In this document: in pieces, positions 1-64,000 of the stretch
How positions within the stretch are numbered: the first letter of the stretch is position 1
Layout of the letters: the number at the start of each line of letters is the position of its first letter
Assembly (NCBI GenBank): GCA_963824225.1
Contig: CAWGOF010000003.1
Location: 3,040,847 to 3,104,846, forward strand
Direction of reading: 5' to 3'
From: an uncultured Acidobacteriota bacterium
Lineage (GTDB): Bacteria > Acidobacteriota > Polarisedimenticolia > Polarisedimenticolales > Polarisedimenticolaceae
DNA length: 64,000 bases
Translations under genes and position numbers: made by a program
Notes under the pieces: model-generated
The model's input: the letters and a program-made list of their open reading frames with translations, nothing else
Databases searched by the model: none
What the model was told of the DNA's origin: nothing

Positions 1-932
1 GCCGCGATGCTCCACGCGGCGATCTCGCGGCCGATCGGGCGACGGCTTGAAGCGGGGGTCTCGGCCGCCGGTACCGGAGTTCCGCCCTCGGCGATCCAGC
101 GCAGATCGAGCAGCACGTCCTGCATCGTCTGGCGGCGCTTGTCGGGATCCTTCGCCAGGCACGTTCGAACGAGCCGGTCGAGGGCCGGCGGAGAAGCGGG
201 CGCAAGCGTCGTGATGGGCGGAGGCTCCCGCTCGAGGATCGCGGCCACGAGGGAGGCTTGTGTCTTCCCCTCGAACGCCCGTCGACCGGTCAACATCTCG
301 TACAGCACGAGGCCGAAGGCGAAGATGTCGCTGCGCGCGTCGGCCTCCTGCCCTTCGATCTGCTCGGGCGCCATGTAGTGAAACGTACCGATGATGGAAC
401 CCGCCGCGGTCAGGCTCGTCGCCGTGGCCAGGTGGGTCGACGGCCCTGCGTCTGCTCCCGTGCTCTTCGCCAGTCCGAAGTCCAGCAGCTTCGCACCTGT
501 CGGGGTGAGCATCACGTTGCCGGGCTTGATGTCGCGGTGGATCAGCCCTTGTCGGTGCGCCCGATCGAGCGCGTCCGCGATCTGTATCGCGAAACGCAAC
601 GCGTCGTCGAGCGGCAGCGCCCCGCGACCGAGCCTCGCCGACAGCGTGTCTCCCTCGAGATGCTCGAGGACGAGGTAGTCCACGCCGGCGTGCGAGCCCA
701 CGTCGTGCACGGTGCAGATGTGGGGGTGGTTGAGCTTGCTGGCCGCCCGGGCCTCCCGCTCGAACCGCTGGCGCAGCGCGGGGTCCGCGGACAGGTGTTG
801 CGGCAGCACCTTGATCGCCACCGTTCGCTCGAGCCGCGTGTCGCGCGCCCGGTACACCTCGCCCATCCCACCCGCGCCGAGCGGGGCCAGGATCTCGTAC
901 GGGCCGAGACGAGAGCCGACGGACAGCGGCAT
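1..932 (-). CDS. Ser/Thr protein kinase (partial; C-terminal part runs off window start)
   Basis: Reverse-strand translation from ATG at 930-932 gives MPLSVGSRLGPYEILAPLGAGGMGEVYRARD...HRDIKPGNVML...DFGLAK...APE: Hanks kinase subdomains I-VIII; reading frame continues to position 1. Confidence 0.8.
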   Translation of the reverse strand, partial: MPLSVGSRLGPYEILAPLGAGGMGEVYRARDTRLERTVAIKVLPQHLSADPALRQRFEREARAASKLNHPHICTVHDVGSHAGVDYLVLEHLEGDTLSARLGRGALPLDDALRFAIQIADALDRAHRQGLIHRDIKPGNVMLTPTGAKLLDFGLAKSTGADAGPSTHLATATSLTAAGSIIGTFHYMAPEQIEGQEADARSDIFAFGLVLYEMLTGRRAFEGKTQASLVAAILEREPPPITTLAPASPPALDRLVRTCLAKDPDKRRQTMQDVLLDLRWIAEGGTPVPAAETPASSRRPIGREIAAWSIA

Positions 933-988
933 GCTGCGATGAGACTACCAGAGCCGCCCGCACCCACACGAGCTATCGTGCCGGACGC

Positions 989-2386
989 ATGCCCAGGGGG
1001 AGCGAGATCACAGTTGTCGGCGGCGGGCTCGTGGGGTCGCTCCTCGCGATCCTGCTCGCCCGGCGGGGGCACCGGGTCGCGGTGCACGAGCGGCGGTCGG
1101 ACCTGCGGGAGGGGCCGGTCGAGGCGGGGCGGTCGATCAACCTCGTGGTCACCCGGCGCGGGATCCGGGGGCTCGAGCGGGTCGGCCTGGCCGAGCGCGC
1201 GCTCGAGCTGACCGTACCGGTCTACGGCCGGATGGTCCACGGGGGATCGGGCGCGCCCGTGTTCCAGCCCTACGGCCGAGACGAGAGCGAGTGCAACCAC
1301 TCGATCTCACGGTCGGCGCTCAACGAGTTCCTGATCCGCGAGGCCGCGGCGTGCGGCGTGCGGTTCCGGTTCGATTCGCGGCTCGTCGACGCCGATCTAC
1401 CGGCGGGCCGCCTGGTGTTCGAGGACCCGCGCGACGGGACGCGCCAGGAGGTCCGAGCCGACGTCGTCTTCGGCACGGATGGCGCGCGCTCGGCCGTCCG
1501 CACGGCGCTCACGCGCCTTCCCGGCTTCGACGAGCGGATCGAGCCGCTCGGCCACGGCTACAAGGAGCTCGACATCCCGGCGGCACCCGGCGACCGCCGC
1601 CGCGGCGGCGGCTTCCGGATCGAGAAGAACGCGCTCCACGTCTGGCCGCGGGGGGCGTTCATGCTGATGGCGCTGCCGAACCCCGGGGGCGACTTCACGG
1701 TCACGCTGTACCTGCCCGAGAGCGGCCCGTTCGGCTTCGATCGCCTGACTTCACCCGAGCAGGTGACGGCGCTGTTCCGCGAGCAGTTCGCCGACGCCGT
1801 TCCTTTGATCCCGGACCTCGAGGCCGCGTTCTTCGCTCGGCCGACGGGCGCGCTCGGCACCGTCCGCTGCCGCCCCTGGCACCTCGACGGCCGGCTGCTG
1901 CTCCTCGGGGATGCGGCCCACGCGATCGTCCCGTTCTTCGGTCAGGGCATGAACTGCGGCTTCGAAGACTGCACCGTCCTCAACGATCTGCTCGGCGAAA
2001 GCCGCGGCGATTGGAGCGCCGTGTTCGCCGAGCTCGAGCGCCAGCGCAAGCCCAACGCCGACGCGATCGCCAACATGGCCATCGAGAACTTCGTCGAGAT
2101 GCGCGACCGCATCGGCGACGCGCGGTTCCTGCTGCGCAAGGCGGTCGAGCACCGCCTGGAGGTCGAGTTCCCGCTCGAGTACCGCTCGCGCTACTCGATG
2201 GTCATGTACAGCCACATCCCGTATCGGACGGCGCAGGAGGCGGGCGAGGTCGAGCAATCGATCCTCGACGACCTGTGTCGCGATCTCCGCTCGGCCGACG
2301 AGCTCGACATCGATCGCGCGCGGCGGCTCGTGCACGAGCGCCTGACCCCGCTCCTGCGCGACCGCGGCGTCTCCCTCGAGTATTGA
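989..2386 (+). CDS. kmo: kynurenine 3-monooxygenase (FAD-dependent)
   Basis: 465 aa ORF; N-terminal GGGLVGS FAD-binding fold, internal GDAAHAIVPFFGQGMNCGFEDC motif and overall length typical of bacterial KMO. Confidence 0.75.
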   Translation: MPRGSEITVVGGGLVGSLLAILLARRGHRVAVHERRSDLREGPVEAGRSINLVVTRRGIRGLERVGLAERALELTVPVYGRMVHGGSGAPVFQPYGRDESECNHSISRSALNEFLIREAAACGVRFRFDSRLVDADLPAGRLVFEDPRDGTRQEVRADVVFGTDGARSAVRTALTRLPGFDERIEPLGHGYKELDIPAAPGDRRRGGGFRIEKNALHVWPRGAFMLMALPNPGGDFTVTLYLPESGPFGFDRLTSPEQVTALFREQFADAVPLIPDLEAAFFARPTGALGTVRCRPWHLDGRLLLLGDAAHAIVPFFGQGMNCGFEDCTVLNDLLGESRGDWSAVFAELERQRKPNADAIANMAIENFVEMRDRIGDARFLLRKAVEHRLEVEFPLEYRSRYSMVMYSHIPYRTAQEAGEVEQSILDDLCRDLRSADELDIDRARRLVHERLTPLLRDRGVSLEY

Positions 2387-2392
2387 TGATTG

Positions 2393-2446
2393 GGGGGTCA
2401 GGTCTCGGGGTCAGGTCTTAGGGTCAGACCCCGAGACCTGACCCCC
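2393..2446. repeat. palindromic repeat family 1 (GGGGTCAGGTCTC-based), copy 1, immediately after kmo stop
   Basis: gggggtcaggtctcggggtcaggtcttagggtcagaccccgagacctgaccccc; imperfect inverted repeat, same unit recurs at 11525, 12567, 18975, 21411. Confidence 0.85.
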
Positions 2447-2454
2447 AAAAAACG

Positions 2455-2964
2455 TCAGCGGCGGCGCAGGAGCCACAGCAGGCCGAGCCCCACGGCGAGC
2501 GCCCCCACGAGCAGGGCGATACGGCCCATCGCCGGCGCGCTGATCTGCATCACGCCCTCGGTCGTGACGAGGCGGATCTGGTCGCCGCCGCTCAAGTTGA
2601 ACGTGAAGGTGCCGCTGCTTATCGTCGTCAGCACGCCGCCGTCGAACCGGATCGTCTGCTGGATCAGCCCGCCGACGCACGCCAGGTTGTACTCGTACGT
2701 GTGGGACTGGCTCGTCTGGCCGCCACCCGAGAGCACGGTGGCGGAGAGCGACGCCTGGCGTCCGGCGCACGGTCCCGTGTTCTGCCACGCGTAGAGCGTC
2801 TGCGGCCGCTTGCTACAGAACCAGTCGGTGTTCCACGTGCCGGCGATCGCGTCCTCGACCTCGCTCCCGTCGCTTCCCGTCGGGATCGTGCCGTTACCCG
2901 CGACGACCGGGACCGCGGCGAAGACGGATGCCACCAAGCACAGCCCGATGCCCCAAGCTTTCAT
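2455..2964 (-). CDS. secreted hypothetical protein with C-terminal TM helix + RRR tail
   Basis: 169 aa; N-terminal signal peptide MKAWGIGLCLVASVFAAVPVVAGNG; C-terminus ...SAPAMGRIALLVGALAVGLGLLWLLRRR resembles exosortase/MYXO-type C-terminal sorting signals. Confidence 0.5.
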   Translation of the reverse strand: MKAWGIGLCLVASVFAAVPVVAGNGTIPTGSDGSEVEDAIAGTWNTDWFCSKRPQTLYAWQNTGPCAGRQASLSATVLSGGGQTSQSHTYEYNLACVGGLIQQTIRFDGGVLTTISSGTFTFNLSGGDQIRLVTTEGVMQISAPAMGRIALLVGALAVGLGLLWLLRRR

Positions 2965-3139
2965 GAGCCCCTCCAGCGGTCCCCGCCGCAGCGCGCGGCC
3001 GCCTCACCGCGACTGCCTGTTTAGTACCCGCAGCGGGCGCTCGAGGCAAGCGCGGGATTCGTCCGTGTGCTGCGGGCGATGCCGCAACCGGCGAGCAACC
3101 CGGGAAGTAGCTTAGGATTGAACCGCTTACGGGGGAAGC

Positions 3140-5416
3140 GTGGAAGACGACCGTCGAGAGTCGGCGCCGGCCGGAGACCGGACCTGGGTCCAGGGCTCGG
3201 GCGCGAGCGCCGCGCGCACGGACGAGACGATCGGCAACTACCGTGTGCTGCGCACGCTCGGCGAGGGCGGAATGGGCCTGGTCTACGAGGCCGAGCAGGT
3301 CCGCCCGGTCCGCCGGCGCGTGGCGCTGAAGGTCATCCGCACCGGGCTCGAGGGGGACGACATCCGCCTGCGCTTCGAGTCCGAGCGCCAGGCGCTGGCG
3401 CTGATGGATCACCCGGCGATCGCCCGCGTGTTCGACGCCGGGGTCACGGCCGAGGGTCGACCGTTCTTCGCCATGGAGCTGGTCGACGGCGTGCCGATCA
3501 CGGAGCTGTGCGACCGCGAGCGGCTCGACCTGAAGGAGCGGTTGCGCCTCTTCGCCCTGGTCTGCGACGGCGTCCAGCACGCGCACCAGAAGGGGATCAT
3601 CCACCGCGACATCAAGCCATCGAACGTCCTGGTCGCCGGGTCGGGCGCCGAGCGCTCGATCAAGATCATCGACTTCGGTGTGGCCAAGGCCACGACCGAG
3701 CGCCTGACCGACCGGACGTTCATGACCGAGATGGGCCAGCTCGTCGGCACGCCGCAGTACATGAGCCCCGAGCAGGCCGACATGCGCGGCCTGGACATCG
3801 ACACGCGGACCGACGTGTACCTGCTCGGCACGCTGCTCCACGAGCTGCTCACGGGCTGCCTGCCGTTCGACCCGCGGCTGCTCCACGAGCGCGGCCTGAC
3901 CGAGTACCGCCGGCAGGTGGTGGAGGTCGACCCGCTGCGCCCGAGCGAGCGGCTGGCCAAGCTCGAGCCCGCGGCGGCGCGCGAGGCCGCGCAGCTCCGC
4001 TCGACCGAGCCACTGGCGCTCGTGCGCGCGCTGCGCGGCGATCTCGACGCGATCACGGTCAAGGCGCTCGAGAAGGACCGGGCGCAGCGCTACGCCTCGG
4101 CGTCCGAGCTCGCCGCAGACGTCGGGCGGTTCCTGCGCAACGAGCCGGTGACGGCGACGCCGCCGAGCGGCCTGTACCAGCTGCGGAAGTTCGCCCGGCG
4201 CCATCGCGTGGGCGTCGCCTTCGCCTCGGTCGTGGTCGTGCTGCTCGCCGGTTTCGGCGTGTCGATGGCGGTCTACGCCTCGGCCCTCGCGCGGGCGCGC
4301 GATCGCGCGGAGAGCCAGACCCAGGCCGCGAACCAGGTGGCGGGCTACCTGGTCGACCTGTTCGACAGCAGCGATCCGGAGAAGGCGGACCGCTCGACCG
4401 TGACCGTCCTCCAGGTCCTGCACCAGGGCCGGGACCGGATCAAGGACCTCGCCGGGCAGCCGGTGCTCCAGGCCCGGATGCTGCGCACGATGGGCGAGGT
4501 GTACACGAGCGCCGGATTCCTCGAGGAAGCGCGCCCGCTCCTCGAGGATGCGCTGCGCATCAGGCGGGAGCAGCTAGAGCGCGAGCAACAGGGGGTCACC
4601 GCGCTCGACGTGGCGGAGGCCGAGACGAGCCTGGCCGGCCTGCTCGTGCAGCTCGGGGAATACGACCGCGTGCAGTCGCTCTACGCGGACGCGCTGGCCA
4701 CGCGCGAAGCCGAGCTCGGTCCGAACGACCTCGAGGTCGCGCGGAGCATGACCAACCTGGCGAACATCTTGGGCCTGACCGGCCGGGACGCAGAGGCGGA
4801 GGAGCTGCACCGGAAGGCGTTCGAGATCCGCGAGAGAACGCTCGAGCCGGACGACCCCGAGATCGCGACGAGCCGGGCGAACCAGGCGATGCACCTCGAG
4901 CGCGCGGGCAACTACGCCGAGGCGCGACCGCTCTACGAGCGAGCGCTGGCCACCTGGCGCCGGGTCGACCCGCCGAACGTCCCGCGGACGCTCGAGCGGC
5001 TCGGTTGCGTCGCCGAGGCCGAGGGCGACCTGCCGACCGCCGTTCGTTACCACGAGCAGGCGCTCGAGCTGCGCCGCTCGATCTACGGGAGCGATCACAG
5101 CGACGTGGCCAAGAGCCTGCTCGCGCTCGCGACGCTGAGCGCGCGGCAGGGCGACACGGCTCGGGCGACGGCGCTCCACGACGAGGCGCACGCGATCTAC
5201 GAGCGCGCGCACCAGCTCGACACGCCGATCGTCCAGTACCAGGAGGCGGGCTACCTGGCGACGGTCGGCCGCACGGCCGAGGCCGTGGAGCTTCTGCGCC
5301 TGGCGGTCGTCGACGGCGGCTACGCGAACGCGAACGAGCTCCTGCGCGACGTGCGCTTCCGCCCGCTCGCGGCAGATCCGGGGTTCCAGGCCATCGTCGC
5401 CGCCGCCAAGAAGTAA
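3140..5416 (+). CDS. Ser/Thr protein kinase with C-terminal TPR repeats
   Basis: 758 aa; GEGGMGLVYEA...ALKVI...HRDIKPSNVLV...DFGVAK...PQYMSPE kinase motifs, TM segment, then multiple TPR-like repeats (AEAEELHRKAFEIRE... etc.). Confidence 0.85.
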   Translation: MEDDRRESAPAGDRTWVQGSGASAARTDETIGNYRVLRTLGEGGMGLVYEAEQVRPVRRRVALKVIRTGLEGDDIRLRFESERQALALMDHPAIARVFDAGVTAEGRPFFAMELVDGVPITELCDRERLDLKERLRLFALVCDGVQHAHQKGIIHRDIKPSNVLVAGSGAERSIKIIDFGVAKATTERLTDRTFMTEMGQLVGTPQYMSPEQADMRGLDIDTRTDVYLLGTLLHELLTGCLPFDPRLLHERGLTEYRRQVVEVDPLRPSERLAKLEPAAAREAAQLRSTEPLALVRALRGDLDAITVKALEKDRAQRYASASELAADVGRFLRNEPVTATPPSGLYQLRKFARRHRVGVAFASVVVVLLAGFGVSMAVYASALARARDRAESQTQAANQVAGYLVDLFDSSDPEKADRSTVTVLQVLHQGRDRIKDLAGQPVLQARMLRTMGEVYTSAGFLEEARPLLEDALRIRREQLEREQQGVTALDVAEAETSLAGLLVQLGEYDRVQSLYADALATREAELGPNDLEVARSMTNLANILGLTGRDAEAEELHRKAFEIRERTLEPDDPEIATSRANQAMHLERAGNYAEARPLYERALATWRRVDPPNVPRTLERLGCVAEAEGDLPTAVRYHEQALELRRSIYGSDHSDVAKSLLALATLSARQGDTARATALHDEAHAIYERAHQLDTPIVQYQEAGYLATVGRTAEAVELLRLAVVDGGYANANELLRDVRFRPLAADPGFQAIVAAAKK

Positions 5417-5474
5417 AACGGGGACACTCTTCGTTTCCACCCCAAATGGGGCAGAAACCAAGAGTGTCCCCGCT
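5415..5474. repeat. palindromic repeat family 2 (GGGGACACTCT...AGAGTGTCCCC), copy A
   Basis: aaaacggggacactcttcgtttccaccccaaatggggcagaaaccaagagtgtccccgc; nested inverted repeats; related copies at 22385 and 24638. Confidence 0.8.
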
Positions 5475-5478
5475 TCCG

Positions 5479-7395
<1,917 letters not shown>

Positions 7396-7520
7396 GGGTC
7401 GGCAGCTCTCCCCTGCAGGTGGCGTCGGCGGAGCCAGCTTCCCGGGGCTGGTCCCGGCGTCCCCTAATCTACCGCGGTCGGGCGCGGGCGGCGGAACCGC
7501 GGGGTCGAGGACGCGAAAAA

Positions 7521-7569
7521 AGCGCGGAGGCGGATTCCCCCTGAGGTCACCGCCTCCGCGAACAGGGGA
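7521..7569 (-). terminator. intrinsic-terminator-like hairpin in leader between sigma54 promoter B and the activator gene
   Basis: minus-strand reading: GCGGAGGCGG-(16 nt loop)-CCGCCTCCGCG followed by CTTTTTTCGCG; same stem sequence as hairpin at 14712-14745. Confidence 0.55.
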
Positions 7570-7628
7570 GTGTGGATGAAGCGACGTCGATGGTTGCGGC
7601 ATTTCGAATTCCCTCGGCTCCTGGAAGC

Positions 7629-7644
7629 AGCAAGGCAAATGCCA
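7629..7644 (-). promoter_or_regulatory. sigma54 (-24/-12) promoter B
   Basis: minus-strand TGGCATTTGCCTTGCT = GG-N10-GC matching TGGCAC-N5-TTGCW consensus; ~235 nt upstream of activator start. Confidence 0.6.
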
Positions 7645-7695
7645 GAGCGCCACGCGCGCAAAACCCAGCGAATCCTTGGCTGCGGGGCGGGGAGC

Positions 7696-7711
7696 CTATC
7701 CGAACGGATAG
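7696..7711. promoter_or_regulatory. palindromic upstream-activator-site-like motif CTATCCG-AA-CGGATAG
   Basis: perfect palindrome 52 bp upstream of promoter B; same motif at 8541-8556 and 14576-14589. Confidence 0.5.
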
Positions 7712-7756
7712 TCGGGAGGCGGGGGGCTAACCGGTGAGATAGTCCAGAAAGGCGAA

Positions 7757-7790
7757 GGCGGGATCCTTACCGGGTCCCGCCTTCGCGCGC
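7757..7790 (-). terminator. hairpin terminator following the peptide array
   Basis: minus-strand GGCGGGACCCGGTAAGGATCCCGCC followed by TTCGCCTTTCTGG, ~25 nt after stop of peptide copy 1. Confidence 0.5.
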
Positions 7791-7813
7791 TCGAGAATCG
7801 ATGCTCGTCTCCA

Positions 7814-7888
7814 TCAGCGGATGTAGCTCTTGCGGGGCGGAAGGGCGACGGACTCGGCACCGGCTTTGATCTGGCTCTTGGTCTTCAT
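7814..7888 (-). CDS. 24-aa peptide, copy 1 of 6 (MKTKSQIKAGAESVALPPRKSYIR)
   Basis: ATG at 7886-7888 preceded by GGAGAGA; TGA stop; unit of a 100-bp tandem repeat. Confidence 0.6.
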   Translation of the reverse strand: MKTKSQIKAGAESVALPPRKSYIR

Positions 7889-7935
7889 GGCATCTCTCCG
7901 TTTTGCGTTCGGCGTTTGTGTTCGTTCGTTCCATC

Positions 7936-8010
7936 TCAGCGGATGTAGGTCTTGCGGGGCGGAAGGGAAACGGACTCGGCACCGGCTTTGATCTGGCTCT
8001 TGGTCTTCAT
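7936..8010 (-). CDS. 24-aa peptide, copy 2 (MKTKSQIKAGAESVSLPPRKTYIR)
   Basis: ATG 8008-8010 preceded by acGAGGAGaacgcc; TGA stop. Confidence 0.6.
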   Translation of the reverse strand: MKTKSQIKAGAESVSLPPRKTYIR

Positions 8011-8034
8011 GGCGTTCTCCTCGTCTGTTCGGCG

Positions 8035-8109
8035 TTAGCGGATGTAGCTCTTGCGGGGCGGAAGGGAAACGGACTCGGCACCGGCTTTGATCTGGCTCTT
8101 GGTCTTCAT
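8035..8109 (-). CDS. 24-aa peptide, copy 3 (MKTKSQIKAGAESVSLPPRKSYIR)
   Basis: ATG 8107-8109 preceded by GAGGAG 8 nt upstream; TAA stop. Confidence 0.6.
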   Translation of the reverse strand: MKTKSQIKAGAESVSLPPRKSYIR

Positions 8110-8134
8110 GGCGTTCTCCTCGTTTCGTTCGGCG

Positions 8135-8209
8135 TTAGCGGATGTAGGTCTTGCGGGGCGGAAGGGAAACGGACTCGGCACCGGCTTTGATCTGGCTCTT
8201 GGTCTTCAT
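8135..8209 (-). CDS. 24-aa peptide, copy 4 (…PPRKTYIR variant)
   Basis: ATG 8207-8209 preceded by GAGGAG; TAA stop. Confidence 0.6.
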   Translation of the reverse strand: MKTKSQIKAGAESVSLPPRKTYIR

Positions 8210-8234
8210 GGCGTTCTCCTCGTTTCGTTCAGCG

Positions 8235-8309
8235 TTAGCGGATGTAGCTCTTGCGGGGCGGAAGGGAAACGGACTCGGCACCGGCTCTGATCTGGCTCTT
8301 GGTCTTCAT
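8235..8309 (-). CDS. 24-aa peptide, copy 5 (MKTKSQIRAGAESVSLPPRKSYIR; K8R variant)
   Basis: ATG 8307-8309 preceded by GAGGAG; TAA stop; one substitution (ccggctctga) changes K to R. Confidence 0.6.
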   Translation of the reverse strand: MKTKSQIRAGAESVSLPPRKSYIR

Positions 8310-8334
8310 GGCATTCTCCTCGTTTCGTTCGGCG

Positions 8335-8409
8335 TTAGCGGATGTAGCTCTTGCGGGGCGGAAGGGAAACGGACTCGGCACCGGCTTTGATCTGGCTCTT
8401 GGTCTTCAT
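8335..8409 (-). CDS. 24-aa peptide, copy 6 (first transcribed; MKTKSQIKAGAESVSLPPRKSYIR)
   Basis: ATG 8407-8409 preceded by AGGAGGcccacg; TAA stop. Confidence 0.6.
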   Translation of the reverse strand: MKTKSQIKAGAESVSLPPRKSYIR

Positions 8410-8452
8410 CGTGGGCCTCCTTTCTTTCTTGTTTGGCCACGCCTCCTGATAG

Positions 8453-8468
8453 AGCAATGGCGATGCCA
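8453..8468 (-). promoter_or_regulatory. sigma54 (-24/-12) promoter C driving the six-peptide array
   Basis: minus-strand TGGCATCGCCATTGCT (GG-N10-GC), ~45 nt upstream of peptide copy 6 ATG; nearly identical to promoter A at 14620-14635. Confidence 0.65.
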
Positions 8469-8540
8469 GGCTCAGAAGCGGGAAAACCGCTCGATCGCTA
8501 TCCGTTAGGTTCTCGCGCGGGGGTCGCGCGGCGGTTCGAG

Positions 8541-8556
8541 CTATCCGAGCGGATAG
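8541..8556. promoter_or_regulatory. palindromic UAS-like motif CTATCCG-AG-CGGATAG (plus half-site CTATCCG at 8498-8504)
   Basis: perfect palindrome ~73 bp upstream of promoter C, position typical for bEBP binding. Confidence 0.5.
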
Positions 8557-8562
8557 CGCGAC

Positions 8563-10713
8563 CTACGGATGGGCGATCACGAGGAGCGTCGGCGCGCGCT
8601 CGAGCACGCAGGTCATGCAGCGGCGCAGGCTCTCGGGGTCGAGCGCGGCGAAGCTCTCGTCGAGCACGACGAGCTCGGCGCGCTGGAGCAGCGCGCGGGC
8701 GATGTACACGCGGCTGCGCTCGCCGTGCGAGAGCTGCCAGCCGGTCTCGCCGACCATCTGCAGCAGGCCCGCGGGCATGCGATCGAGGAGCGGGCCGAGG
8801 CCCAGCTCGCGGCACACCTTGTCCGCCTCGGCCAGGTCGTCGACGTGGGCCGGCCAGCCGCGGCCCATCAGCAGGTTGAACGCGAGCGTTCCTGTGAGCA
8901 CGTGGTTCTCGTGGAACTGCGGCGCCGTGGCGATGCGCGAGCGCCAGGCCGGGATGCCGAGCGTCGCCCGATCGAGGCCGCCGAGGAGCACGAGCCCCGA
9001 TCCGGGCTGGCGCAGGCCGGCGACGATCGAGGCCAGAGTCGACTTCCCGCCGCCCGATGGCCCCTCGAGCAGCACGCGGTCGCCGGGATCGATGCGCAGC
9101 GAGCAGCCGCGGAGCACGGGCTCGCCGCGGTCGACGTAGCGGAACACGACGTCCGACGCCGAGACGAGCGGCCCCGCCGCGTCCGCCGCGGCGGCGCCCT
9201 TCGCGCGCTCCGCGGCGGCGGTCGCCGCAGCGGCGGCGCGGGGCGGGCGGACGATCTGGGGTCGCGCGGCCGCGCGGAAGAGCGGGGCGATCGCGCGCCA
9301 GGCCACGATCGCCCCGGCGACGTGCCGCGCGCCGCCGGCGAGGCGCGAGAGCGCCTGGTGCGCCAGGAACACGCCGCCGAGCCCGATCGCGAGCTCCTCG
9401 ACCGACGCCGTGCCGCGCACGAACGCCGGCGCGAGGCCGGCGAGACCGACGGCGAGCCAGCCGGTCGGGATCGCGAGCGACAGCGTGGCGCCCGTGCGAT
9501 CGAGATGCCGCGACCGCGCGAGCAGCCGATCGAGCGCCTCGTCCTCGCCCGCATGCCAGCGCGAGCGCGACTCCTGGGCCAGGCGCGTGCGATGGCCGAC
9601 GAGCCGCTCGACGAGGTCGTGCGTCAGGCCGACGCGCGTCCCGGTCCAACCCTCGCGTGCCCCGAGGTAGCGCAGGCCGACGAGCAGGGTCAGCGCGACC
9701 CAAGAGAACAGCGCGAGGACGTGGAGCACGCCCCCGGCCCCGAACGCCAGGACCAACGCCGCGGCGAAGATCTCGATCCCGGCGAGGATGCCGACGAGAC
9801 CCCCGCTGATGGCGAGCGACTCGACCGCTTCGGACTCGATCACCTGGCCGAGGAGCTGGCCCACGCCGCGATGCCGGATCTCCTCGGGCTCGAGGCGCAG
9901 CGCGGCGGCGAGCAGCCGGCGCTTGATCAGACCGCCCGCGGCGAGGGCGACGAGGCCCTGGCACCAGCTCGCGAGCATGCCCAGCGGAACGAGCGTCAGG
10001 AGGATCAGGGCCCAGGCGACGAGCCAGCCCGCATCGAGCCGGCCCTCGAGCGCGCCGCGGCCGATCGTCCACCACGACAGGATCCACAGCGCGCAGCTCG
10101 ACGCGTAGGCCAGGACCAGGCCGCCGAGGGCGCGCGGGAGGCCGATCCCGCGCAGCTGGTCGAGGAAGTCGGCCGACGGCGGAAGCGCGATGCTCCACAC
10201 GCCGTCGATCGGCTCCGTGCCGAGCCGCTCGCCGAGAAGCGCGTTCACCGAGCGCGCGCGGCGACCGTGTGGCACCCCGGCGCTCTCGAGGAGCCGGGCG
10301 ATCTCCACGCGCGTCGAGGCTTCGAGCGCTGAGACCTTCTCGCCGAGGACGTCGTCGATCGCGACCCACACGCGCGATCCGTCGGGCGCGAGGAGCTCGA
10401 CGCGGCGGCGGCTCCCGCGCAGGACGACGAGAAGCGCGGCGACAGCAGCGCCGATGCGCACGAGCGCCGGTCCGCTCGTGCGGAGCCACCGCGCGAGCTC
10501 GGCGTGCGACAGGCCGAGCTCGTCGATCTCGATGCCGATCCAGGCCGCGGCCTCGTCGAGCCAGCGCTCGAGCGCTTTGCGGTCGCGCGGCGGAGGGCCC
10601 GCATCCCCGAGCGCCCGCGGCTCGAGACCGGCGTCCGCGGTGAGCGCCTCGAGCGCATCGCCCAGGCGGTCGAACGGCCAGGCGTACGCCGCGATCCCCG
10701 TCGCGCGGCTCAC
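8563..10713 (-). CDS. ABC transporter, fused permease/ATP-binding protein (no peptidase domain)
   Basis: six-TM region then ABC ATPase: GPSGGGKST Walker A, LSHGERSRVYIARAL signature, VLDESFAALD Walker B; probable GTG start overlapping stop of upstream PCAT gene (GTGA). Confidence 0.7.
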   Translation of the reverse strand: MSRATGIAAYAWPFDRLGDALEALTADAGLEPRALGDAGPPPRDRKALERWLDEAAAWIGIEIDELGLSHAELARWLRTSGPALVRIGAAVAALLVVLRGSRRRVELLAPDGSRVWVAIDDVLGEKVSALEASTRVEIARLLESAGVPHGRRARSVNALLGERLGTEPIDGVWSIALPPSADFLDQLRGIGLPRALGGLVLAYASSCALWILSWWTIGRGALEGRLDAGWLVAWALILLTLVPLGMLASWCQGLVALAAGGLIKRRLLAAALRLEPEEIRHRGVGQLLGQVIESEAVESLAISGGLVGILAGIEIFAAALVLAFGAGGVLHVLALFSWVALTLLVGLRYLGAREGWTGTRVGLTHDLVERLVGHRTRLAQESRSRWHAGEDEALDRLLARSRHLDRTGATLSLAIPTGWLAVGLAGLAPAFVRGTASVEELAIGLGGVFLAHQALSRLAGGARHVAGAIVAWRAIAPLFRAAARPQIVRPPRAAAAATAAAERAKGAAAADAAGPLVSASDVVFRYVDRGEPVLRGCSLRIDPGDRVLLEGPSGGGKSTLASIVAGLRQPGSGLVLLGGLDRATLGIPAWRSRIATAPQFHENHVLTGTLAFNLLMGRGWPAHVDDLAEADKVCRELGLGPLLDRMPAGLLQMVGETGWQLSHGERSRVYIARALLQRAELVVLDESFAALDPESLRRCMTCVLERAPTLLVIAHP

Positions 10714-13379
10714 GCGTTCTCTCGGACGCGCCCGTCGTCCAGGCGAAACCTGCGCCACGAGCGCGTGCTCTCGAGCCCGTCCCGCAGCTCGCGCTCGGTG
10801 TCGAGGAGCGCGCCGAGGCGCGAATCGGGCTTGCGTGTCAGCTCTGAGGGTGCTCCGTCCTCGACGATCCGTCCGTTCTCGACGACGAGGACGCGCTCGA
10901 AGGATGCGGCGTCCGAGACGTCGTGGGTGATGCACACGAGCGTCGCCGCGCGCCATTCCTTGCGCACGGCGGCGAGGAGCCTTGCGCGCTGCGCCCGATC
11001 GAGGCCGCGGAACGGCTCGTCGAGGATCGCCAAGCGCACGTCCTCGCGCAGGAGCGCGCGGCCGAGGCGCACGCGCTGGCCCTCACCGCCCGAGACGAGC
11101 GCCCCGCCTTCGCCGAGCGCGGTCTGCAGGCCGTCGGGCAGCCGCTCGACGAGCTTGCGCATCTCGGCCACCTCGAGCGCGCGGCCGACGGCGGTGCCGT
11201 CGGCGCCGGGCCCGCCGTACTGCAGGTTGTCGAGGAGCGAGCGGTTCCAGATCTGCACGGCGGGATCGACCCACGCGGTTCTCTCGCGGAGCCAGGCGAT
11301 GCGCGGGGCATCGAGCGGAGCGCCGTCGACCGTGATCGCACCTGAAGACGCCCGGTGCCAGCCGAGGAGCAGGCCGACGAGCGTCGACTTGCCGGCGCCC
11401 GACGGGCCGACGATCGCCACGTGTTCGCCGGCTCCGATGTCGAGCCGCACGTTGGTCAGGATCTCGTGGCCCGCAGCGCGCACGCTCACGCCGTCGAGCT
11501 CGATCCGTACGCCAGAAGAAGAAGTGGGGTCAGGTCTCGGGGTCAGGTCTTTCGACCTGACCCGCAGACCTGACCCCACCTCGTCCTCCATCTCCTCCGG
11601 CGCACCGAGCGGCTCGAGGAGGCGGAGCGTGAGGTTGCGCACCTCGGGGTACTGGCGCAGCGCGAGAGCCAAGCTCTGTCCGAGCGCCGGGAGGTGCAGG
11701 GCCCAGAAGACGAGGAGCAGGACGACCGACGCATCGCCGCCACGCGCGGCATGGGCCAGGACGATCCACGCCGCAAGTCCGAACCCGCACACGCCCCCGA
11801 GCGCCTCGACGCCGACGAGGGCGCTCTGAAGCGCGACGCCGGCGCGGGCCCACTTCGCGAGAAGCGACTCGTGCTCGCGCCTGACGGCGCGCTCGGCCCG
11901 ATGGCAGCGGATCGGGACGAGGCCGAGAAGGGCGTCGAAGTAGAACCGGCTCAGCGCGCCGACGTGCGTCCGCACGCGCATGTCGCGCTCGACGAGGAGC
12001 GGCTGCGCGCACAGGGGCAGCGCGACCGAGACGCTCGCCAGGATGCAGGCCAGGGGCGCGCTCGCCGGGTCGAGCCATGTGATCCCGGCGACGGTGAGCA
12101 CGAGGCCGAAGAGCGCATGGAGCGCCTGGCGTCCGATCTCGGGCAGCTCGCGAATCTGATGCAGGCTGTGGCTGCGCTCGGCCATGTCCGACGCGAGACG
12201 GCTGTGGAAGTACCGGTCGGGCAGACGCGGGATCTTGCGCAGGAACGCGACGCGCAGGCGCAGCTCGAGCTTGCGCCCAAGTCTCAGGACACCGGCGGCG
12301 AGCGGGATCTCGAGGAGCGCGAGCGCGGTAAGGAACAGCAGCACGGCCGCCGTCGCCGCGAGGCGCTGCCGCGCAAGCCCGAGGTCCGACCACACGTGCA
12401 GCAGGCCGCGAAACACGAGCGCCTCGACGAGCACGCCCGCGGCGGCGAGGCCGAGCGCGGAGACGAGGACCGTCGGCGCAAGGAGGCCGTCCGCGCGCAG
12501 CAGGCGCAGCAGCTCGCGGCCCGCTCGCGCGGGCCGCTCCTCGAGCGCCGAGGCGAGCTCCACGGAGGGGTCAGGTCTCGGGGTCAGGTCTTTCGACCTG
12601 ACCCCGTTCACCCTGACAAGCACGATGCCGCTCGCGGCGACCCGCTCCTGCCCCTCGGGCCCGGCCTCGGCTGGCTTGACCGACCAGCATCCGGCCGGGA
12701 TCGCCGCACCGTCGGCGTTCTCGACGAGCGCGTCGAGGACGCGCAGACACTCGGTCCCGCGCGCCAGCCCGCCCGACCGCACGATCGCGGTCACCGCCCG
12801 CGTCGCCGCGTCGAGCGTGGCGAGCTTGCGCCAGCCCTCGTCGGTCGACGCTGCGCCGATGCGCTCGGCGATCGTCGTGCGCTCGAGCCCCAGGGCCGAA
12901 AGCCTCGAGCCGAGCGGCTCGAGGAACGCAGGTGAGCCGGCCCACTCGCGCCAGTACGCCGCATCGACCACCGACTCGTGGATGTAGGCGTCGTCGAGGA
13001 GCCTCTCCCCCGAGATCCACTTGCGCCCTGTGGCGGGGTCCATCACCTGAACCAGGCCGCCGTGCTTGCGCCAGGCCACGACGAAATGCGTGGCTCCGCT
13101 CGGCGAGCGCACGACGAGCAGCGCCGGGAGCTGCGCCCGACCTGGGAGGAGCAGATGATCGGGCGGGATCAGGATCTGCTCGGCCTCGAGCCCCGCGCGC
13201 TGCGCGACCTCTTCGAGCGTGTCGATCGACGTCCCGTCGAGGTCGGTCTGGCACGCCTCGCGCAGCCGGCCGTAGCTCGCGTGGATCCCGAACCCCTGGA
13301 GCAGGCACGCCAGGGCCGCGGGCCCGCAATCCATCGCCGACGTCTGGACGATCTCGGGCGCGAAGTACCGCGGGATCAT
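10710..13379 (-). CDS. peptidase-containing ABC transporter (PCAT): N-terminal C39 peptidase + permease + ATPase
   Basis: 889 aa; N-terminal QTSAMDCGPAALACLLQGFGI C39 cysteine motif; TM domain; GPSGAGKST Walker A, LSGGEGQRVRLGRAL signature, ILDEPFRGLD Walker B; two in-frame palindromic repeat insertions. Confidence 0.8.
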   Translation of the reverse strand: MIPRYFAPEIVQTSAMDCGPAALACLLQGFGIHASYGRLREACQTDLDGTSIDTLEEVAQRAGLEAEQILIPPDHLLLPGRAQLPALLVVRSPSGATHFVVAWRKHGGLVQVMDPATGRKWISGERLLDDAYIHESVVDAAYWREWAGSPAFLEPLGSRLSALGLERTTIAERIGAASTDEGWRKLATLDAATRAVTAIVRSGGLARGTECLRVLDALVENADGAAIPAGCWSVKPAEAGPEGQERVAASGIVLVRVNGVRSKDLTPRPDPSVELASALEERPARAGRELLRLLRADGLLAPTVLVSALGLAAAGVLVEALVFRGLLHVWSDLGLARQRLAATAAVLLFLTALALLEIPLAAGVLRLGRKLELRLRVAFLRKIPRLPDRYFHSRLASDMAERSHSLHQIRELPEIGRQALHALFGLVLTVAGITWLDPASAPLACILASVSVALPLCAQPLLVERDMRVRTHVGALSRFYFDALLGLVPIRCHRAERAVRREHESLLAKWARAGVALQSALVGVEALGGVCGFGLAAWIVLAHAARGGDASVVLLLVFWALHLPALGQSLALALRQYPEVRNLTLRLLEPLGAPEEMEDEVGSGLRVRSKDLTPRPDPTSSSGVRIELDGVSVRAAGHEILTNVRLDIGAGEHVAIVGPSGAGKSTLVGLLLGWHRASSGAITVDGAPLDAPRIAWLRERTAWVDPAVQIWNRSLLDNLQYGGPGADGTAVGRALEVAEMRKLVERLPDGLQTALGEGGALVSGGEGQRVRLGRALLREDVRLAILDEPFRGLDRAQRARLLAAVRKEWRAATLVCITHDVSDAASFERVLVVENGRIVEDGAPSELTRKPDSRLGALLDTERELRDGLESTRSWRRFRLDDGRVRENA
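11525..11578. repeat. palindromic repeat family 1, copy 2, in-frame inside PCAT gene (encodes ...EVGSGLRVRSKDLTPRPDPTSSS...)
   Basis: ggggtcaggtctcggggtcaggtctttcgacctgacccgcagacctgacccca located between permease and ATPase domains without interrupting the ORF. Confidence 0.8.
12567..12605. repeat. palindromic repeat family 1, copy 3, in-frame inside PCAT gene (encodes ...GVRSKDLTPRPDP...)
   Basis: ggggtcaggtctcggggtcaggtctttcgacctgacccc between C39 peptidase and permease domains. Confidence 0.8.
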
Positions 13380-14521
13380 GGCGCAGCGCCGGCGGCGCGC
13401 AGGAGCAGCACGGCCGGTGAGACGCGCTCGACCTCGACCTCGATCGTGCCCGGAAGGCCGTGCTCGAGCGGCAGCTCGGGGTTCGATGCGCCGTCGACTT
13501 CGAGCTCGACGCGCACACGCCCGTCGCGCAGCTCGGTCGACATGTGCGCGACGCGCGCGCGCAGGCTCCCGTACTGGCTCGACGGGAAGCTCGAAAGCCT
13601 CAGCCGCGCCGGCTGTCCCGGGCGGATCCGGCCCAGCGCGGCCTCGGGCGCGAACTCGGCCACGACGTGCAGATCGCCCGAGCCGAGAACCACGCCGAGC
13701 CGGTCGCCGGCGTGCACGAACGCCCCGGCCTCGATCGGTGCGGCCTCGACGATCGTCCCGCGCACGGGCGCGCGGATCGACTTCTCCTCGGCCTCGCGCT
13801 CGAGACGGCCCGCAGCGACCTTCCCCGCACCGATCTCGCCCAGGACGCGCGATACCTCGCGGCGCAGCTGCTCGATCCGCGCCGCGCGGTCGCGCTCGCG
13901 CGTCTGGAGCTCGGGCTCGAGTCGCGCAGCCGCGAGGCGCAGGCTCTCGGCGCTGGCGTTGGCCCGCTCGGCCTCGGCCGCCGCGCGCTCGTACTCGGCG
14001 TCAGACAGGAGCCCCGTGTCGTGCAGCCGCTTCGCGCGATTCAGCGCCTGGGCCGCGGCGGTCGCGGTGACGCTCGCCTCCGTGTGCCGCGCTCGCGCCT
14101 CGGCCAACCCGGCGCGCGCGGCCTCGCGCTCCTGGCCGAGCGCCTGCTCCTGGATCCGGATCTCGCCCTCGAGCGCGCTGAGCTGCGGCGCGAGCGCCCC
14201 CGTGCGCGTCCGCGCCTCCTCGATCCCCAGCCGCTCGGGCTCGGTCGCCAGGGCCACGAGGACCTCGCCCTCCTCGACGGCGCGGCCGAGCGCGAGCGCG
14301 CTCGACACGACGCGCCCCGACACCGGGGCCTCGAGCGCGTGGGCCGCGCGGTCGAGCTCGACCCGCGCCGCCGTGCTCACCTCGTGCACGGCCACGCGGG
14401 CCAGGAACAACCAGGCGGTCCAGGCGGCCAGGAGCACGGCGCCCAGGCCGAGCGCGAGCACGGTTCGGCCGTGCCCGTCGCCCGCGAGACCCCGCATCGT
14501 GCGTGGGAACTCTTCGGACAC
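13376..14521 (-). CDS. HlyD-family membrane fusion/secretion protein
   Basis: 381 aa; N-terminal TM helix, long coiled-coil (AEYERAAAEAERANASAESLRLAAARLEPELQ...), C-terminal beta-barrel region; stop overlaps PCAT ATG (ATGA). Start GTG 14519-14521 or ATG ~14497. Confidence 0.75.
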   Translation of the reverse strand: MSEEFPRTMRGLAGDGHGRTVLALGLGAVLLAAWTAWLFLARVAVHEVSTAARVELDRAAHALEAPVSGRVVSSALALGRAVEEGEVLVALATEPERLGIEEARTRTGALAPQLSALEGEIRIQEQALGQEREAARAGLAEARARHTEASVTATAAAQALNRAKRLHDTGLLSDAEYERAAAEAERANASAESLRLAAARLEPELQTRERDRAARIEQLRREVSRVLGEIGAGKVAAGRLEREAEEKSIRAPVRGTIVEAAPIEAGAFVHAGDRLGVVLGSGDLHVVAEFAPEAALGRIRPGQPARLRLSSFPSSQYGSLRARVAHMSTELRDGRVRVELEVDGASNPELPLEHGLPGTIEVEVERVSPAVLLLRAAGAAP

Positions 14522-14545
14522 GGCCCGACTCTACCGCACTCGCCG

Positions 14546-14589
14546 ATCGGATAGTCGGGCGGCCTCGAGGCAATCCGATCGGATAGGCC
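14546..14589. promoter_or_regulatory. UAS-like palindromes (CCGATCGGATAG; ATCCGATCGGATAG) between HlyD operon start and sigma54 promoter A
   Basis: two copies of the TATCCG-N2-CGGATA-type palindrome, 30-75 bp upstream of promoter A. Confidence 0.45.
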
Positions 14590-14619
14590 GCGCCGGGGAG
14601 AGCCCCGTTTTTCGGCTGG

Positions 14620-14635
14620 CATCGCCGTTGCTATT
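14620..14635 (+). promoter_or_regulatory. sigma54 (-24/-12) promoter A
   Basis: TGGCATCGCCGTTGCT on plus strand; one mismatch from promoter C. Confidence 0.6.
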
Positions 14636-14646
14636 TCTCTTGGCCG

Positions 14647-14756
14647 AGGCCGAACGAGAAAGGACGCGAATCAGACCTACCCCCTGCGGCACAGCGAAAA
14701 CCCCCCTGCAGGCGGAGGCGGAGCGAGCAAGGTTCCGCCTCCGCGTCTTTTTGTTT
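14647..14756 (+). ncRNA. candidate sigma54-dependent small RNA or terminated leader (~110 nt)
   Basis: predicted TSS ~12 nt past promoter A; no ATG-initiated ORF; ends in perfect 10-bp stem GCGGAGGCGG/CCGCCTCCGC (14712-14745) + GTCTTTTTGTTT. Confidence 0.35.
14712..14756 (+). terminator. intrinsic terminator hairpin
   Basis: GCGGAGGCGG-agcgagcaaggtt-CCGCCTCCGC followed by GTCTTTTTGTTT. Confidence 0.6.
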
Positions 14757-14768
14757 AGACTCTCGCGC

Positions 14769-16451
14769 ATGATTCGCACCCTTATCCGCCTGACGATCGT
14801 TGCGCTCGCAGTTCCGGTCGCCGCCCAGCACGCGCACCACGCCGAGCTCGGCGACGATCGCGCGTTGCAGGACGACCCACGACTCGCCGAGGGCCAGATC
14901 GCGCCGCTCCTCGACGGCCTGGGGGAGCATCACCACAAGGTGACGACGACGTCCGAGCAGGCCCAGCGGTTCTTCGACCAGGGGCTCAAGCTGGCCTACG
15001 GGTTCAACCACCGGGAAGCCCTGCGCGCGTTCAAGGAAGCGGCGCGGCTCGATCCCGACTGCGCGATGGCGTACTGGGGCTGGGCCCTCGTCCTCGGCCC
15101 GAACATCAACCTGCCGATGCCGAAGGACGCGGTGCCCCAGGCGTGGGACGCGATGCAGCTCGCGCTCGCGAAGCGCGACCGCGCAAGCGAGCCCGAGCGC
15201 GCGTACATCGACGCCCTGGCCCAGCGCTACACGAAGGACCCCGACGCCGACCGACTGTCGCTCGATCGGGCGTACGCCGACGCGATGCGCGAGCTCCACA
15301 AGCGCTACCCCGAGGACACGGACGCGGCGACGCTCTTCGCCGAAGCGTTGATGGACGTGTCGCCGTGGAACTACTGGACGCGCGAGGGCAAGCCACGCGA
15401 GAGCACGCTCGAGCTCGTGGCCACGCTCGAGGACGTGCTACGGGCCGACCCGACGCACGAGGGGGCGCTGCACTACTACATCCACGCGGTCGAGGCGGTC
15501 GACGCGGCCCGCGGTGCGGCGGCGGCCGATCGCCTGCGCCCGCTCGCGCCGGGCGCGGGGCACCTGCTGCACATGCCGTCCCACCTGTACATCCAGCTCG
15601 GCCGCTACGCCGACGCGTTCGAGGCCAACGCCCTTGCCGCGCGCTCGGACGAGACCTACGTCACCCAGTGCCGGGCCCAGGGGATCTACCCCCTGAACTA
15701 CTTCCCGCACAACCTGCACTTCCTGGCCTGGGCCGCGTTCTACCAGGGTCGCGGCAAGGAGGCGCTCGAGGCGGCCAACAAGGTGCGCGCCGGCGTGCCC
15801 GCCGATCTCTCGGGGAACGACTGGGGGTTGTTCGAGACGTTCCTGAGCATGCCGCTCTACACGATGGTGCGCTTCGGGATGTGGAACGAGATCCTGGCCG
15901 AGCGCGAGCCGCCGAAGGAGCGGAAGCTCTCGACCGGCGTGTGGCACTACGCCCGGGGCCGCGCATACGCGGCGACGGGCCGCGCGTCCGAGGCCAAGCG
16001 CGAGCTCGCGCGCGTCGAGGCGCTGGCCGAGGACCCGGCGAGCGCCGACGCGCTCGTGGGCTACGCGAACGCGGCGCGCCTGCTCGACATCGCGCGCTAC
16101 GTGCTCGCGGGCGAGATCGCCTCGGCCGAGAAGCGCCACGCCGAGGCGGTCATGCATCTCGATCGCGCGACACGGCTCGAGGACAGCCTGGCCTACAACG
16201 AGCCGCCCGACTGGTACTACCCGGTGCGCCACTCGCTCGGCGCGGCGCTGCTCGAAGCGAAACGGCCGGTCGAGGCCGAGGTCGTGTACTGGCAGGACCT
16301 GCGCAAGTACCCCGAGAACGCCTACGCGCTCTACGGCCTGTGGCGCGCGGCCGAGGCCCAGGGCAAAACCGCGGACGCCGAGGAGTACGAGTCGCGCTAT
16401 CGCGCCGCGTGGTCCAAGGCCGACGCGCCGCTGAAGTCGTCGCGGTACTAA
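14769..16451 (+). CDS. secreted hypothetical protein, TPR-like helical repeats
   Basis: 561 aa; signal peptide MIRTLIRLTIVALAVPVAAQHAHHA; helical repeat-rich; no recognised catalytic motif. Confidence 0.5.
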   Translation: MIRTLIRLTIVALAVPVAAQHAHHAELGDDRALQDDPRLAEGQIAPLLDGLGEHHHKVTTTSEQAQRFFDQGLKLAYGFNHREALRAFKEAARLDPDCAMAYWGWALVLGPNINLPMPKDAVPQAWDAMQLALAKRDRASEPERAYIDALAQRYTKDPDADRLSLDRAYADAMRELHKRYPEDTDAATLFAEALMDVSPWNYWTREGKPRESTLELVATLEDVLRADPTHEGALHYYIHAVEAVDAARGAAAADRLRPLAPGAGHLLHMPSHLYIQLGRYADAFEANALAARSDETYVTQCRAQGIYPLNYFPHNLHFLAWAAFYQGRGKEALEAANKVRAGVPADLSGNDWGLFETFLSMPLYTMVRFGMWNEILAEREPPKERKLSTGVWHYARGRAYAATGRASEAKRELARVEALAEDPASADALVGYANAARLLDIARYVLAGEIASAEKRHAEAVMHLDRATRLEDSLAYNEPPDWYYPVRHSLGAALLEAKRPVEAEVVYWQDLRKYPENAYALYGLWRAAEAQGKTADAEEYESRYRAAWSKADAPLKSSRY

Positions 16452-17032
16452 CGCTTCCCCGACCTCGCACACTGGCGATAGCGGAAACAGTTGGTCAGGT
16501 GGTCGTTGACCATCCCCACCGCCTGCATGTGGGCGTACAGGATCGTCGAGCCGACGAACGAGAAGCCGCGCTTCTTCAAGTCTTTGCTCCACGCGTCCGA
16601 GATCTCGGTCCGCACCGGCACGTCCCCTCGCGCGGCGAAGCGGTTCTGCAGCGGGCGGCCGCCGACGAAGCCCCACTGGTAGGCGGCGAAGCTCCCGAAC
16701 TCCTTCTGCACGGCAAGGAACGCTCGCGCGTTTTTGACTGCGGACTCGACCTTCAGCCGGTTGCGCACGATCCCCGGATCCTCGAGCAGGCGCTCGACCT
16801 TGCGCGCATCGAACCGGGCGACCTTGGCCGGAACGAAGCCGGCGAACGCCCGGCGGTACGCGTCGCGCTTGCGCAGGATCGTGATCCACGAGAGCCCGGC
16901 CTGCGCGCCCTCGAGCACGAGGAACTCGAAGAGTGCGTTGTCGTCGTGGACCGGGACGCCCCACTCCTCGTCGTGGTACGTGACGTAGAGCGGGTCGGTG
17001 CCGGCCCAGTCGCAGCGCGTGCGGCGGCTCAT
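16448..17032 (-). CDS. tag: DNA-3-methyladenine glycosylase I
   Basis: ...YHDEEWGVPVHDDNALFEFLVLEGAQAGLSWITILRKRDAYRRAF... strongly Tag-like; start MSRRTRCDW chosen. Confidence 0.75.
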   Translation of the reverse strand: MSRRTRCDWAGTDPLYVTYHDEEWGVPVHDDNALFEFLVLEGAQAGLSWITILRKRDAYRRAFAGFVPAKVARFDARKVERLLEDPGIVRNRLKVESAVKNARAFLAVQKEFGSFAAYQWGFVGGRPLQNRFAARGDVPVRTEISDAWSKDLKKRGFSFVGSTILYAHMQAVGMVNDHLTNCFRYRQCARSGKR

Positions 17033-17778
17033 CCGGCCACCCGGTACCACGCGCGCCCGAGCCACTCGTGGAGCGCGAACGTGCTTTCCTGCAGCGCACT
17101 CGTGCGCGGGATGAAGTCGCCGAGGCGCACGTGGCCTTCGTGGGCGATCCCGGTTGGGGCGGGGATGACCTCGAGCCCCTGGGCCTCGAACGCCGCCTTC
17201 GCGCGCGGGATGTGCGTCGCGCTCGTGACGAGCAGGATCCGGCTCACGCCCGACTCGCGCAGGAGCCGGGCGCTATCCCGCGCGTTCGCCAGCGTGTTCC
17301 GCGACTCGGACTCGACCCAGCGGGCCTTGAGTGCGAACTCCTCCTCGAGCGTCTCGGCCATCATCTCTCCGAGCGGCCGGTACCCCTTCTGCAGTCGACC
17401 GCCGGTGACGAGCATCGGCAGACCGGTTTTCCTGTGGAGCCAGGCGCCGTAGCGCAGGCGCATCAGCGTGAGGAGGCCGATCGTGTCCTTGCCCCCGTAC
17501 TCCGGGGCCGAAGGGTACACATCGCCGCTGAGGATGACGATCGCTTCCGCTTTGGTGGCCGGGCCCAGGACGTCGACCGGCTTCGCGCGCTCGAGCGTCG
17601 AGGCGAGCCAGCTGCTGCACACGGGGATGCTCAGGAGGGCCAGGAGCACCCACGCCGCGACGAGGAGCGCCGTGCCGAGCCGCGGTCGCGCACGCCTCAG
17701 CGCGAGACCGATGGCGGCGAGAACCAGGATGCCTCCCGGCGGAAGCACCAGTGCCTTGATGATCGCGGGCAAGAGCAT
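17029..17778 (-). CDS. DUF218/YdcF (SanA/ElyC-like) family membrane protein
   Basis: N-terminal TM helices, AIVILSGDVYP...RLRYGAWLHRKTGLPMLVTGG...ILLVTSATHIPRA motifs typical of DUF218. Confidence 0.55.
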   Translation of the reverse strand: MLLPAIIKALVLPPGGILVLAAIGLALRRARPRLGTALLVAAWVLLALLSIPVCSSWLASTLERAKPVDVLGPATKAEAIVILSGDVYPSAPEYGGKDTIGLLTLMRLRYGAWLHRKTGLPMLVTGGRLQKGYRPLGEMMAETLEEEFALKARWVESESRNTLANARDSARLLRESGVSRILLVTSATHIPRAKAAFEAQGLEVIPAPTGIAHEGHVRLGDFIPRTSALQESTFALHEWLGRAWYRVAG

Positions 17779-17896
17779 GGGATCTCCATCGAGCACCGCC
17801 GCCTGGGGCGGCCGCCGCCCGGGGCGGCGCCCGGCGCATCATAATGCGACCGTGCTCGGGCTTGCCCACACGCGCGCTCGGCCCTAGCTTGGCCGC

Positions 17897-19015
17897 ATGC
17901 GTCGCGCCGCGCGCCCGCTCGTGTGCCTCGCGATCCTCGCCGGCGGGCTCGTCGTCGCCGAGATCGTCGCGCGGACGACCCACCCCGAGGCTCGGCCCCG
18001 CGCGATCGTCGAGCAGCTCGAGCGCGAGCGCAAGCGGTTGCGGACGCCCGACGCCGAGTTTCACCACGTCGGCGAGGGGATCTTCCACCTCGACTTCCCG
18101 CCCGCGGGTGCGGGACCGGCGCCGCGGGTCCTCGTCGTCGGCGACTCGTTCGCCATGGGCCACGGCGTGGGGATCGATGCGCGCTTCGGCGCGCGTCTCG
18201 GCCAGCGGATGCGGGGCATCGCCGAGGTCGACGTGCTCGCGGCGACGAGCTACTCGCCGATCGTGTACCGCAACATCGTGCGCAAGGCGGTGGGGCTGAA
18301 CCGCTACGCCTGTGTCGCCGTGTTCGTCGACCAAACCGACCCGGCGGACGACGTCGTCTATCGCAACGACCTCGTGGGGGAAGACGCGCACGGGTTCGAC
18401 GTGGCCATGATGCGCGAGCGCCTCGCCGTCCTCGGGGCGACGTACGACCGGATGGAGGCCGGCCTCACCGGCCTGCGCGGCCTCCCGCGGCAGCTGGCCC
18501 TGGTCAACGTAGTGTTCCCGCCGCCCTCGATCATCGGTGCGCTCGCGGCCGAGAGCCCGCACCGCCGGTACGTCGAGCTGTCCTACGCGCGGCTGCAACT
18601 GACGCGGACCTTCGACGAGGCGCCCGAGTCGAGCCTCGCTCGCACGATGACGGCGAGCGTGCTCCAGCACCTCGACGAGACGGTGTCGCTCGCACGGGCG
18701 AACGGGGCGCAGGTCATCCTCGCGGCCAACCCGTGGGAGGACCAGGTGTCGAAGTCTCCGCGCGTCCCGCGGGCCTCCTCGGGCCCGTACCCGCGGGAGA
18801 ACCAGCTCGAGCGGCTCCTCGTTGAGCGCTACGGCAAGCTCTCGGGCGTCGTCGTCCTCGAGCTGACCGCCGCGTTCCGCGCCGCGCCCGACCCGTCGCG
18901 CCTGTTCCTCGACGTTCCGGCACACGAGGTGCACTGGAACGCCGAAGGCCACGAGCTCGTCGCCGCCGTCCTGTGGGGTCAGGTCTCGGGGTCAGGTCTC
19001 AGGGTCAGGTCTTAG
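17897..19015 (+). CDS. SGNH/GDSL-type hydrolase family protein
   Basis: signal/TM N-terminus, RVLVVGDSFAMGHGV GDS(x) motif; last 12 codons and stop are supplied by palindromic repeat copy 4. Confidence 0.55.
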   Translation: MRRAARPLVCLAILAGGLVVAEIVARTTHPEARPRAIVEQLERERKRLRTPDAEFHHVGEGIFHLDFPPAGAGPAPRVLVVGDSFAMGHGVGIDARFGARLGQRMRGIAEVDVLAATSYSPIVYRNIVRKAVGLNRYACVAVFVDQTDPADDVVYRNDLVGEDAHGFDVAMMRERLAVLGATYDRMEAGLTGLRGLPRQLALVNVVFPPPSIIGALAAESPHRRYVELSYARLQLTRTFDEAPESSLARTMTASVLQHLDETVSLARANGAQVILAANPWEDQVSKSPRVPRASSGPYPRENQLERLLVERYGKLSGVVVLELTAAFRAAPDPSRLFLDVPAHEVHWNAEGHELVAAVLWGQVSGSGLRVRS

Positions 19016-19026
19016 GGTCTGACCCC
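18975..19026. repeat. palindromic repeat family 1, copy 4
   Basis: ggggtcaggtctcggggtcaggtctcagggtcaggtcttagggtctgacccca. Confidence 0.85.
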
Positions 19027-19049
19027 ATCAACGTTATCCTGGTCGAGCC

Positions 19050-21410
19050 GTGATCGGCCGGGAGCTCAACCAGTACCGGATCGTGGCCCAGCTCGGCAAG
19101 GGCGGGATGGGCGAGGTGTACCTGGCCCACGACACGCAGCTCGACCGCAAGGTCGCGCTGAAGATCCTTCCGCCCGAGATGGCCGCATCGCCCCAGCGCG
19201 TCGAGCGGTTCAAGCGCGAGGCCCGGGCCGTCGCTGCGCTGACCCACCCGAACATCGTCACGATCCACTCGGTCGAGGAGGCGCGGGGCCTGCACTTCCT
19301 GACGATGGAGCTCGTGACCGGGAAGACGCTCGACGCGCTGATCGCGCAGGACGGGCTGCCGCTCGAGCGGATCTTCGACGTCGCGATCCCGCTCGCCGAC
19401 GCGCTGAGCGAGGCCCACGCCAAGGGCATCACGCATCGCGACCTCAAGCCGGCGAACGTGATGGTCACGGACGACGGCCGCGTCAAGGTCCTCGACTTCG
19501 GCCTGGCCAAGTTCCACGAGTCTGCCGGCGCGGACGACGAGCGCGCCCCGACACGCACGCTGACCGAGGAAGGCGCGCTCGTCGGCACGATGCCCTACAT
19601 GTCGCCCGAGCAGGTCAAGGGCGCGCCGGTCGACCATCGGTCGGACATCTTCTCCCTGGGCGTGATCCTGTACGAGATGGCGACCGGCAAGCGCCCGTTC
19701 GGCGGGGCCTCGTCGGCCGAGCTGATCTCGGCGCTCCTGCGCGACGATCCGCCGGCGGTGAGCGACGTCAACGCGTCGGTCCCCCGGCACCTCGGGCGGA
19801 TCATCCGGATGTGCCTGGAGAAGGACCCGGCCCAGCGCTACCAGTCGGCCGCCGACGTGCGCAACGAGCTGCGAGCGCTGCGGATGGAAGTCGCCTCGGG
19901 CGTGACCGAGGCCCGGGCGCGGCCGCGCGTGTCCCGCACGCGCGCGTTACCCCTCGTCGTGCTCGGCGTCGTGGCCGTCGCCGTCCTCGCGGCGCTCGTG
20001 GCCTGGCAGCTCCGTGGGCAGCGCAAGATCGCCACACCCGAGCAGGCGCAGGTGTCGGTCGCCGTGCTCCCGTTCCGCAACATGAGCGGCGACGCGGCGC
20101 TCGCGTTCCTCGCGCTCGCGATCCCGGACGAGGTCACGACAGCGCTCAGCCGCACTCCCGGCCTGTCGCTGCGCCCCTTCTCGAGCACGACGCGGTACAC
20201 GGGAGACGATGTCGACGTCCGGGGGGCCGGTCGCGAGCTCGGCGCGTCGACCGTGGTCACCGGGCAGTTCTTCCGCCAGGGTCAAGATCTGCGTCTGACG
20301 CTCGAGGCGGTCGACGTCGAAAAGAACGAGGCGATCTGGCACGACGGGGTGACCGTCCGAGCCGACGACCTGCTCGCGCTCCGCAGCCAGGTGTCCGATC
20401 GAATCCGCTCCGGTCTCGTTCCCGACCTCGTCGGGACCGACGCGGGCGCCGCCGGGACCCAGCCGTCGAACCCCGAAGCCTACGATCTCTACTTGCGCAG
20501 CCTCGCCATCCCGAACGATCCGGAGCCTGGGCGCGAGACGATCCGGATGCTCGAGCGCGCCGTGGCGCTCGACCCCAAATACGCGCCGGCCTGGACCGAG
20601 CTCGGCGAGCGGTACAGCTTCGAGGCGGCCTATGGCGCGGGCGGCGAGGCGTTCTACCCCAAGGCTATCGACGCGCTGCGCCGGGCGATCGATCTCGACC
20701 CGAACCTGCCCGTGCCCGCGGGTCTTCTGCTGCAGATCGAGGTCGAGAGCGGACATCTCGAGCAGGGCTACGACACGGCCCGCGAGCTCCTCGAGCGGTT
20801 CCCGCGGAGCGCCGCTCTCCACTTCTCGATGTCCTACGTCCTGCGCTACGGCGGCTTGTTCGACGAAGCGGCGCGCGAGTGCAACACGGCCTATGGCCTC
20901 GATTCGACCGATCCGGGCTTTCGTTCGTGTGGCATCACGTTCTACATGCTCGGGGACTACGAGCGCGCCGAGGTGTTCTTCGAGCTCTCGGACTCGCAGT
21001 TCAGCGTGATCCAGCGCTGGAACAGCCTGATGAGGCAGCACAAGGACGCGGAGGCGCTCGTGATGCTCGATCGCCTACCAGCCTCGCCCATGCGCGAGTT
21101 CGGGCGAGCGTGCCTCAGCGGTGCCAAGCCCGCGGAGCTGGCTGTGCTCGCCGCAGATGTCGCGAAGCAGACGGCAGACCAACGCGACGGCGAATCCCAG
21201 TACATATACGGCACGATCTTCAGCCGCTGCGGCCAGCGACAGCTCGCGCTCGAGCGGCTCGCGCTCGCCGTCGAGCGCAACTACTGCGCCTATCCGCTGA
21301 TGGAGTCGGACCCGCTGCTCGAGAGCATGCGTGGCGATCCGGAGCTCGCCAAGATCGTCGTCGCCGGCCGCGCCTGCCGGCAAAGGTTCGAGAAGCATCG
21401 TCAAACGTAG
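19050..21410 (+). CDS. Ser/Thr protein kinase with TM segment and C-terminal TPR-like domain
   Basis: 786 aa; GKGGMGEVYLAHD...ALKIL...HRDLKPANVMV...DFGLAK...MPYMSPE. Confidence 0.85.
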   Translation: MIGRELNQYRIVAQLGKGGMGEVYLAHDTQLDRKVALKILPPEMAASPQRVERFKREARAVAALTHPNIVTIHSVEEARGLHFLTMELVTGKTLDALIAQDGLPLERIFDVAIPLADALSEAHAKGITHRDLKPANVMVTDDGRVKVLDFGLAKFHESAGADDERAPTRTLTEEGALVGTMPYMSPEQVKGAPVDHRSDIFSLGVILYEMATGKRPFGGASSAELISALLRDDPPAVSDVNASVPRHLGRIIRMCLEKDPAQRYQSAADVRNELRALRMEVASGVTEARARPRVSRTRALPLVVLGVVAVAVLAALVAWQLRGQRKIATPEQAQVSVAVLPFRNMSGDAALAFLALAIPDEVTTALSRTPGLSLRPFSSTTRYTGDDVDVRGAGRELGASTVVTGQFFRQGQDLRLTLEAVDVEKNEAIWHDGVTVRADDLLALRSQVSDRIRSGLVPDLVGTDAGAAGTQPSNPEAYDLYLRSLAIPNDPEPGRETIRMLERAVALDPKYAPAWTELGERYSFEAAYGAGGEAFYPKAIDALRRAIDLDPNLPVPAGLLLQIEVESGHLEQGYDTARELLERFPRSAALHFSMSYVLRYGGLFDEAARECNTAYGLDSTDPGFRSCGITFYMLGDYERAEVFFELSDSQFSVIQRWNSLMRQHKDAEALVMLDRLPASPMREFGRACLSGAKPAELAVLAADVAKQTADQRDGESQYIYGTIFSRCGQRQLALERLALAVERNYCAYPLMESDPLLESMRGDPELAKIVVAGRACRQRFEKHRQT

Positions 21411-21461
21411 GGGTCAGGTCTCGGGGTCTGACCCCGAGACCTGACCCCGAGACCTGACCCC
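21411..21461. repeat. palindromic repeat family 1, copy 5
   Basis: ggggtcaggtctcggggtctgaccccgagacctgaccccgagacctgacccc; overlaps stop codon of PP2C gene. Confidence 0.85.
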
Positions 21462-22369
21462 TAGCCTCGCTTGATGACGACGAAGCTGATGTCGTCCTTG
21501 GCCGGGGCGAAGGCGAGGATCGAGCGCTTGAGCGCTTCGGCGATCTCCCCGGCCGAGAGGTCGCGGGTCCGCGCCAGCTCCTGCTCGAGCAGGTCGGGGA
21601 CGTACTCATCGTCCCCGTGCTCGTACAGGCCGTCCGTCGCCAAGAGCAGGATGTCCCCCGCCCCGAGAAGCGACAGCTCGTTCACCGAGTAGCGCTCCTT
21701 GAACCGCGGGGGGTCGATCAGCCGCGCCCGGTCGACGTCATCGACCGAGGGCACGATCCCGATCGGGGGGTAGCGCTTCAAGCTCGCCTCGGCGATGTCG
21801 GCGATCCGGGCATACTTGCGGGAGAACACGATCGGCGGTGGATGGCCCGCCGAAATGAACCGGAACACGCCCGAGGTCGAGATCTCGCCGTAGATCATGG
21901 TGAAATACTTGTGGATCGCGGACGACTGGTAGAACCGCGTGTTGATGTGCTCGAAGAGCCGCGTCGTGATCTCCCCGTGCTGGTCCATCTCGTAGATCGC
22001 GCCGAGGAGGAACGCCTGGTGCAGCATCGCGCCGATCATCGCGTCGGTCATGCGGTGCCCCGAGACGTCGGCGACCAGGATCCCCGCGCGCTCGCGCGTC
22101 CGGTGGAGCATCTCGACGAGCGCGGCGTTGTTGTCCGCCTCGGCCCGCGCGATCCGCGCCTCGAGGTCGAAGCGCTTGCGGAAGTCGATGTAGATGATGT
22201 GGTCGCCGCCGATCCGGCCCCCGAGCGGTATCGACACCCCGGCGATGTCGAGCCCGTCGAGCTCGGGGATCTCGCCCGCCGAGGGGTTCAGGCAGCGCGC
22301 GATCTCCTCGAAGTTGTCGAGCTCCGAGACCAGCTCGCGCTGCGCCGCTCCGTCGATCTCGTGTTCCAT
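21461..22369 (-). CDS. PP2C-family Ser/Thr phosphatase (SpoIIE-like)
   Basis: start MEHEIDGAAQRE (ATG 22367-22369); ...GVSIPLGGRIGGDHIIYIDF...LVADVSGHRMTDAM...LLLATDGLYEHGDDE... PPM-type motifs; longer ORF-track start lies inside repeat family 2 and was rejected. Confidence 0.7.
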   Translation of the reverse strand: MEHEIDGAAQRELVSELDNFEEIARCLNPSAGEIPELDGLDIAGVSIPLGGRIGGDHIIYIDFRKRFDLEARIARAEADNNAALVEMLHRTRERAGILVADVSGHRMTDAMIGAMLHQAFLLGAIYEMDQHGEITTRLFEHINTRFYQSSAIHKYFTMIYGEISTSGVFRFISAGHPPPIVFSRKYARIADIAEASLKRYPPIGIVPSVDDVDRARLIDPPRFKERYSVNELSLLGAGDILLLATDGLYEHGDDEYVPDLLEQELARTRDLSAGEIAEALKRSILAFAPAKDDISFVVIKRG

Positions 22370-22384
22370 GACCACCTCAAGATA

Positions 22385-22476
22385 CCAAAACGGGGACACT
22401 CTCCGTTTCTGCCCCAAATGAGGCAACACGCCCTCTGCCCCAAATGGGGTGAAAAATGAGAGTGTCCCCGTTTCTG
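22385..22476. repeat. palindromic repeat family 2, copy B (partially duplicated internal unit)
   Basis: aaaacggggacactctccgtttctgccccaaatgaggcaacacgccctctgccccaaatggggtgaaaaatgagagtgtccccgtttctgc; its ATGAGAGTGTCCCCGTTTCTGC end provides the start codon of the VWA gene. Confidence 0.8.
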
Positions 22477-24684
22477 CTCGTGCTGCTCCTGGTCGGCAGC
22501 ACAGCGGACGCGCAGAGGAAGGAAGACTCGGGGATCGTCGAGACGACGCGGATCCGCCTCATGGCCGTGCGGTTCCGCGTCGCGCCGAAGGCCGAGGCGC
22601 CGCGCGACGCGTGCACGAAGCTCACGCGCGCCAACCTGTCGATCCGCGTGCGCGGCCAAGCGGTCGAGCCGAGCGCCATCGTCTCGCTCGCGAGGGACGA
22701 GCGCCCGATGCTCCACGCGTTCCTGATCGACCGCAGCGGCAGCATGGCCGACAAGCTCGACCTGACCCGCCGCGCGGTTCACACGTACATCCAAAGGCTG
22801 AGACCGGGCCTCGATCGCGGGATGGTCGTGTTCTTCGACGAGGACGTCATCCTCGCCTCTCCCGAAACCTCGGACCCCAAAGCGCTCGACCGGGCGGTCG
22901 ACAGCATCGTCCTGGGGTCGAGCACGGCGATCTTGGACGCGCTCTACGCGACGATCGGCGAGCTTCAGGCCCAGCTCGAGCGCCCGATCGTCCTCCTGCT
23001 CTCGGACGGCGTCGACACGGCGAGCATCGCGACCCAGGACGACGTCCTCGCCCGCGCGGCCGAGCGGCCCGACCTGGCCATCTTCCCGATCGGCGTCAAC
23101 CTCCCCGACATCTCCTCTCGCGGCCCGGGCCCGATCACGCCGAAGAAGTTCCTCGACAACCTGGCGCGCCACACGGACGGCGAGTTCCTCAACGTCCCGA
23201 CCGCCGGAGGCTTGGCCTCGGCCTACGACCGCGTGCGCGACCTCCTCGACTCCGAGTGGGAGGTCGTCGTCGCCGATCCCGACCCCAACCTCGACCCCGA
23301 GGACCCCAAGGTGCGCATCACGGGCAAGCCGTGCTCGATCCGGATCCTCGGCCAGGGCGGCGACGAGCCGCGGGAAAGCAAGAAGGAAACCGAGAAGCCC
23401 AACCTGGCCCCGCCGAACCCGCGGTGTGAGGCGAGCATCCACTGGCTCCCGCGCCAGTCGGCGCGCCTCGGCCCGCGCCTCGGTGCGGACTGGGCTGCGG
23501 AGACCACGACGACGGGCATCCGCGGCTGCGTCGTCGATCTCACCACGGACGACGGCCAGCTCTACGACAGCCAGGAGGTCGAGGGCGCCTGGTTCAACGG
23601 CTGGCGCGAGATCGGGAGCCGCCCGTTCGAGATCGATGCGCCCGCGATCGTCGACCTCCCGACGCGTCCCGAGAGCGCGCTCGACACGATCGCGCGCGAG
23701 CTGCTGAAACACACGGGACCGGTGCCCGACCCCGGCCCGCGCCAGATCCCGATCGAGCGCCACGCCCGGCCGTTCAAGGACCTGCCGTTCCTGTGGAACG
23801 GGCGCACCGCGTTCGCCGCACGGTCAGACCTGGCGCTCGCGCTCGCAGAGATCCCCGAGTACGCGGCGTACACCCGCACCCGCACGGAAAAGGAGGTCAA
23901 CCGCCTCCTCGACGATGAAGCTGCGCGCATCGTCCGCACGAGCAAGGGAATGGCACGCGACCGCATGCGCGACGCCCTCGCCGCCTCGCCCGAGGGCCAG
24001 GCGCTCCTCGCGCGGGCCGAGAACCCGGGGCCGCGCGAGCTCGAGCGGCACCTCGCGGCGTGGATCGGGGACATACCGGTTGCCGACGTGTTCCGAGACT
24101 GGGAGCTCCAGGCGATCGCAAGGGTCCTCGACGGCACAGCCGACCCGGATCCGCCGTTCGACGACGCCTATCGAGCCGCGTACGGCGTGTTCTTCGTCCC
24201 GTCCTATGCCCGGCTCCTCGCGCCGCTCGTCCTGGGCAAGGACCCCAAGACCGGCGCGATCGGCATGTGGCGCTTCGTGCTCCCGCGCACGGTGTGGATC
24301 GGCCCGCGCAAGAGGGACTTCGACGACCCCGAGTCCCGCCGCGTGCCGATGGACCTCGTGCCCGACCGCCCGCTCGGCCTGCTGCTCGCGCGCAAGATCG
24401 CCGAAGAAACGCGCGGAACAGGGCTCGCACCCAGGCGGCTGACCTACGAGCCCCTGGTAAAACCGAAGCAGTTCGATCCGGGGCGAGCGTTCACCGACGT
24501 GCGCGTGAGCCTGTACCTCGTCGATCCGAAGGGCCGCGACCTCCTCGTTATTGCGGATCTGGTTCGCGACGACGACCACCCGGTGGTGCGCGCCGCGGAC
24601 GTCCAATCCCCGAGCTTGAAGGACCTGTCCGCGGCAATAAAGGGGACACTCTTGGTTTCTGCCCCAAATGAGGCAGGAAACTAG
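22456..24684 (+). CDS. secreted von Willebrand factor A (VWA) domain protein
   Basis: 742 aa; signal peptide MRVSPFLLVLLLVGSTADA; MIDAS motif LIDRSGSMADKL...LLSDGVDT; first 7 and last 14 codons derive from repeat family 2 copies. Confidence 0.7.
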   Translation: MRVSPFLLVLLLVGSTADAQRKEDSGIVETTRIRLMAVRFRVAPKAEAPRDACTKLTRANLSIRVRGQAVEPSAIVSLARDERPMLHAFLIDRSGSMADKLDLTRRAVHTYIQRLRPGLDRGMVVFFDEDVILASPETSDPKALDRAVDSIVLGSSTAILDALYATIGELQAQLERPIVLLLSDGVDTASIATQDDVLARAAERPDLAIFPIGVNLPDISSRGPGPITPKKFLDNLARHTDGEFLNVPTAGGLASAYDRVRDLLDSEWEVVVADPDPNLDPEDPKVRITGKPCSIRILGQGGDEPRESKKETEKPNLAPPNPRCEASIHWLPRQSARLGPRLGADWAAETTTTGIRGCVVDLTTDDGQLYDSQEVEGAWFNGWREIGSRPFEIDAPAIVDLPTRPESALDTIARELLKHTGPVPDPGPRQIPIERHARPFKDLPFLWNGRTAFAARSDLALALAEIPEYAAYTRTRTEKEVNRLLDDEAARIVRTSKGMARDRMRDALAASPEGQALLARAENPGPRELERHLAAWIGDIPVADVFRDWELQAIARVLDGTADPDPPFDDAYRAAYGVFFVPSYARLLAPLVLGKDPKTGAIGMWRFVLPRTVWIGPRKRDFDDPESRRVPMDLVPDRPLGLLLARKIAEETRGTGLAPRRLTYEPLVKPKQFDPGRAFTDVRVSLYLVDPKGRDLLVIADLVRDDDHPVVRAADVQSPSLKDLSAAIKGTLLVSAPNEAGN

Positions 24685-24702
24685 GAGTGTCCCCGTTTCT
24701 GC
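24638..24702. repeat. palindromic repeat family 2, copy C
   Basis: ataaaggggacactcttggtttctgccccaaatgaggcaggaaactaggagtgtccccgtttctgc; contains stop of VWA gene. Confidence 0.8.
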
Positions 24703-24715
24703 TAGGCTCGGAAAC

Positions 24716-26734
24716 GTGGACACGAAGAAGCGCCGGCGCTGGCCGTGGATCGTCGCCGGGGTGCTCGTCGTGCTCGTCGCGACCGCAGCCCTGGCGCTCC
24801 CGCCGCTCCTCGACGTCGAGCGCTATCGCGGGCGCATCGAAGCCGCGCTGACCCAGGCGACGGGCTGGAACGCCGAGCTGGGCCAGATCGGCTTCTCCGT
24901 CTGGCGCGGCCTCGTGCTGACGGTGAGCCCGGTGCGCCTTGCCGCTCCAGGCGACACGTCCAGAGTCGACGTCGAGACGCTCGAGATCAGGGCCCGGGTC
25001 TGGCCGCTCCTGCGCGGCCGGCTCGAGGTTCAGAGCATCGACCTCGTCCGACCGAAGATCGCGCTCGTGCGCCAGACGCGACAGGCCGGCTGGATCCTCC
25101 CCGGCCGCGGCCGCCCCAAGCAACCGCCCCCGAGCCCGAAGCCCGAGCAAACGCAAGAAGAAGGAGCGCCCGCCAACGTCACGATCGGCCGCGTCCGCAT
25201 CAAGGACGGCACGCTCGCGCTCCACGACCGGGCGAACGAGCCGCCGTTCAAGCTCGGGCTCGACGGCGTCGGCCTCGACATCTCCCCGAGCTCGTACACG
25301 ATCGACGGCAGCGCCCGGCTCGCGCCCGGCGGCGGCCTGTTCGAGATCTCGGGTGGCGTCGACCGCGGCTTCGAGATCAAGGTGACCGACCTCCCGACCG
25401 AGTCGCTCCATCCGTTCCTCGGAAGCGAAATGATCCACGCCGGGGGCACGCTCTCGGGCCAGGCCAAGGTGACGCTCCCGCCGGCGATCCACGGCACGAT
25501 CGCCGGCCGCTCGATCACGCTCCTGGCGGGCGAGAAGCCGATGGATCAGATGCGCGCCGAGTTCGATGTCCGCGGCGCGGGCAAGGCCTGGCGCCTCGAA
25601 AGCCTGGCCCTCGACGCCCAGGGGCTGCGGGTGACCGGGCAGGGGCCGATCCTCCCCGCCGCCGACATGCGCTTCACCCTCGCCGCCCCGCTCGAAGACG
25701 TGCTCGCCGCAGCACCCTCGATCCTCCCGCTCCCGCTCGACCTCAGGCCCCCAGGCTCGGTCTCGGCCGACCTACGCATCCAAGGCAAAGAAGGTCAGCC
25801 GCTCGAAACGACCGCCACGGGCAAGCTCAGCGCGGCCGAGTTCATCGTCGCCGAAGCGGTCCCACCGGCGAAGGACGTGCAGGCCGAGTTCGAGCTCGAC
25901 CGCTACGGCGCGCTCGAGGTGCGCATCCTCGGCGGCACGATCGCCGGCGGCCCCGCGCGCGGCACGGCACGGCTCGAATCGATCGACCCACCGGGCACGC
26001 TGACCTTCGACGGCGGCCTGAAGGACGCCGCCTTCGGCGCGCTCCTCAAGGGCTTCGTCGCCAAGGCCGAGTCGATCACCGGCCCCACGGGCCTCAACGT
26101 CAAGGTCGGCCTCGACCTGACCCGCGAGACGATCGACGCCCGCGCGCTCTCGGGCCGCCTCGACCTCGACTCGAAGAACGTCCGCTTCCCGGGCTTCGAC
26201 CTCGACCAGGCCGTGCAGAAGAAGCTCGAGGAGAAGCTCGGCCCCCTCGCCGCGCTAGCCGCACTGACCGGAAGAACCGACGCAGCAACCAGCGCAGCGG
26301 AATCGAACCCCAAGGCCGACCGCGACCTACTCAAGGAGCTGACCGCGAGCGTCGACTTCGATCAATGGCCCTGGGGCCTCGACCGCCTGGGCTTCGACGC
26401 CGACGGCCTCGCCGCCGAGGGCACCGGCACCTTCGACCCCGAAGCGGGCGCAGTCAACCTCGACCTCACCGCGCGCCTGTCCCCCGAGCGCACCCGCCGC
26501 CTCGTCGAGAAGACGAAGCAGCTCTCCCGCCTCGTCGGCCCCGACGGCCGCCTCGCCCTCCCGCTGAAAGTGAAGGGCGCGCTCATGTCTCCGTCGGTCG
26601 AGGTCGACCTGGGCAAGGCGCTCACCTCGGGCGGCGAGACCAAGGAGCAGGCGATCCAGGGCCTGCTCGAAGGCCTGCTCGACCGCCGGAACAAGAAGAA
26701 GAACCCCCAGCCCACGCCGCAGCCGACGCCGTAG
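24716..26734 (+). CDS. AsmA-family protein
   Basis: GTG start chosen (VDTKKRRRWPWIVAGVLVVLVATAALALPPLL), N-terminal TM anchor then long beta-rich region with AsmA-like N-terminus (RYRGRIEAALTQATGWNAELGQIGFSVWRGLVL); the ORF-track ATG at 24668 lies inside the repeat. Confidence 0.55.
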   Translation: MDTKKRRRWPWIVAGVLVVLVATAALALPPLLDVERYRGRIEAALTQATGWNAELGQIGFSVWRGLVLTVSPVRLAAPGDTSRVDVETLEIRARVWPLLRGRLEVQSIDLVRPKIALVRQTRQAGWILPGRGRPKQPPPSPKPEQTQEEGAPANVTIGRVRIKDGTLALHDRANEPPFKLGLDGVGLDISPSSYTIDGSARLAPGGGLFEISGGVDRGFEIKVTDLPTESLHPFLGSEMIHAGGTLSGQAKVTLPPAIHGTIAGRSITLLAGEKPMDQMRAEFDVRGAGKAWRLESLALDAQGLRVTGQGPILPAADMRFTLAAPLEDVLAAAPSILPLPLDLRPPGSVSADLRIQGKEGQPLETTATGKLSAAEFIVAEAVPPAKDVQAEFELDRYGALEVRILGGTIAGGPARGTARLESIDPPGTLTFDGGLKDAAFGALLKGFVAKAESITGPTGLNVKVGLDLTRETIDARALSGRLDLDSKNVRFPGFDLDQAVQKKLEEKLGPLAALAALTGRTDAATSAAESNPKADRDLLKELTASVDFDQWPWGLDRLGFDADGLAAEGTGTFDPEAGAVNLDLTARLSPERTRRLVEKTKQLSRLVGPDGRLALPLKVKGALMSPSVEVDLGKALTSGGETKEQAIQGLLEGLLDRRNKKKNPQPTPQPTP

Positions 26735-26786
26735 CCAACCGCGGATTTCCAAGTGGCCGGCGCAGCCCTTGACGTCCGCCTTGGCA

Positions 26787-26802
26787 TACCATATTTGGTA
26801 TA
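26787..26802. promoter_or_regulatory. operator-like palindrome ATACCATATTTGGTAT overlapping putative -10 of higBA promoter (-35 TTGACG at 26769-26774)
   Basis: perfect 16-bp palindrome 14 bp upstream of higB ATG; typical TA autoregulation architecture. Confidence 0.45.
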
Positions 26803-26815
26803 GTACCTTCTGGTC

Positions 26816-27097
26816 ATGTGGGAGGTGTACGAGCACCGGCGGATCGGCCGCCGTGTTCAGCGTGTCCCAGTCGAGATCGTCAAGCGGTACGAGAAATGGA
26901 AGGACATAGTCCGAATCTCCGGTCCGGCCGGACTTCGTTTGATCAAGGGCTTCCACGATGAGTCGCTTCGTGGCGAATGGAGCGGGCACCGTTCTTCACG
27001 GCTTGGACTCCAGTACCGGGTGATCTACCGGATCGTTGGCCAAGACGTTCTGGTTGAGGTGATCGACATTACGGCTCACGACTACCGGAGAAGGTGA
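26816..27097 (+). CDS. higB: HigB-like RelE/ParE-superfamily toxin
   Basis: 93 aa; ...KRYEKWKDIVRISGPAGLRLIKGFHDESLRGEWSGHRSSRLGLQYRVIYRIVGQDVLVEVIDITAHDY matches HigB/killer-protein family pattern. Confidence 0.6.
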   Translation: MWEVYEHRRIGRRVQRVPVEIVKRYEKWKDIVRISGPAGLRLIKGFHDESLRGEWSGHRSSRLGLQYRVIYRIVGQDVLVEVIDITAHDYRRR

Positions 27098-27100
27098 ACG

Positions 27101-27367
27101 ATGGCACCGAAGGCATATCGAAAGGCCCGGCGACATATTGATGTCTCGGTTGGCGAGTCGGTTCGAATCATGCGGGAACTCCAGGAGCTGAGCCAGAACG
27201 AGCTGTCTGAGCAGACGGGGATTCCGCAGTCGACGCTATCGGCTATCGAGAATGATCGGGTGAACCTTGGTGTCGAGCGTGCGAAGGTGCTGGCGCGAGC
27301 ATTGAGGTGCCATCCGGCAGTGCTGGTCTTTCCGGGTTGGGTGGTTGGCGATGAATCGGCGGCATAA
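27101..27367 (+). CDS. higA: HigA-like XRE-family HTH antitoxin
   Basis: 88 aa; HTH ...MRELQELSQNELSEQTGIPQSTLSAIENDRVNLGVERAKVLARAL; 3 bp after higB stop. Confidence 0.65.
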   Translation: MAPKAYRKARRHIDVSVGESVRIMRELQELSQNELSEQTGIPQSTLSAIENDRVNLGVERAKVLARALRCHPAVLVFPGWVVGDESAA

Positions 27368-27488
27368 CAATCGGACGCAGCGTTCCGATCAAGGCCAACT
27401 CGGCCGTCAAGCGGATGCTCGACAGGTCGAAGCAAGGCCCGTCGTAGCCGTTTCGAAACCCCGGTTCCTGGACTTTCCTGCCGCGCGA

Positions 27489-27755
27489 ATGGATACTCCG
27501 ATCATGCGCGTGCCGCCAGACCTCGTCGAACTCGCGAAAAGCTACTCCGGAAAGTGGGTCGCTCTGCATCCGGACGATGGGTCTGTCGTGGCAGCGGGGC
27601 AATCGCCTCGGGAAGTCATGGAAGTCGCGGAGGCCGATGGGATCGACGAACCGTTCGTGCTTCACGTCTTCGATGACTACGGCCAGCTTGCTCGACCCCG
27701 GCCCCAGTTGGACGGCGAAAGCCTAGTCCCAGCCCCACCCGTGTGCCGAGGGTAG
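27489..27755 (+). CDS. hypothetical small protein
   Basis: 89 aa from ATG 27489 (MDTPIMRVPPDLVELAKSYSGKWVALHPDDGSVVAAGQSP...); start uncertain. Confidence 0.3.
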   Translation: MDTPIMRVPPDLVELAKSYSGKWVALHPDDGSVVAAGQSPREVMEVAEADGIDEPFVLHVFDDYGQLARPRPQLDGESLVPAPPVCRG

Positions 27756-27765
27756 GATACCGAGC

Positions 27766-27990
27766 ATGAGCATCGAAGAAATCGAGGCCGAAGCGCTCAA
27801 GCTGGATCCCAAGGCACGAGCACGGTTGGCCGAGAGGCTCCTCGAGAGCCTGGAGACGCTCTCCGATCAAGAGGCGGAACGCCTGTGGGCAGAGGAGGCC
27901 GCTCGGCGCGACGCCGACCTGGACGCGGCGCCGGAGACGGCACGCCCTGCCGCTACCGTCCTGCGTGAGGCTCGGGCCCGGCTGAAGTGA
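27766..27990 (+). CDS. putative addiction-module antitoxin (ParD/Phd-like small acidic helical protein)
   Basis: 74 aa; MSIEEIEAEALKLDPKARARLAERLLESLE... ; stop overlaps start of downstream toxin (TGAATG). Confidence 0.5.
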   Translation: MSIEEIEAEALKLDPKARARLAERLLESLETLSDQEAERLWAEEAARRDADLDAAPETARPAATVLREARARLK

Positions 27991-28284
27991 ATGGCCCGAC
28001 ACGAGTTTCACCAACTCGCCGAACGCGAACTGCACGACGCTACCCGATACTACGAGCTCGAGAGTCCAAGGTTGGGGCGCTCCTTCCTCAATGAGATCGA
28101 GCGGTGTCTGCGGGCGATTGTGGAACATCCCGAAGCGGGGAGGATCCTGCTCGGCTCCGTGCGTCGTCGCCTTCTGTGGCGCTTCCCTTATGCGCTCCTG
28201 TACAAGATCACGCCGGATAGCATCCGAATTCTGGCGGTCATGAACCTGAAGAGGCGTCCGACCTACTGGGTCGGGCGTGAGTGA
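27991..28284 (+). CDS. ParE/RelE-family toxin
   Basis: 97 aa; ...RYYELESPRLGRSFLNEIERCLRAIVEHPEAGRILLGSVRRRLLWRFPYALLYKITPDSIRILAVMNLKRRP typical ParE pattern. Confidence 0.6.
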   Translation: MARHEFHQLAERELHDATRYYELESPRLGRSFLNEIERCLRAIVEHPEAGRILLGSVRRRLLWRFPYALLYKITPDSIRILAVMNLKRRPTYWVGRE

Positions 28285-28308
28285 CGGAGCTGCAGCCGCC
28301 GGATCGCT

Positions 28309-28333
28309 CCACGTTGACCCGCGCTCGACCAGC
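28309..28333. repeat. 25-bp direct repeat, copy 1 (CCACGTTGACCCGCGCTCGACCAGC)
   Basis: identical copy at 29644-29668. Confidence 0.85.
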
Positions 28334-28414
28334 AAGGCTTGCTCGAAGACCTCCTCGAGAGCCCGCGCCATCGCCCACGCCCTGAGGATCCAAGCGATCG
28401 CGACGACCGCAACG

Positions 28415-28888
28415 ATGGCGGTCGTGCTCTCCCTCTGTCTCTCCTGCTCGAAGCCGACCCGCGTCGTGGTCGACATGTACGACGGCTTCGAGTTCGCGGA
28501 GCAAAGGCTCGCCCGCGTCCGAGCGACGACGTTCGTGATTGCGCTCATCGAGCCCGACGAATCGAAGGTCCTGTTCGAGTTCACGATCCCCGACGACCAG
28601 GTGCGCCCGCTGCCGCTGACCGTGCCCGAGATCTCGGGGATCCGCACGACGATCAGGCCCCCACCGCAGGCCCGCTCCCCGTTCCACGGCGGGACGTTCA
28701 CCGTGACCCGGGCGATCCGGGGCAGCGCGTTCGAGGTCGAGTTCGACCTCGGATCTGGCGCCGATCGCGTGGTCGGTCGCGGCGTCGCTCGCCCCGCGAG
28801 TCAGACTCGCCCCGCCGTGTGGCCGTACGATCCGCGCCCGCCGAAGCCGAGCGTCTGGGCTCGGATCATGGATGCCTTGGGCGAGTAG
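28415..28888 (+). CDS. hypothetical lipoprotein
   Basis: MAVVLSLCLSCSKPT lipobox-like N-terminus; start uncertain. Confidence 0.35.
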   Translation: MAVVLSLCLSCSKPTRVVVDMYDGFEFAEQRLARVRATTFVIALIEPDESKVLFEFTIPDDQVRPLPLTVPEISGIRTTIRPPPQARSPFHGGTFTVTRAIRGSAFEVEFDLGSGADRVVGRGVARPASQTRPAVWPYDPRPPKPSVWARIMDALGE

Positions 28889-28959
28889 GGGGACTCAGCG
28901 TTCTCGCCGTGCAACCCAGTGCTCCTGGCTTCGGGGGTCTGCTCGCGTATACTCACCTC

Positions 28960-29400
28960 ATGCCCCCGAAAAGCCGCGCAAAGAGGCGCACGAATGCCCG
29001 TGGCCATCGTGCCGCGCGCACCCGCAACGACGCAATGGTCGATGCTTTCGTCCGCGTGCTCGGGTTCCCGGAGGAGGACGGCGACGGATGGGTCGCCGTG
29101 GCTCTGGAGATGGACCTTTGGGGCCACGGTCGAAACTTCCGCGCCGCGTTCGCCGACCTCAAAGACCTCGTCCAGATGCAGCTCAGCTTTGCCTATCAGC
29201 AGCAGCGGCCGGAGATGATCTACCGCCCAGCCGACCCCCGGCTGTTCGACATCTTCCATCACGTCCACACGGCACGACTCAGGCAGGCCGGTTCACGCCG
29301 AAAGCCCGAAGAGGGTGACTACAAGGCGGTCGGCCTGGAGGTTCCTCCGCCCGAGGTCATCAGCAAGCTGGAGCCCAAGTACGCCCTAGCAGATGCCTAG
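28960..29400 (+). CDS. HicB-like antitoxin (UPF0150/RNase H-like fold) candidate
   Basis: 147 aa; ...VRVLGFPEEDGDGWVAVALEMDLWGHGRNFRAAFADLKDLVQMQL resembles HicB N-terminal domain; overlaps start of hicA-like ORF. Confidence 0.45.
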   Translation: MPPKSRAKRRTNARGHRAARTRNDAMVDAFVRVLGFPEEDGDGWVAVALEMDLWGHGRNFRAAFADLKDLVQMQLSFAYQQQRPEMIYRPADPRLFDIFHHVHTARLRQAGSRRKPEEGDYKAVGLEVPPPEVISKLEPKYALADA

Positions 29401-29653
29401 AGCGCTCCGGTACCGCGAGGTAGTTCGACGCCTCCGGGACCATGACGGGCGGTTCCAGGTCTGGGAGCGCCGGGGCAAGGGCAGCGAGCGGATGCTCTCC
29501 ACCCGGACGTCAACGGGCGATCCGCCAGCTACCCCGTCAAATGTCACGGGGAAGGGACCGAGCTCGGCAAGGGAACGCTGAAGGCGATCATCCGGCGCTT
29601 CGACCTCCCGGCCGACATCTTCGACGAGGCGACCTGTCCGCCCCCACGTTGAC
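29393..29653 (+). pseudogene. HicA-like toxin with single-nt frameshift (~29487)
   Basis: frame 1: MPRALRYREVVRRLRDHDGRFQVWERRGKGSERMLS; +1 frame continues HPDVNGRSASYPVKCHGEGTELGKGTLKAIIRRFDL (HicA-like double-stranded RNA-binding fold); an extra C in the run ctctccaccc would restore the frame. Confidence 0.45.
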
Positions 29654-29668
29654 CCGCGCTCGACCAGC
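29644..29668. repeat. 25-bp direct repeat, copy 2
   Basis: CCACGTTGACCCGCGCTCGACCAGC; contains hicA stop codon. Confidence 0.85.
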
Positions 29669-29710
29669 GTGGTAGCGTCGCCACCCATTGAGGGCCGGGC
29701 GGGGCCGATC

Positions 29711-30715
29711 GTGAGCGGCACATTCCTCGACGCGATCGTCGAGCGGAACAAAGCGTTCGTTGCCAGGCGCGCAGCGCAGCCGCTGGCTGCGCTCGAGCCG
29801 TTGCACCTGGCCGTCGTCGCCTGCTACGACCCGCGCCTCGACGCCCTGTTCCAGCCCGCCCTGGGCTACGAGCCGGGGAAGACGTTCCTCTTCCGCACCG
29901 CGGGTGCCCTCGTCCAGCCCACGGGGGCGACCCTGCGCTCGCTGTCGATGGCCGTCTACATGTTCGGCGTGACCGAGGTCCTCGTCGTCGGCCACACGAG
30001 CTGCCGCATGGCCCAGTTCCAGGCGAACCAGTTCGTCGAGACGTTCCGCCGCCGCGGCGTGACACGCGAGGCCTTCGGGGAGAAGGACCTGCGCGAGTGG
30101 GCCGGCGCGATCCCGAGCCCCAGGCGCGGCGTCGAGATCTCGGTCGCCAACATCGTCGCCGCACCGTTCCTGCCGAAGGACCTGGCCGTTGCCGGCGCCG
30201 TGCTCGACGACGAGACGGGCGCGCTCGAGATCGTCGTGCGGCCGGGCGAAACCGTGGCGCCGCCGCAGACGCGAGAGCAAGAGTTCGCGCAACCCGTGCC
30301 GCAGACGCCAGCGCCGGAAGCAGCGACCGCTGCCGCAGCGGCCGCTGCGGCAAAGACCGCAGCCGCAGCAGCAGCTTCGACTGCGCCACCGACCGCCAGC
30401 GCCGCGCCCGCGCCGGGGGAAGACGGCGCCGCCGCCGCGCTGACCCACGACGTCACCGAGTTCGCCCGCCTCCTCGGCTCGAAGCAGCGCTGGCGCGACG
30501 ACCTGAAGACGCTCCAGGGCGAGCTCGACCGGCCGCACCACCCGCTCGTCAAGTACCGGATGCTCGAGAGCATCGCCCGCCGCGCCGGTGCCGAATCAAG
30601 AGAGGTCCTCGACGCCTTCGAGCGCGTCAAGCGCTCCGTGATCGCGGCCCGGCAGAGCCTCGAGACCGAGGACCTGTATCGTCTGTTCCTGCAGGTCGTG
30701 GGGAAGCAAAAGTGA
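29711..30715 (+). CDS. beta-carbonic-anhydrase-like domain protein with Ala/Pro-rich linker and C-terminal helical domain
   Basis: VVACYDPRLD and VVGHTSCRMAQ resemble beta-CA CxDxR / HxxC zinc-ligand motifs (divergent); GTG start at 29711 chosen. Confidence 0.4.
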   Translation: MSGTFLDAIVERNKAFVARRAAQPLAALEPLHLAVVACYDPRLDALFQPALGYEPGKTFLFRTAGALVQPTGATLRSLSMAVYMFGVTEVLVVGHTSCRMAQFQANQFVETFRRRGVTREAFGEKDLREWAGAIPSPRRGVEISVANIVAAPFLPKDLAVAGAVLDDETGALEIVVRPGETVAPPQTREQEFAQPVPQTPAPEAATAAAAAAAAKTAAAAAASTAPPTASAAPAPGEDGAAAALTHDVTEFARLLGSKQRWRDDLKTLQGELDRPHHPLVKYRMLESIARRAGAESREVLDAFERVKRSVIAARQSLETEDLYRLFLQVVGKQK

Positions 30716-31254
30716 GCATCGGCGTCGTCTACGTCGGCCTCCTCGTGCTGGGCCTGTCCTACGCCATCATCTCGGGCGCCCTGGGCTGGCTCGCAGACCT
30801 GGGCGACGCCGACGTCCACGTCGACGCCGGTGGCCACATCGACGCCGGCCACGCCCACCCGGTCTCGGGCACCACGGTCGCCACGTTCATCACGGGGTTC
30901 GGGGGCGGGGGCGCCGTCGCCCACTACCTGATGCGCTGGCCGCTCCTCGGGAGCCTGGGGACGGCCCTGCTCATAGGCTTGGCTGTCGCCGGCGCCGCCT
31001 TCGCCGTGCTCGAGCTGATCTTCAAGCAGACCCACGGCGGCGGCGAGTTCGCAATCGAACAAGCGGTAGGCCGCGAGGCCGAGGTGATCACGGGGATCCC
31101 GAAGGACGGCGCGGGCGAGATCGCCTTCGTCGTCAAGGGCCAGCGCGAGCAGGCAACTGCGAGAGCCACAGACGGCCAGGAGATCGCCCGCGGCCGCCTC
31201 GTCGTCGTCGAGCGCGTCATGGGCTCCACGTTCTACGTACGGAGGAAAGACTGA
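30712..31254 (+). CDS. NfeD-like membrane protein (partner of SPFH/flotillin)
   Basis: GTG start overlapping upstream stop; TM helices then C-terminal OB-fold-like region (GEIAFVVKGQREQATARATDGQEIARGRLVVVERVMGSTFYV); immediately precedes flotillin gene with TGATG overlap. Confidence 0.6.
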   Translation: MSIGVVYVGLLVLGLSYAIISGALGWLADLGDADVHVDAGGHIDAGHAHPVSGTTVATFITGFGGGGAVAHYLMRWPLLGSLGTALLIGLAVAGAAFAVLELIFKQTHGGGEFAIEQAVGREAEVITGIPKDGAGEIAFVVKGQREQATARATDGQEIARGRLVVVERVMGSTFYVRRKD

Positions 31255-32747
31255 TGGAACCGGGAGGCTCCCTGTTCGGCTTCGGCGCGCTCGTCACGGT
31301 TCTGGCTTTCATCATCGTCCCGATCGTCTTCTTCCTGCTGATCCTCACGGTCGCACGAAGGTACAAGAAGGTCGGCCCGAACCACGTGATGATCATCTCC
31401 GGTCGACGACACAAGGTGCAGATCAAGGACGGCGGCACCGACGTCACCGGCTACCGCGTGCGTAAAGGCGGCGGCGCGTTCATCTTCCCGCTCCTCGAGC
31501 GCGTCGACGTGCTGTCGCTCGAGGTGATGACGCTCGACATCACGACCCCCGAGGTCTACACGAAGCCCGGCGTCCCGCTCGTCGTCGACGGCGTGGCCCA
31601 GGTCAAGATCAGGGGCGACGAATCGAGCATCAGAACGGCGGCCGAGCAGTTCCTGGGCAAGACGGTCGAGCAGATCCAGGAGGTGGCACGACAGACGGTC
31701 GAGGGCCACCTGCGGGCGATCATCGGCACGCTGACAGTCGAGGAGATCTACCGAAACCGCGACCAGTTCGCGAGCTCAGTCCAAGAGGTGGCGGTCTCGG
31801 ACATGGCCAACATGGGCCTGCAGATCGTCAGCTTCACGCTCAGAGACATCCGGGACGGCCACGGCTACCTCGACGCCCTGGGCAAGCCCAAGACGGCAGA
31901 GGTCAAAAGAGACGCCACGATCGCCCAGGCCGAGGCCGACCGCGACGCGAACATCAAGTCGGCCCAGGCAAGACAGGCCGGCGAGACGGCCAAGTTCCAG
32001 GCCGAGACGCTCATCGCCCAGGCCCAGCGCGACTTCCAGATGAACAAGGCCCAGTTCGACGCCGCCGTCAACCTCAAGCGCGCCGACGCCGACCTGGCCT
32101 ACGACATCCAGCGCAACCGCACCTCGCAGGAGCTGAAGAAGGAAGAAGTCCAGATCGAGATCATCGCCAAGGAGCAGCAGATCATCGTCCAGGAGCGCGA
32201 GATTCAGAGAAGAGAAAAGGAGCTCGAGGCGACCGTCAAGCGCCTGGCCGACGCCGAGCGCTACCGCGTCGAAACCGAAGCCGCGGCGCACCGACAGAGA
32301 GCCGAGCAAATTGCCAAGGGCGAAGCAGAAGCGAGGCGCCAGAAGGGTATGGCCGAAGCCGACGTCATCCGCGCCACGGGCACTTCAGAAGCCGAGATCA
32401 TCGCCCTCAAGGGCGCATCCGAAGCTGACGCCATGCGCAAGAAGGCCGACTCGTTCAAGGAGTACAACCAGGCCGCCGTCCTCCAGATCCTCGTCGCCGC
32501 CCTCCCCGAGATCGCCCGCGCCGTCGCCGAGCCCCTGTCGAAAACGGACCGGATCACTCTCGTGTCGACGGGCGGAGATGGCATCGGTGCGTCGAAGCTG
32601 ACGGGGGACATCGCGAAGGCGATGGCGGAGATCCCTGCCGTCGTCGAGTCGCTCTCGGGCATCGAGCTACGCAAGCTCGTCGAGGCGATTCCGGCACTGA
32701 AGTCGGCGATGAGCGATACGAAGAGGGAGGAGAAGGGGAAGGGGTGA
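31254..32747 (+). CDS. flotillin-like SPFH/Band-7 domain protein
   Basis: 497 aa; N-terminal TM, SPFH domain, long EA-rich coiled coil (AEADRDANIKSAQARQAGETAKFQAETLIAQAQRDFQ...), typical FloT/YuaG organisation. Confidence 0.8.
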   Translation: MEPGGSLFGFGALVTVLAFIIVPIVFFLLILTVARRYKKVGPNHVMIISGRRHKVQIKDGGTDVTGYRVRKGGGAFIFPLLERVDVLSLEVMTLDITTPEVYTKPGVPLVVDGVAQVKIRGDESSIRTAAEQFLGKTVEQIQEVARQTVEGHLRAIIGTLTVEEIYRNRDQFASSVQEVAVSDMANMGLQIVSFTLRDIRDGHGYLDALGKPKTAEVKRDATIAQAEADRDANIKSAQARQAGETAKFQAETLIAQAQRDFQMNKAQFDAAVNLKRADADLAYDIQRNRTSQELKKEEVQIEIIAKEQQIIVQEREIQRREKELEATVKRLADAERYRVETEAAAHRQRAEQIAKGEAEARRQKGMAEADVIRATGTSEAEIIALKGASEADAMRKKADSFKEYNQAAVLQILVAALPEIARAVAEPLSKTDRITLVSTGGDGIGASKLTGDIAKAMAEIPAVVESLSGIELRKLVEAIPALKSAMSDTKREEKGKG

Positions 32748-32970
32748 GGGGGGCCTGGTGGGCGGCCGCGTCGAGCTGGGGTGCGAAACTGTCCTGGTCG
32801 TCGCCGTTACCGCGTTACGCAGGTCCGGAGTTGCGCGGTTACGCAGTTCTGCAGATGTCTTGTTGAACTAAGCCGCCTGCGGCGGGGTTCAAGACTGCTG
32901 GTTTCCTTCGATCTCGTTCCGGTGCAGCGTCGACCTCACGAGCCCACTTCAGGCTCGATGGAGGTGTGCG

Positions 32971-33819
32971 ATGACCGAGCTGCGCCGTCGGATGATTCAG
33001 GCCATGACCGTTCGGGGATTCTCTCCAAGCACGCACGAGTCCTACTTGGGTGCCGTGCGGCGGTTGGCCAAGCACTACCGTCGTTCGCCGGATGCGTTGA
33101 CGGTGGAGCAGGTGCAGGCCTACCTGGCACACATGGTGACGCAGCAGAAGCTGTCGTGGAGCACGTGCAACATCGCGGCGCAGGCGTTCCGCTTTCTGTA
33201 CCACGTGACATTGGGGCGCGATGTTGCTGCATTCGAGATTCCGTCGGCCAAGCAACCGCAGCGACTGCCCGAGATCCTGAGCCGTGAGGAGGTAGCGCGG
33301 CTGATCGAGGCGCCGCCGAACCCGAAGCACCGGTTGTTGTTGGCGACGGTCTATGCCGGGGGCTTGCGCGTGAGCGAAGCCGTGCGGCTGAAGGTCAGCG
33401 ACGTCGACCGCGGGCGGATGACTTTGCGCATCGAGCAGGGCAAGGGGAAGAAGGACCGCGTGGTCCCGCTGTCTGCGAGACTCGTCGGCCAGATCGAAGC
33501 GTTGTGGCAGACCGAGCCGCCTCGCCATTGGCTGTTTCCCAACCGCAGTGGCAGGCGACCGATCGACATCACGGTTGCACAGAAGGTGTTCACGATGGCC
33601 AAGCTTCGGGCCGGGATCACGAAGCGCGGCGGGATTCACTCGCTGCGCCACGCCTTCGCCACCCACCTGATCGAGGCGGGAGGGGACGTACCCACAATCC
33701 AGCGTCTGCTGGGACATCGTTGTGTGTCGACGACGATGCGCTACTTCCATCTCAGCCAGGGGCGGCTGGCAACCCTGCGGTCGCCACTCGATCTACTCGA
33801 GACGATTCCCCGGACGTAG
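32971..33819 (+). CDS. tyrosine recombinase/integrase-family protein associated with IS91-family element
   Basis: 282 aa; ...LATVYAGGLRVSEAVRLKVSDVD...HSLRHAFATHLIEAGGDVPTIQRLLGHRCVSTTMRYFH conserved R..H-R-Y catalytic box. Confidence 0.7.
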   Translation: MTELRRRMIQAMTVRGFSPSTHESYLGAVRRLAKHYRRSPDALTVEQVQAYLAHMVTQQKLSWSTCNIAAQAFRFLYHVTLGRDVAAFEIPSAKQPQRLPEILSREEVARLIEAPPNPKHRLLLATVYAGGLRVSEAVRLKVSDVDRGRMTLRIEQGKGKKDRVVPLSARLVGQIEALWQTEPPRHWLFPNRSGRRPIDITVAQKVFTMAKLRAGITKRGGIHSLRHAFATHLIEAGGDVPTIQRLLGHRCVSTTMRYFHLSQGRLATLRSPLDLLETIPRT

Positions 33820-33822
33820 CCG

Positions 33823-35013
33823 TTGCCAGGCGAGCCGACCTGCGCGCATCGCAGGCGGCCGCAGCGCCGACTCGAGCTTGCCGACCTCGTCCGTGGCTAC
33901 GGCGATCGTCTACGCTCTATCCGGCGCCTGAGCGGCGAGCAGCTTGCGGCCCTGCGCGCCATCGAGCGCTGTCGTACCCCGGCCCTCGGGGGCAGCCGCG
34001 AAGTCTGCACCAACTGCGGTGCCCAGCGCATCCTGTGGCACTCGTGTCGCAACCGCCACTGCCCGAAGTGCCAGACGACGGCCAAGGAGCGCTGGCTCGA
34101 AGCGCGCCTCGAGGAGTTGTTGCCCGTCGACTACGTGCATGTGGTCTTCACGCTGCCGCACGAGTTGAACGCCTTGGCTCTTGCCTGTCCCCGACTCGTC
34201 TATGGGCTCCTGTTTCAAACCGCCGCAGCGACGCTGCTTGCATTCGCACGCGACGGCCGGCATCTGGGCGCCGAGCCCGGAATCGTCGCCGTCCTGCACA
34301 CCTGGGGCCAGAATCTCTCCCTGCACATCCACCTGCACTGCATCGTCACCGCGGGTGGTCTCGACCCGACGCAACGCCGGTGGATCCGCCGGCCGGGGGG
34401 CTACCTGTTTCCGGTCCACGCCCTGTCCCGCGTGTTTCGCGGCAAGTACCTTGACGCTCTGCGCCACGCGCTCCGCGATTCTCCGGATCTCGCGCGCAGC
34501 GTTTCCATCCAGCAGCTTTGGCAGCACGACTGGGTCGTCTACGCCAAGAAGCCCTTCGGTGGCCCACGCCAAGTCCTGGACTACCTGGCTCGCTACACAC
34601 ACCGCGTCGCGCTGACCAACGATCGATTGCTCGAGTTGCACGAGGGGATCATCGGGGTCCGTTGGCGTGACTACGCACACGGCGGCAAGCGCAAGGTCCT
34701 CCGACTCCACGCCGCAGACCTGCTCGGACGCTTCGTGCTCCACGTTCTCCCGCGCGGCTTCCGACGCGTGCGCCACTACGGGTTGCTCGGCAATCGTCAC
34801 AGGTCCGCCAAGCTCGCCGCGTGTCGGCGCTACTTCGGCATCGCCTCGATCGATCGGTCCACATCGACCGATACTGCATCGTCTCCCTTGCGTCGGCTTG
34901 GCATCGATCCTCGTCGCTGCCCGGCCTGCGGTGCAAGCCAACTCCAACATGAACCCGTCCTACCACAGCCTCCCGTAGCTCGCGCCCGCGCGCCCACTGG
35001 CACCGCATGCTGA
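33823..35013 (+). CDS. IS91-family transposase
   Basis: 396 aa; N-terminal zinc-binding CTNCGAQRILWHSCRNRHCPKCQ, HTW and HxH motifs (AVLHTWGQNLSLHIHLHCIV), C-terminal Y-containing region. Confidence 0.7.
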   Translation: MPGEPTCAHRRRPQRRLELADLVRGYGDRLRSIRRLSGEQLAALRAIERCRTPALGGSREVCTNCGAQRILWHSCRNRHCPKCQTTAKERWLEARLEELLPVDYVHVVFTLPHELNALALACPRLVYGLLFQTAAATLLAFARDGRHLGAEPGIVAVLHTWGQNLSLHIHLHCIVTAGGLDPTQRRWIRRPGGYLFPVHALSRVFRGKYLDALRHALRDSPDLARSVSIQQLWQHDWVVYAKKPFGGPRQVLDYLARYTHRVALTNDRLLELHEGIIGVRWRDYAHGGKRKVLRLHAADLLGRFVLHVLPRGFRRVRHYGLLGNRHRSAKLAACRRYFGIASIDRSTSTDTASSPLRRLGIDPRRCPACGASQLQHEPVLPQPPVARARAPTGTAC

Positions 35014-35318
35014 TTCACGTCGGCCCGCCGCTCGCCACCGACGCCTGTACGCGCGTCCGGTCAGTGTCTGCCCGGCCCCTCAATCTCGAACGGCCGTGGG
35101 CGCTCGGAGAGAATCAGGACACCCGGCACCGTCGCCCTTCCACGTACGCCCAGATCTCAACGGCACCGCGCGACTCCAGTGCCGCCTTCCCGCTCCGCCT
35201 GCCCCAAGCGTAGAATCCCCAGGGGAGAACATGGTGCGGCTTAGTCCAACCGGCTTTATCCGGAATGCGCAGACGCACTCCGGATAAAGCCTCTTCGTTA
35301 TGCGGACAGATCCTGAGC

Positions 35319-35918
35319 ATGGCGGTCTACCTACGAACTGACGAACAGGTTGAAGCGGCCGCGGCGCTTGAGACGGGTGGCCACGCCGCGGCTCGTGTGG
35401 CACTCGATGTGTATGACTGGCGCTGGGTAGTACTCGCGCTCCACAACGCTCTTCAGGGGTTCATGGTCATAGCCCTTCGTGGGAGCGATGGGTTGGCCCC
35501 GCTCCGAGACAAGATCGCCGCGGCGTGGTTGAAGGCCTACCGATCAAACCAACCTCCCCCCAACGAGGAATTGGACTCCTTCCTCAACCTGTACTCCAAG
35601 ATCAAAGGGCCACGGATGCGGCAGTACATCCACAGCGCCATCTTCCAGGCAAAGGGATCCGAGGACTGGAGCGTGAGGAAGCTGAACGTTCTACGGAATC
35701 AGTTCGTGCACTTCCTGCCTCGTAGCTGGTCGTTAGAGGTCTCCGGCCTGCCCAGGATATGCTTGGACTGCGTCGACGTCATCGAATTCCTCGGCTGGAA
35801 GTGTGGCAACGTTCGGTGGAGTGAGTCATCGGTGGAGCAGCGCGCAGTCGCGGCCGTTCGTGAGCTGCGCGCCGAACTCAGCAAGTTGGCGTCGAAGTAT
35901 GGGGGCACGGCCGCATGA
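35319..35918 (+). CDS. hypothetical protein (lower GC than surroundings)
   Basis: ~200 aa from ATG 35319 (MAVYLRTDEQ...); no recognised domain; GC visibly reduced. Confidence 0.35.
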   Translation: MAVYLRTDEQVEAAAALETGGHAAARVALDVYDWRWVVLALHNALQGFMVIALRGSDGLAPLRDKIAAAWLKAYRSNQPPPNEELDSFLNLYSKIKGPRMRQYIHSAIFQAKGSEDWSVRKLNVLRNQFVHFLPRSWSLEVSGLPRICLDCVDVIEFLGWKCGNVRWSESSVEQRAVAAVRELRAELSKLASKYGGTAA

Positions 35919-36006
35919 CGTCCGGTTGAGCCCGCGGGTTAGCCGTGCGTTAGACAGCCGCCAGTATCACAGCCGCCGACACGCACCGGGACGGAGACCG
36001 AACTCA

Positions 36007-38135
36007 GTGAACCATAGCGAAATCGTCAGCTTTCTCTGGGGCGTCGCGGACCTCATCCGCGACACCTTCAAGCGCGGCAAGTACCAGGACGTCATCCTGC
36101 CGCTCACCGTCCTGCGCCGCCTCGACTGCGTGCTCGCCGGCACCAAGGAGAAGGTGCTCGGCGAAGCAGGCCGAGCTGAGGGGCAAGAAGCTCGAGAACC
36201 TCGACCCGCAGCTGCGCAAGGCCTCCGGCTTCGCCTTCTACAACACCTCCCGCTACGACTTCGAGAAGCTCCTGGCCGACGCGCCGCACCTCGCCGCCAA
36301 CCTGCGCAACTACATCGCCGGGCTTCAGCCCCAACATGCGCGAGGTGCTGGAGAAGTTCGACTTCGACAACACCATCAGCAAGCTCGACGAGGCGGGGCT
36401 TCTCTTCCAGGTGCTCGAGCGCTTCAAGAACGTCGACCTGCACCCCGACAGGATCGACAACCCGACGATGGGCACGATCTTCGAGGAGCTGATCCGGAAG
36501 TTCAACGAAGCGCTGAACGAGAATCCCGGCGAGCACTTCACGCCGCGCGACGTCGTGCACCTGATGGTGGATCTGATGCTCGCCGGCGACGAGACGCGCG
36601 ATCCGCGCCAAGAGGGCGATCGTCGCACGGTCTACGACCCCTGCTGCGGCTCGGGCGGCATGCTGATGATCACCAAGGAGCACATCACGGTCGGCCTGCG
36701 GAAGAACGGCGAGCTGCTCCGGCCCGCGATCAACCCGGACGCCGAGATCCATCTGTTCGGCCAGGAGGTGAACCCCGAGACCTGGGCGGTCTCGAAGTCC
36801 GACCTGTTCATGAAGGACCCGACCGGCCGCGACGCCGACAACATCGCCTTCGGCAGCACGCTCTCCAACGACCGCCACGCCGGCCAGACCTTCGACTACC
36901 TGATCGCCAATCCGCCCTACGGCAAGGACTGGAAGCGCGACGAGGACGCCGTGCGCGCCGAGCACGAGCGCGGCGCCGCGGGCCGGTTCGGCCCGGGCCT
37001 GCCGCGGATCAGCGACGGCCAGCTCCTGTTCCTGCTGCACATGCTGGCCCACGCGAAGGACCCCGAAGGAAGGCGGCTCGCGCATCGCCATCATCATGAA
37101 CGGCTCGCCGCTCTTCACCGGCGACGCCGGCAGCGGCGAGAGCGAGATCCGCCGCTTCATCCTGGAGAACGACCTGCTCGAGGCGCTGATCGCGCTCCCC
37201 GAGCAGCTCTTCTACAACACCGGCATCGCGACCTACGTGTGGGTGGTGACGAACCGCAAGGCGCCGGCGCGCAAGGGCAAGGTGCAGCTCATCGACGCCA
37301 CCTCGTTCTGGGTGCCGATGCGCAAGAGCCTCGGCGACAAGCGCCGCGAGATCCCGCTCGAGCGCGCGCAGGACATCCTGAAGATCCTCGTCCGACTTCC
37401 AGGACGGCGAGACGCGGAAGGTGGCGAAGGACGGCAAGGAAGAGGACGTCGTCGTCAGCCGCATCTTCCCGACCACCCACTTCGGCTTCCGCAAGATCAC
37501 CGTCGAGCGCCCGCTCCGGCTCAACTTCCAGGCGAGCGCCGGAGCGCATCGCCCGCCTCGAGGAGGAGAAGGGCTTCCAGGCGCTGGCGCAGTCGAAGAA
37601 GAAGGGCGCCGCGGGCGCGAAGGAGCAGGCCGAAGGGCGCGCGCTGCAGGAGGCGATCCGCAAACTCGTGCGGGCGCTCCCCGGCACGCTCTTCAAGGAC
37701 CGCGACGAGTTCGAGCGCTTGCTCGACGCCGCCGCGAAGAAGGCCGGCATCAAGCTCCCGGCCGCCGGTCACGCAAGGCCATCCTCTCCGCGCTCTCCGA
37801 GCGCGACGAGACGGCCGCGATCTGCCGCGACAAGGACGGCGATCCCGAGCCCGACCCCGAGCTGCGCGACACCGAGAGCGTGCCGCTCGCCGAGAGCGTC
37901 GAGGCGTTCTTCGAGCGCGAGGTCAGGCCCCACGTCCCGGACGCCTGGATCGACACGTCCAGGCGCGACCCGAAGGACGGCCAGGTCGGCTTCGTCGGCT
38001 ACGAGATCAACTTCAACCGCTACTTCTACCGCTACACCCCGCCGCGCCCGCTCGAGGAGATCGAGGGCGAGATTCGGCGGCATCGAGCAGGACATCCTGC
38101 GGATGCTGGCCGAGGTGACGGGAGGGTCTGTCTGA
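36007..38135 (+). pseudogene. hsdM: Type I restriction-modification system methyltransferase subunit (HsdM), disrupted by at least 7 frameshifts
   Basis: GTG start; HsdM N-terminus NHSEIVSFLWGVADLIRDTFKRGKYQDVILPLTVLRRLD, catalytic NPPYG ([13 protein letters not shown]), HsdM C-terminal region; coding sense hops between frames near 36165, 36325, 37060, 37395, 37540, 37765, 38075. Confidence 0.7.
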
Positions 38136-38203
38136 GGTCTGAGTGGCAGGTGCCGGCACTTGGTCGGATCTGCCGACGTTCTCTGCCGAAAGGTTGGAAT
38201 CAA

Positions 38204-38233
38204 ATGTCGGCACTTGCGATTATGTGCCGACAT
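38204..38233. promoter_or_regulatory. operator-like inverted repeat ATGTCGGCAC-N10-GTGCCGACAT upstream of abiEi (plus related direct repeats at 38151-38180)
   Basis: perfect 10-bp arms, 16 bp upstream of abiEi ATG; AbiEi antitoxins are known autorepressors binding inverted repeats. Confidence 0.45.
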
Positions 38234-38249
38234 CGACTACCATTCCGCC

Positions 38250-38858
38250 ATGGACAAGCCGCGCCTGACCAGGGCACGTCTGAACGCCGCGGGGGTGGGA
38301 GCCTTCTTCCGGCCGCGTGACGTGCTGCCGCTCGGGGTGTCGTTCCGCCAGCTCCAGCGCCTCGTCGCCGAAGGCACGGTCGAGAAGCTCGGGGGCGGTG
38401 TGTATCGGCTCTCCGAAGTCGAGCCGAACGAGCTCGAGACCATAGCGATGGTGGCCTCGGCCGCACCCAACGCGATCGTCTGCCTGCTCACCGCGCTGCG
38501 CGTCCACGGGATTGGAACCCAGGCACCGCACCAGGTGTGGCTGGCGATCGACCGCAAGGCACGCATCCCGAGACGGCTCCCGGCCAAGGTCCGCATCGTC
38601 CGCTTCTCCGGCCAGATGCTGACCTACGGCGTCGTCACGCAGTCCATGCAGGGGGTCAGGGTCCGCCTCACCAATCCTGCCCGCACCGTCGTCGACTGCT
38701 TCCGCTACCGGAACAAGATCGGCCTCGACGTCGGCATGGAGGCGCTGCGCGACGCGGTGCGCTCGCGCAAGGCGATGGTCGGTGAGATCGACCGCGCGGC
38801 CGAGGTGTGTCGCATCCGCACGGTCATCGGACCCTACCTGGAGGCGCTGTCGGCATGA
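38250..38858 (+). CDS. abiEi: AbiEi-family antitoxin/transcriptional regulator
   Basis: ~200 aa; N-terminal winged-helix region (…[46 protein letters not shown]...) typical of AbiEi; stop overlaps abiEii ATG (ATGA). Confidence 0.55.
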
Positions 38859-39799
38859 GCGGGCGGGAGGTCGAAGGCCGGGCGGAATCAATCCGGCAAC
38901 GCCTACGGAACGAGCTTCGCGCCCGCGGCGAGGACGTGACGCTCGGGCTGCCGCGCTACGCGGTCGAGCGGTTCCTGTACCGGCTCGGCCGGTCGCGTCA
39001 CCGTGAGCGCTTCGTGCTGAAGGGAGCGACGCTCTTCGCGATCTGGGGTACGGCCTACCGGCCGACACGCGATGTCGACTTCACGGGCTACGGCAGCCCG
39101 GACGCGCAGGACGTGATCACTGCCTTCCGCGAGATCTGCAACACCCCGGACGACGTCGATCAGCTCGTGTTCGACACGGACTCGATCACGGCGGAGCCGA
39201 TCCGGGACGGCTCGGAGTACGACGGCCTTCGCATCCGGATCCGGGCGCGGCTGGGAGCATCCGACATCCCGATTCAAGCGGACGTCGGATTCGGCAATGC
39301 GATCGTTCCCGGCCCGGAAGAGCAGGAGTATCGAACGATTCTGGGCGATCCGCCGCCGCGAATCCTGGCCTACCCGCCCGAGTCCGTCGTGGCCGAGAAG
39401 CTGCACGCGATGGTGATGCTGGGCGAGCGGAACAGCCGCTACAAGGACTTCTACGACCTCTACGCGATGGCAGGCGCCTTCCATTTTGAGCGGCCCACGC
39501 TCGTGCAGGCGGTGAGGGCAACTTTCGAGCGCAGGAGCACACCGGTGGAGGCAGCGCTCCCCGCGGCGCTCGCGGCTCCCTTCTACGCCAAAGAAGCCCG
39601 TGCGGCGCAGTGGCGCGCGTACGTGGACCGCAACCACCTCACCGAAGCTCCCGCCGACTTCGGTCGCGTAGGCGATCGGCTCACCGCCTTCCTGCAACCC
39701 GTCTGGGCCGACGTCGCCTCCGGCACCGCGACGGCCGGCGACTGGCAAGGCGGGGGACCGTGGTCGCGGGGATCCTCGAGCGGGAGTCCGCCGCCATGA
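38855..39799 (+). CDS. abiEii: AbiEii-family nucleotidyltransferase toxin (DUF1814)
   Basis: 314 aa; ...RFVLKGATLFAIWGTAYRPTRDVDFTGYG... nucleotidyltransferase-fold G-S/D-xD region; pairing with AbiEi. Confidence 0.6.
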   Translation: MSGREVEGRAESIRQRLRNELRARGEDVTLGLPRYAVERFLYRLGRSRHRERFVLKGATLFAIWGTAYRPTRDVDFTGYGSPDAQDVITAFREICNTPDDVDQLVFDTDSITAEPIRDGSEYDGLRIRIRARLGASDIPIQADVGFGNAIVPGPEEQEYRTILGDPPPRILAYPPESVVAEKLHAMVMLGERNSRYKDFYDLYAMAGAFHFERPTLVQAVRATFERRSTPVEAALPAALAAPFYAKEARAAQWRAYVDRNHLTEAPADFGRVGDRLTAFLQPVWADVASGTATAGDWQGGGPWSRGSSSGSPPP

Positions 39800-41651
39800 C
39801 CATCCATCCCCGCCCACCCCGCGAGATCGACGGCAAGGGCCGCACCGTCCGCGAGCTGCTCGCCGGCCGAAAGTACTCGATCGACTACTACCAGCGCGAG
39901 TACAAGTGGCAGCAGAAGCAGGTCGCCGAGCTGATCGACGACCTCGCGGCCAAGTTCCTGGAGAGCCATGAGGACGGCAACGAGCGCAGCGCCGTCGCCG
40001 ACTACGGCCACTACTTCCTCGGCTCGATCATCATCAGCGACAAGGACGGCCAGAAGTTCATCATCGACGGCCAGCAGCGCCTCACCACGCTGACGCTGCT
40101 CCTGATCTTTCTCCACCACAAGCTCGGGGACGCCGAGCAGAAGGGGCAGATCGCCGATCTCATCTTCTCGCAGAAGTTCGGCAAGCGCTCGTTCAACCTC
40201 GACATCCCCGAGCGCACCGCCTGCATGGAGGCGCTCTACAAGGGCGAGGAGTTCGCCGACGCCGACGCGCCCGAGTCCATCGCCAACATCCTGGCCCGCT
40301 ACGCGGACCTCGAGGACCTGTTCCCCGAAGAGCTCGCCGGCGCCGGCGCTGCCGTACTTCGTGGACTGGCTGGTCGAGAACGTGCACCTGGTCGAGATCA
40401 CCGCCTACTCCGACGGCGACGCCTACACGATCTTCGAGACGATGAACGACCGCGGGCTCTCGCTCACCCCCGCGGACATGCTCAAGGGCTACCTGCTCGG
40501 CGAACATCACCGACGCCGACAAGCGCACCCGCGCGAGCCGCATCTGGAAGGAGCGGGTGCAGGCGCTGGCCGAGCTCGGCAAGGACGAGGACGCCGACGG
40601 CATCAAGTCGTGGCTGCGCAGCCAGTACGCCGAGAGCATCCGCGAGCGCAAGCGCGGCGCAGCGCCGCAGGACTTCGACCTGATCGGCACCGAGTTCCAC
40701 CGCTGGGTGCGCGACCACGACGGACCGCCTCGGTCTCACGGCCAGCGCCGAGTTCGCTCGCTTCATCGAGCGCGACTTCGCGTTCTACGGCCGCTGGTAC
40801 GAGCGCCTGCGGCGCGCGGCCGAGGCGCTCGCGCCCGGGCTCGAGTGCGTCCACTTCAACGCCCAGCACAACTTCACGCTCCAGTACCCGGTGCTGCTTG
40901 GCGCCGCTCCGCGTGGAGGACGACGAGGCCGGCGTGCTGCGCAAGCTCCGCGTCGTGGCCGCTTACCTCGACATCCTGATCCACCGCCGCATCTGGAACT
41001 GGCGCGCGATCGACTACTCGACGATGCAGTACGCGATGTTCCTCGTGATGCGCGACATCCGCGGCAAGGGCGTCGCCTGAGCTGGCCGCGCTGCTGCGCG
41101 AGCGCCTCGACGCCGAGACCGAGACCTTCGCGAGCAACGACCGCTTCCGGCTGCACGGCATGAACGGCCGCCAGATCCACCGGCTGCTGGCGCGCATGAC
41201 GGACTACGTGGAGACGCGCTCCGGCATGGCCTCGCGCTACCCCGAGTATGCCCAGCGCGGCCGGAAGGGCTACGAGATCGAGCACATCTGGGCCGACCAC
41301 CCCGAGCGGCACACCGACGAGTTCGCGCACCCGAGCGAGTTCCAGGAGTACCGGAACCGCATCGGCGGCCTGCTGCTCCTGCCGAAGAGCTTCAACGCCA
41401 GCTACGGCGATCTGCCCTACGCCGAGAAGCGCGAGCACTACGTCGGCCAGAACCTGCTCGCGCGGAGCCTCCACGAGCGCGCGTACGACCACAACCCGGG
41501 CTTCCGGCGCTTCATCGAGGAGAGCGGCCTGCCGTTCCGCGCGCACGCCGAGTTCAGGAAGGCCGATCTCGACGCGCGGCAGGTGCTCTACCAGCGACTG
41601 GCCGAGCGGATCTGGAGCCCGGAGCGGCTGGGACAGGAGGCGGCGTCGTGA
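39796..41651 (+). pseudogene. GmrSD-like (DUF262 + DUF1524) modification-dependent type IV restriction endonuclease, multiply frameshifted
   Basis: N-terminal DUF262 with FIIDGQQRLTTL motif; C-terminal DUF1524 HNH-like region GYEIEHIWADHPERH...; sense switches frames near 40345, 40500, 40725, 41085. Confidence 0.55.
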
Positions 41652-43015
41652 GCGGGGCGACGTACAGCGAGCGTGCGGGAGCGCTGCGGCGGTACAAGCC
41701 ATACCCGGCCTACAAGGACTCCGGCGTCGAGTGGCTGGGGGAGATTCCGGCGCATTGGGATCTGCGCCGGCTCAAGACCAGCGCTGCTGTTCAGCTCAGC
41801 AACGTCGACAAGAAGTCGGTTGAAGGCCAGGAAGCAGTGCGGCTCTGCAACTACACCGACGTCTACTACCACGAGCGCATCTCAGCAAACCTGGACTTCA
41901 TGGCAGCCACGGCGACATCGGACCAAGTGCGCCGCTTTGCACTACGCAAGGGCGATGTGCTCATCACCAAGGACTCGGAGTCTTGGACCGACATCGCGGT
42001 GCCCACGGTCGTAGCGGAAGATCTGCCCGGAGTGTTGTGCGGCTATCACCTCGCCCACATCAGACCCACTCACGTTTGCCACGGACCCTTTCTCGCGCGG
42101 GCCTTCAGCGCGATTGGCCCTCGGGATCAGTTTCAAGTCGCGGCCAACGGCATCACTCGTTTCGGGCTTGGCGGCGATGCGATTGCAACCGGGCTGTTCG
42201 CAATGCCCCCCGAGCCCGAGCAACGCGCCATCGCCGCCTTCCTCGACCGGGAGACGGCGCGGATCGATGCGCTGGTGGCGAAGAAGGAGCGGCTGATCGA
42301 GTTGCTCCAGGAGCAGCGCACCGCCCTCATCACCCGCGCCGTCACCAAGGGCCTCGACGCGAATGCCCCGATCTCAGGCACGGGCTCTACCGTCTTTCCT
42401 CCGGTCCCGTCGGGGTGGGAGTTGCGGAAGCTGCGGCGTCTCCTCACGCGGGTGAAACGACCCGTCAAAGTTGACCCTGACTCTGAGTACCGGGAGATCG
42501 GCATCCGCTCGTGGGGCAAAGGCATCTTTCACAAGGAACCCGTGCGCGGGGTTCTGCTCGAGGACAAGAGTGTGTTCGGTATCGAGCCGGGCGACTTCGT
42601 GCTCAACATCGTCTTCGCATGGGAAGGCGCAGTCGCCGTTGCTGCCGAACCGGAGCGTGGAATGGTCGGCTCGCACCGTTTTCCCACGTTTCGCACCTCC
42701 GAGGAAGTTGATCTGGACTACCTCTTGATGGTTTTTCAGACCAAGCATGGCCGTGCGTTGATGGAGGTGAACTCGCCAGGTGCTGCGGGTCGCAACAAGA
42801 CGATCAGGGTAGACCAGTTTCTCGATGAGCTGGTGCCGCTGCCTCCGGTCGCGGAACAGAAGGAGATTGTCCGACGGTTTAGGAGCGATGAAGTGCGGCT
42901 CGGCGGACTCGTCGGGCGGCTTTGCGAGGCCATCGACCGCCTCAAGGAGCTGCGCACTGCCCTCATTTCCGCCGCGGTGACGGGCAAGATCGACGTGCGG
43001 GAGGTCGAGGCATGA
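41648..43015 (+). CDS. hsdS: Type I R-M specificity subunit (HsdS), two target-recognition domains
   Basis: 455 aa; GTG start overlapping upstream stop; two TRD halves separated by conserved coiled-coil repeats (…LQEQRTALITRAVTKGLD… and …LKELRTALISAAVTGKIDVRE). Confidence 0.75.
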   Translation: MSGATYSERAGALRRYKPYPAYKDSGVEWLGEIPAHWDLRRLKTSAAVQLSNVDKKSVEGQEAVRLCNYTDVYYHERISANLDFMAATATSDQVRRFALRKGDVLITKDSESWTDIAVPTVVAEDLPGVLCGYHLAHIRPTHVCHGPFLARAFSAIGPRDQFQVAANGITRFGLGGDAIATGLFAMPPEPEQRAIAAFLDRETARIDALVAKKERLIELLQEQRTALITRAVTKGLDANAPISGTGSTVFPPVPSGWELRKLRRLLTRVKRPVKVDPDSEYREIGIRSWGKGIFHKEPVRGVLLEDKSVFGIEPGDFVLNIVFAWEGAVAVAAEPERGMVGSHRFPTFRTSEEVDLDYLLMVFQTKHGRALMEVNSPGAAGRNKTIRVDQFLDELVPLPPVAEQKEIVRRFRSDEVRLGGLVGRLCEAIDRLKELRTALISAAVTGKIDVREVEA

Positions 43016-44700
43016 GGGTCACCAAGGCGCGCATCCGGAACTTCCGTGGCCTGAAGGACGTCGGGTTGGAACTCGGTTCGACCACGGTGCTGATCGGCGA
43101 GAACAACTCCGGCAAGACGTCGGTGCTGGACGCCCTCCGGCTCTGCCTCAGGGAGTTGGGACCCCGGCGCCGGGTGGTCTTCGACAGCTTCGACTTCCAT
43201 CTGAAGGACGGAGCGGCGGAGCCGCAGTCGGCAGACCCTATCGAGATCGAGATCAGGTTCTCGGAGACTTCCAAGGGAGAATGGAACGACGCGCTGGTTG
43301 GTCGCCTGAATCGCCAGAAGATCCTGCAGGTCGACGGCGACGATCTGAACCACGTCATGCTCCGCGTCACCTGCACCTACGACCCGACGAACCGAGACTT
43401 TGCTCAGGACTGGGCCTTCCTGAACCTCGAGGGGAAGCCGTTGACCGCAGTGTCCGAAACGGCACTGGGAACCCTGCAACGCGAGGTCGCCTTCTACTAC
43501 CTGAGCGCGCTCCGCGATGCCGCGTGGCACTTCGATGCCAAGGGGCCCTTCTGGAGGCCGTTCCTCAAAGACAGCCAGCTCACGGAGGCCAGGAAGGCTG
43601 AGGTCGTGGAGAAGCTCCGGGAGATCAATGAGCTGGTCGTCGCCTCCCACACCAGCTTCGAGCACGCCATAGAACGGCTCGGCCGAGTGCGGGACGTGGT
43701 GCCGATGGCGGGCGGAGACATGGTGTCCATCGAGGCCGTACCGGGGCGGATGTTCGACATGCTGGCCAAGGCGCAGGTGCACTTGGGCGCGTCGACCGGA
43801 GCGAGAATCCCGATCGGGAGACACGGCGAGGGAACCCAGAGCCTTTCCGTCCTGATGCTCTTCTCCGCGTTTCTGAGTACGAAGCCGGAGGGCAGCCCCG
43901 TGGTGGCGCTCGAGGAGCCGGAAGCGCACTTGCATCCATCGGCGGTCCGGGCCCTCTGGGACATCCTCCGCTTGATCGACGGCCAGAAGTTGATCTCGAC
44001 CCACAGCGGCGATCTACTCTCTGAGGTGGATGTTCTCAATGTGCGTCGTCTCGCCATGGCGGAGGACGGCATTCGAGCCTATCGCGTCCCCTCCACGCTC
44101 CTGTCTGCGGAGGAGACGCGAAAGTTCAACTACCACATCCGCAGATCACGGGGCGAGCTCCTCTTCGCTCGCTGCTGGCTCCTAGTCGAGGGGGAGACCG
44201 AAGCCTGGGTTTATCCTGCGGCCGCTCGTGCTCTTGGGATGAAGCTCCACCGTGATGGCGTGCGGATCGTTGAGTACAGCCAGTCCGACGTAGGACTCCT
44301 GGCCAAGGTCGCGAACTCGCTGGGTCTCCTGTGGTTCTGTGTCATCGACGATGACTCGGGTAGAAGCGAGTACGAACGGAACGTGCAGGACAACCTCGCG
44401 GGGGCATCTGAGAGCGACCGACTCCGCTTTCCGTACAGGAACATAGAAACGCACCTGCTCGAGAGTGGCTACGACGCGATCTATGACCCGTACATGCCGG
44501 AGCAGAAGCGCGCCCTACTGACGAAGCACCCGGGCGATGACGGCTACTGGGCCGACTTCGCAGACCAGCTACCGAAACGACGCAAGACCCGAGCAGCGGC
44601 CGATGTAGCCGCTGCGATGGAGGCGAAGGGCAAGGAGGGGGTGACGGACGAGCTCCGCGGCATCCTCGAGAAGGTCGTGGCTCTGGCGCGAGGTGAGTGA
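43012..44700 (+). CDS. gajA: OLD-family ATPase/Toprim endonuclease, GajA-like
   Basis: 562 aa from ATG overlapping hsdS stop; Walker A GENNSGKTS, ABC-type ATPase region, C-terminal Toprim LLVEGETEAWVYP; partner UvrD-like helicase immediately downstream = Gabija-type architecture. Confidence 0.65.
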   Translation: MRVTKARIRNFRGLKDVGLELGSTTVLIGENNSGKTSVLDALRLCLRELGPRRRVVFDSFDFHLKDGAAEPQSADPIEIEIRFSETSKGEWNDALVGRLNRQKILQVDGDDLNHVMLRVTCTYDPTNRDFAQDWAFLNLEGKPLTAVSETALGTLQREVAFYYLSALRDAAWHFDAKGPFWRPFLKDSQLTEARKAEVVEKLREINELVVASHTSFEHAIERLGRVRDVVPMAGGDMVSIEAVPGRMFDMLAKAQVHLGASTGARIPIGRHGEGTQSLSVLMLFSAFLSTKPEGSPVVALEEPEAHLHPSAVRALWDILRLIDGQKLISTHSGDLLSEVDVLNVRRLAMAEDGIRAYRVPSTLLSAEETRKFNYHIRRSRGELLFARCWLLVEGETEAWVYPAAARALGMKLHRDGVRIVEYSQSDVGLLAKVANSLGLLWFCVIDDDSGRSEYERNVQDNLAGASESDRLRFPYRNIETHLLESGYDAIYDPYMPEQKRALLTKHPGDDGYWADFADQLPKRRKTRAAADVAAAMEAKGKEGVTDELRGILEKVVALARGE

Positions 44701-46584
44701 TGACTTTGAACCTGGACTCATTGAACGAGAACCAGCGCAAGGCCGTCGAATGGCAGGATGGTCCCCTGCTCGTCCTCGCTGGTCCGGGGTCTGGAAAGAC
44801 TCTGGTCTTGACTCTGCGCGTGGCGCGTCTACTGGAGGAGCACGAGGACGCCGCGGTGCTCGCCCTCGCTTTCACGAGCAAGGCGGCCGCGGAGATGCGC
44901 GAGCGAGTCGATCGCCTTCTGGGGCAACACGGCGACCGTGCGCAGCTCTGCACCTTCCATGCGTTCGCTACCGACGTGCTGCGGCAGCATGGTAGCCATG
45001 TGGGGATTCAGCCCGACTTCTCTGCTGATCCAGGAGGAGGATCGGGTGGCCTTGGTGCAAGAGATCGTCGAGGATCTGACGGAGAATGGCCACGTCTTCC
45101 CGACCGATCACCGGAACACCCTCGCGCTCGTGGATCGCCTGTTCGCCTCCTCCTACGACGGTGCTCGAGAGGCTTCTTCCCTCGTGCACACTCCTGCGTG
45201 GGTACCGGACTTGTTTGCGACTTACTGCCAGCGGCTTGTCGCCGCGAACCGGTTGGATTTCGGTGCCCTGCTCCACTTCGCCCGCAAGCTCCTGTCAGAG
45301 CAAGGCGGTGTGACTCGCGTGTTGCGGGCGGGCTGGAGCTACGTGTGCGTCGACGAGTTCCAGGACACGAACAAGGCGCAGTACGACCTGCTGAGACTGC
45401 TCGTGCCACCAAGTGCACCGAATCTCTTCGTGGTCGCGGACGATGATCAGATCATCTACCAGTGGAACGGCGCGAGCCCCGAGCGTTTGCAAGCCCTGCA
45501 GCAGGATCACGGGATGGAAGTCGTTCAGCTCCCGGAGAACTTCCGGTGTCCGAAGGAGATCATCGATCTGGCGAACCGACTCATCGCTCACAACCGACTC
45601 CGGGCCGCGGACAAGAAGCCGCTGACCACCAGTCGGCGTGCCGCGTCGAGCGATGACCTCGTCCGGGTGCGTGCGTACTGCACACCCGAGGAGGAAGCGG
45701 CGGGCATCGCCGCCGACATTCGCGATCGCGGGCTGGCGCCTGTAGACGTGGCCGTTCTCGCCCGGACGACGAAGCTGCTCAATGGAGCGGCCGAGGCGCT
45801 AGGAGCCGCAGGTCTCGACGCTCATGTTACCCAGCGCAAGGCGGAGTTCGAGACTCCTTTGGTGCGCGTGGTCTTCCACGCGCTTCGGCTCGCGAATTCC
45901 CGGCACGACCGCGATGTGCTGCGACGTCTGTGCGTCGCTTGGGGCGCCCTCACGGACCACGATCTGGAACTCGGAGACGTGATCGCCGGGGCCACACTTG
46001 CCGGGGGGGACTTCCTGCGCGCGTGGGCTGATGCCGCGGCGGCTGGTGCGGAGGGAAGTCATGCGGATCTACTCGGCCGCCTTCGGTCATCGCTGGTGGA
46101 TCGCCTCGACTTCCCGGGCGTTGTCGATTGGTTTCTGTCCGATGGCGCGACGACGCCGGCGGACGTCGACGACCCGGCGCTGGCGACCGAGCTCGAGACC
46201 TGGCAAGAGCTGCACGGCGAGCTGGTGCGAGAGCACGGCGAGGATGCACTGACCTTGAACGTCTACCTGCAGCACATGGACCTGGCACCGAAGGGTCCCC
46301 GGCCGGGCCCGAACGCCGTCCGTTGCATGACGATGCATGGAGCGAAGGGGCTCGAGTTCCGGCACGTGTACCTGATCGGAATGGCGCAGGAGGTCTTCCC
46401 CTCCTTTCAGGCGCTTCGCAAAGGGGCGAACAGCCGGGAAGTCGAAGAAGAGCGCAGGAACTGCTTCGTCGCGATCACACGGGTTCAGGAAACGCTGACG
46501 TTGACATATGCGCGTCAGTACTACGGCTACCGCAAGAATCGCTCGCAGTTCCTCGAGGAGCTGGGGCTCTCGGAGGGCTCGTGA
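44700..46584 (+). pseudogene. gajB: UvrD/PcrA-like superfamily-1 helicase, GajB-like, with one frameshift near 45025
   Basis: LVLAGPGSGKT Walker A, VCVDEFQDTN (Walker B/DEAD-like), ...; frame A ends ...GIQPDFS, frame B continues LLIQEEDRVALVQEIVE; start overlaps gajA stop (TGATG). Confidence 0.55.
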
Positions 46585-46637
46585 TTCTTCATCCGGGTTA
46601 CCGCTCCAGATGCCCTTTCTCGACCGAGACACCGCCA

Positions 46638-46741
46638 TTGTCGCCAAGGCCTGCGAGGCCATCGAGCGCCTCAAGGAACTCCGCACCGCCCTCATCTCCG
46701 CCGCGGTGACGGGCAAGATCGACGTGCGGGAGGAGGTCGCA
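46638..46741 (+). repeat. duplicated 3' end of hsdS (~90% identical to 42918-43015) forming direct repeats around the gajAB insertion
   Basis: encodes ...AKACEAIERLKELRTALISAAVTGKIDVREEVA* versus hsdS end ...CEAIDRLKELRTALISAAVTGKIDVREVEA*; stop overlaps hsdR ATG exactly as at the hsdS-gajA junction. Confidence 0.8.
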
Positions 46742-49700
46742 TGAGCCCCGAGATCTCCGAGCGCTCCTTCGAGGAGGCGATCGAGTGCGCGCTGCTCCAG
46801 CACGGCCCCGACGCCTGCGCCGAGCGACGCGACGGCTGTCCGCGAGACGCCGCCGCCGTACGGCGACACGCCGCCGGGCGGCTATCGCAAGCGCAAGCCC
46901 GAGGACTACGACCGCACGCTCTGCCTGCTGCCGCGCGACGTGGTGGACTTCGTCCTCGCCACGCAGCCCAAGGAGTGGAAGAAGCTCGAGCAGCACCACG
47001 GCGCGGCGGTCCAGCGAGCAGTTCCTGAAGCGCCTCGCCGCCGAGATCGAGCGGCGCGGCGCGCTCGACGTGCTGCGCAACGGCATCAAGGACTCCGGCT
47101 GCAAGTTCCGGCTCGCCTACTTCCGCCCCGCGAGCGGGCTCAACGAGGAGACGCGGCGGCTGCACGCGGCGAACCTCTTCGCCGTGGTGCGCCAGCTCCG
47201 CTACAGCACGAAGAACGAGAAGAGCCTCGACCTGGTGCTGTTCCTGAACGGCATCCCGATCTTCACCGCCGAGCTCAAGAACCCGCTCAACGGCCAGGAC
47301 GTCGAGGACGCGATCCGCCAGTACAAGACCGACCGCGACCCGCGCGAGCCGCTGCTCGCCTACGGCCGCTGCCTCGCGCACTTCGCGGTGGACCCGGACC
47401 TGGTCTACGTCACCACGCAGCTCGCCGGGCCGAGGACGCGCTTCCTGCCCTTCAACCAGGGCAAGTTCGGCGGCGCCGGCAACCCGCCCGTGCCGCCCAC
47501 GCGCAAGCGGCTACGCGACCGCCTACCTCTGGGAGGAGACCTGGGCGCGCGACAGCGTGCTCGACCTCGTGCGCCAGTTCATCCACGAGGTCGAGGAGGA
47601 GGACGACAAGGGGCGCAAGACCGGCAAGCGCTTCCTGATCTTCCCGCGCTACCAGCAGCTCGACTGCGTGCGCAGGCTCGTGACCGACGCGCGCGCGAGC
47701 GGGCGCGGGGCAGCGCTACCTGATCCAGCACTCGGCCGGCAGCGGCAAGAGCTTCACCATCGCCTGGCTCGCCCACCAGCTCTCGACGCTCCACGACGCG
47801 AGCGACCGGCGCGTCTTCGACTCGATCGTCGTCATCACCGACCGGCGCGTGCTCGACCGCCAGCTCCAGACGACGATGCGCCAGTTCGAGCAGACGCTCG
47901 GCGTGGTGGAGAACATCGACACCACCTCGCGCCAGCTCAAGGAGGCGCTCGAGTCGGGCAAGACGATCATCGTCACCACGCTGCAGAAGTTCCCGGTGAT
48001 CGCGAAGGAGATCGGCGAGCTGCCGGGCAAGCGCTTCGCCGTGATCGTGGACGAGGCGCACTCGTCGCAGTCGGGCGAGAGCACGAAGAGCCTCGAAGGC
48101 GGTGCTCGCGTCGGGGTCGCTCGAGGAGGCCGAAGCCGAGGAGAGACGGAGGCAGGACGCCGGAGGAGGAGCTCGAGAGCTACGCTCCTGGCCGAGATGG
48201 AGAAGCGCGGGCACGCTCCCGAACCTCTCGACGTTCGCCTTCACCGCCACGCCGAAGCCGAAGACGCTGGAGCTGTTCGGCACGAAGCGCGCCGACGGGA
48301 AGTTCGCGCCCTTCCACCTCTACAGCATGCGCCAGGCGATCGAGGAGGGGTTCATCCTCGACGTGCTGGCGAACTACACGACCTACAAGGCCTACTGGCG
48401 GCTGCTCAAGAAGGTCGAGGACGACCCGCGCTACGACAAGAAGAAGGCCGAGTACCTGCTCAAGTCGTTCGTCGAGCTGCACCCGCACGCGATCGGCGAG
48501 AAGGTGCGGATCATGCGTCGAGCACTTCGCCGCGCAGGTGCAGGGCGAGATCGGCGGCAAGGCCAAGGCGATGATCGTCACGCGCTCGCGCCTGCACGCG
48601 GTGCGCTACAAGCTGGCGGTGGACGAGTACCTCGCCGAGCGCGGCTATCCGTTCAAGGCGCTGGTGGCGTTCTCCGGCACGGTCCAGGACGGCGGGCAGT
48701 CCTACACCGAGTCCGAGCATGAACGGCTTCCCGGAGGCGCAGACCGCCAAGACCTTCGAGCGGCCCGAGTACCGGTTCCTGATCGTCGCCAACAAGTTCC
48801 AGACCGGCTTCGACCAGCCGCTGCTGCACACGATGTACGTGGACAAGAAGCTCGGCGGCGTGAACGCGGTGCAGACGCTCTCGCGGCTCAACCGCACGCT
48901 ACCCCGGAGAAGAAGGGCACGATGGTGCTCGACTTCGCCAACGAGGCCGACGAGATCAAGGCCGCCTTCGAGCCCTACTACGAGACGACGCTGCTCTCCG
49001 AGGCGACCGACCCGAACCTGCTCTACGAGATCCAGACCCGCCTCGCCGCCTTCCCGGTCTACACCGAGGCCGACGTGGACGCCTTCGCCAAGGTCTACTT
49101 CGACCCCAAGGCGACGCAGGACCGGCTCTACGCCGTGCTCGCGCCCGTGGTCGAGCGCTTCCAGGCAGCTCTCGCGCCGAGGAGCAGCACGACTTCCGCG
49201 GCCAGCTCACCGACTACGTGCGGCTCTACGCCTTCCTCGCCCAGGTGCTGACCTTCGCCGACGCCGACCTCGAGAAGCTCTACGTCTTCGCGCGGCACCT
49301 GCGGCGGCTGCTGCCCGCCGACCGCGCCGAGCTGCCGCGCGAGGTGCAGCAGAACATCGACATGGAGTCGTACCGGATCCAGCAGACCGGCAGCGGCAAG
49401 ATCGCGCTGGAGCGCAGGCCCGGCGTGCTCGAACCCGTGAGCACCAAGCAGCGGCCACGGCGTCGACGCCGGAGGAGCTGGAGACGCTCTCGCGCATCAT
49501 CGCCGAGCTGAACGAGCGCTTCGGACTCAACCTCGGCCCCGAGCACCGCGTGACGCTCGGCCAGATGATGGAGAAGCTCGACGACGACGCGGCGCTCGAC
49601 GCGGCGGCGCGGGTCAACACGCGCGAGAACGTGCGGCTCACCTTCGACCAGAAGGTCGAGCACGTGATCCAGGAGATCGTCGACTCGAACTTCGAGCTCT

Positions 49701-50336
49701 ACAAGCGCATCACCGACGACCGCGCCTTCGGCGAGGCGATCAAGAACTTCCTGTTCGACCAGTACCTGCGCGCTCACCGCAACGCCGAGGAGCTGATCAA
49801 GCGCGGCGAGTCGAAGACGCTGGAGTTCAAGTCCACCCTGCGCTGGAGCCTCAAGGAGGACCGGCAGGACGACAAGGGCGTGACGCACGCCGTCCTGAAG
49901 ACGATCGCCGCGTTCCTGAACACCGAGGGCGGCGATCTCCTGATCGGCGTGGCGGACGACGGCGCGATCGTCGGCATCGAGCACGACCAGCTCGAGAACG
50001 ACGACAAGTTCATGCGCCACCTCGCCCAGGTCGTGCGCAACGGTCTCGGCGACCGTGCCGGTACCTGCATCGATCCGAAGACCCAGATCGTGCAGGGCAA
50101 GACGGTCTGCGTCGTGAGCTGCCAGCGGAGCCCTGAGCCGGTGTTCCTGAAGTGGAAGGGGATGGAAGACGCGCCGGACGGCGACTTCTTCGTCAGGAGC
50201 GGCCCCGGGACCGTGAAGCTCCCTCCCGAGAGCGCGCGTCGAGTACATTCGAACGCGGTTCGCCGGGTTCCTAGTCGAAGAGAAACCAGACGCACCATCA
50301 AGGGGAGCGACAACGGGTCCCGGCGCGGACACCGCA
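46741..50336 (+). pseudogene. hsdR: Type I restriction enzyme R subunit (HsdR), multiply frameshifted, with in-frame C-terminal AlbA_2/Schlafen-like (divergent AAA_4) domain
   Basis: HsdR N-terminal nuclease region, SF2 helicase motifs (QHSAGSGKSFT, DEAHSSQ, ...), C-terminal ...[20 protein letters not shown]...; at least 8 frame switches between 46990 and 49460; 49790-50235 encodes [13 protein letters not shown]...[18 protein letters not shown] AlbA_2-like domain. Confidence 0.65.
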
Positions 50337-51436
50337 TGAGCTACTTCATGGATTTGTTTTCGCCCGAAACATATGAGGCGTTTGCCAAGTCAGACAGGAC
50401 CATTTCGGGGTTTCGCCCCCGGCAGCGAAACATCGCCCAACGCATCAGGCCGGGGGACAAACTCGTCTGCTATATGACTCGGCTGTCGCGCTGGATCGGC
50501 ATTCTCGAGGTGGAGAATGGGCCTTTCAACGACGCGACGCCGATCTTCTATCCGGAGGCAGATCCTTTTACGGTCCGGTTTCGCGTTAGAGCGAAGGTCT
50601 GGCTGCCGTTGGAGAAGACGGTGCCAATCCACGCCTCAACGGTCTGGGGCAGTCTGTCCTTCACTAGCAAGCTTCCCCACTCCTCTACTGCTTGGACTGG
50701 AAAGGTCCGAGGCAGCCTGGTGGCTCTATCGGACGCCGACGGCGAATTCCTAGAGTCGCTGCTGGCCCGGCAAGCTACGGCTGGTCAGGAATACGCCCTG
50801 GATTCAGATGAGCAGAAGAAGCTCCGGGCAACGAAGATCAGGCGTCTCGAGAAGGACGTCACGGTTACCGTTCCAGAAGACGCCGAGCCCGCCGCACCGC
50901 CTGTAGTCGTCGGTGAAGTGCGAGAGTCCATTCGCATCCAGGCGCTTCTCGCCGAAGTCGGTAGCCGAATGGGGCTACAGATTTGGATTCCTCGATCTGA
51001 CCGCGCCGCCGTGGAAACTGAATGGCGGAGAGACCACCCGCCAATCCTCGACCGCCTACCCCTCAACTACGATGACACGACCCTCAGGACTATCGAGCAG
51101 ATCGATGTGCTGTGGCTAAAAGGCCGCTCCATCAAGCGGGCCTTCGAGGTTGAGCATACGACGTCCGTGTACTCGGGAATTTTGCGGATGGCCGACCTGC
51201 TTGCGCTCCAGCCAAACATGGATATCCGGCTCCATATCGTCGCGCCGCCCGCTAGGCGCGAGAAAGTCTTCCAGGAGATCCTGCGGCCAGTCTTCTCTCT
51301 CCTAGATCGGGGCCCTCTCTCCGAAAGCTGCACCTTCGTGTCCTATGAGAGCGTTCGTGAGCTCGCCGATCAGCAGCATTTGGAACACCTATCGGATACA
51401 GTCCTCGATGAATACGAGGAGCAAGCCGGGGATTAG
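50337..51436 (+). CDS. PUA-like (EVE/ASCH-type) domain fused to putative PD-(D/E)xK-like nuclease domain; candidate modification-dependent restriction enzyme
   Basis: no stop separates it from hsdR frame, but GC drops to ~58% from 50337 and codon usage changes; N-terminal [18 protein letters not shown]...[25 protein letters not shown]-like pattern; C-terminal ...[19 protein letters not shown]... nuclease-like motif. Confidence 0.4.
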
Positions 51437-51581
51437 GACCGCCATCCAACCGAGGCGGGCGTTCCGACGGCGCCCCCGCGCGGCGACAAGCCCACGGCAT
51501 CGCGCTTGAGCTCGAGAGGCGGAGGATCGGTGTCCCGGGCGAAGCAGGCATGCTTCCCTGACGTTAGCCTATCCTCGTCCG

Positions 51582-52094
51582 GTGCTGAACGGCGACGCGG
51601 ATGACGAAGCGCTCGTTGCTGCCGCCAACAACGGACACGTTCAGGCCTACGAGCAGCTGTACCGTCGCCACTGCGGCTGGGTCACGTCTGTCGCCCGGAG
51701 ACTGACCGGCAGCGAGCAGGACGCGCTCGACGTTCTTCAGGAGACGTTCGAGTACCTGTGGGCCAAGCTGCCGGGCCTTCGCCTGACTTCGACAATCCGG
51801 GCGCTCCTCTACCCCGTGATCAAGCACAAGAGCGTCGATGTGCTGCGACGACGTCGGCGGGAAGCGCCGCTGGACGACGAGGAGCTCGTGGCGCGGGCCC
51901 CGGGGCAGCCCGTCGAGTTCGTCGACGCGCTCAAGAACCTTCCCGCAGAGCAGCGTGAGGTGGTGGTCTTGCGCTTCGCCTACGATTTCCGCTTGGCCGA
52001 GATCGCCGAAGCTTTGGGAATCCCGGTGGGCACGGTCAAGTCGCGCCTCCACAACGCCTTAGCGGATCTGCGGCGGTCCTACCCGAAGAAATAG
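51582..52094 (+). CDS. ECF-family RNA polymerase sigma factor
   Basis: 170 aa; region 2 (…YEQLYRRHCGWVTSVARRLTG…DVLQETFEYLW) and region 4 HTH (EQREVVVLRFAYDFRLAEIAEALGIPVGTVKSRL). Confidence 0.8.
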   Translation: MLNGDADDEALVAAANNGHVQAYEQLYRRHCGWVTSVARRLTGSEQDALDVLQETFEYLWAKLPGLRLTSTIRALLYPVIKHKSVDVLRRRRREAPLDDEELVARAPGQPVEFVDALKNLPAEQREVVVLRFAYDFRLAEIAEALGIPVGTVKSRLHNALADLRRSYPKK

Positions 52095-52149
52095 CTCCCG
52101 GAATGAACCTTTTCCGGCTGTCCTCCGCTTACGAGCTGAGGCCAGAGGA

Positions 52150-52680
52150 ATGGAATCGACGGTTCAGCACCCATCCGACCTCGAGCTGGAGCTCGCCAGA
52201 ACCGGCGAGGCGGATGACGATGTGCGCTCGCACATCACAGCTTGCCCGGCATGCTCCGAAAGAGCGGCGATGCTGTACGAGCTCTCGGAGTCGCTTCGGC
52301 AGGCGTCGCCGTCGGTCCAGATCCCGGAGCTGATCGACGCGCGGATTCTTCGCCAGGCCAGACGCGCGGCAGGTCGCCGGCCAGGTATTCGTCGCTGGCG
52401 CTGGGCGGCGGGCGCAGCAGCTGCGGCTGTAGCCACGGCGGCGGTGCTTCTGCTTGCGCTCCCGTGGATCCAGCGTTCTCGCGACGGCGACGCGCTGTCC
52501 GCCGATCTCAACGGCGATGGGGTCACCGACATCCTCGACGCGTACACGCTCGCGAGGCGCGTCGAAGCAGGTGGCACCGTCGATGCGGGTTGGGACATCG
52601 ACGCGAATGGCCGGATCGATCGCCGAGATGCCGCCTCGCTCGCCATGGCGATCGTCCAGCCCGATTCAGAGATCCGCTGA
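52150..52680 (+). CDS. zinc-binding anti-sigma factor (ZAS-type) with TM helix and C-terminal dockerin-like repeats
   Basis: HITACPACSE H-x3-C-x2-C motif; TM (WAAGAAAAAVATAAVLLLALPW); C-terminal DLNGDGVTDILD and DIDANGRIDRRD calcium-binding dockerin/EF-hand-like repeats. Confidence 0.55.
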   Translation: MESTVQHPSDLELELARTGEADDDVRSHITACPACSERAAMLYELSESLRQASPSVQIPELIDARILRQARRAAGRRPGIRRWRWAAGAAAAAVATAAVLLLALPWIQRSRDGDALSADLNGDGVTDILDAYTLARRVEAGGTVDAGWDIDANGRIDRRDAASLAMAIVQPDSEIR

Positions 52681-53123
52681 TGCGCCGTCGGCTGATCTTG
52701 GCGCTGGTCCTGATGGCGGCGGCGCCGGGGCTCTTGGCCCAGGAAGGCTCGGAGCCGCGCTTCACGACGATCGCCGTGTGCGTCGACTCCGGACCTGAGG
52801 CGCTCGCGGCCTGGCAGATCGAGCTGTCGCCGACCGGCGGTGCTGAGATCGTCGGGATCGAGGGCGGGGAAGCGCCGTTTCAGGAGCCTCCGTACTACGA
52901 CGCAGCGGCGTTTCGGAGCGGCCGAGTCGTTTTGGCCGCGTTCAGCACCGACCGGAATCTCCGCCACGGCGTTCAGCGCGTCGCCACGGTGCACGCCATG
53001 GAGACCGGAAGCCAGGTCACGTATTCGTTGGTTCTCAAGGCGGCTGGGAACGAGGCCGGCTCACGTATCGTTGCGCAGGTTTGGTCGTCGCGAGACGATT
53101 GCAAGCCGAGGGGAAGGCCATGA
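52680..53123 (+). CDS. hypothetical secreted protein
   Basis: ATG overlapping upstream stop (TGATG); signal peptide MRRRLILALVLMAAAPGLLAQ. Confidence 0.4.
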   Translation: MRRRLILALVLMAAAPGLLAQEGSEPRFTTIAVCVDSGPEALAAWQIELSPTGGAEIVGIEGGEAPFQEPPYYDAAAFRSGRVVLAAFSTDRNLRHGVQRVATVHAMETGSQVTYSLVLKAAGNEAGSRIVAQVWSSRDDCKPRGRP

Positions 53124-55168
53124 CGCACGGTCCACGGAAGATCGCTCTCACCTTGGTCACCGTGGTTCTCGCGGTGGGTTTGCTGATCTGTCTGTCCTGC
53201 GCCAAGAAGTCGTACTTGCCGGAGAGCGAAGGCGCTCACAGCGAGCGGCTCTTCGACTCCATGGCCCAGGGCGGCGCCGACGAGCTGTGGGTCCTGGTTC
53301 GCCCGGAGCGTTCGGACACCGCCGGGGAAGATCGCCCACGCTCCGGCGCACTCCGGATGCTCGATCCGGAAAGCGGCGAAGTGTTGGCCGTGCCGCTCCG
53401 GCACACCGATGTCCGGGCATCCGTTGCGGGCTCGATCGCGACGGTCCTGGTCGAGCAGCAGTTCCACAACCCGTTCGATCGTACGATCGAGGCCGAGTAC
53501 GTGTTTCCTCTCCCCGACGACGCTGCCGTGAGCGACTTCGTGATGGTGATCGGGGAACGGCGTATTCGCGGTGTGATCCGCGAGCGCGAAGAGGCAGAGC
53601 AGATCTATCGCGAAGCCCGGCGGCAGGGGTATCGCGCATCGCTCCTGACGCAAGAGCGGGAGAACGTCTTCACCCAGCGCGTTGCGAACATCGAGCCCGG
53701 GAAGGAGATCGACGTTCAGCTCACGTACTTCAACCGGCTGCCGTTCACCGACGGGGCGTACGAGTTCGTGTTCCCCATGGTCGTCGGCCCGCGCTACAAC
53801 CCGGCCGGGTCCAGAGACGGCATCGGCGCCGTATCGCGCGAGAAGGTGGGTACCAGCGGACAGTCGACCGAGGTTCCCTATCTTCGTCCCGGGGAACGGA
53901 GCGGGCACGACATCTCGCTGACGGTCGATCTGGACGCCGGGGTTGCCCTCGAGACCGTGGAGAGCAGCACCCACGCCGTCGACGTCGAGCGGGATGGGCC
54001 GGAGAGGGCCACGGTCCGCCTGACGGACCGGGCGGCGATTCCCGATCGCGATTTCGTGTTGCGCTACGAAATCGCGGGTTCGGGCGTCGCCTCCACACTC
54101 TTCCAGCACGAGGACGAGACGGGTCGCTACTTCTCCCTCGAGCTACACCCGCCCGCTCAGCTCGAGCGGCTGGGACGCTCTCCCCGGGAGCTGATCTTCG
54201 TGATCGACACGTCGGGCAGCATGGCGGGCGCGCCTCTCGGCATCGCCAAGCGCGCGGTCGCGAGCGTGCTCGGCCGGATGACGCCCGAGGACACGTTCCA
54301 GATCATCCGCTTCTCCGATAGCACCTCGAGCTTCGGGGGGTCTCCGGTTCGGGCTACGGAAGAGAACGTCCGAGCGGGGCTCGGGTACCTCGACCGTCTC
54401 GAGAGCGGCGGCGGGACGCAGATGCTACGGGGCATTCAGGAAGCGCTCGGGTTCCCGCACGAGCCGGAGCGGCTTCGTCTCATCACGTTCCTGACCGACG
54501 GGTTCATCGGCAACGAGACGGAGATCCTGGCGGAGATCCAGCGGGGCCTGGGATCGTCTCGGATCTTCTCCTTCGGCATCGGCTCCTCGCCGAATCGGTA
54601 CCTGATGGACCGCATGGCGTTCCTCGGCCGCGGCGCGGTGGCCTACGTCGGCGAGGATCGGAAGCTGGCGGAGGAGGTCGTGGACTCGCTCTTTGAGAGG
54701 ATCGCCCATCCGGCTCTGGCGGAGATCGAGATCGACTGGCAGGGGATGGGCGTCGAGGAAGTCTATCCGGCGCGGGTGCCCGATCTGTTCCCCGGACGCC
54801 CCGTCGTCCTGACGGGTCGTTATCGCGGCGCGCTGCCGTCGGCGATCCGTGTGTCCGGACGGGCCGAGGGGCGCGAGATCGTCGTCGACGTTCCGGTCGA
54901 CGGGCGATCGGCCGAGAACCATCCGGCGCTGCGCAACCTGTGGGCTCGGCGAAAGATCTCCGAGCTGGCAATGCAGTCGCTGCTGAGCTCGGGTACGGAT
55001 GCTCCCGAAGCGATCAAGGGCGTCGCGCTCGATCACGGCCTCATGTCGGCGTACACCGCCTTCGTCGCCGTCGACGCGTCGGGCAAGGTGCGGGAGCCGT
55101 CCGCCGTGACGGTGCCGGTTGCCGTACCGGTTCCGCATGGGGTGAATCACGACACGACGGTAGATTGA
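53120..55168 (+). CDS. VIT + VWA domain lipoprotein
   Basis: 683 aa; ATG overlaps upstream stop; lipobox LICLSCAK; VIT-like N-terminal region; VWA MIDAS DTSGSMAG...FLTDGFIGNE. Confidence 0.65.
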   Translation: MTHGPRKIALTLVTVVLAVGLLICLSCAKKSYLPESEGAHSERLFDSMAQGGADELWVLVRPERSDTAGEDRPRSGALRMLDPESGEVLAVPLRHTDVRASVAGSIATVLVEQQFHNPFDRTIEAEYVFPLPDDAAVSDFVMVIGERRIRGVIREREEAEQIYREARRQGYRASLLTQERENVFTQRVANIEPGKEIDVQLTYFNRLPFTDGAYEFVFPMVVGPRYNPAGSRDGIGAVSREKVGTSGQSTEVPYLRPGERSGHDISLTVDLDAGVALETVESSTHAVDVERDGPERATVRLTDRAAIPDRDFVLRYEIAGSGVASTLFQHEDETGRYFSLELHPPAQLERLGRSPRELIFVIDTSGSMAGAPLGIAKRAVASVLGRMTPEDTFQIIRFSDSTSSFGGSPVRATEENVRAGLGYLDRLESGGGTQMLRGIQEALGFPHEPERLRLITFLTDGFIGNETEILAEIQRGLGSSRIFSFGIGSSPNRYLMDRMAFLGRGAVAYVGEDRKLAEEVVDSLFERIAHPALAEIEIDWQGMGVEEVYPARVPDLFPGRPVVLTGRYRGALPSAIRVSGRAEGREIVVDVPVDGRSAENHPALRNLWARRKISELAMQSLLSSGTDAPEAIKGVALDHGLMSAYTAFVAVDASGKVREPSAVTVPVAVPVPHGVNHDTTVD

Positions 55169-55253
55169 CGCTCGACGCGGTCATGGGCTGGGATACGTTG
55201 GTTTCGATGAGCGCGCTCGCAGCCAGAAGCCGCGTCGCCGCCCTGTGAGAGCG

Positions 55254-55751
55254 ATGACGAAGATCGCGATCTTGGTCCTCGGCAGCGCACTCGCCCTGGG
55301 CCTGTGGTGGGCGGTGGCTGAGGGACCGCTCCGTGACCCCGATGATGCGCTTCGCGACTTCTACGAAGCTCGAGGACGAACGGAAGATCAACTCATGGAT
55401 CCGCTGATTCTCAGCGGCCGCCGCGTTGTCCCCCTCGTGATCGCCGCAGTGCCGAATAAGGAGATGAGACGCCGGCGCTACGCCATCGCGTTTCTCGGGA
55501 ATGGGCGATACCGCGATGCGCTGCCGGTGCTGGAGCAGGTTCTTGCGGATGAGTCCGAGGTGTTCTACTTCCGAGCGGACGCGCTCGAGGCGATCTTTCG
55601 CATCTCAGTCGAGCGCGCGCGCGAGGTCGCGCCGCGACACGTGAATGGCAAGGATCTCCTTGGTCAAGTCGCCCAAGAAATCGTCTCGGGGCGCAGCCCC
55701 GTGCGTCGGACCCGTTCGTACTGGCAGGCGTTTCTGCATGCTCACGAATGA
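55254..55751 (+). CDS. hypothetical protein with N-terminal TM helix
   Basis: MTKIAILVLGSALALGLWWAVA...; no recognised domain. Confidence 0.35.
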   Translation: MTKIAILVLGSALALGLWWAVAEGPLRDPDDALRDFYEARGRTEDQLMDPLILSGRRVVPLVIAAVPNKEMRRRRYAIAFLGNGRYRDALPVLEQVLADESEVFYFRADALEAIFRISVERAREVAPRHVNGKDLLGQVAQEIVSGRSPVRRTRSYWQAFLHAHE

Positions 55752-56077
55752 AGCCGCGGCGCGGCGGTCGAGTCCTCGGCGGGATCGCTACGGCGATGTG
55801 CTGCTCCAATGCGGCCAGCAAGACCGCGGCGTAACCGTGGCCGTTCTTCTGACCGTGGTCCTGTTGATCGCTCCGGTCATGAGTTCGTGCACGCGACACG
55901 TCAGGATCGAGGCGATCGGCTACGAGATCGTCGATACGTACCCGCGTACAGGGAGTTGCGTACGAGCTGTATCCGTCGGACACGTCGGGCGCGCCCCCGA
56001 GCGGGGAAGCTGGCCCATGGCTCGTCGGGTTCTTCACGTCGGAATCCGATCTTCGGTCGATCGCGAGGCGATCGGAG

Positions 56078-56452
56078 ATGCACCACCTCTACTACGACGT
56101 CTTCCAATGCCCGGCACCGGCGCCCCGCGACTCCGCGTTTCACGGCGGTCGGGTGTTCGACCTCTCGGCGGAGGATCTGGCTCGTGGGGGGCGACTCGCA
56201 CAGGAAGATGCGTACAAGGTGTACATGCCGATCAACCTACAAGAGGCGATCGAGCGCTCAGGGGTCTTGTACTGGCCGGAGGACCGAGCGCTGGTATCGT
56301 CGAGCATTCGCGAGCGCGGCCTCTGCCTCAGCTTCGGTGCGGGAGCGATGACGGGGTTCTCCCTTCGATCCAACACCGTCACGCTTCCCGTGATCATCGA
56401 GGACTCGCCGTTGAGGATTGGAGATATCCTGCGCGGCGCCGAGGTTCATTGA
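56078..56452 (+). CDS. hypothetical protein (possibly 3' part of a frameshifted gene starting ~55880)
   Basis: 124 aa MHHLYYDVFQCPAPAPRDSAFHGGRVFDL...; an upstream protein-like segment MSSCTRHVRIEAIGYEIVDTYPR lies in another frame. Confidence 0.25.
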   Translation: MHHLYYDVFQCPAPAPRDSAFHGGRVFDLSAEDLARGGRLAQEDAYKVYMPINLQEAIERSGVLYWPEDRALVSSSIRERGLCLSFGAGAMTGFSLRSNTVTLPVIIEDSPLRIGDILRGAEVH

Positions 56453-56453
56453 A

Positions 56454-57188
56454 ATGAAGAGGGCAGGGGCGGTGAGAAGCACGGCTCGGCTGGGTCTTGG
56501 CGCTGTTCTCCTTGCCGGCGCAGGCGCGGTGTCGGCAGCCGAGCTGGACGACCGAGTGCAGGAGGCGAGTCGGCTACGCCAGGCCGGGAACGCGGGCGCG
56601 GCGACCTCGGCGTACCGTGCGGTTATCGAGCTCGCCGCTGATCACGCCGACAGCTGGCTGGCGCTGGGCGAGATCCACGACGCGGGCCACGATCGGCTCG
56701 GCGCCTTCCTCTGCTACGCGCGGTTCCTGAGCCTGGAGCCAGAGTCGGCTCGTTCCACGAAGCCCGCTCAACGGCTGTGGGAGCTGTTGTTCCAAGGGGT
56801 TACCCGGAAGGGCATGTCCATTACTCCTCCCGACGACGCCGAGGATCCGTGGTGGCAGGCCAACTTCATGATGTCCTTGATCGCTTCCATGCGTGACCGG
56901 GGCCCCAAGACCGACGCCGCCTTCTTCGCGACCGCACTCGAGGGCGTGACGCTCGTGGTCGAGGGGTATCTCGAAAACGATCGTGTCGAGCTCTTCTGGA
57001 AGGCAGACGTCATCCCGTACTTCTATGCGGCGCGAGAGGCCGGCCACCTCGAGGCCATGGCCTACGATATCCGGCGGTCGACGAGCGACAAGAACACTCA
57101 GAAGTGGCTCGCCAAGCACCCTGCGGAGATCGACCGGTTTCGTGCGTGGTCGCGGCAATGGCGACCTGGCGGCGTCAGCGGTCCTTGA
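56454..57188 (+). CDS. secreted hypothetical protein with TPR-like N-terminal region
   Basis: MKRAGAVRSTARLGLGAVLLAGAGAVSAAE signal peptide; ...AYRAVIELAADHADSWLALGEIHDAGHDRLGAFLCYARFLSLEPES TPR-like. Confidence 0.4.
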   Translation: MKRAGAVRSTARLGLGAVLLAGAGAVSAAELDDRVQEASRLRQAGNAGAATSAYRAVIELAADHADSWLALGEIHDAGHDRLGAFLCYARFLSLEPESARSTKPAQRLWELLFQGVTRKGMSITPPDDAEDPWWQANFMMSLIASMRDRGPKTDAAFFATALEGVTLVVEGYLENDRVELFWKADVIPYFYAAREAGHLEAMAYDIRRSTSDKNTQKWLAKHPAEIDRFRAWSRQWRPGGVSGP

Positions 57189-57357
57189 CGACCGCCTGCT
57201 GTCGCCAGCACCTCTCAGCCTCTATCCTCCGCGGCAGCTCATGGAGCGTAGCGGAGAACATCGTCCGTAATCCGTCGGGGTTGACGCTCCTGCTCGTGAT
57301 CGTGCTGCTCGCGCTGCTGCCGATCTCTCGGGCGCTCCGCTGAGCGCCTCGCGCCGT

Positions 57358-58659
57358 TCAGACGCCCTCTTCTTCCGGCTCGGGACGGCGCACGTAGCTT
57401 GCCCAGCGGTCCTGGAACTCCTCCGTGTAGTCGCCGGCCCGGCGCTGCGTGATCGCGACGACGTAGCCGTTGCGCTCCCAGCTCGGGCTGCCGCCGTAAC
57501 GGCCGAGCGCACCGCGCCACTCGTCGGGCGACATCTCGAGCAGGAAGCGCACGCGGCCGTCGCGAATCAGGCGGTAGCGCATCTTCGCCCCGGGGTGGCG
57601 CTCGAGCCACGCGAGATCCTCGGGACGCTGCACCGGTCGCCAGCCATAGGGCTCGCGCCAGTCGGTGTCGCGCACGAGGAAGTCGCCCTCGACGCGGACG
57701 GAGCGGCCCGATGGGCGACGCTCCGCCATGGGTTGCCTCCCGCCGCCCACGTGCGCATGCATGCGCAGCGTGGCCACGACGACGCCGGCGAGGCGCTCGC
57801 GCAGCTCGTGCTCGTCGCGGCACTCGATCGATGCGGGTCGGCCCCACTCGTCCGATGGCAAGAGCAGCAGGATCGAGCCGTGCGGGACGACGCGCGACAG
57901 CACGACCCGGTCCTCGTGGCGCACGGCGTACACCCGCGCGGGATCGATCGTGCCGTCGAAGGCTGTGAGGACGACGACGTCGCCCGGCTGGATCGAGCTC
58001 CGCACGCGCTCGATCATCGCTTCGCCCGGTCGAAACGCGAAGGGCAGCTCCGCGTCGGCCGGAAGCAGCCGCCGGTCGAGCCAGATCGTCTCGGCAGCGC
58101 CGTCCGCGAGCCACGGATCCTCGCCTGGATCGACGCCGTCGGGCAGCACCGGGATCTCGATCGCATCGCTCTCCGACTCGAGCGGCTCGTAGGGTACGGC
58201 GGCCTCTTCCATCACGAGCCGGTCGGTCGGTTCGGCGCGTCGCTGCAGGAACCGCATGCGATGCATGGCGCTGCGTAGAAGCGACGGGGTCGACTCCTGC
58301 GCTTTCAGGTCTGAGTCCTCGAGCAGCACGCGTTCGCCCCGGCGGAGCCGACCGCGCAGCTCGGGTGAGCTGCGGAACGCCTGGACCTGCATCAGCCGAT
58401 CCACGTGCTGGCGCAAGTCGGGATGGCGGCTCGCCTGGGTCCAGGCGCGGTAGAGCTCGGGATCGTCGTCCAGGGCCTCGGCGAGGCGGATCGCGATCTC
58501 CTCGGACGGGACCTTGGTCCCGCCCTCGATCAGCGACAGGTAGGACGGCGAGATGCGAACCTGCTCAGCCAGGGCGTAGGCGGCCAGGTTCCGCGCCTCC
58601 CTCCTGTTCCGGATGCGCTGCCCCAGCAGGTTCTCGTCAGAGGGTGGCTTCGACGTCAT
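57358..58659 (-). CDS. XRE-family HTH + LexA/S24-peptidase-like domain transcriptional regulator with extra C-terminal domain
   Basis: N-terminal HTH (LLGQRIRNRREARNLAAYALAEQVRISPSYLSLIEGG), central ...FRPGEAMIERVRSSIQPGDVVVLTAFDGTIDPARVYAVRHEDRVVLSRV S24-like beta-strand region. Confidence 0.55.
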   Translation of the reverse strand: MTSKPPSDENLLGQRIRNRREARNLAAYALAEQVRISPSYLSLIEGGTKVPSEEIAIRLAEALDDDPELYRAWTQASRHPDLRQHVDRLMQVQAFRSSPELRGRLRRGERVLLEDSDLKAQESTPSLLRSAMHRMRFLQRRAEPTDRLVMEEAAVPYEPLESESDAIEIPVLPDGVDPGEDPWLADGAAETIWLDRRLLPADAELPFAFRPGEAMIERVRSSIQPGDVVVLTAFDGTIDPARVYAVRHEDRVVLSRVVPHGSILLLLPSDEWGRPASIECRDEHELRERLAGVVVATLRMHAHVGGGRQPMAERRPSGRSVRVEGDFLVRDTDWREPYGWRPVQRPEDLAWLERHPGAKMRYRLIRDGRVRFLLEMSPDEWRGALGRYGGSPSWERNGYVVAITQRRAGDYTEEFQDRWASYVRRPEPEEEGV

Positions 58660-58739
58660 GGCGCCCCGATCTTTTCTGGCCAGTGAACATTTATGCTATA
58701 CTCTCCGCAGCCAGGGGACAACCGAAATCCCAAGGAACC

Positions 58740-59801
58740 ATGGCCGAGACTGGATTCTTCCGGCTCGGCGTGTTTCGGGACGGTTTCCTGGGAAGTAAAC
58801 CCCCTGCCGCGGAGGATACGCTCATGGACATTCTGGCACGCTGGCTCTCGGAGCTGAAGCCCCGGCCGCCCTGCTCGTACGCGGGGTTGACGATGGTGCC
58901 CCTGACCGGGACGAACGGCTCGGCCCCAGTCTATCTCACGCTCGACGAGGCGCTCGCGAGCGGCAGCGCTCGCGTCACCGAGGTCAGCGCGGCGGGGCAC
59001 GTGCCCGAGCTGCGCTTCTCGAACCTCGGCGAGCGCCCGATTCTCCTGATCGACGGCGAGGTGCTCGCCGGCGCCAAGCAGAACCGCGTGCTGAACCTCA
59101 CGATCCTCGCTCCGGCCAAGCAAGACCTCGTGATTCCCGTCTCGTGTGTCGAGGCCGGGCGCTGGGCGGGCGCGGGCGAGTTCCGCTCGGCGCCGCACGT
59201 GATGTATGCGACGGGGCGCGGCGAGAAGGCCGGCTGGGTCAGCCACTCGATGTCGACCGGTGGGTCACGGATGTCGAACCAGAGTGCCACGTGGGATTCC
59301 ATCGCTCGCCTCTCCGCGCGTGAAGGCGTCCACAGCCCAACGTCGCGCCTCGATGACGTGTACCTCGCCCGCGGCGACAAGATTGCCGCCTACGTCGAGA
59401 AGCTCCCACCCGTCGACGGCCAGGTCGGCGCGGTGTTCGCGCTCGGCGGCCGGATCCGCGGGATCGAGGCGTTCGATCATCCCGAGACGCTGCGCAAGGT
59501 GCTGCCGAAGCTCGTGCGCAGCTGGGCCATGGACGCGCTCGCCGTCGAGCACCAGAGCGAGGTGCCGTCGGACGCAGAGGTCGAGCGCCGGCTTCGCGAG
59601 CTCGTGGCGCTCTCGATTTCCGAGCATCCCGCGGTCGGTCTCGGGCGCGAGCTGCGCTTCGAGTCGGCGCAGGTCACGGGCGGCGCGCTCCTGCACGACG
59701 ACCGTCTCGTGCACCTGTGCGCCTTCTGGGTCGAAGAGGCGGGGTCGAACGGCTTCGGCGGACGGATGCTGTCGGCATCGCATCGCGCGAGGCGGCGCTA
59801 A
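58740..59801 (+). CDS. hypothetical protein, divergently transcribed from XRE-S24 regulator
   Basis: 353 aa; no recognised motif; AT-richer intergenic region with TATACT -10-like hexamer at 58697-58702. Confidence 0.4.
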   Translation: MAETGFFRLGVFRDGFLGSKPPAAEDTLMDILARWLSELKPRPPCSYAGLTMVPLTGTNGSAPVYLTLDEALASGSARVTEVSAAGHVPELRFSNLGERPILLIDGEVLAGAKQNRVLNLTILAPAKQDLVIPVSCVEAGRWAGAGEFRSAPHVMYATGRGEKAGWVSHSMSTGGSRMSNQSATWDSIARLSAREGVHSPTSRLDDVYLARGDKIAAYVEKLPPVDGQVGAVFALGGRIRGIEAFDHPETLRKVLPKLVRSWAMDALAVEHQSEVPSDAEVERRLRELVALSISEHPAVGLGRELRFESAQVTGGALLHDDRLVHLCAFWVEEAGSNGFGGRMLSASHRARRR

Positions 59802-59963
59802 TGGTGAGCGCGGGTCCCTGTATGCACTTCGCCACATGCCTGCCGCAGATTCCACCCGCTCGATCCTGCGCCAGTATCTGGCGACTCTGAACGAGGGCAC
59901 GGAAGCACCCTAGCCCGAGCGCCACGTGCCTGGACCGGCGGTCGTCATCGGCTACACTGACCC

Positions 59964-62033
59964 GTGGTGGCCGACCGGATCGAGCCGTTCCCGCCTTCTC
60001 GGCGACACCGCCGTCGCGGCGCCGGAGGACGCGGTCAAGCCGCGGACCTGAGGGCATTCCTCGACCGGGCGTCGAGGCCCACGGACGGGCTGAGCTACCA
60101 CGAGGCTCAGGGGTTCCTGTTCACCGTCGCGGCGGCTCCCGACCTCGTCGAGCCGTCCGAGTGGGTGCCGATGATCCTCGGTGCCAAGGAGCCCGCATTC
60201 AGCGCGGGGGCTGAGGCGCAGCGGATCCTCGGCGAGCTGATCCGCTCGTACAACGAGCTGGTCGACCAGGTGGCGACGAACCGGGTCGAGCTACCCGGCG
60301 ACTGTCGATTCCGAGACGATATCCTGTCCAACCTGTCGGAAGACGCTCCGGTCAGCCAGTGGTGCAGGGGCTTCATGCAAGGGCATTCGTGGCTCGAGGA
60401 GAGCTGGCCCGACGACTTGCCCGATGCGGTAGAAGAGGAGTTGGGCTTCGCGCTCCTGACGCTGGGCTTCTTCGCGTCACGGCGGCTCGCCGAGCGGCTC
60501 CTCGCCGAGTGTGCCGGCGGCAAGATGTCGCTGGTCGAGATGGCCGAGACCTGTCGGAGCACCTTCCCCGGCGCGATGGCGAGCTACGTCCAGGTGAGCG
60601 AGGCCATCCGGCAGGCGATGGTCAGCCAGGAGCATCCCCGCGCCGAGAAGACCGGCCGCAACGACCCGTGTCCTTGCGGCAGCGGCAAGAAGTTCAAGCG
60701 GTGCTGTCTTGGCGCGACCGGCGATCTCATGGAGCAGGCTGCGAGGCGCGTCAGGCGCGTCCAGGACGAGATCGAGCCGCGCCTCGTGGCTTTCGGGCGC
60801 TCGACCTTTGGGCCGGACGCGCTCGATCGGGCCCGCAGGGAGTTCGCCTGCGGTCACGAGAATCTCGGGGACGCGGAAGACCAGCTCTTCCACCCCTGGG
60901 TCCTCTACCAGTGGACCCCGCGCGGCAGCACGATGCCTGTCGCGCAGCTCTACCTGGATCGGCACGGTGACCGTTTGAGCCCCGACGAAGTGGTGTTTCT
61001 CCGGACGACGTGCCTCACCCCGACGAGCTTCCACGAAGTGGTCGAGGTCGAGCCCGGCCGTCGACTGCGCCTGCGGGACATCCTGCTGCAGGTAGAGCAC
61101 GACGTGTTCGAGCAGGCGGGTTCGGAGACGCTGCGCGTCGGCGATGCGGTCTACGGTCGCGTCGTGCCCTACGACGGCGTCGCGTTGATCATCGGCACGG
61201 GAGGGATCGTGCTGCCGCCGATCGAGAAGCGCGGCGCAATCCAGATGCGGGCCCATCTGCGCGAGCGGTTCGGGGAGCCGACGCCCCAGGCGCTCCTGGC
61301 GAGCGACGAGGAGCTACGCCGGCTGTACCTCGGCGTGCGCGACAGGCTGATGAACCCGGCGCCTCCCGTCTTGACCAATACCGACGGCGAGCCGCTCGAG
61401 CTCCACACGATCACGTGCAACGTGGAGTCGATCGAGTCCGCGTTCGAGGCGCTCGCGCCTCTGGCCCGGGGGGAGGCGAGGGATGAGCTGCTCCGTCAGG
61501 CGGGCCGCGACACCCAGGGCCGGCTGACGAGGGTCGAGCTCCCGTGGCTCAAGAAGAACACCGTGCTCGGGCACCTCGTGCTCGAGGGCGCCGGCCTGAC
61601 GGTCGAGATCAACTCGGCGGCGCGGGCGCGCCGGATCCAGCGCGAGCTGCGCAAGCGTCTGGGCCAGACGATGCGCAACCTCACCGTCCGCATCAAGCCG
61701 ATCGGCGAGGCTCTCGCCGACTACGATCGGATCCGCGACACGCCCGAGGAGCGCAAGCGGCTGGAAGAGGAGCGGTCGTTCCGAGCGAGCCCCGAGGTCC
61801 GCGAGGCGATGAGCCGGATCATCGAGCGTCAGTGGGACGGTTGGATCGACGAGAAGATCCCGGCCCTCGACGGGTTGACGCCGCGCCAAGCGGTGCGCCG
61901 GCCCGATGGGCGCGAGATGGTCGAGGCGCTCCTCATGCAGTTCGAGCGAAGCCCATGCGAAGGCGGCGAGGGCTACGACTTCAACCGGCTGCGGCGAGAG
62001 CTCGGGTTGCCGGCACGCGCGCGAACCCTCTGA
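59964..62033 (+). CDS. UPF0149(YecA-like) + SEC-C metal-binding motif protein with long C-terminal extension
   Basis: 689 aa; SEC-C motif NDPCPCGSGKKFKRCC at ~residue 230; N-terminal region resembles YecA/UPF0149. Confidence 0.5.
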   Translation: MVADRIEPFPPSRRHRRRGAGGRGQAADLRAFLDRASRPTDGLSYHEAQGFLFTVAAAPDLVEPSEWVPMILGAKEPAFSAGAEAQRILGELIRSYNELVDQVATNRVELPGDCRFRDDILSNLSEDAPVSQWCRGFMQGHSWLEESWPDDLPDAVEEELGFALLTLGFFASRRLAERLLAECAGGKMSLVEMAETCRSTFPGAMASYVQVSEAIRQAMVSQEHPRAEKTGRNDPCPCGSGKKFKRCCLGATGDLMEQAARRVRRVQDEIEPRLVAFGRSTFGPDALDRARREFACGHENLGDAEDQLFHPWVLYQWTPRGSTMPVAQLYLDRHGDRLSPDEVVFLRTTCLTPTSFHEVVEVEPGRRLRLRDILLQVEHDVFEQAGSETLRVGDAVYGRVVPYDGVALIIGTGGIVLPPIEKRGAIQMRAHLRERFGEPTPQALLASDEELRRLYLGVRDRLMNPAPPVLTNTDGEPLELHTITCNVESIESAFEALAPLARGEARDELLRQAGRDTQGRLTRVELPWLKKNTVLGHLVLEGAGLTVEINSAARARRIQRELRKRLGQTMRNLTVRIKPIGEALADYDRIRDTPEERKRLEEERSFRASPEVREAMSRIIERQWDGWIDEKIPALDGLTPRQAVRRPDGREMVEALLMQFERSPCEGGEGYDFNRLRRELGLPARARTL

Positions 62034-62053
62034 TGGTTGGCCGGCCGCTGCCG

Positions 62054-62074
62054 TTGTCCTTTTCTAAAGGACAA
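62054..62074. promoter_or_regulatory. palindrome TTGTCCTTT-TCT-AAAGGACAA (terminator-like or operator), followed by AGCTTTTCGG
   Basis: perfect 9-bp arms; sits 20 bp after stop of SEC-C gene. Confidence 0.45.
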
Positions 62075-62160
62075 GCTTTTCGGCTGTAGACTTCGCCTAA
62101 GTCCAACGAAATCTGTGATTTGTGCATGTGGCCTTCCTGGAGGTTCTGATGCAAGCGAAT

Positions 62161-62181
62161 GTGTCCTTGACAGAAGGACAC
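62161..62181. promoter_or_regulatory. palindrome GTGTCCTT-GACAG-AAGGACAC, same arm sequence as 62054 element, 20 bp upstream of DUF4143 ATPase gene
   Basis: shared half-site TGTCCTT suggests a common DNA-binding protein. Confidence 0.4.
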
Positions 62182-62201
62182 ATTTTCGCGACCTTTGACG
62201 G

Positions 62202-63530
62202 GTGCCACTGCACCCGGTACTGGCGGACAAGCTAACCACGGCGCTCCAGCCGGCGGGGTCAACGCCACTGACGCGGCGCGACGTGCGACTTCCCGCGCTC
62301 CCCGGAAAGGCCCACGCCGTGATCGGGATGCGCCGGGCGGGTAAGACCACGTTTCTGCGACAGCTCCTCGACGACCGACGGGCGGAGCTGCCTCTCGAGC
62401 GCGCGATTTACATCGGCTTCGACGACGATCGACTGGCGCAGCTCGAGCTCGAGCAGCTCGGCTTCCTGCTCGAGGAGTACTACAGACGCCATCCCCACCT
62501 TCGCGAGCGGGAGACCGTCCACTGGTTCCTCGACGAGATCCAGCTCGTGGACGGCTGGGAGCGTTTCGTCCGCCGGATGCTCGACACGGAGAAGATCGAG
62601 ATAGTCGTGTCGGGCTCTTCGGCCCGGATGCTGTCGCGCGAAATCCACACGTCCCTGCGCGGTCGGGCGATGGCGACCCAGATCCGGCCGTTCAGCTTTC
62701 GCGAGTTCCTGCGTCACCGTGGCGACGCGCCGTCGTCCGACTCGACGAGCTGGTCGCCCGCGGACCGGTCGCTCCTCGAGAAGCGCTTCCGCGAATACCT
62801 GGTCGAGGGCGGCTTCCCCGAAGCGCAGGGCTTGTCCGCGGCGCTGCGGGTCGAACTGCTCCAGAGCTACGTCGACACCGTGCTCTTCCGCGATGTGGTC
62901 GAGCGGCACGGCGTGACGCAAGTCTCGGCGCTGCGCTGGCTCGTCCGGCACTGCCTGCGCAACCCGGCCGGCAGCTTCAGCGTCCACAGGCTCCACCGAG
63001 ACCTGAAGGCCCAGGGCCACGGTGTCGCGAAGGACTCCGTGCACGCGATGCTCGGCCACTTGGTGGATGCGTTCCTCGTGAGCGCGGTATCGCTCGACAC
63101 CGAGTCGGAGCGCAAGCGCAACTCGAATCCGCGGAAGCTCTACCCCGCGGATCCGGCGTTGATCCAGGCGTTCGATGCGAGCGGTCGGACGAATCTCGGA
63201 CACGCGCTCGAGACGGTGGTGCTGAACGAGCTCGAGCGCCGCGGCGCCGAGGTGGCCTATGTGAAGACGGAGGACGGCCACGAGGTCGATTTCCTCGCGC
63301 GCTACCGGGCGGCCGGGGCCGAGCTACTCCAGGTGTGCGCCGACGTGTCGCCTCCGGGTACGCTCGAACGGGAGCTACGGGCGCTCGAGTCGGCGTCGAA
63401 GGAGCAGCGGCGAGCGACGCGTCGGCTGCTCGTTCTCGACCGCGACGCATTGCCGCTCGCAAGGGTCCCGGATGGGATCGAGGTGCAGCCTGTTGGTGAA
63501 TGGCTGCTCGCGCCGACCCCTGACCGCTGA
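62202..63530 (+). CDS. AAA+ ATPase of the DUF4143 (COG1373) family
   Basis: 442 aa; Walker A GMRRAGKTTFL, Walker B HWFLDEIQ, C-terminal DUF4143-like region. Confidence 0.7.
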   Translation: MPLHPVLADKLTTALQPAGSTPLTRRDVRLPALPGKAHAVIGMRRAGKTTFLRQLLDDRRAELPLERAIYIGFDDDRLAQLELEQLGFLLEEYYRRHPHLRERETVHWFLDEIQLVDGWERFVRRMLDTEKIEIVVSGSSARMLSREIHTSLRGRAMATQIRPFSFREFLRHRGDAPSSDSTSWSPADRSLLEKRFREYLVEGGFPEAQGLSAALRVELLQSYVDTVLFRDVVERHGVTQVSALRWLVRHCLRNPAGSFSVHRLHRDLKAQGHGVAKDSVHAMLGHLVDAFLVSAVSLDTESERKRNSNPRKLYPADPALIQAFDASGRTNLGHALETVVLNELERRGAEVAYVKTEDGHEVDFLARYRAAGAELLQVCADVSPPGTLERELRALESASKEQRRATRRLLVLDRDALPLARVPDGIEVQPVGEWLLAPTPDR

Positions 63531-63685
63531 GCCGCTCGCCCGGGGTCCCGTGGCGCGCGTTCCAACATGTTTGGCGCAACGGGTAGCCCAGGAAGGGCCG
63601 GCGGCGGTCAAGTGTGCACCGCGAGGTGGTTCGCGTATATTCTCGAAATGTCAGGTGAGGGGCGATGTCGATGAAAACCCGTTGT

Positions 63686-63889
63686 TCACTCCGATCCGGA
63701 AGTCCTGGGGGGTGTCCCGGTGTTCGTCGGCACACGGGTTCCGGTTCAGAATCTCTTCGACTACCTAGAAGCCGGCGATCGGCTCGACGATTTCATCAAC
63801 GACTTTCCTGCAGTGACGCGCGAACAAGCGATCGCGGTCCTAGAGAGTGCACGGGACGCGTTGGTGGATCGTGCGGGTTCTGCTCGATG
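63686..63889 (+). CDS. DUF433-family protein (putative antitoxin), no in-frame ATG (possible 5' frameshift)
   Basis: ...SDPEVLGGVPVFVGTRVPVQNLFDYLEAGDRLDDFINDFPAVTREQAIAVLE matches DUF433 core; an ATG (63663) is in a different frame. Confidence 0.4.
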
Positions 63890-63999
63890 AGTGTCTGCCC
63901 CGGTCGCTCGGTCGAACGGTACCCGACGCCGGGTGGTCGGGGGCGAAGAATGGCGAGCTCCTTCAACGAGCCGCCGGCCGGTACGAGGTCTTTATCACC
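63872..63999 (+). CDS. DUF5615/PIN-like (Mut7-C-type) putative toxin, partial at window end
   Basis: GTG start overlapping DUF433 stop; VRVLLDECLPRSLGRTVPDAGWSGAKNGELLQRAAGRYEVFIT typical DUF5615 N-terminus. Confidence 0.45.
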
Positions 64000-64000
64000 A

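What the first reader, a model, noticed from the sequence alone, without database searches (positions are those of the whole stretch)
7757..8560. Six tandem 100-bp units each encoding a 24-aa peptide, under a sigma54 promoter and next to a C39-ABC/HlyD export operon
Exactly phased 100-bp repeats each carry a strong RBS (GAGGAG/AGGAGG 6-8 nt before ATG), a 25-codon ORF (MKTKSQIKAGAESV[S/A]LPPRK[S/T]YIR, with one K8R variant) and a stop. The only variants are conservative substitutions and the S15A change in copy 1, and none breaks the ORF, which argues for selection on the peptide rather than on RNA. The array is preceded by a sigma54 -24/-12 element and followed by a hairpin terminator. Directly upstream on the same strand is a HlyD / peptidase-containing ABC transporter (PCAT) / second ABC exporter operon, the classical partners for double-glycine-type leader-peptide maturation and export. 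A short leader ending AG (with Ile at -4) followed by a 14-aa core AESVSLPPRKSYIR is conceivable. No modifying enzyme is obvious nearby. This looks like an undescribed multi-copy secreted or signalling peptide system (bacteriocin, RiPP-like or quorum peptide), and I do not recognise the peptide family.
Basis: seen in the sequence. Interest (0 to 1): 0.9.

Follow-up and report, generated by a model that had tools for sequence, protein, structure and literature searches.

The report
Tandem mini-peptide genes beside a peptide exporter
Six tandem genes for a 24-residue peptide are real, and they belong to a large, apparently undescribed family of tiny peptides found in soil bacteria of many phyla, which probably have their 10-residue leader cut off and are exported by a dedicated transporter, possibly as cell-to-cell signals.

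Summary
On the minus strand, six 24-codon ORFs (MKTKSQIKAGAESVSLPPRKSYIR and three point variants) each have a Shine-Dalgarno site. They sit behind a consensus sigma54 promoter and before a hairpin, directly downstream of HlyD, a C39 peptidase-ABC exporter (PCAT) and a second ABC gene.

The new result is comparative. The ~900-aa PCAT is a huge family (Acidobacteriota, Chloroflexota, Verrucomicrobiota, Myxococcota, Methylococcales and others). In 47 of 84 sequences examined I found 120 mini-ORFs with the same 10-residue N-terminus, M-K-x-K-T/S-x-x-K-A-G, followed by a hypervariable tail of 3-35 residues. A reversed-sequence control gave 1. Many are tandem arrays.

Variation in the leader is concentrated at third codon positions, so selection acts on the peptide. 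An FHA-GAF-sigma54 activator and Ser/Thr kinases co-occur with the arrays.

Best reading: the C39 domain cleaves after Ala-Gly and the transporter exports the short tail; expression is driven by the neighbouring activator. A signalling (autoinducer-like) role is plausible but unproven; a bacteriocin role is the main rival.

No Pfam, NCBIfam or Rfam model matches the peptide or repeat, and no searchable paper contains the leader strings. I rate it a new variant of a known kind.

The parts
8335..8409 (-). Peptide gene 1: MKTKSQIKAGAESVSLPPRKSYIR. RBS is AGGAGG.
8235..8309 (-). Peptide gene 2 (K8R variant)
8135..8209 (-). Peptide gene 3 (S21T variant)
8035..8109 (-). Peptide gene 4 (same peptide as gene 1)
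7936..8010 (-). Peptide gene 5 (S21T variant, TGA stop)
7814..7888 (-). Peptide gene 6 (S15A variant). The spacer before it is 22 nt longer than the others.
8453..8468 (-). Sigma54-type -24/-12 promoter of the array: TGGCATCGCCATTGCT
   Evidence: Conserved in L002, L084 and L086.
8541..8556 (.). Distal upstream activator site. A perfect palindrome, CTATCCG-NN-CGGATAG, about 82 bp upstream of -24.
   Evidence: 4 matches against 0.13 expected
8495..8510 (.). Proximal half-site AACGGATAGCG, conserved in related promoters
7751..7786 (-). Terminator-like hairpin after the array, followed by CUUUCU
7696..7711 (.). Second copy of the palindrome (CTATCCGAACGGATAG)
7629..7644 (-). Second sigma54-type promoter, TGGCATTTGCCTTGCT. 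It heads a decayed peptide module in front of the activator gene.
   Evidence: In L086 the homologous module still encodes MKFKSRMAQPLPYSKRSIPR.
7514..7560 (-). Hairpin plus U-run ending the decayed module. Its stem, GCGGAGGCGG/CCGCCTCCGC, is shared with the third module.
5479..7395 (-). FHA-GAF-AAA+ (GAFTGA) sigma54 enhancer-binding protein, 638 aa, true start ATG 7395
   Evidence: The L001 and L084 orthologues were called at 637 and 642 aa.
8563..10713 (-). Second ABC exporter subunit without a peptidase domain, 716 aa. The GTG start overlaps the PCAT stop.
   Evidence: The L084 orthologue is 701 aa.
10710..13379 (-). C39 peptidase-containing ABC exporter (PCAT), 889 aa. Cys18, His98 and Asp114 are present.
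13376..14521 (-). HlyD-family periplasmic adaptor, 381 aa, with one N-terminal TM segment
14539..14586 (.). Two imperfect copies of the palindrome, at 14539-14554 and 14571-14586
14617..14632 (+). Third sigma54-type promoter, TGGCATCGCCGTTGCT. No ORF lies behind it, so it is an orphaned peptide module. In L002 the same spot holds MKTKSQIKAGATSVGLPTRKSMIP.
14712..14744 (+). Terminator hairpin of the orphaned third module
14769..16451 (+). 560-aa TPR protein carrying a signal peptide. It is syntenic in L002 and L084.
3140..5416 (+). Ser/Thr kinase with one TM segment (aa ~355-385) and a TPR domain predicted to lie outside the cytoplasm. Candidate sensor. Syntenic in L001 and L084 but absent in L086.
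3..944 (-). Ser/Thr kinase, cut by the window edge. It is 44-50% identical to the kinase (Pkinase + PD40 propeller) that follows the ABC genes in acidobacterial loci.

Best explanation
The six ORFs are real, translated mini-genes. They encode precursors of a previously uncatalogued peptide family.

Each precursor has a 10-residue Lys-rich leader (M-K-x-K-T/S-x-x-K-A-G) and a short variable core, here the 14-residue AESVSLPPRKSYIR.

Inferred mechanism:
1. The C39 domain of the adjacent ~900-aa PCAT cleaves after Ala-Gly.
2. The PCAT, the second ABC subunit and the HlyD adaptor export the core.
3. Transcription of the array comes from a sigma54 promoter.
4. That promoter is activated by the FHA-GAF-AAA+ enhancer-binding protein encoded immediately downstream, which binds CTATCCG-NN-CGGATAG sites.
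5. The activator's FHA domain suggests control by the membrane Ser/Thr kinases encoded nearby.

The array is the only visible target of the activator, and the kinases carry extracytoplasmic TPR or beta-propeller domains. The most likely role is therefore a secreted signalling peptide in a self-reinforcing circuit.

What is shown: the genes, the coding constraint, the family, the promoter and site conservation, the intact protease, and the co-occurrence.

What is inferred: cleavage site, export, activator-promoter pairing, kinase input and signalling role.
For: **Coding.**
- There are six hits to the leader pattern against 0 expected.
- The relaxed leader motif gives 120 hits in 1.54 Mb of related loci, against 1 in reversed sequence.
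- Nearly every copy has a Shine-Dalgarno site.
- Codon-position entropy is 0.48, 0.45 and 1.40.

**Leader and core split.**
- Residues 1-10 are near-invariant.
- The genome loci hold 76 distinct tails, and 120 metagenome stretches hold 189 more.
- The residue after the Gly is unconstrained.
- Among close relatives the leader shows synonymous changes only, while the tail varies.
- Multi-unit precursors repeat LKVKTxxKAG before each unit.

**Protease and exporter.**
- PF03412 scores 73.9 bits.
- Cys18, His98 and Asp114 align to PCAT1 C21, H99 and D115.
- The C39 domain is as conserved as the nucleotide-binding domain (65-83% identity).

**Regulation.**
- The window has three exact sigma54 motifs, each preceded by the palindrome.
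- All three are peptide modules, one intact and two decayed.
- Nine promoters from five loci share two upstream sites and the -24/-12 element.
- The activator has FHA, GAF and Sigma54_activat domains (250 bits).

**Co-occurrence across 82 loci.** All 17 loci with a full-length activator homologue have mini-peptides.
- 14 of the 17 have a GG-N10-GC element upstream.
- 15 of the 17 have the STK2-type kinase.
- Fisher p is 1e-5 for the promoter element and 7.5e-8 for the kinase.

In the ~22-kb acidobacterial loci, the near-consensus sigma54 motif occurs essentially only in front of the array.

**Kinase topology.** One TM segment separates the kinase domain from the TPR domain.

**Copy number.** It varies among relatives: 6, 3, 2 plus one decayed, 2 and 1.
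Against: - There are no expression, cleavage or secretion data.
- The leader is non-canonical for C39 exporters. It has 10 residues, Ala rather than Gly at -2, Lys at -7 and no -12 residue.
[quoted passage not shown] LahT150 was shown to accept a leader trimmed to 14 residues (PMC6363468).
- No outer-membrane channel gene is in the cluster.
- The exporter operon has no sigma54 promoter of its own.
- The co-occurrence statistics are not corrected for phylogeny, and many activator-positive loci are related Acidobacteriaceae.
- The STK-TPR kinase is missing from the relative L086.
- 36 of 87 loci held showed no strict mini-ORF, although many of these are short contigs.
- Nothing distinguishes a signal from an antimicrobial peptide by sequence alone.
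Confidence: 0.55

Rival explanations
1. The peptides are unmodified antimicrobial peptides (class II bacteriocin or microcin-like). They are exported by the PCAT to kill competitors, and sigma54/activator control only sets when they are made. The cationic, proline-containing core (LPPRK..Y.R) could act on an intracellular target.
For: - PCAT/HlyD cassettes are the classic bacteriocin exporters, and the nearest solved structures are bacteriocin or pheromone PCATs.
- Hypervariable cores behind a fixed leader, and multi-copy arrays with diversified cores (15 different copies in L018), look like arms-race diversification.
- The window core carries a net positive charge (sequence).
Against: - No immunity-like small membrane protein gene lies next to the array.
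- Many family cores are only 3-6 residues (modal length 6, xxxWG[SGTA]), which is shorter than any known bacteriocin.
- The cores lack amphipathic or hydrophobic character.
- The six window copies are nearly identical rather than diversified.
- The tight linkage to a kinase and an activator whose only visible target is the array fits signalling better.
Confidence: 0.2
2. The peptides are precursors of a post-translationally modified natural product (RiPP). The modifying enzyme is either unlinked or is one of the neighbours, for example the VioC/kynurenine-monooxygenase-like FAD monooxygenase at 989-2386 acting on the conserved aromatic residue.
For: - The conserved-leader, variable-core architecture is RiPP-like.
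- The FAD monooxygenase is syntenic in the window, L084, L086 and a fourth metagenome contig.
- The window-type cores keep an aromatic or Met residue at position 22.
- Some family cores carry Cys pairs.
Against: - No recognised RiPP maturase lies in the locus: no radical SAM, YcaO, LanM, P450 or similar.
- The monooxygenase has no homologue in the 80 genome loci.
- Its best NCBIfam match is VioC, far below the cutoff (177.7 against 760 bits).
- A 10-residue leader is short for enzyme recognition.
Confidence: 0.1
3. The peptides are not exported and act inside the cell. For example, they might be ligands of the activator's GAF domain, or kinase substrates or decoys. The conserved N-terminus would then be the functional part rather than a leader.
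For: - The N-terminal decapeptide is more conserved than typical leaders.
- It does not fit the canonical recognition rules for C39.
- The peptides contain Ser, Thr and Tyr residues that could be phosphorylated.
Against: - Mini-ORFs are recurrently adjacent to HlyD/PCAT/ABC2 across phyla.
- The C39 domain co-conserved with the leader is catalytically intact.
- Multi-unit precursors with the motif before each unit look like processing sites.
Confidence: 0.08
4. The array is a non-coding repeat (an sRNA, a REP-type element or a regulatory repeat), and the ORFs are incidental.
For: Units inside the array are 97% identical, so within-array conservation alone cannot separate coding from non-coding constraint.
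Against: - Variation in the leader is concentrated at third codon positions across 99 distinct DNA versions.
- The amino-acid motif is conserved across phyla with very different GC content.
- A Shine-Dalgarno site precedes every copy.
- The reversed-sequence control gave 1 hit against 120.
- There is no Rfam match.
Confidence: 0.02

Closest known systems
Double-glycine-leader peptides exported by peptidase-containing ABC transporters (ComC/ComAB, class II bacteriocins, PCAT1/CtA, LahT substrates)
   Same: - A papain-like C39 domain with a Cys/His/Asp triad is fused to an ABC exporter, alongside a HlyD-type accessory protein.
- The precursor gene lies next to the exporter.
- Gly sits at the predicted P1 position and a hydrophobic residue at -4.
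- Any residue is tolerated after the cut (PMC6363468).
   Different: - The leader is 10 residues, not about 15-30.
- Position -2 is Ala, giving AG rather than GG, GA or GS.
- The leader is Lys-rich with an alternating pattern, Lys at -7 and nothing at -12.
- Cores can be as short as 3-6 residues.
- The PCAT is about 900 aa, with an extra ~160-residue region between C39 and the membrane domain that has no fold match.
- A second ABC subunit is always present.
NHLP/Nif11 leader-peptide systems with the three-gene export cassette (TIGR03794 / TIGR03796 / TIGR03797)
   Same: - The three-gene logic is the same: HlyD adaptor, C39-ABC, and a second ABC without an active peptidase.
- These are the best-scoring named NCBIfam models for the PCAT.
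- Both have many paralogous precursors with a fixed leader and hypervariable cores.
   Different: - All three proteins score far below the family cutoffs: 194.8 against 853.3, 110.9 against 709.4, and 32.9 against 156.2 bits.
- The precursors have no NHLP or Nif11 domain.
- No maturase is linked.
Peptide-pheromone autoinduction circuits of Gram-positive bacteria (ComCDE, BlpCRH, three-component bacteriocin regulons)
   Same: - A PCAT-processed short peptide has its gene controlled by a dedicated regulator encoded alongside.
- The regulator's visible target is the peptide gene itself.
   Different: - The predicted sensing and output parts are Ser/Thr kinases with outside TPR or PD40 domains, an FHA-GAF enhancer-binding protein and sigma54. 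They are not a histidine kinase and response regulator.
- The hosts are diderm soil bacteria.
- Nothing has been tested experimentally.
HetC of Nostoc PCC 7120, a PCAT of a Gram-negative bacterium thought to export a signalling peptide (PMC10986499)
   Same: A C39-ABC exporter in a diderm bacterium, proposed to process and export a small regulatory peptide rather than a toxin.
   Different: - The HetC substrate is unknown.
- HetC has an N-terminal cyclic-nucleotide-binding domain.
- It has no sigma54 or FHA-activator linkage and no KAG-leader peptides.
FHA-domain sigma54 enhancer-binding proteins of Myxococcus xanthus, coupled to Ser/Thr kinases (recalled from memory: Jelsbak, Givskov & Kaiser, PNAS 2005; not checked here)
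   Same: An FHA domain is fused to a sigma54 AAA+ activator in a kinase-rich genome, implying phospho-Thr-dependent control.
   Different: Those activators control developmental genes. None is known to me to drive an array of exported mini-peptide genes.

Membership tests
Peptidase C39 / PCAT exporters | PF03412 match above the gathering score, together with an ABC ATPase domain | tested here: met
   Peptidase_C39 scores 73.9 bits (cutoff 22) and ABC_tran 80.9 bits. The membrane and ATPase parts align to PCAT1 residues 181-711.
Peptidase C39 / PCAT exporters | Catalytic Cys, His and Asp in the conserved motifs | tested here: met
   Cys18, His98 and Asp114 align to PCAT1 C21, H99 and D115. They are invariant in 49 family members.
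Peptidase C39 / PCAT exporters | Papain-like C39 fold | tested here: met
Peptidase C39 / PCAT exporters | Cleaves and exports the neighbouring peptide | not testable with these tools
   Needs biochemistry or genetics.
Canonical double-glycine leader peptides | Leader ends in Gly-Gly, Gly-Ala or Gly-Ser (Gly at -2) | tested here: not met
   The leader ends Ala-Gly. Ala (rarely Ser) is at -2 in 99 of 99 distinct leaders. The rule is taken from PMC6363468.
Canonical double-glycine leader peptides | Helical leader of about 13 or more residues, with hydrophobic residues at -4, -7 and -12 | tested here: not met
   The leader has 10 residues. Position -4 is Ile, Val or Thr (met), -7 is Lys, and there is no -12.
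NHLP/Nif11 bacteriocin system | The export proteins reach the TIGR03794, TIGR03796 and TIGR03797 cutoffs | tested here: not met
   Scores are 32.9 against 156.2, 194.8 against 853.3 and 110.9 against 709.4 bits.
NHLP/Nif11 bacteriocin system | The precursor carries an NHLP or Nif11 leader domain | tested here: not met
   No NCBIfam or Pfam hit for the peptides at E <= 1 to 10.
Sigma54-dependent promoter with a bacterial enhancer-binding protein | -24 GG and -12 GC separated by 10 nt, matching TGGCAC-N5-TTGCW | tested here: met
   TGGCATCGCCATTGCT at 8468..8453. It is conserved in four related loci.
Sigma54-dependent promoter with a bacterial enhancer-binding protein | A nearby AAA+ activator with the GAFTGA loop, and upstream binding sites | tested here: met
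   Sigma54_activat scores 250.5 bits, and GAFTGA is present in the sequence. Palindromes lie 40-82 bp upstream of all three promoters.
Sigma54-dependent promoter with a bacterial enhancer-binding protein | Transcription depends on RpoN and on the activator | not testable with these tools
   Needs mutants or in-vitro transcription.
RiPP (modified peptide) gene cluster | A maturase gene co-localised and co-conserved with the precursor | tested here: not met
   No known maturase family is in the locus. The FAD monooxygenase is syntenic only in close relatives and absent from the 80 genome loci.
KAG-leader mini-peptide family (defined here) | N-terminus M-[KR]-x-[KR]-[TSA]-x-x-[KR]-[AS]-G, followed by a short variable tail and a stop | tested here: met
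   All six window ORFs match. The family has 120 members in the genome loci and 274 in the metagenome stretches.
KAG-leader mini-peptide family (defined here) | Encoded within about 10 kb of the ~900-aa PCAT, second ABC and HlyD cassette | tested here: met
   The array starts 154 nt downstream of the second ABC gene. The same cassette is present in the loci that carry mini-ORFs.

The most novel reading that the evidence does not exclude
The window shows one instance of a peptide-based cell-cell signalling system that spans several phyla of diderm soil bacteria (Acidobacteriota, Myxococcota, Chloroflexota, Verrucomicrobiota and others).

Proposed circuit:
1. Mini-precursors carry a universal 10-residue K-x-K-T-x-x-K-A-G leader.
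2. A dedicated PCAT cuts them and exports them.
3. The 6-14-residue product is sensed outside the cell by a eukaryote-like Ser/Thr receptor kinase with a TPR or beta-propeller ectodomain.
4. The kinase signals through the FHA domain of a sigma54 activator.
5. The activator switches the peptide array on, closing an autoinduction loop.

This would be functionally analogous to Gram-positive pheromone circuits but built from entirely different parts.
Probability: 0.3. Interest if true: 0.9.

Novelty: new variant of a known kind. Interest (0 to 1): 0.75.

Why it matters
Peptide pheromones exported by C39-ABC transporters are textbook biology for Gram-positive bacteria. They are almost unknown in Gram-negative soil phyla, and the cell-to-cell chemistry of Acidobacteria is essentially uncharted.

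**A simple recognition rule.** A 10-residue leader that can be written as a regular expression pulls out hundreds of ultra-short genes (16-25 codons). Gene callers and curated HMM libraries miss these genes. They sit beside a very common but unstudied ~900-aa exporter family.

**A testable wiring diagram.** The co-occurrence suggests receptor Ser/Thr kinase, then FHA-sigma54 activator, then peptide array. The predicted mature peptides are short enough to buy as synthetic peptides. The hypothesis can therefore be tested at once in any cultivable carrier.

**Biochemical interest regardless of role.** Even if the peptides prove to be antimicrobials, the leader defines a new substrate class for C39 proteases. 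It cuts at Ala-Gly and has no helical -7/-12 anchor. It could also serve as a minimal secretion or cleavage tag.

Tried and rejected
**Leads that gave nothing:**
A doubled peptide worked and gave six metagenome ORFs.
- Exact-pattern scans for the window's own leader variant (MKTKSQI[KR]AGA) found nothing in the GTDB species genomes or in the metagenome contig set. The window-type core is therefore rare. Its relatives came only from the protein index.
- NCBIfam and Pfam scans of the 24-mer, of concatenated 16-mers and of multi-unit precursors gave no family.
- Rfam gave no gathering-level hit in the window. In the array region at E<=1 it gave only a spurious mir-483 hit over the terminator hairpin.
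- Literature searches found nothing relevant. I tried leader and core strings (MKVKTN, KTNVKAG, KSQIKAG, NHNQTL and others) and topic words. Subscription-only papers are not covered.
- A search with the methyladenine glycosylase gave only a weak hint of the taxon. The nearest named hits, at 74-79% identity, are Polyangiales/Polyangiaceae MAGs.

**Readings I considered and rejected:**
- The long plus-strand ORFs across the repeat (79-95 aa). They are antisense artefacts of the repeat.
- The 724-aa version of the activator ORF. It contains the second promoter and a terminator, and the orthologues start at the ATG equivalent to 7395.
- PqqA-, mycofactocin- or cittilin-type precursors. No motif matches and no maturase is present.
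Full report
**1. The observation**

The region is 70% G+C and the feature lies on the minus strand. Tandem Repeats Finder reports a period-100 array at 7938-8409 (4.7 copies, 97% matches, score 895). A degenerate back-translation of MKTKSQI[KR]AGA matches six times, all on the minus strand, against 0.00 expected in 100 shuffles.

The six 24-codon ORFs are 8335-8409, 8235-8309, 8135-8209, 8035-8109, 7936-8010 and 7814-7888. ATG-to-ATG spacing is 100, 100, 100, 99 and 122 nt.

The peptides are MKTKSQIKAGAESVSLPPRKSYIR (three copies), one K8R variant, two S21T variants and one S15A variant. The S15A copy is the last one transcribed. Each ATG is preceded at 6 nt by AGGAGG, GAGGAG or GGAGAG.

A sigma54-type element, TGGCATCGCCATTGCT, sits at 8468..8453. 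It is one of only three exact matches to TGGCAY-N5-TTGCW in the 64 kb. A 12-bp G+C hairpin followed by CUUUCU closes the array (-37 kcal/mol, z = -3.6).

So the description is right. The corrections are the strand, the not-quite-exact phasing and the numbering of the S15A copy.

**2. The neighbours**

I called genes by third-position G+C and annotated them with Pfam and NCBIfam. The minus-strand order is:

- HlyD adaptor, 14521..13376
- C39 peptidase-ABC exporter (PCAT), 13379..10710, 889 aa
- Second ABC subunit without a peptidase, 10713..8563; its GTG start overlaps the PCAT stop
- The peptide array
- An FHA-GAF-AAA+ sigma54 enhancer-binding protein (Sigma54_activat 250 bits, GAFTGA present)

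The activator's true start is the ATG at 7395, giving 638 aa. Three things support this. The longer ORF contains a promoter and a terminator. The metagenome orthologues were called at 637 and 642 aa. The FHA domain begins at the N-terminus of the short form.

Further left lie four more genes:

- A Ser/Thr kinase, 3140-5416 on the plus strand. A single TM segment (aa ~355-385) places its TPR domain outside the cytoplasm.
- A 169-aa protein with a signal peptide and a PEP-CTERM-like tail.
- A VioC/kynurenine-monooxygenase-like FAD enzyme.
- A second kinase, cut by the window edge.

To the right, divergent from HlyD, is a 560-aa TPR protein carrying a signal peptide.

**3. Three promoter modules, not one**

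A perfect palindrome, CTATCCG-NN-CGGATAG, occurs at 8541-8556 (about 82 bp upstream of the array's -24) and at 7696-7711. Two imperfect copies lie at 14539-14586. That is four matches against 0.13 expected. Each palindrome group precedes one of the three exact sigma54 motifs.

The third module (promoter at 14617-14632, plus strand) has no ORF behind it, only a remnant and a terminator hairpin. In the metagenome contig L002, the same spot between HlyD and the TPR protein holds an intact gene, MKTKSQIKAGATSVGLPTRKSMIP.

The second module (promoter at 7644..7629, hairpin with U-run at about 7560..7514) sits in front of the activator gene. In relative L086 the homologous module still encodes a degenerate copy, MKFKSRMAQPLPYSKRSIPR.

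So the window holds one live array and two decayed peptide modules. Read-through of the second module could give the activator positive autoregulation, but that is inference.

Nine promoters from the window, L001, L002, L084 and L086 align. They share two upstream sites about 32 bp apart and the -24/-12 element.

**4. Close relatives**

A doubled peptide query found six ORFs in JGI and ENA metagenomes. Their contigs, and those of the closest PCAT homologues, show the same synteny. Copy number and tail differ:

| Locus | Copies | Tail after the leader |
|---|---|---|
| L084 (PCAT 75% identical) | 3 | VTSVALPPRKNYIK |
| L086 (PCAT 68% identical) | 2 different, plus 1 decayed | STAVRLPSRKNYV and GATVRLPSRKSFIP |
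| L001 | at least 3 (the first is cut by the contig end) | AESVALPPRKNYIR |
| L002 | 1 | ATSVGLPTRKSMIP |

In all of these the first ten codons differ only synonymously (AAA/AAG, GCC/GCA, GGT/GGC/GGA), while the tail changes. The tail keeps a V-x-L-P-x-R-K-x-[YFM] core.

**5. The family**

A scan of GTDB species genomes returned 80 loci. They come from Acidobacteriota (Acidobacteriaceae, Bryobacteraceae, Pyrinomonadaceae, Blastocatellia), Gemmatimonadales, Planctomycetota, Chloroflexota, Verrucomicrobiota, Rhodothermales, Myxococcales, Methylococcales and others.

Tandem Repeats Finder on these loci showed small repeated ORFs. A six-frame regular expression then found 120 mini-ORFs of the form M-[KR]-x-[KR]-[TSA]-x-x-[KR]-[AS]-G plus up to 35 residues. 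They lie in 47 of 84 sequences (1.54 Mb). The same sequences reversed gave 1.

Examples:

- MKVKTNTKAG-SALWGS, in arrays of 3-5 copies in many Acidobacteriaceae
- MKTKTRVKAG-SRIWRPLG, 4 copies, in a Chloroflexia genome
- MKIKTKIKAG-PGSSWDG, in a Myxococcales MAG
- 15 different copies in one Pyrinomonadaceae locus (L018)
- Long precursors that repeat LKVKTNVKAG-x4-NHNQTLVRG units

Across 99 distinct leader DNAs, mean entropy at codon positions 1, 2 and 3 is 0.48, 0.45 and 1.40. Lys, Ala and Gly use all their codons. The regular expression fixes several residues, so low entropy at positions 1 and 2 is partly built in. The wobble spread and the control count are not built in.

After the Gly the sequence is hypervariable. 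There are 76 distinct tails, the modal length is 6, and the next residue can be almost anything.

These hold 274 mini-genes and 189 further tails.

No Pfam or NCBIfam model matches these peptides, and Rfam finds nothing in the window. The leader strings occur in none of about 8 million searchable papers.

**6. The protease**

The C39 domain aligns to PCAT1 with Cys18, His98 and Asp114 on C21, H99 and D115. These residues are invariant in 49 family members.

An extra helical-plus-strand region (about aa 140-300) has no specific fold match.

The three export proteins resemble the NHLP cassette but score far below its cutoffs.

**7. Why the leader is unusual**

According to PMC6363468:

- Canonical leaders end in GG, GA or GS.
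- LahT150 accepted a leader trimmed to 14 residues.

Here the leader is 10 residues, ends in Ala-Gly, has Lys at -7 and alternates Lys with Val, Thr or Ile.

I favour cleavage after the Gly rather than one residue later. The following residue is unconstrained, and it is Val in L084 and Pro, Arg or Phe elsewhere.

**8. Regulation and sensing across the family**

I ran tblastn with the window proteins against the loci. Seventeen loci have a full-length FHA-GAF activator homologue at 47-54% identity.

- All 17 have mini-peptides.
- 14 have a GG-N10-GC element 25-130 nt upstream of a peptide gene.
- 15 carry a kinase 44-50% identical to the window's edge kinase.

In L009 that kinase is an 853-aa Pkinase plus PD40 propeller protein encoded right after the second ABC gene. 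Fisher p is 1e-5 for the promoter element and 7.5e-8 for the kinase. These values are not corrected for phylogeny.

In the ~22-kb acidobacterial loci, the near-consensus sigma54 motif occurs essentially once, directly in front of the array and next to the divergent activator gene. The exporter operon has none. In loci without the activator, such as L018 and L049, the arrays lack the motif.

**9. Interpretation**

*Shown:*
- Real coding mini-genes.
- A family spanning several phyla, defined by a 10-residue N-terminus.
- Genetic linkage to an intact C39 exporter cassette.
- Conserved sigma54 promoters with conserved upstream sites.
- Co-occurrence with an FHA-GAF activator and Ser/Thr kinases.

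*Inferred:*
- Cleavage after Ala-Gly, and export.
- Activator-promoter pairing.
- Kinase-to-FHA input.
- The biological role.

I favour a secreted signal in a self-reinforcing loop, for four reasons. The array is the only visible output of the activator. The kinases have outside domains of peptide-binding types. No immunity gene is present. Most family cores are too short and bland for membrane-active toxins.

A bacteriocin role is the main rival. A modified-peptide role cannot be excluded for the window lineage, because a FAD monooxygenase is syntenic in its close relatives. It is absent from the wider family.

**10. Novelty**

Leader cleavage and export by a C39-ABC transporter is a known kind of system. 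Four things appear undescribed:

- The leader class.
- The extreme shortness of the products.
- The ~900-aa exporter clade with its obligatory second ABC subunit.
- The kinase, FHA-activator and sigma54 wiring.

I therefore rate it a new variant of a known kind. The literature check covers only open-access text.

Noticed in passing
window 2394-2445, 11526-11577, 12567-12592, 18975-19000, 21410-21461; also L002 1175-1235: A 13-nt unit, GGGGTCAGGTCTC, occurs 13 times against 0.18 expected. It appears as direct pairs facing an inverted copy, like a REP or miniature palindromic element. Two insertions lie in frame inside the PCAT gene, in hypervariable linkers, and give the peptide VRSKDLTPRPDP twice (around aa 258 and 606). 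Homologues lack these segments.
   Followed up: partly
window 33823-51436: This is a lower-GC (0.62-0.68) defence island:
- an IS91-type transposase
- a type I restriction-modification system (methylase 36336-38135, specificity subunit 41648-43015, a nuclease fragment fused to a Schlafen domain at 48719-51436)
- an AbiEii gene
- a GmrSD-like gene
- a complete Gabija pair, with GajA at 42922-44700 (658 bits) and GajB at 44938-46584 (563 bits)

The last three sit between the type I genes.
   Followed up: partly
L037 1543-8166, L053 3214-3597, L051 7791-8572, L005 33-320 and 7530-7928, L039 1136-1357: Some relatives encode long precursors of 3-5 repeated units, LKVKTNVKAG-x4-NHN(Q/E)T-x-x-R-G. 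Every unit contains an Asn-x-Thr sequon. This suggests iterative processing and perhaps Asn modification. No family model matches them.
   Followed up: partly
L018 6653-8326: A Pyrinomonadaceae locus has 14 consecutive mini-genes directly upstream of HlyD, plus a fifteenth at 15059-15145. All share the leader but have different Pro/Gly-rich tails (for example PQPNDPPIVVTGG and VEPPIIVQGGG). There is no sigma54 motif. This is a diversified rather than a homogenised array.
   Followed up: no
window 14769-16451: The 560-aa exported TPR protein next to HlyD gives a weak but significant match to the TPR part of TIGR04510, 'putative peptide modification system cyclase' (E 8.9e-7, 27.8 bits against a cutoff of 400). 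It may be a peptide-binding partner. It is syntenic only in the close relatives.
   Followed up: no
window 2455-2964 (minus strand): A 169-aa protein has a signal peptide and a C-terminal tail resembling a PEP-CTERM sorting signal: a hydrophobic helix followed by RRR. It matches no family and is syntenic in L001, L084 and L086.
   Followed up: no
window 19050-22429: A third Ser/Thr kinase (with TPR) and a PP2C-type SpoIIE phosphatase lie a few kb beyond the exporter operon. They are syntenic in L084. L086 keeps only the phosphatase. The neighbourhood is unusually rich in Ser/Thr signalling genes.
   Followed up: no
L040 7568 (plus strand): A second FHA-GAF activator homologue in this acidobacterial locus also has a consensus sigma54 motif beside it (TGGCACCACGTTTGCT). 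My regular expression found no mini-ORF behind it, so it may drive a variant leader.
   Followed up: no

Follow-up and report, generated by a model that had tools for sequence, protein, structure and literature searches.

GlmY is a sigma-54-dependent small RNA that resembles GlmZ and acts as a decoy for the protein targeting GlmZ. The Qrr RNAs are terminated transcripts of about 100 nt that belong to a cell-cell signalling circuit and often occur in several paralogous copies, and CrcZ, about 400 nt long, acts as a protein sponge through a sequence in which CA-rich motifs recur. It is also a known pattern that the 3' end of an mRNA doubles as, or evolves into, a small RNA (3'UTR-derived small RNAs). 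In the pyrBI leader, a start codon opens a frame running across the terminator hairpin. CrcZ and CrcY of Pseudomonas have a sigma-54-type promoter, are activated directly by the sigma-54 activator (bEBP) CbrB, and form separate, sometimes paralogous, units beside the bEBP gene (PMC8871633). For qrr1 of Vibrio, dependence on sigma-54 and a bEBP has been described, with LuxO activating the qrr1 promoter (PMC10162802).

Here, we analysed a 64,000-nt stretch of DNA from an uncultured Acidobacteriota bacterium (the window, meaning this whole stretch) together with loci of relatives (L001, L002 and so on). We found an ORF-less unit adjoining a peptide-export cluster, which comprises HlyD, a C39-peptidase ABC transporter, a second ABC transporter, six tandem 24-aa peptide genes and an activator. 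Like CrcZ/CrcY, which lie beside a bEBP gene, a paralogous unit has a presumed bEBP gene as its neighbour, here directly downstream. However, the predicted RNA measures about 110 nt, carries a single C-rich motif and has no sequence or structure similarity to CrcZ. The likeness to Qrr consists of a short terminated RNA (here predicted), a sigma-54 promoter with a bEBP, and paralogous copies, but the activator carries FHA and GAF input domains and no receiver domain, and neither Rfam homology nor conserved seed-target pairing was found. Compared with GlmY/GlmZ, the RNA would repeat the 5' and 3' untranslated parts of the peptide mRNA in the same sense and a decoy role is conceivable, although the RNAs are unrelated in sequence and such a role is purely speculative. 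As in 3'UTR-derived small RNAs, the 3' module is the peptide-operon 3'UTR in L188 and L204 and has its own promoter in the window; the difference is that the coding region is wholly lost and the unit has moved or duplicated to the cluster borders. The likeness to pyrBI concerns only the activator-side paralogous unit, where a frame spans the hairpin, whereas the unit beside the TPR gene (TPR-side) has no start codon; in L206, the activator-side frame is interrupted.

Rfam 15 (including Qrr, GlmY and Acido-type RNAs) gave no match at gathering thresholds in the whole window, and at E <= 10 the best local match in 14400-14900 had an E of at least 0.25, far below the gathering score. A known RNA family was thus rejected, and the CC3552 match (E = 2.4) is a generic hairpin. 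NcS25 of Burkholderia was dropped as a precedent for a sigma-54-dependent small RNA because its sigma-54-like promoter belongs to the target porin, not to the small RNA. The features of the unit and its borders are as follows.

14528 to 14535, minus strand: -10-like element GGTAGAGT, putative promoter element of the divergent HlyD/export operon
14539 to 14554, no strand assigned: enhancer (UAS) site 1, CTCGCCGATCGGATAG, a degenerate form of the palindrome CTATCCG-N2-CGGATAG
14571 to 14586, no strand assigned: enhancer (UAS) site 2, CAATCCGATCGGATAG, one mismatch to the palindrome, 30 nt 5' of the promoter
14594 to 14612, plus strand: small GC hairpin and T5 between enhancer and promoter
14617 to 14632, plus strand: sigma-54 (-24/-12) promoter TGGCATCGCCGTTGCT, near-consensus TGGCAT-N5-TTGCT
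14633 to 14668, plus strand: segment homologous to the peptide-operon 5'UTR by alignment, with a decayed Shine-Dalgarno sequence
14643 to 14756, plus strand: predicted non-coding transcript of about 110-114 nt, 5' end from promoter geometry and 3' end from the U-run
14681 to 14686, plus strand: first CCCCTG, compared by eye
14703 to 14708, plus strand: second CCCCTG (conserved, C-rich), separated from the hairpin downstream by 3 nt
14712 to 14744, plus strand: predicted intrinsic-terminator hairpin GCGGAGGCGGAGC-GAGCAAG-GTTCCGCCTCCGC, -29.5 kcal/mol, z = -3.9
14746 to 14756, plus strand: U-run TCTTTTTGTTT, 9 of 11 U
14756 to 14761, plus strand: -10-like TAGACT, putative promoter element 7 nt before the TPR ATG
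14769 to 16451, plus strand: TPR protein gene (560 aa), a neighbour outside the unit

The preliminary description had placed a sigma-54 promoter upstream of the hairpin, and the comparison bears this out. The element TGGCATCGCCGTTGCT has GG at 14618-19 and GC at 14630-31, with 1 mismatch to the consensus TGGCAC-N5-TTGCW. Sites matching TGGCACNNNNNTTGCW with at most one mismatch are in excess: we found 4 in 64 kb against 0.76 expected, none of 100 shuffles reached 4, and three of the four fall inside the export cluster. The exact stem pair GCGGAGGCGG/CCGCCTCCGC occurs twice in the window against 0 expected, each time 3' of a sigma-54 promoter. It is unlikely that the promoter and the stem occur by chance. 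The -24/-12 elements TGGCA[CT]-N5-TTGCT are intact in all ORF-less copies examined in relatives.

The three sigma-54 promoters of the cluster have a common enhancer palindrome, CTATCCG-N2-CGGATAG. Sites of this type lie 30-100 nt 5' of all three and are kept in relatives. The palindrome is perfect at the other two promoters (7696-7711 and 8541-8556) and before the orthologous activators in L002, L005, L207 and L208, and it accompanies such activators down to 46-61% identity (L005, L208). The half-site CGGATAG was found 13 times in the window (4.7 expected), with 7 of the 13 at the three sigma-54 promoters. At the position of the 14594-14612 hairpin, a GTTTT tract is common to the aligned copies, and the element is possibly a DNA bend or an IHF-type site. 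Similar TGGATAG repeats, without the hairpin module, are present at L211 (P0127), a different low-GC locus.

The stem downstream, GCGGAGGCGGAG(C)/(G)TTCCGCCTCCGC, has 13 pairs, of which 10 are G-C, and a 7-nt loop; the hairpin is followed by UCUUUUUGUUU. It is the strongest terminator-like site among the 60 kb scanned, and folding predicts an intrinsic terminator. Thus, the hairpin and T-run described earlier were found as stated, while the "perfect 10-bp GC stem" was too short an estimate for a stem of 12-13 pairs. The CCCCTG-N3-hairpin-U-run arrangement forms a 54-nt 3' module. Its CCCCTG, the second in the unit, does not vary among the ORF-less copies, and L188 and L204 carry it in the peptide-operon 3'UTR as well. 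The first CCCCTG, judged by eye, may be a remnant of the last peptide codons and stop (ATC CCC TGA in the L188/L204 peptide genes).

Covariation in homologous loci had been proposed as a check. Among 13 copies with an invariant stem core, 93.6% of cells were paired, compared to 45-58% when the partner was slid. Two stem pairs changed on both sides in a compensatory manner: pair 28-59 is G-C in 7, G-U in 3 and A-U in 3 copies, and pair 35-52 is G-C in 6, A-U in 2 and U-A in 1. The check thus yielded compensatory changes, but the signal is thin: the observed score was reached in 6 of 500 shuffles, the TPR-side copy comes from three independent lineages only, and the stem does not vary in its 10-bp core. 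A dispersed repeat or mobile element (REP/MITE) was rejected: the exact stem is found in 64 kb only at its two sites behind sigma-54 promoters, and searching 2.1 Mb of other loci with a covariance model of the 3' module turned up none outside the cluster. The GACTCT words flanking the unit, considered as a target-site duplication, are two divergent -10-like boxes.

Promoter geometry puts the probable transcription start at about 14642-14644. The distance of about 110 nt from predicted start to terminator given in the preliminary description agrees with the 110-114-nt RNA predicted from the promoter and U-run positions. Its remark that no ORF lies in between also holds, as neither ATG nor GTG occurs between the inferred start and the hairpin.

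We next list the cluster features.

5479 to 7395, minus strand: FHA-GAF-AAA+ sigma-54 activator (bEBP), Sigma54_activat E = 6e-75, plus FHA and GAF domains
7466 to 7473, minus strand: -10-like GGTAGATT between the paralogous terminator and the activator start codon
7516 to 7711, minus strand: paralogous ORF-less unit upstream of the activator gene, with enhancer 7696-7711, promoter 7644-7629, CTCCCCTG 7570-7563, hairpin 7559-7524 with the identical stem GCGGAGGCGG/CCGCCTCCGC, and U-run 7521-7516
7752 to 8556, minus strand: peptide operon (enhancer, sigma-54 promoter, ORFs, terminator), parent of the ORF-less units
7752 to 7786, minus strand: peptide-operon terminator (7786-7752), GCGAAGGCGGGA.../...TCCCGCCTTCGC
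7814 to 8409, minus strand: six 24-aa peptide ORFs (8409-7814), MKTKSQIKAGAESVSLPPRKSYIR and variants
8453 to 8468, minus strand: peptide-operon sigma-54 promoter (8468-8453)
8541 to 8556, minus strand: peptide-operon enhancer, a perfect palindrome
8563 to 14521, minus strand: export genes
8563 to 10956, minus strand: second ABC transporter, maximal ORF, with the true start probably near 10700 (compared with L204)
10710 to 13379, minus strand: C39-peptidase ABC transporter
13376 to 14521, minus strand: HlyD-family adaptor, ORF start GTG 14521

An FHA-GAF-Sigma54_activat protein, the expected type of cognate bEBP, is encoded within the window and is the presumed regulator of all three sigma-54 promoters, whose enhancers it would bind. 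A scan of the genome collection with this protein returned at best 54% identity, in a Bryobacterales MAG, and no close relative; its named relatives are Acidobacteriota. A Ser/Thr kinase is also counted among the parts of this circuit.

The promoter, 5'UTR and 3'UTR/terminator of the unit align with the peptide operon. Specifically, its 5' part aligns with peptide-operon 5'UTRs as far as the Shine-Dalgarno sequence, the position of which reads GAAAGGACG in the window and AAAGGAG in L001, L098 and L002. At the other end, the peptide operons of L188 and L204 finish with the CCCCTG-N3-GCGGAGGCGG hairpin. These alignments show the unit as the promoter, 5'UTR and 3'UTR/terminator of the peptide operon minus its coding part. 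The precursor peptides of the cluster carry the motif M[KR]TKxxIKAG; the unit lacks a start codon, and none of its frames contains a peptide motif. Without an intact peptide ORF, it is a derivative of the peptide operon and not a member of it. The paralogue in L204 retains a decayed peptide ORF, MKFKSRMAQPLPYSKRSIPR. Orthologues of the activator-side unit were found in L207, L153, L204/L205, L206 and L212; it is present at six loci from five lineages. The GGTAGATT box is kept as GGTAGATTAGGGG or GGTATAGAGTA in L153, L207, L212, L204 and L206.

We compared the unit with four-fold-site identity as a neutral reference, and found the 3' module conserved beyond it (0.74-0.95 against 0.59-0.71). For window/L001, identity reaches 0.95 in the 3' module against 0.71 at four-fold sites; for L002 the values are 0.74 for the 3' module and 0.88 for the promoter against 0.59. 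The paralogous unit has 0.80-0.94 in the 3' module against 0.62-0.71, while its 5' part is only 0.42-0.47 identical, with lengths of 31-127 nt. Promoter and 3' module are thus shown by alignment to be conserved above the synonymous-site level, with a decayed middle. The TPR-side copy is known in three independent lineages only, and the census of copies is incomplete, as a loose pattern scan of metagenomes gave three genuine matches (L098, L153, L188) among the 120 listed. In L003 and L206, HlyD and the TPR gene are adjacent without the unit, and L204 has the cluster with neither a TPR gene beside HlyD nor the unit there.

Taken together, sequence and comparative data support the sigma-54-dependent, independently terminated short non-coding transcript suggested by the preliminary description: promoter, enhancers and terminator are kept in three independent relatives, and a paralogous unit with the same stem lies beside the cognate activator gene. 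Since promoter and terminator are kept and the peptide is lost, the unit probably makes only an RNA of about 110 bases. On balance, we lean towards the interval being a stand-alone, activator-dependent sigma-54 unit that descended from the neighbouring precursor-peptide operon and lost its coding part. The FHA-GAF activator would bind the CGGATAG-type enhancer sites at 14539-14586 and switch on sigma-54 RNA polymerase at TGGCAT-N5-TTGCT (14617-14632), and transcription would run from about 14643 to the hairpin and U-run (14712-14756). The product would be an RNA of about 110 nt that joins the 5'UTR of the peptide mRNA to its 3'UTR/terminator without a translatable ORF. It would be induced together with the six secreted peptides and the paralogous RNA from the unit directly 5' of the activator gene.

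The conservation pattern makes the 54-nt 3' module (CCCCUG, GC hairpin, U-tail) most likely the functional part. By analogy, a seed followed by a terminator is how small RNAs that act in trans or titrate proteins are laid out, and it is plausible that the RNA is regulatory. No conserved target complementarity was found among the cluster genes. Anti-Shine-Dalgarno pairing with the activator mRNA was rejected: the 8-10-nt complement CAGGGGAG at window position 7415 is not conserved and is deleted even in the 96%-identical L207. This perfect complement of CUCCCCUG lies at the activator ribosome-binding region in the window only, and is absent in L207, L153, L204 and L206. A pseudoknot of CUCCCCUG with the loop CAGGGGG was also discarded, as the complementarity is conserved only in the activator-side copies and absent from the TPR-side unit; by our own reasoning, the 3-nt connector makes a full pseudoknot sterically doubtful. 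A bolder proposal is that the two ORF-less units are both working circuit parts, which we regard as speculative and rather improbable. The RNA of 14643-14756 could be a mimic that titrates a protein or RNase acting on the peptide mRNA, in the style of GlmY. The activator-side unit could be a translated leader in which ribosome passage decides between termination and positive feedback, and the feedback could act via an N-terminally extended activator isoform.

Against a stand-alone unit with a working RNA, the best-surviving alternative is a non-functional relic, in which a pseudogenised peptide cassette has kept promoter and terminator through recent loss or through gene conversion from the active peptide operon, and any RNA made has no role. 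We consider this unlikely, but it accounts for much: the derivation from the peptide operon by ORF loss, the freely decaying middle part, and the missing conserved target. It also fits the absence of the unit in L003 and L206, and its loss in at least one related lineage (L003) means that it is dispensable. Furthermore, three paralogous promoter/terminator modules lie within 7 kb, where exchange is possible, and gene conversion among the three modules of each genome, rather than selection on the RNA, could explain part of the conservation. However, the -24/-12 elements, the enhancer half-sites and the 3' module are kept despite near-saturated synonymous sites (0.59-0.62 four-fold identity). 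Two ORF-less units are maintained in parallel, the activator-side one at its six loci in five lineages. Conversion is further opposed by CCCCTG, which is strict in the ORF-less units and absent or decayed at the active peptide-operon terminators of the window, L207, L153 and L206.

The second alternative is a terminated leader or attenuator, in which partial read-through of activator-driven transcription boosts the downstream TPR gene or, at the paralogous unit, the activator (positive feedback). At the paralogous unit, a ribosome that crosses the hairpin during translation may tune the read-through. Read-through from glnAp2 into glnLG is a likeness for such feedback. Both units lie directly 5' of same-strand genes, and the ORF-less unit in L002 has a weak U-run, TTCTTTCC. 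In the activator-side unit, an ATG-started frame spans the hairpin in all five lineages and enters the activator ORF in frame, without a stop, in four of the five. The spacers (144, 150, 150, 174 and 180 nt) are all multiples of 3, and a Shine-Dalgarno-like sequence precedes the ATG in window/L207, L153 and L212; in L204, the ATG overlaps the stop of a residual small ORF. Against this, the frame is broken in L206, and changes in the extension between the window and L207 are, by eye, mostly non-synonymous.

The gene downstream of the TPR-side unit had been described as secreted and TPR-like. Its product is indeed a TPR protein, has a hydrophobic segment at the N-terminus, and belongs to a widespread family of about 565 aa that is 60-65% identical across many contigs. 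The gene starts 17 nt after the T-run, as described, when counted from the T5 core; measured from where the T-rich stretch ends, the distance is 12 nt. The window, L001, L098 and L002 all carry TAGACT between the terminator and the TPR start. Because this element lies 7 nt before the ATG, the TPR gene probably has its own promoter and a leaderless mRNA, and with no Shine-Dalgarno sequence at the TPR start, a read-through RNA would be poorly translated. The unit has no start codon and no conserved frame. Minimum-energy and centroid folds, which are thermodynamic predictions, gave no alternative fold competing with the terminator, whose hairpin is very strong and whose tail is rich in U. Unit and TPR gene are also not obligately linked, as L003, L206 and L204 illustrate. 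The earlier proposal of an attenuator for the TPR-like gene is thus not supported. Two relatives have no unit before the TPR gene, and the gene carries a -10-like element of its own, which favours a stand-alone activator-dependent RNA. As a peptide-operon derivative, the unit belongs to the export cluster and not to the TPR gene. Overall, counting both copies, we find the leader explanation doubtful.

It is also quite improbable that the unit acts at the DNA level, with its enhancers, whether or not sigma-54 holoenzyme is bound, placing the divergent HlyD/ABC export operon under the activator or titrating the activator, and the RNA as a by-product for which the terminator serves as a means of disposal. 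Only about 4-20 bp separate enhancer site 1 (14539-14554) from the HlyD -10-like box, so that it overlaps the expected -35 region, and relatives without the unit also have no enhancer sites at HlyD. The GTAGAGT motif upstream of HlyD is shared with L001, L002, L003, L098, L204 and L206, and since the GTG start at 14521 is near the -10-like box (14528-14535), the HlyD mRNA is probably leaderless. However, a DNA-level role leaves the conserved -24/-12 promoter, CCCCTG and the loop and stem sequence of the hairpin unaccounted for, and the paralogous unit carries the same RNA module in another DNA context.

That the unit encodes a small protein, or extends the TPR protein at its N-terminus, is scarcely credible, and the idea was rejected: the decayed Shine-Dalgarno sequence and a TPR frame open far upstream (mechanical ORF 12978-16451) speak for it, but no ATG or GTG follows the inferred start, window/L001 indels are not multiples of 3 so that the frame is not conserved, the L001 TPR homologue begins at the same ATG, and open frames are expected at about 70% G+C.

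The comparison has two consequences for annotation: the TPR gene is placed outside the regulon, and long ORF calls through these hairpins, such as the 710-aa activator in L204, may be artefacts. If the unit is a relic only, the finding is ordinary. If the RNA is made and active, it would add a riboregulator to an uncharacterised circuit of a little-studied, mostly uncultured lineage, a circuit that brings together a Ser/Thr kinase, an FHA-GAF sigma-54 activator, tandem secreted peptides and a C39/ABC/HlyD exporter. It would also be an example of how a small-RNA gene originates, with a cassette that drops its peptide ORF and keeps the enhancer, sigma-54 promoter and terminator.

We characterized an ORF-less unit between two divergent genes, and found the following features in window coordinates.

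Features of the TPR-side unit
13376-14521 (-), HlyD-family adaptor gene, divergent neighbour of the unit
14617-14632 (+), near-consensus sigma-54 promoter TGGCATCGCCGTTGCT
14712-14744 (+), hairpin of 13 pairs with core GCGGAGGCGG/CCGCCTCCGC
14746-14756 (+), U-rich run
ATG at 14769 (+), TPR protein gene (560 aa), divergent from HlyD and downstream of the unit

The preliminary description had noted a promoter, a GC stem and a T-run with no ORF between them, and the sequence, site counts and folding confirmed this observation. Four sites within one mismatch of the sigma-54 consensus were found in the 64-kb window (0.76 expected), and 0 of 100 shuffles reached four. The hairpin has a fold energy of -29.5 kcal/mol (z = -3.9), and no other terminator-like site in the 60 kb scanned comes close to it in strength. 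No ATG or GTG start codon occurs from the inferred start at about 14643 to the hairpin. We also observed a small GC hairpin with T5 at 14594-14612 (+), downstream of the enhancer sites and ahead of the sigma-54 promoter. The aligned promoter copies share a GTTTT tract at the corresponding position, and DNA bending or IHF-type binding is a possible role for this element.

The minus strand beyond HlyD carries an export and peptide cluster with two more sigma-54 promoters.

Features of the cluster
10710-13379 (-), C39-peptidase ABC transporter gene, after HlyD
(-), second ABC transporter gene, after the C39-peptidase ABC transporter gene
8468-8453 (-), second sigma-54 promoter, driving the peptide ORFs
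7814-8409 (-), the six tandem 24-aa ORFs, MKTKSQIKAGAESVSLPPRKSYIR and variants
7786-7752 (-), peptide-operon terminator
7644-7629 (-), third sigma-54 promoter
7559-7524 (-), hairpin with an exactly identical 10-bp stem and a U-run, about 70 nt past the third promoter
7395-5479 (-), FHA-GAF-AAA+ sigma-54 activator gene
3140-5416 (+), Ser/Thr protein kinase gene with C-terminal TPR repeats, convergent with the activator gene

Upstream of all three cluster promoters lies the palindrome CTATCCG-N2-CGGATAG, in intact or degenerate form. Since the three promoters share this palindrome and an activator is encoded with them, the unit belongs to a local sigma-54 regulon with three members. The palindrome was also found upstream of orthologous activators only 46-61% identical (related loci L005 and L208). 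In L004, a Bryobacterales MAG, related repeats lie between the activator gene and a divergent sigma-54 promoter, which drives expression of a peptide with an M-R/K-T-K-x-x-I-K-A-G leader, as in the window. Every named match among the activator relatives is from Acidobacteriota. The kinase and FHA-activator genes are also paired in loci L206 and L207, and this pairing suggests control of the regulon through phospho-threonine signals received by the FHA domain.

The six peptide repeats, about 100 nt each, encode the 24-aa product MKTKSQI[K/R]AGAESV[S/A]LPPRK[S/T]YIR, which had no match in NCBIfam. Its leader, M[KR]TKxxIKAG, recurs in L153, L188, L204, L206 and L004, with differing C-terminal parts. 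The exporters weakly resemble the NHLP bacteriocin export cassette, far below cut-offs. A palindromic repeat of about 38 nt, GGGGTCAGGTCTCGGGGTCAGGTCTTTCGACCTGACCC, occurs twice in frame inside the C39-ABC gene (11526-11588 and 12564-12606, -), encoding (V)RSKDLTPRPDP in two linkers that show gaps or variation against the orthologue from L204; the repeat has the look of a small element that the coding sequence tolerates. Loci L208, L209 and L210 (activator 61% identical) share the enhancer palindrome (CTATCCGATCGGATAG) and have a sigma-54 promoter, TGGCACGGCGATTGCC; these drive another cargo there, as ORFs without Pfam matches (61, 164, 190 and 312 aa) replace the peptide and export genes.

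The unit, from promoter to Shine-Dalgarno remnant, aligns with the peptide-operon 5'UTRs of the window, L153, L188, L204 and L206. Its 3' end consists of CCCCTG, a 3-nt spacer, the GCGGAGGCGG hairpin and a U-run; in L188 and L204, this module serves the peptide operon as 3'UTR and terminator. The activator-side unit of L204 retains a decayed peptide ORF, MKFKSRMAQPLPYSKRSIPR. By eye, AATCAGACCTAC in the window lines up with the peptide start ATGAAGACCAAG, and the first CCCCTG of the unit corresponds to the last peptide codons, ATC CCC TGA. Therefore, both short units are peptide cassettes minus the coding part.

Relatives of the TPR-side unit were located by tracing close homologues of the TPR protein. 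The unit lies between HlyD and TPR in L001 and L098 (TPR 84% identity) and in L002 (78%), each with enhancer sites, TGGCAT-N5-TTGCT, CCCCTG and the hairpin; among the matches listed, only three independent lineages have this copy. It is absent from L003 (78-79%) and L206 despite the HlyD-TPR neighbourhood, and the L204 cluster has neither the TPR gene nor the unit. The TPR identities suggest that the unit was gained once and lost at least once. The L206 TPR-HlyD intergenic region carries a long inverted repeat, ggggacgttttcct...aggaaaacgtcccc, at about 2915-3010. Identity between the window and L001 was 0.71 at four-fold sites, 0.88 in the promoter, 0.83 in the 5' part and 0.95 in the 54-nt 3' module; for L002 the values were 0.59, 0.88, 0.60 and 0.74. 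Alternatively, the unit may be a functionless relic, its similarity possibly maintained by gene conversion.

The activator-side unit (7516-7711, -, in the window) was found in L207, L153, L212, L204/L205 and L206 (activator identity 96-77%). Its 5' part is unalignable (identity 0.42-0.47, length 31-127 nt), and identity in the 3' module is 0.80-0.94 vs 0.62-0.71 at four-fold sites. The hairpin loop CUnAGGGGG, complementary to CUCCCCUG upstream, is kept. The covariation analysis suggested in the preliminary description gave 93.6% pairing over 13 copies from the hairpin family vs 45-58% when the 3' partner was slid; one pair varies as G-C/G-U/A-U and another as G-C/A-U/U-A. A covariance model of the module found no further copies in 2.1 Mb of other loci.

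A second alternative is that partial read-through past the hairpin provides feedback. On the activator side, an ATG frame spans the hairpin (SP-A/V-RGGG-D/E/S-LRG...PPP-R/H-F; window 7395-7602, -) and reaches the activator ORF in the same frame and free of stops in four of the five lineages (window, L207, L153, L212, L204); in L206 it is broken. From the CTCCCCTG TCC codon to the activator start, the distances are 174, 150, 144, 150 and 180 nt, respectively, all multiples of three. A Shine-Dalgarno-like sequence precedes this ATG in three lineages, and in L204 the ATG overlaps the residual small-ORF stop. Gene callers gave a 710-aa 'activator' in L204. As a protein, the extension is not conserved between the window and L207, where changes are mostly non-synonymous by eye. 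A high G+C content may keep this frame open by chance, or ribosomes may translate through the terminator; the frame is not applicable to the TPR-side unit.

The enhancer sites could instead act at the DNA level, as they adjoin a -10-like box of HlyD (GGTAGAGT, 14528-14535, -) that is kept in seven loci. A similar box, TAGACT (14756-14761, +), lies 7 nt before the TPR ATG, which has no Shine-Dalgarno sequence in the window, and -10-like GGTAGATT or GGTATAGAGT follows the paralogous terminator and precedes the activator start (window 7466-7473, -). The conserved boxes are spaced 6-7 nt from the HlyD GTG and from the TPR ATG, which suggests that the mRNAs are leaderless and that this lineage uses a TAGAnT-type -10; a standard TTGACA/TATAAT scan gave one site at 40-60 kb and none in the 40 kb before. 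For the TPR gene, a promoter of its own and a leaderless transcript are probable. Attenuation of the TPR gene, also proposed earlier, is argued against by the non-obligate linkage (L003, L206), by a TAGACT that follows the terminator and precedes the start codon (window, L001, L098, L002), by the lack of a predicted alternative fold competing with the terminator, and by a leader without start codon or conserved frame.

On this sequence evidence, we slightly favor a stand-alone RNA; that it has a regulatory role is less certain. The activator would bind the enhancer sites and turn on the sigma-54 polymerase, and transcription would give an RNA of about 110 nt, co-induced with the peptides, before terminating. 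Its likely functional module comprises the C-rich motif with the hairpin and the U-tail, all conserved. In the window, a perfect complement of CUCCCCUG lies at the ribosome-binding region of the activator, and it is not conserved in relatives.

GlmY is a sigma-54/bEBP-dependent small RNA encoded beside its activator. The same holds for CrcZ with CbrB (PMC8871633) and for Qrr with LuxO (PMC10162802). These three are the nearest analogues of the unit in logic, and no sequence or structural relation to Rfam families was found. 3'UTR-derived sRNAs share the 3' module of an mRNA, and the unit resembles them in its origin from the peptide operon and in having an mRNA 3' module in common. Taken together, the unit is a candidate sigma-54-dependent small RNA, for which ORF loss from a peptide operon, as read from these alignments, is an unusual and well-documented evolutionary origin.

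Follow-up and report, generated by a model that had tools for sequence, protein, structure and literature searches.

The window, i.e. the whole 64,000-nucleotide stretch of DNA that was analysed, holds between positions 26735 and 29668 a block of accessory DNA that has been built up, in one clade, within the gap between an asmA gene and a carbonic-anhydrase-like (CA) operon. This 2.9-kb, low-GC islet (GC drops from ~0.72 to 0.58-0.65 over 26650-29500) is enclosed by two conserved housekeeping genes and encodes three type II toxin-antitoxin (TA) modules, one with a broken toxin gene, in addition to an orphan ORF of the DUF5678 family and a small gene for a secreted or lipoprotein-like product. 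Gene order and spacing are identical on a 10.5-kb Logan contig that was assembled independently (ERR11630401). The relatives used for comparison (L numbers below) are short, low-coverage metagenome contigs, whose database names place the clade in the Acidobacteriota, near Thermoanaerobaculia. The features of the locus are the following.

24668 to 26734, + strand: asmA-like gene, which forms the conserved left flank (on the Logan contig PF05170 AsmA; AsmA/GspN in NCBIfam)
26786 to 26804, + strand: imperfect inverted repeat ATACCA-TATT-TGGTAT with the extended -10-like TGGTATAGT, a candidate operator/promoter on the basis of its position
26816 to 27097, + strand: toxin gene of the RelE/StbE family, 93 aa, at the head of its operon as in higBA (TIGR02385)
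27101 to 27367, + strand: XRE-type HTH antitoxin gene, 88 aa, beginning 4 nt past the toxin stop (PF01381 HTH_3, 52.5 bits)
27504 to 27755, + strand: orphan DUF5678 ORF (PF18929, 33.2 bits; 83 aa as called on the Logan contig)
27729 to 27765, + strand: remnant of the asmA 3' terminus (stop TGA changed to TGT), then a parD-like promoter region, TAGGAT
27766 to 27990, + strand: PF09720 (Unstab_antitox) antitoxin gene, 74 aa (39.3 bits)
27991 to 28284, + strand: ParE-family toxin gene, 97 aa (PF05016, 39.9 bits against a cut-off of 23)
28309 to 28333, + strand: copy 1 of a 25-bp repeat, with a -35 TTGACC and 14 nt of spacer, no -10 following
28333 to 28399, + strand: probable asmA 3'-end remnant that stems from another allele, adjoining copy 1
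28415 to 28888, + strand: gene for a small secreted or lipoprotein-like protein, 157 aa, from a rare family
28960 to 29400, + strand: HicB-like antitoxin gene, 146 aa (AF2 and Foldseek)
29393 to 29652, + strand: hicA pseudogene, with a 1-nt deletion near 29498 and its native stop lost, split into two frames
29644 to 29678, + strand: copy 2 of the repeat with the retained TGGTAGCGT, together a complete promoter-like element of the CA-like operon
29711 to 30715, + strand: beta-carbonic-anhydrase-like gene, the conserved right flank (PF00484)

The reading of this region as a TA islet is backed by family, fold and synteny evidence. The initial annotation had proposed three TA modules within 3 kb and three are indeed present, namely a RelE/StbE-type toxin paired with an XRE-HTH antitoxin, a ParE toxin preceded by a PF09720 antitoxin, and a HicB-fold antitoxin followed by a frameshifted hicA, for which family and fold matches to TA proteins were found; their activity as TA systems is a prediction from sequence. 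The names 'HigBA' and 'ParD/ParE' hold as descriptions of architecture more than of established family membership. The first pair scores below the cut-offs of HigB (PF05015) and of the HigA equivalog (TIGR02607), and the second antitoxin has no ParD family match.

With 30.0 bits the toxin of the first pair exceeds the cut-off of the RelE/StbE model TIGR02385 (27.9) but falls short of that of HigB (13.8 bits against 27), and its matches in the PDB, to a RelE-fold protein and RelK, are weak; the antitoxin stays below the cut-off of the HigA equivalog (18.9 against 47.7). In HigBA type II systems a toxin of the RelE/ParE superfamily is encoded upstream of an XRE-HTH antitoxin, and the islet pair shares this order (26816-27097 before 27101-27367) as well as the dimensions, i.e. 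a ~93-aa RelE-family toxin, an 88-aa HTH_3 antitoxin and a 3-nt intergenic gap, and an inverted repeat that overlaps the promoter region. The operator, however, is imperfect and a candidate only. The 16-bp element ATACCATATTTGGTAT (26786-26801), initially described as a perfect palindrome, differs from its reverse complement at 2 positions, so that 7 of the 8 pairs match, with 6-bp arms ATACCA and TGGTAT around TATT. Its proposed overlap with the -10 of the RelE-like/HTH operon stands: it overlaps the extended -10-like TGGTATAGT at 26796-26804, and the toxin ATG lies 11 nt downstream (near-leaderless). Since 7 or more of the 8 pairs match in 103 16-mers of the window, which also contains 55 perfect inverted repeats of the 6-4-6 type, the symmetry of ATACCATATTTGGTAT alone is not unusual; it is the sole AT-rich one among the comparable inverted repeats of the window. 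A consensus promoter scan found nothing in the region of the repeat (26786-26804). Type II TA operons are usually autoregulated, and on this ground and that of its position the XRE-HTH antitoxin would probably repress its own operon via ATACCA-N4-TGGTAT, which overlaps the extended -10.

The final ~80 nt of asmA (from 26657) reappear as remnants within the islet, and the 3' tail of the DUF5678 ORF runs into an old one. In an alignment, 27729-27765 and 26705-26737 form an imperfect direct repeat of ~18-20 nt around the RelE-HTH-DUF5678 block, and with blastn the asmA end and intergenic region of L001 (9716-9788) match 27729-27799 of the window at 91.8%. The TAGGAT of the parD-like promoter region lies 7 nt upstream of the ATG.

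The second pair resembles the parDE-like modules in which ParE is combined with a PF09720/TIGR02574 'addiction module component': the antitoxin comes first, its stop codon adjoins the toxin start with no gap, and the toxin is a 97-aa PF05016 protein (E of 0.014 to ParE2 8c26). It differs from parDE in its antitoxin, for which a ParD (RHH) identity was rejected because 27766-27990 encodes a PF09720 Unstab_antitox protein and has no ParD family match in Pfam or NCBIfam. At the same site in two related lineages the module is reduced to remnants, decayed orthologs of the antitoxin gene being found in L001 and L004 (87-94% DNA identity) and a parE remnant in L004.

The lipoprotein-like gene has no Pfam match and merely 5 homologue clusters; by comparison with L008 its ancestral start codon at 28400 has turned from ATG into GCG, and an ATG at 28415 replaces it. 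The hicB-like gene that follows has a conserved TATACT 6 nt upstream of its ATG at 28960 (the gene caller started at 29035, which gives 121 aa). No sequence-level match to its product was obtained in Pfam, NCBIfam or the PDB. In a Foldseek search of the PDB with an AF2 model (pLDDT 85, from an 80-sequence alignment) ranks 1-10 were all HicB chains, with probabilities up to 0.99 but E-values of only 0.05-0.5, and the TM-score to the N-domain of 6g1c is 0.69. According to the model, the protein has a partial RNase-H-like N-terminal HicB fold, and past this core its C-terminus comprises one strand and one short helix (residues 122-136), with no RHH/HTH family match. A hicA follows the gene in all 4 loci examined. 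The gene also draws attention to a family of HicB-fold antitoxins, ~477 clusters when grouped at 50% identity, that is missed by the current Pfam and NCBIfam models; Pfam hardly covers it, with weak matches to DUF7387 in 9 of 80 members.

The frameshift proposed earlier for hicA was borne out: the PF07927 domain is detected only after a 1-nt repair of the ORF (28.3 bits against 27), and L005 supplies the base that is missing from the window (ATGCTGTTCCACCC versus ATGCTCT-CCACCC). Intact 78-aa HicA homologues exist, those of L006 and L007 scoring 25-26 bits with PF07927, and hicA is also broken, independently, in L005. The 3' frame of the pseudogene runs into copy 2 of the repeat and ends at the TGA inside TTGACC. 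With characterised HicAB systems (E. coli 6hpb, B. pseudomallei 6g26, S. pneumoniae 5yrz) the module has in common a dsRBD-type HicA toxin (PF07927), an antitoxin with the predicted beta-beta-beta-alpha-beta fold of the HicB N-terminus and an overlap between the genes (8 nt), whereas it differs in the order (hicB then hicA), in having a pseudogene for a toxin, and in an antitoxin without a Pfam HicB match and without a recognisable RHH or HTH DNA-binding domain.

The flanks are shared among the relatives: asmA is syntenic in L001, L002 and L004 (DNA identity 72-75%), and the CA-like gene, followed by NfeD and Band_7 genes, is ~82% identical at the DNA level to L001-L005. What lies between varies. 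In L002 and L003 asmA adjoins the CA-like gene and there are no TA genes. In L001 and L004 (arrangement X) decayed parDE-like remnants are followed by a single copy of the 25-mer region and then by the CA gene, the site, CCACGTTGACCCGCGTTCGGCCCGC, being identical to the window repeat at 22 of 25 positions. In L005/L008, which are joined by an overlap of 102/102, a lipoprotein-hicB-hicA block with a broken hicA precedes one copy of the site and the CA gene (arrangement Y), and L008 has no 25-mer within the 334 bp upstream of the lipoprotein gene. The window holds both arrangements in tandem, X and then Y. The site is seen empty, with decayed parDE-like remnants, with a hicA broken independently in two lineages, and, in the window, with a tandem stack of two alternative cargo sets. 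The parDE DNA is 85-94% identical to the remnants in L001/L004, more than asmA (72-75%) or the CA operon (82%), which points to a more recently shared origin of the X block, whereas the lipoprotein-hicBA block is ~80% identical to that of L005, similar to the core genes.

The tandem contains a direct repeat. CCACGTTGACCCGCGCTCGACCAGC occurs exactly at 28309-28333 and 29644-29668, a spacing of 1335 bp, as the initial annotation had it, and the window contains just these two copies; a third is not found even with 3 mismatches, 0 being expected in shuffles. The same annotation had suggested a look at other genomes, and a degenerate form of the 25-mer proved absent from 185,579 GTDB species representatives and from IMG/VR. 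In view of this absence and of the mere two copies in the window we rejected a common genomic motif. The left flank of copy 1 is orthologous to the parE-to-site junction of L004 (Smith-Waterman score 51; 85% over 167 nt) and the right flank of copy 2 is orthologous in all relatives, whereas the left flanks of the two copies are unrelated (score 5).

With its -35 hexamer and 14 nt of spacer, the 25-mer appears to be the upstream half of a conserved, putative promoter of the CA operon. The complete element at copy 2 has TTGACC at 29649-29654, an 18-nt spacer and an extended -10 at 29670-29678, and in the form TTGACC-N18-TG(G/A)TAGCGT its hexamers and 18-nt spacing are invariant between window copy 2, L001, L004 and L005 while the spacer varies. 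A simple consensus promoter scan did not flag TTGACC-N18-TGnTAGCGT, and we infer its promoter activity. The initial suggestion that the repeats are shared promoters therefore holds in so far as they belong to a conserved promoter region, but only copy 2 keeps the -10. That the 25-mer would be a cis-element (a shared promoter or transcription factor site) with two copies selected to co-regulate lipoprotein-hicB and the CA operon could be argued from the invariance of the -35-like TTGACC in four lineages, the perfect identity of the two copies although part of the spacer varies between lineages, and the 11-bp register of TTGACC-N5-TCGACC. Nevertheless, we consider this very unlikely: copy 1 is without the TGnTAGCGT and without any -10-like hexamer 16-18 nt downstream of its TTGACC, the half-site TCGACC is not conserved (TCGGCC in L001 and L004, TCGGCG in L005), a conserved TATACT of its own precedes hicB, and no such element precedes the lipoprotein gene in the relatives with lipoprotein-hicBA. 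An operator reading of the 25-mer was rejected as well. For annotation the case is a warning that an exact repeat beside a TA cassette can be a duplicated promoter fragment of the host instead of a mobile-element signature or operator.

An assembly chimera, in which two co-existing strain alleles were joined at their shared 25-mer, is hardly credible. X and Y do exist separately in related populations, and exact short repeats are typical of the joins in graph mis-assemblies, but the Logan contig spans both copies at a constant offset of 22390 from 27101 to 29711, Logan uses k = 31, which exceeds the 25-bp repeat and would hence leave no graph ambiguity, and the source contig measures 3.55 Mb.

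The exact, sharp-edged repeat around a discrete gene block also suggests a mobile unit, i.e. that the 1310 bp of 28334-29643 (lipoprotein-hicBA) either entered the CA promoter with a 25-bp target-site duplication or integrated through a site-specific recombinase that uses the 25-mer as att core. L001 and L004, with their left flank, single 25-mer and right flank, resemble empty sites, and long flanking repeats recur at the locus (26/29 in L005; ~18-20 nt around RelE-HTH-DUF5678). We nonetheless find this unlikely. Neither a transposase or integrase nor a terminal inverted repeat is present in the segment or among the neighbouring genes; lipoprotein, hicB and hicA are the only ORFs between the repeats, the segment ends share no inverted repeat, and the 10.5-kb contig, with its 11 genes, encodes no tyrosine or serine recombinase, nor do the loci of the relatives. 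To our knowledge, 25 bp far exceeds the target duplications of known transposases. Moreover, in L005/L008 the block lies in an equivalent position with respect to promoter and CA gene, with no 25-mer upstream of the lipoprotein gene, its ~80% identity to that of L005, as for core genes, fits vertical descent and not a recent insertion, and the left end of the supposed element resembles the 3' end of asmA. A transposon target duplication was rejected on the lack of a transposase and inverted repeats and on the L005/L008 arrangement.

The resemblance to asmA concerns 28333-28399, which reads QGLLEDLLE where asmA has QGLLEGLLD, with 3 of the 6 differences synonymous. Its 25/31 match to 26657-26687 is the best of all window positions, its Smith-Waterman score of 18 is reached by 2 of 3980 random 66-mers, and it shows no similarity (score 8) to the L008 region upstream of the lipoprotein gene. 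This is suggestive, not proof, of an asmA 3' end that marks an illegitimate junction with copy 1.

Given that the window is X followed by Y, and that each arrangement is seen singly with one copy of the site, we think it probable that the repeat is the scar of one illegitimate join by which two alleles of the same hot spot were stacked. The 'insertion scars' of the initial annotation would accordingly be kept as a scar, of a rearrangement that stacked two cargo arrangements, but not of a simple insertion with target-site duplication. The join would run from promoter position 25 into the terminal ~78 nt of an asmA gene and on to the lipoprotein gene. It may have arisen by homology-facilitated illegitimate recombination with DNA of a related strain, or by integration of a circularised fragment via a crossover inside the 25 identical bases, two routes that the sequence cannot separate. 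At genomic-island hot spots, direct repeats result from such recombination or from Campbell-type integration at short homology. The islet conforms in its foreign blocks stacked between conserved flanks with one junction illegitimate, in a direct repeat that is native flank sequence and in having no linked recombinase; it departs in the length of its repeat, 25 bp lying at the lower limit for RecA-dependent exchange, and its mechanism is a proposed one. Against the stacking of alleles stands that the asmA-remnant call consists of 25/31 and a weaker second block, with an empirical p of ~5e-4 and noticed post hoc, and that 0 differences in 25 nt are unexpected if the lineages of the copies differ by 19% in their asmA tails; the 25/25 identity fits only if this identity mediated the crossover or if the duplication happened recently. 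A crossover point is not visible inside asmA, no homologue of the 20 nt that separate hicA from copy 2 was detected in L005, and asmA is found directly upstream of the lipoprotein gene in no relative, L008 having a retropepsin-like gene there.

We regard the islet as an ordinary, decaying TA hot spot, which leaves the current understanding of TA systems unchanged and provides a small, well-resolved example of how TA modules accumulate and decay at a chromosomal site. A decidedly unlikely extension is that the asmA-CA gap is a dedicated cassette-capture site to which TA blocks of ~1 kb were added repeatedly. The mechanism would be recombinase-independent or trans-acting, with 20-30 nt of a resident gene end or promoter as substrate, and the 25-mer would then be an att-like site and not a passive scar. 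This reading derives from three flanking repeats in the clade, namely the 25/25 repeat around lipoprotein-hicBA, the ~18-20 nt around RelE-HTH-DUF5678, and, in L005, a 29-nt repeat (26/29) of the 3' end of the lipoprotein gene that brackets hicBA.

The low-GC insert between the asmA-like gene and the beta-carbonic-anhydrase-like (CA) gene (~26735-29668, the islet) is a genuine but ordinary toxin-antitoxin (TA) hot spot, in which modules of known kinds are decaying. Every gene of the region lies on the plus strand, and GC content falls from ~0.72 in the flanks to 0.58-0.65 across 26650-29500. The genes are the following:

24668-26734, +, asmA-like gene
26816-27097, +, RelE/StbE-family toxin, 93 aa (TIGR02385, 30.0 bits versus a cut-off of 27.9)
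27101-27367, +, XRE-HTH antitoxin, 88 aa (PF01381, 52.5 bits)
27504-27755, +, DUF5678 ORF
27766-27990, +, PF09720 antitoxin
27991-28284, +, ParE toxin (PF05016)
28415-28888, +, predicted exported or lipoprotein-like ORF, 157 aa (no Pfam match)
28960-29400, +, HicB-like ORF of 146 aa (no family match by sequence)
29393-29652, +, hicA, split
from 29711, +, CA gene, followed by NfeD and Band_7 genes

The TA islet proposed by the initial annotation is thereby recovered as three pairs, i.e. RelE/StbE toxin with XRE-HTH protein, PF09720 with ParE, and the HicB-like protein with split hicA, TA activity being predicted from the families. The first toxin scores only 13.8 bits against HigB (PF05015). 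Between two of the modules lies the orphan DUF5678 ORF, which had gone unmentioned and has no partner gene; its C-terminal tail is translated from what is left of a former asmA 3' end, and a literature search on DUF5678 gave nothing useful.

The 25-bp direct repeat CCACGTTGACCCGCGCTCGACCAGC is present as claimed, exact at 28309-28333 (copy 1) and 29644-29668 (copy 2), and no further copy with up to 3 mismatches occurs in the window. It is not a common motif in other genomes, a degenerate form of the 25-mer giving 0 matches in the GTDB species representatives and IMG/VR. Two known types of recombination site were considered and rejected: an integron attC, because the 25-mer lacks palindromic structure and GTTGACC departs from GTTRRRY, and a dif/XerCD-type site, because the 11-6-11 symmetry is missing.

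Homologues of the CA-like protein at 70-77% identity occur on metagenome contigs, and farther ones carry the names Thermoanaerobaculia, Polarisedimenticolaceae or Acidobacteria; a search of genome contigs with the same protein yielded no related locus. At two metagenome loci (L002 and L003) asmA either lies directly against the CA gene or overlaps it, and the TA genes and the 25-mer are absent. In L001, asmA is followed by a PF09720 remnant (55 aa, with an internal deletion), the first ~12 nt of parE, CCACGTTGACCCGCGTTCGGCCCGC (22/25 identical to the window repeat), ATGGTAGCGTC and the CA gene; L004 has the same layout, its PF09720 gene and parE both being decayed remnants. A different order is seen in L005, which was found through HicB-like homologues: lipoprotein 3' end, 263 nt, hicB, broken hicA, 75 nt, CAACGTTGACCCCGCTTCGGCGGGC, GTGATAGCGTC and the CA gene. 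Locus L008 overlaps the start of L005 (102/102 identical) and carries, upstream of the lipoprotein gene, a retropepsin-like gene and no 25-mer. The relatives thus show two arrangements, parDE-like (X) and lipoprotein-hicBA (Y), in either of which the site occurs once, and the window holds X then Y.

What the 25-mer represents becomes apparent from these loci. TTGACC and TG(G/A)TAGCGT are invariant at 18-nt spacing in window copy 2, L001, L004 and L005, the spacer between them differs at 3-8 positions, and the CA start codon lies 32 nt downstream of the promoter-like element; such conservation of TTGACC-N18-TG(G/A)TAGCGT is what a genuine extended -10 promoter would leave, and this one would serve the CA operon. 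The 25-mer spans solely the -35 hexamer and 14 nt of the spacer, and copy 1 is followed by AAGGCTTGCT, with no -10-like hexamer at 16-18 nt. The two explanations offered by the initial annotation, insertion scars or shared promoters, are each half right: the 25-mer belongs to a conserved promoter region, of which copy 1 lacks the -10 element, and the repeat is best read as a scar, left by duplication of half a promoter and not by simple insertion of an element. The missing -10 element also makes it unlikely that the 25-mer is a selected shared regulatory site, the second half-site of which, moreover, is not conserved.

The flanks of copy 1 indicate what was joined. The left flank has its orthologue in L004, at the junction between parE and the site (Smith-Waterman score 51; 85% over 167 nt), and is unrelated to the left flank of copy 2 (score 5). 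On the right, a 31-nt stretch whose first base is the final one of copy 1 resembles the 3' end of asmA (26657-26687) at 25/31, the best match of any position in the window; its local-alignment score is attained by just 2 of 3980 random 66-mers. Read in the asmA frame this sequence gives QGLLEDLLE versus QGLLEGLLD, and, since every second nucleotide difference is synonymous, it suggests an origin in a different functional asmA allele rather than in a decayed local copy. A remnant of a retropepsin-like gene, as found upstream in L008, was rejected (Smith-Waterman 8 versus 18 for asmA).

Block identities were compared with those of core genes. Between the parDE-like DNA of the window and its decayed counterparts in L001 and L004 identity reaches 85-94%, as against 72-75% for asmA and 82% for the CA-NfeD-Band_7 region, which suggests that sharing of the X block postdates the divergence of the core genomes; the lipoprotein-hicBA block and L005 agree at ~80%, a value like that of the core genes, and this block could be vertically inherited. 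A sliding identity profile revealed no recombination breakpoint within asmA. The simplest account is that one illegitimate join stacked two alleles; given where the asmA-3'-like sequence begins, the join would have run from promoter position 25 into asmA ~78 nt before its stop, and on into the lipoprotein gene. This may have happened through homology-facilitated illegitimate recombination (HFIR) with DNA of a related strain, or through circularisation of an asmA3'-lipoprotein-hicBA-promoter fragment and a subsequent crossover within the 25 identical bases, a route that would also explain the perfect identity of both copies. The two routes are not separable by sequence alone, and a literature search on HFIR in connection with TA turned up nothing of use.

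A transposon or integrase is an unlikely source of the repeat-bounded segment, as no recombinase is encoded within it or among its neighbouring genes, terminal inverted repeats are lacking, the upstream copy is absent in L005/L008, and a 25-bp repeat is, to our knowledge, far longer than the target duplications of known transposases. Nor is the tandem arrangement likely to be an assembly chimera: an independently assembled 10.5-kb contig (Logan, run ERR11630401) carries the same islet with identical gene spacing across both copies.

A second, older scar appears to lie within 27729-27799, a stretch 91.8% identical to L001 sequence that comprises the end of asmA and the region upstream of the parD-like gene. 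The RelE-HTH-DUF5678 block is thereby flanked by the stop codon of today's asmA on one side and by the remnant of a previous asmA terminus on the other. The hicB-hicA segment of L005 is bracketed by a 29-nt direct repeat (69-97 and 991-1019; 26/29) that consists of the lipoprotein gene's 3' end with its stop codon, the downstream copy being absent from the window. Together with the window scars, this indicates that long repeats of resident gene ends recur at the locus. The present asmA closes at its C-terminus (26706-26731) with a tandem repeat of 12 nt, CAGCCCACGCCG CAGCCGACGCCG, which encodes PQPTPQPTP; the sequence there varies between lineages.

The reported frameshift in hicA was confirmed by three-frame translation, the N-terminal and C-terminal parts of HicA lying in different frames; a one-base repair restores an 86-aa protein that passes PF07927 (28.3 versus 27). 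Intact homologues of 78 aa, ending ...FFD*, are present in L006 and L007, and comparison of L005 (ATGCTGTTCCACCC) with the window (ATGCTCT-CCACCC) places a 1-nt deletion near 29498. The native stop codon is also gone, so that the frame terminates at a TGA within copy 2. In L005 the gene is broken in another way, by a deletion of 28 nt, and hicA has thus been inactivated independently in two lineages.

The HicB-like ORF has only 4 close clusters in a 5.8-billion-protein database, and a profile search gave 477 representatives. One HicB-like protein, P0280, encoded on a 4.9-kb JGI contig, shares a 90% cluster with that of the window. Weak matches to DUF7387 were seen for 9 of 80 family members, and HicB models matched no member; PDB sequence searches with the single sequence and the profile gave no relevant match. 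An AF2 model from 4 sequences was uninformative (pLDDT 42); that from 80 sequences (pLDDT 85) has a beta-beta-beta-alpha...beta topology, and its ten best Foldseek matches in the PDB are all HicB antitoxins (probability <=0.99, E-values only 0.05-0.5). These matches and an 8-nt overlap with hicA in 4/4 loci support a HicB-like product by predicted fold and gene context, not by sequence family, i.e. a putative HicB-fold family without a curated model. In L006 (3-673, minus strand) the hicB-hicA pair adjoins a vapBC-like pair (RHH protein and PIN-domain protein), and this hicBA family thus sits in TA clusters elsewhere as well.

A metagenome scan with the lipoprotein gave no match. Its ancestral ATG is now GCG and two codons have been lost (window 28400-28417 versus L008 335-360); the ORF now begins at a new ATG, and since the new N-terminus lacks a charged N-region, export may be impaired.

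The palindrome at the first TA pair, described initially as perfect, exists (ATACCATATTTGGTAT) but is imperfect (7/8 pairs). Symmetry alone means little, as 103 16-mers in the window are at least as symmetric; this one alone among them is AT-rich. It overlaps an extended -10-like TGGTATAGT, 11 nt ahead of the toxin ATG, a position from which it is a plausible operator for the HTH antitoxin. A consensus promoter/terminator scan detected no promoter within the islet. The -10-like hexamers of three islet operons are:

26799-26816, +, TATAGT-11-ATG
27753-27768, +, TAGGAT-7-ATG
28948-28962, +, TATACT-6-ATG

The latter two are conserved in L001 and L005. Lying only 6-11 nt ahead of the start codons, the hexamers suggest leaderless or near-leaderless transcripts.

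Rfam at gathering thresholds gave no match anywhere in the window; ARAGORN reported a tRNA-like gene at 41721-41809 with a 4-base anticodon (ggga), to which it assigned no type. The DNA 3' of the CA-NfeD-Band_7 block is likewise variable in relatives (L002 12000-21266; L003 3087-4643), with defence-like or mobile genes, i.e. ScmC, AbiJ_NTD4, HEPN_Swt1, DUF499 and a DDE_3 transposase.
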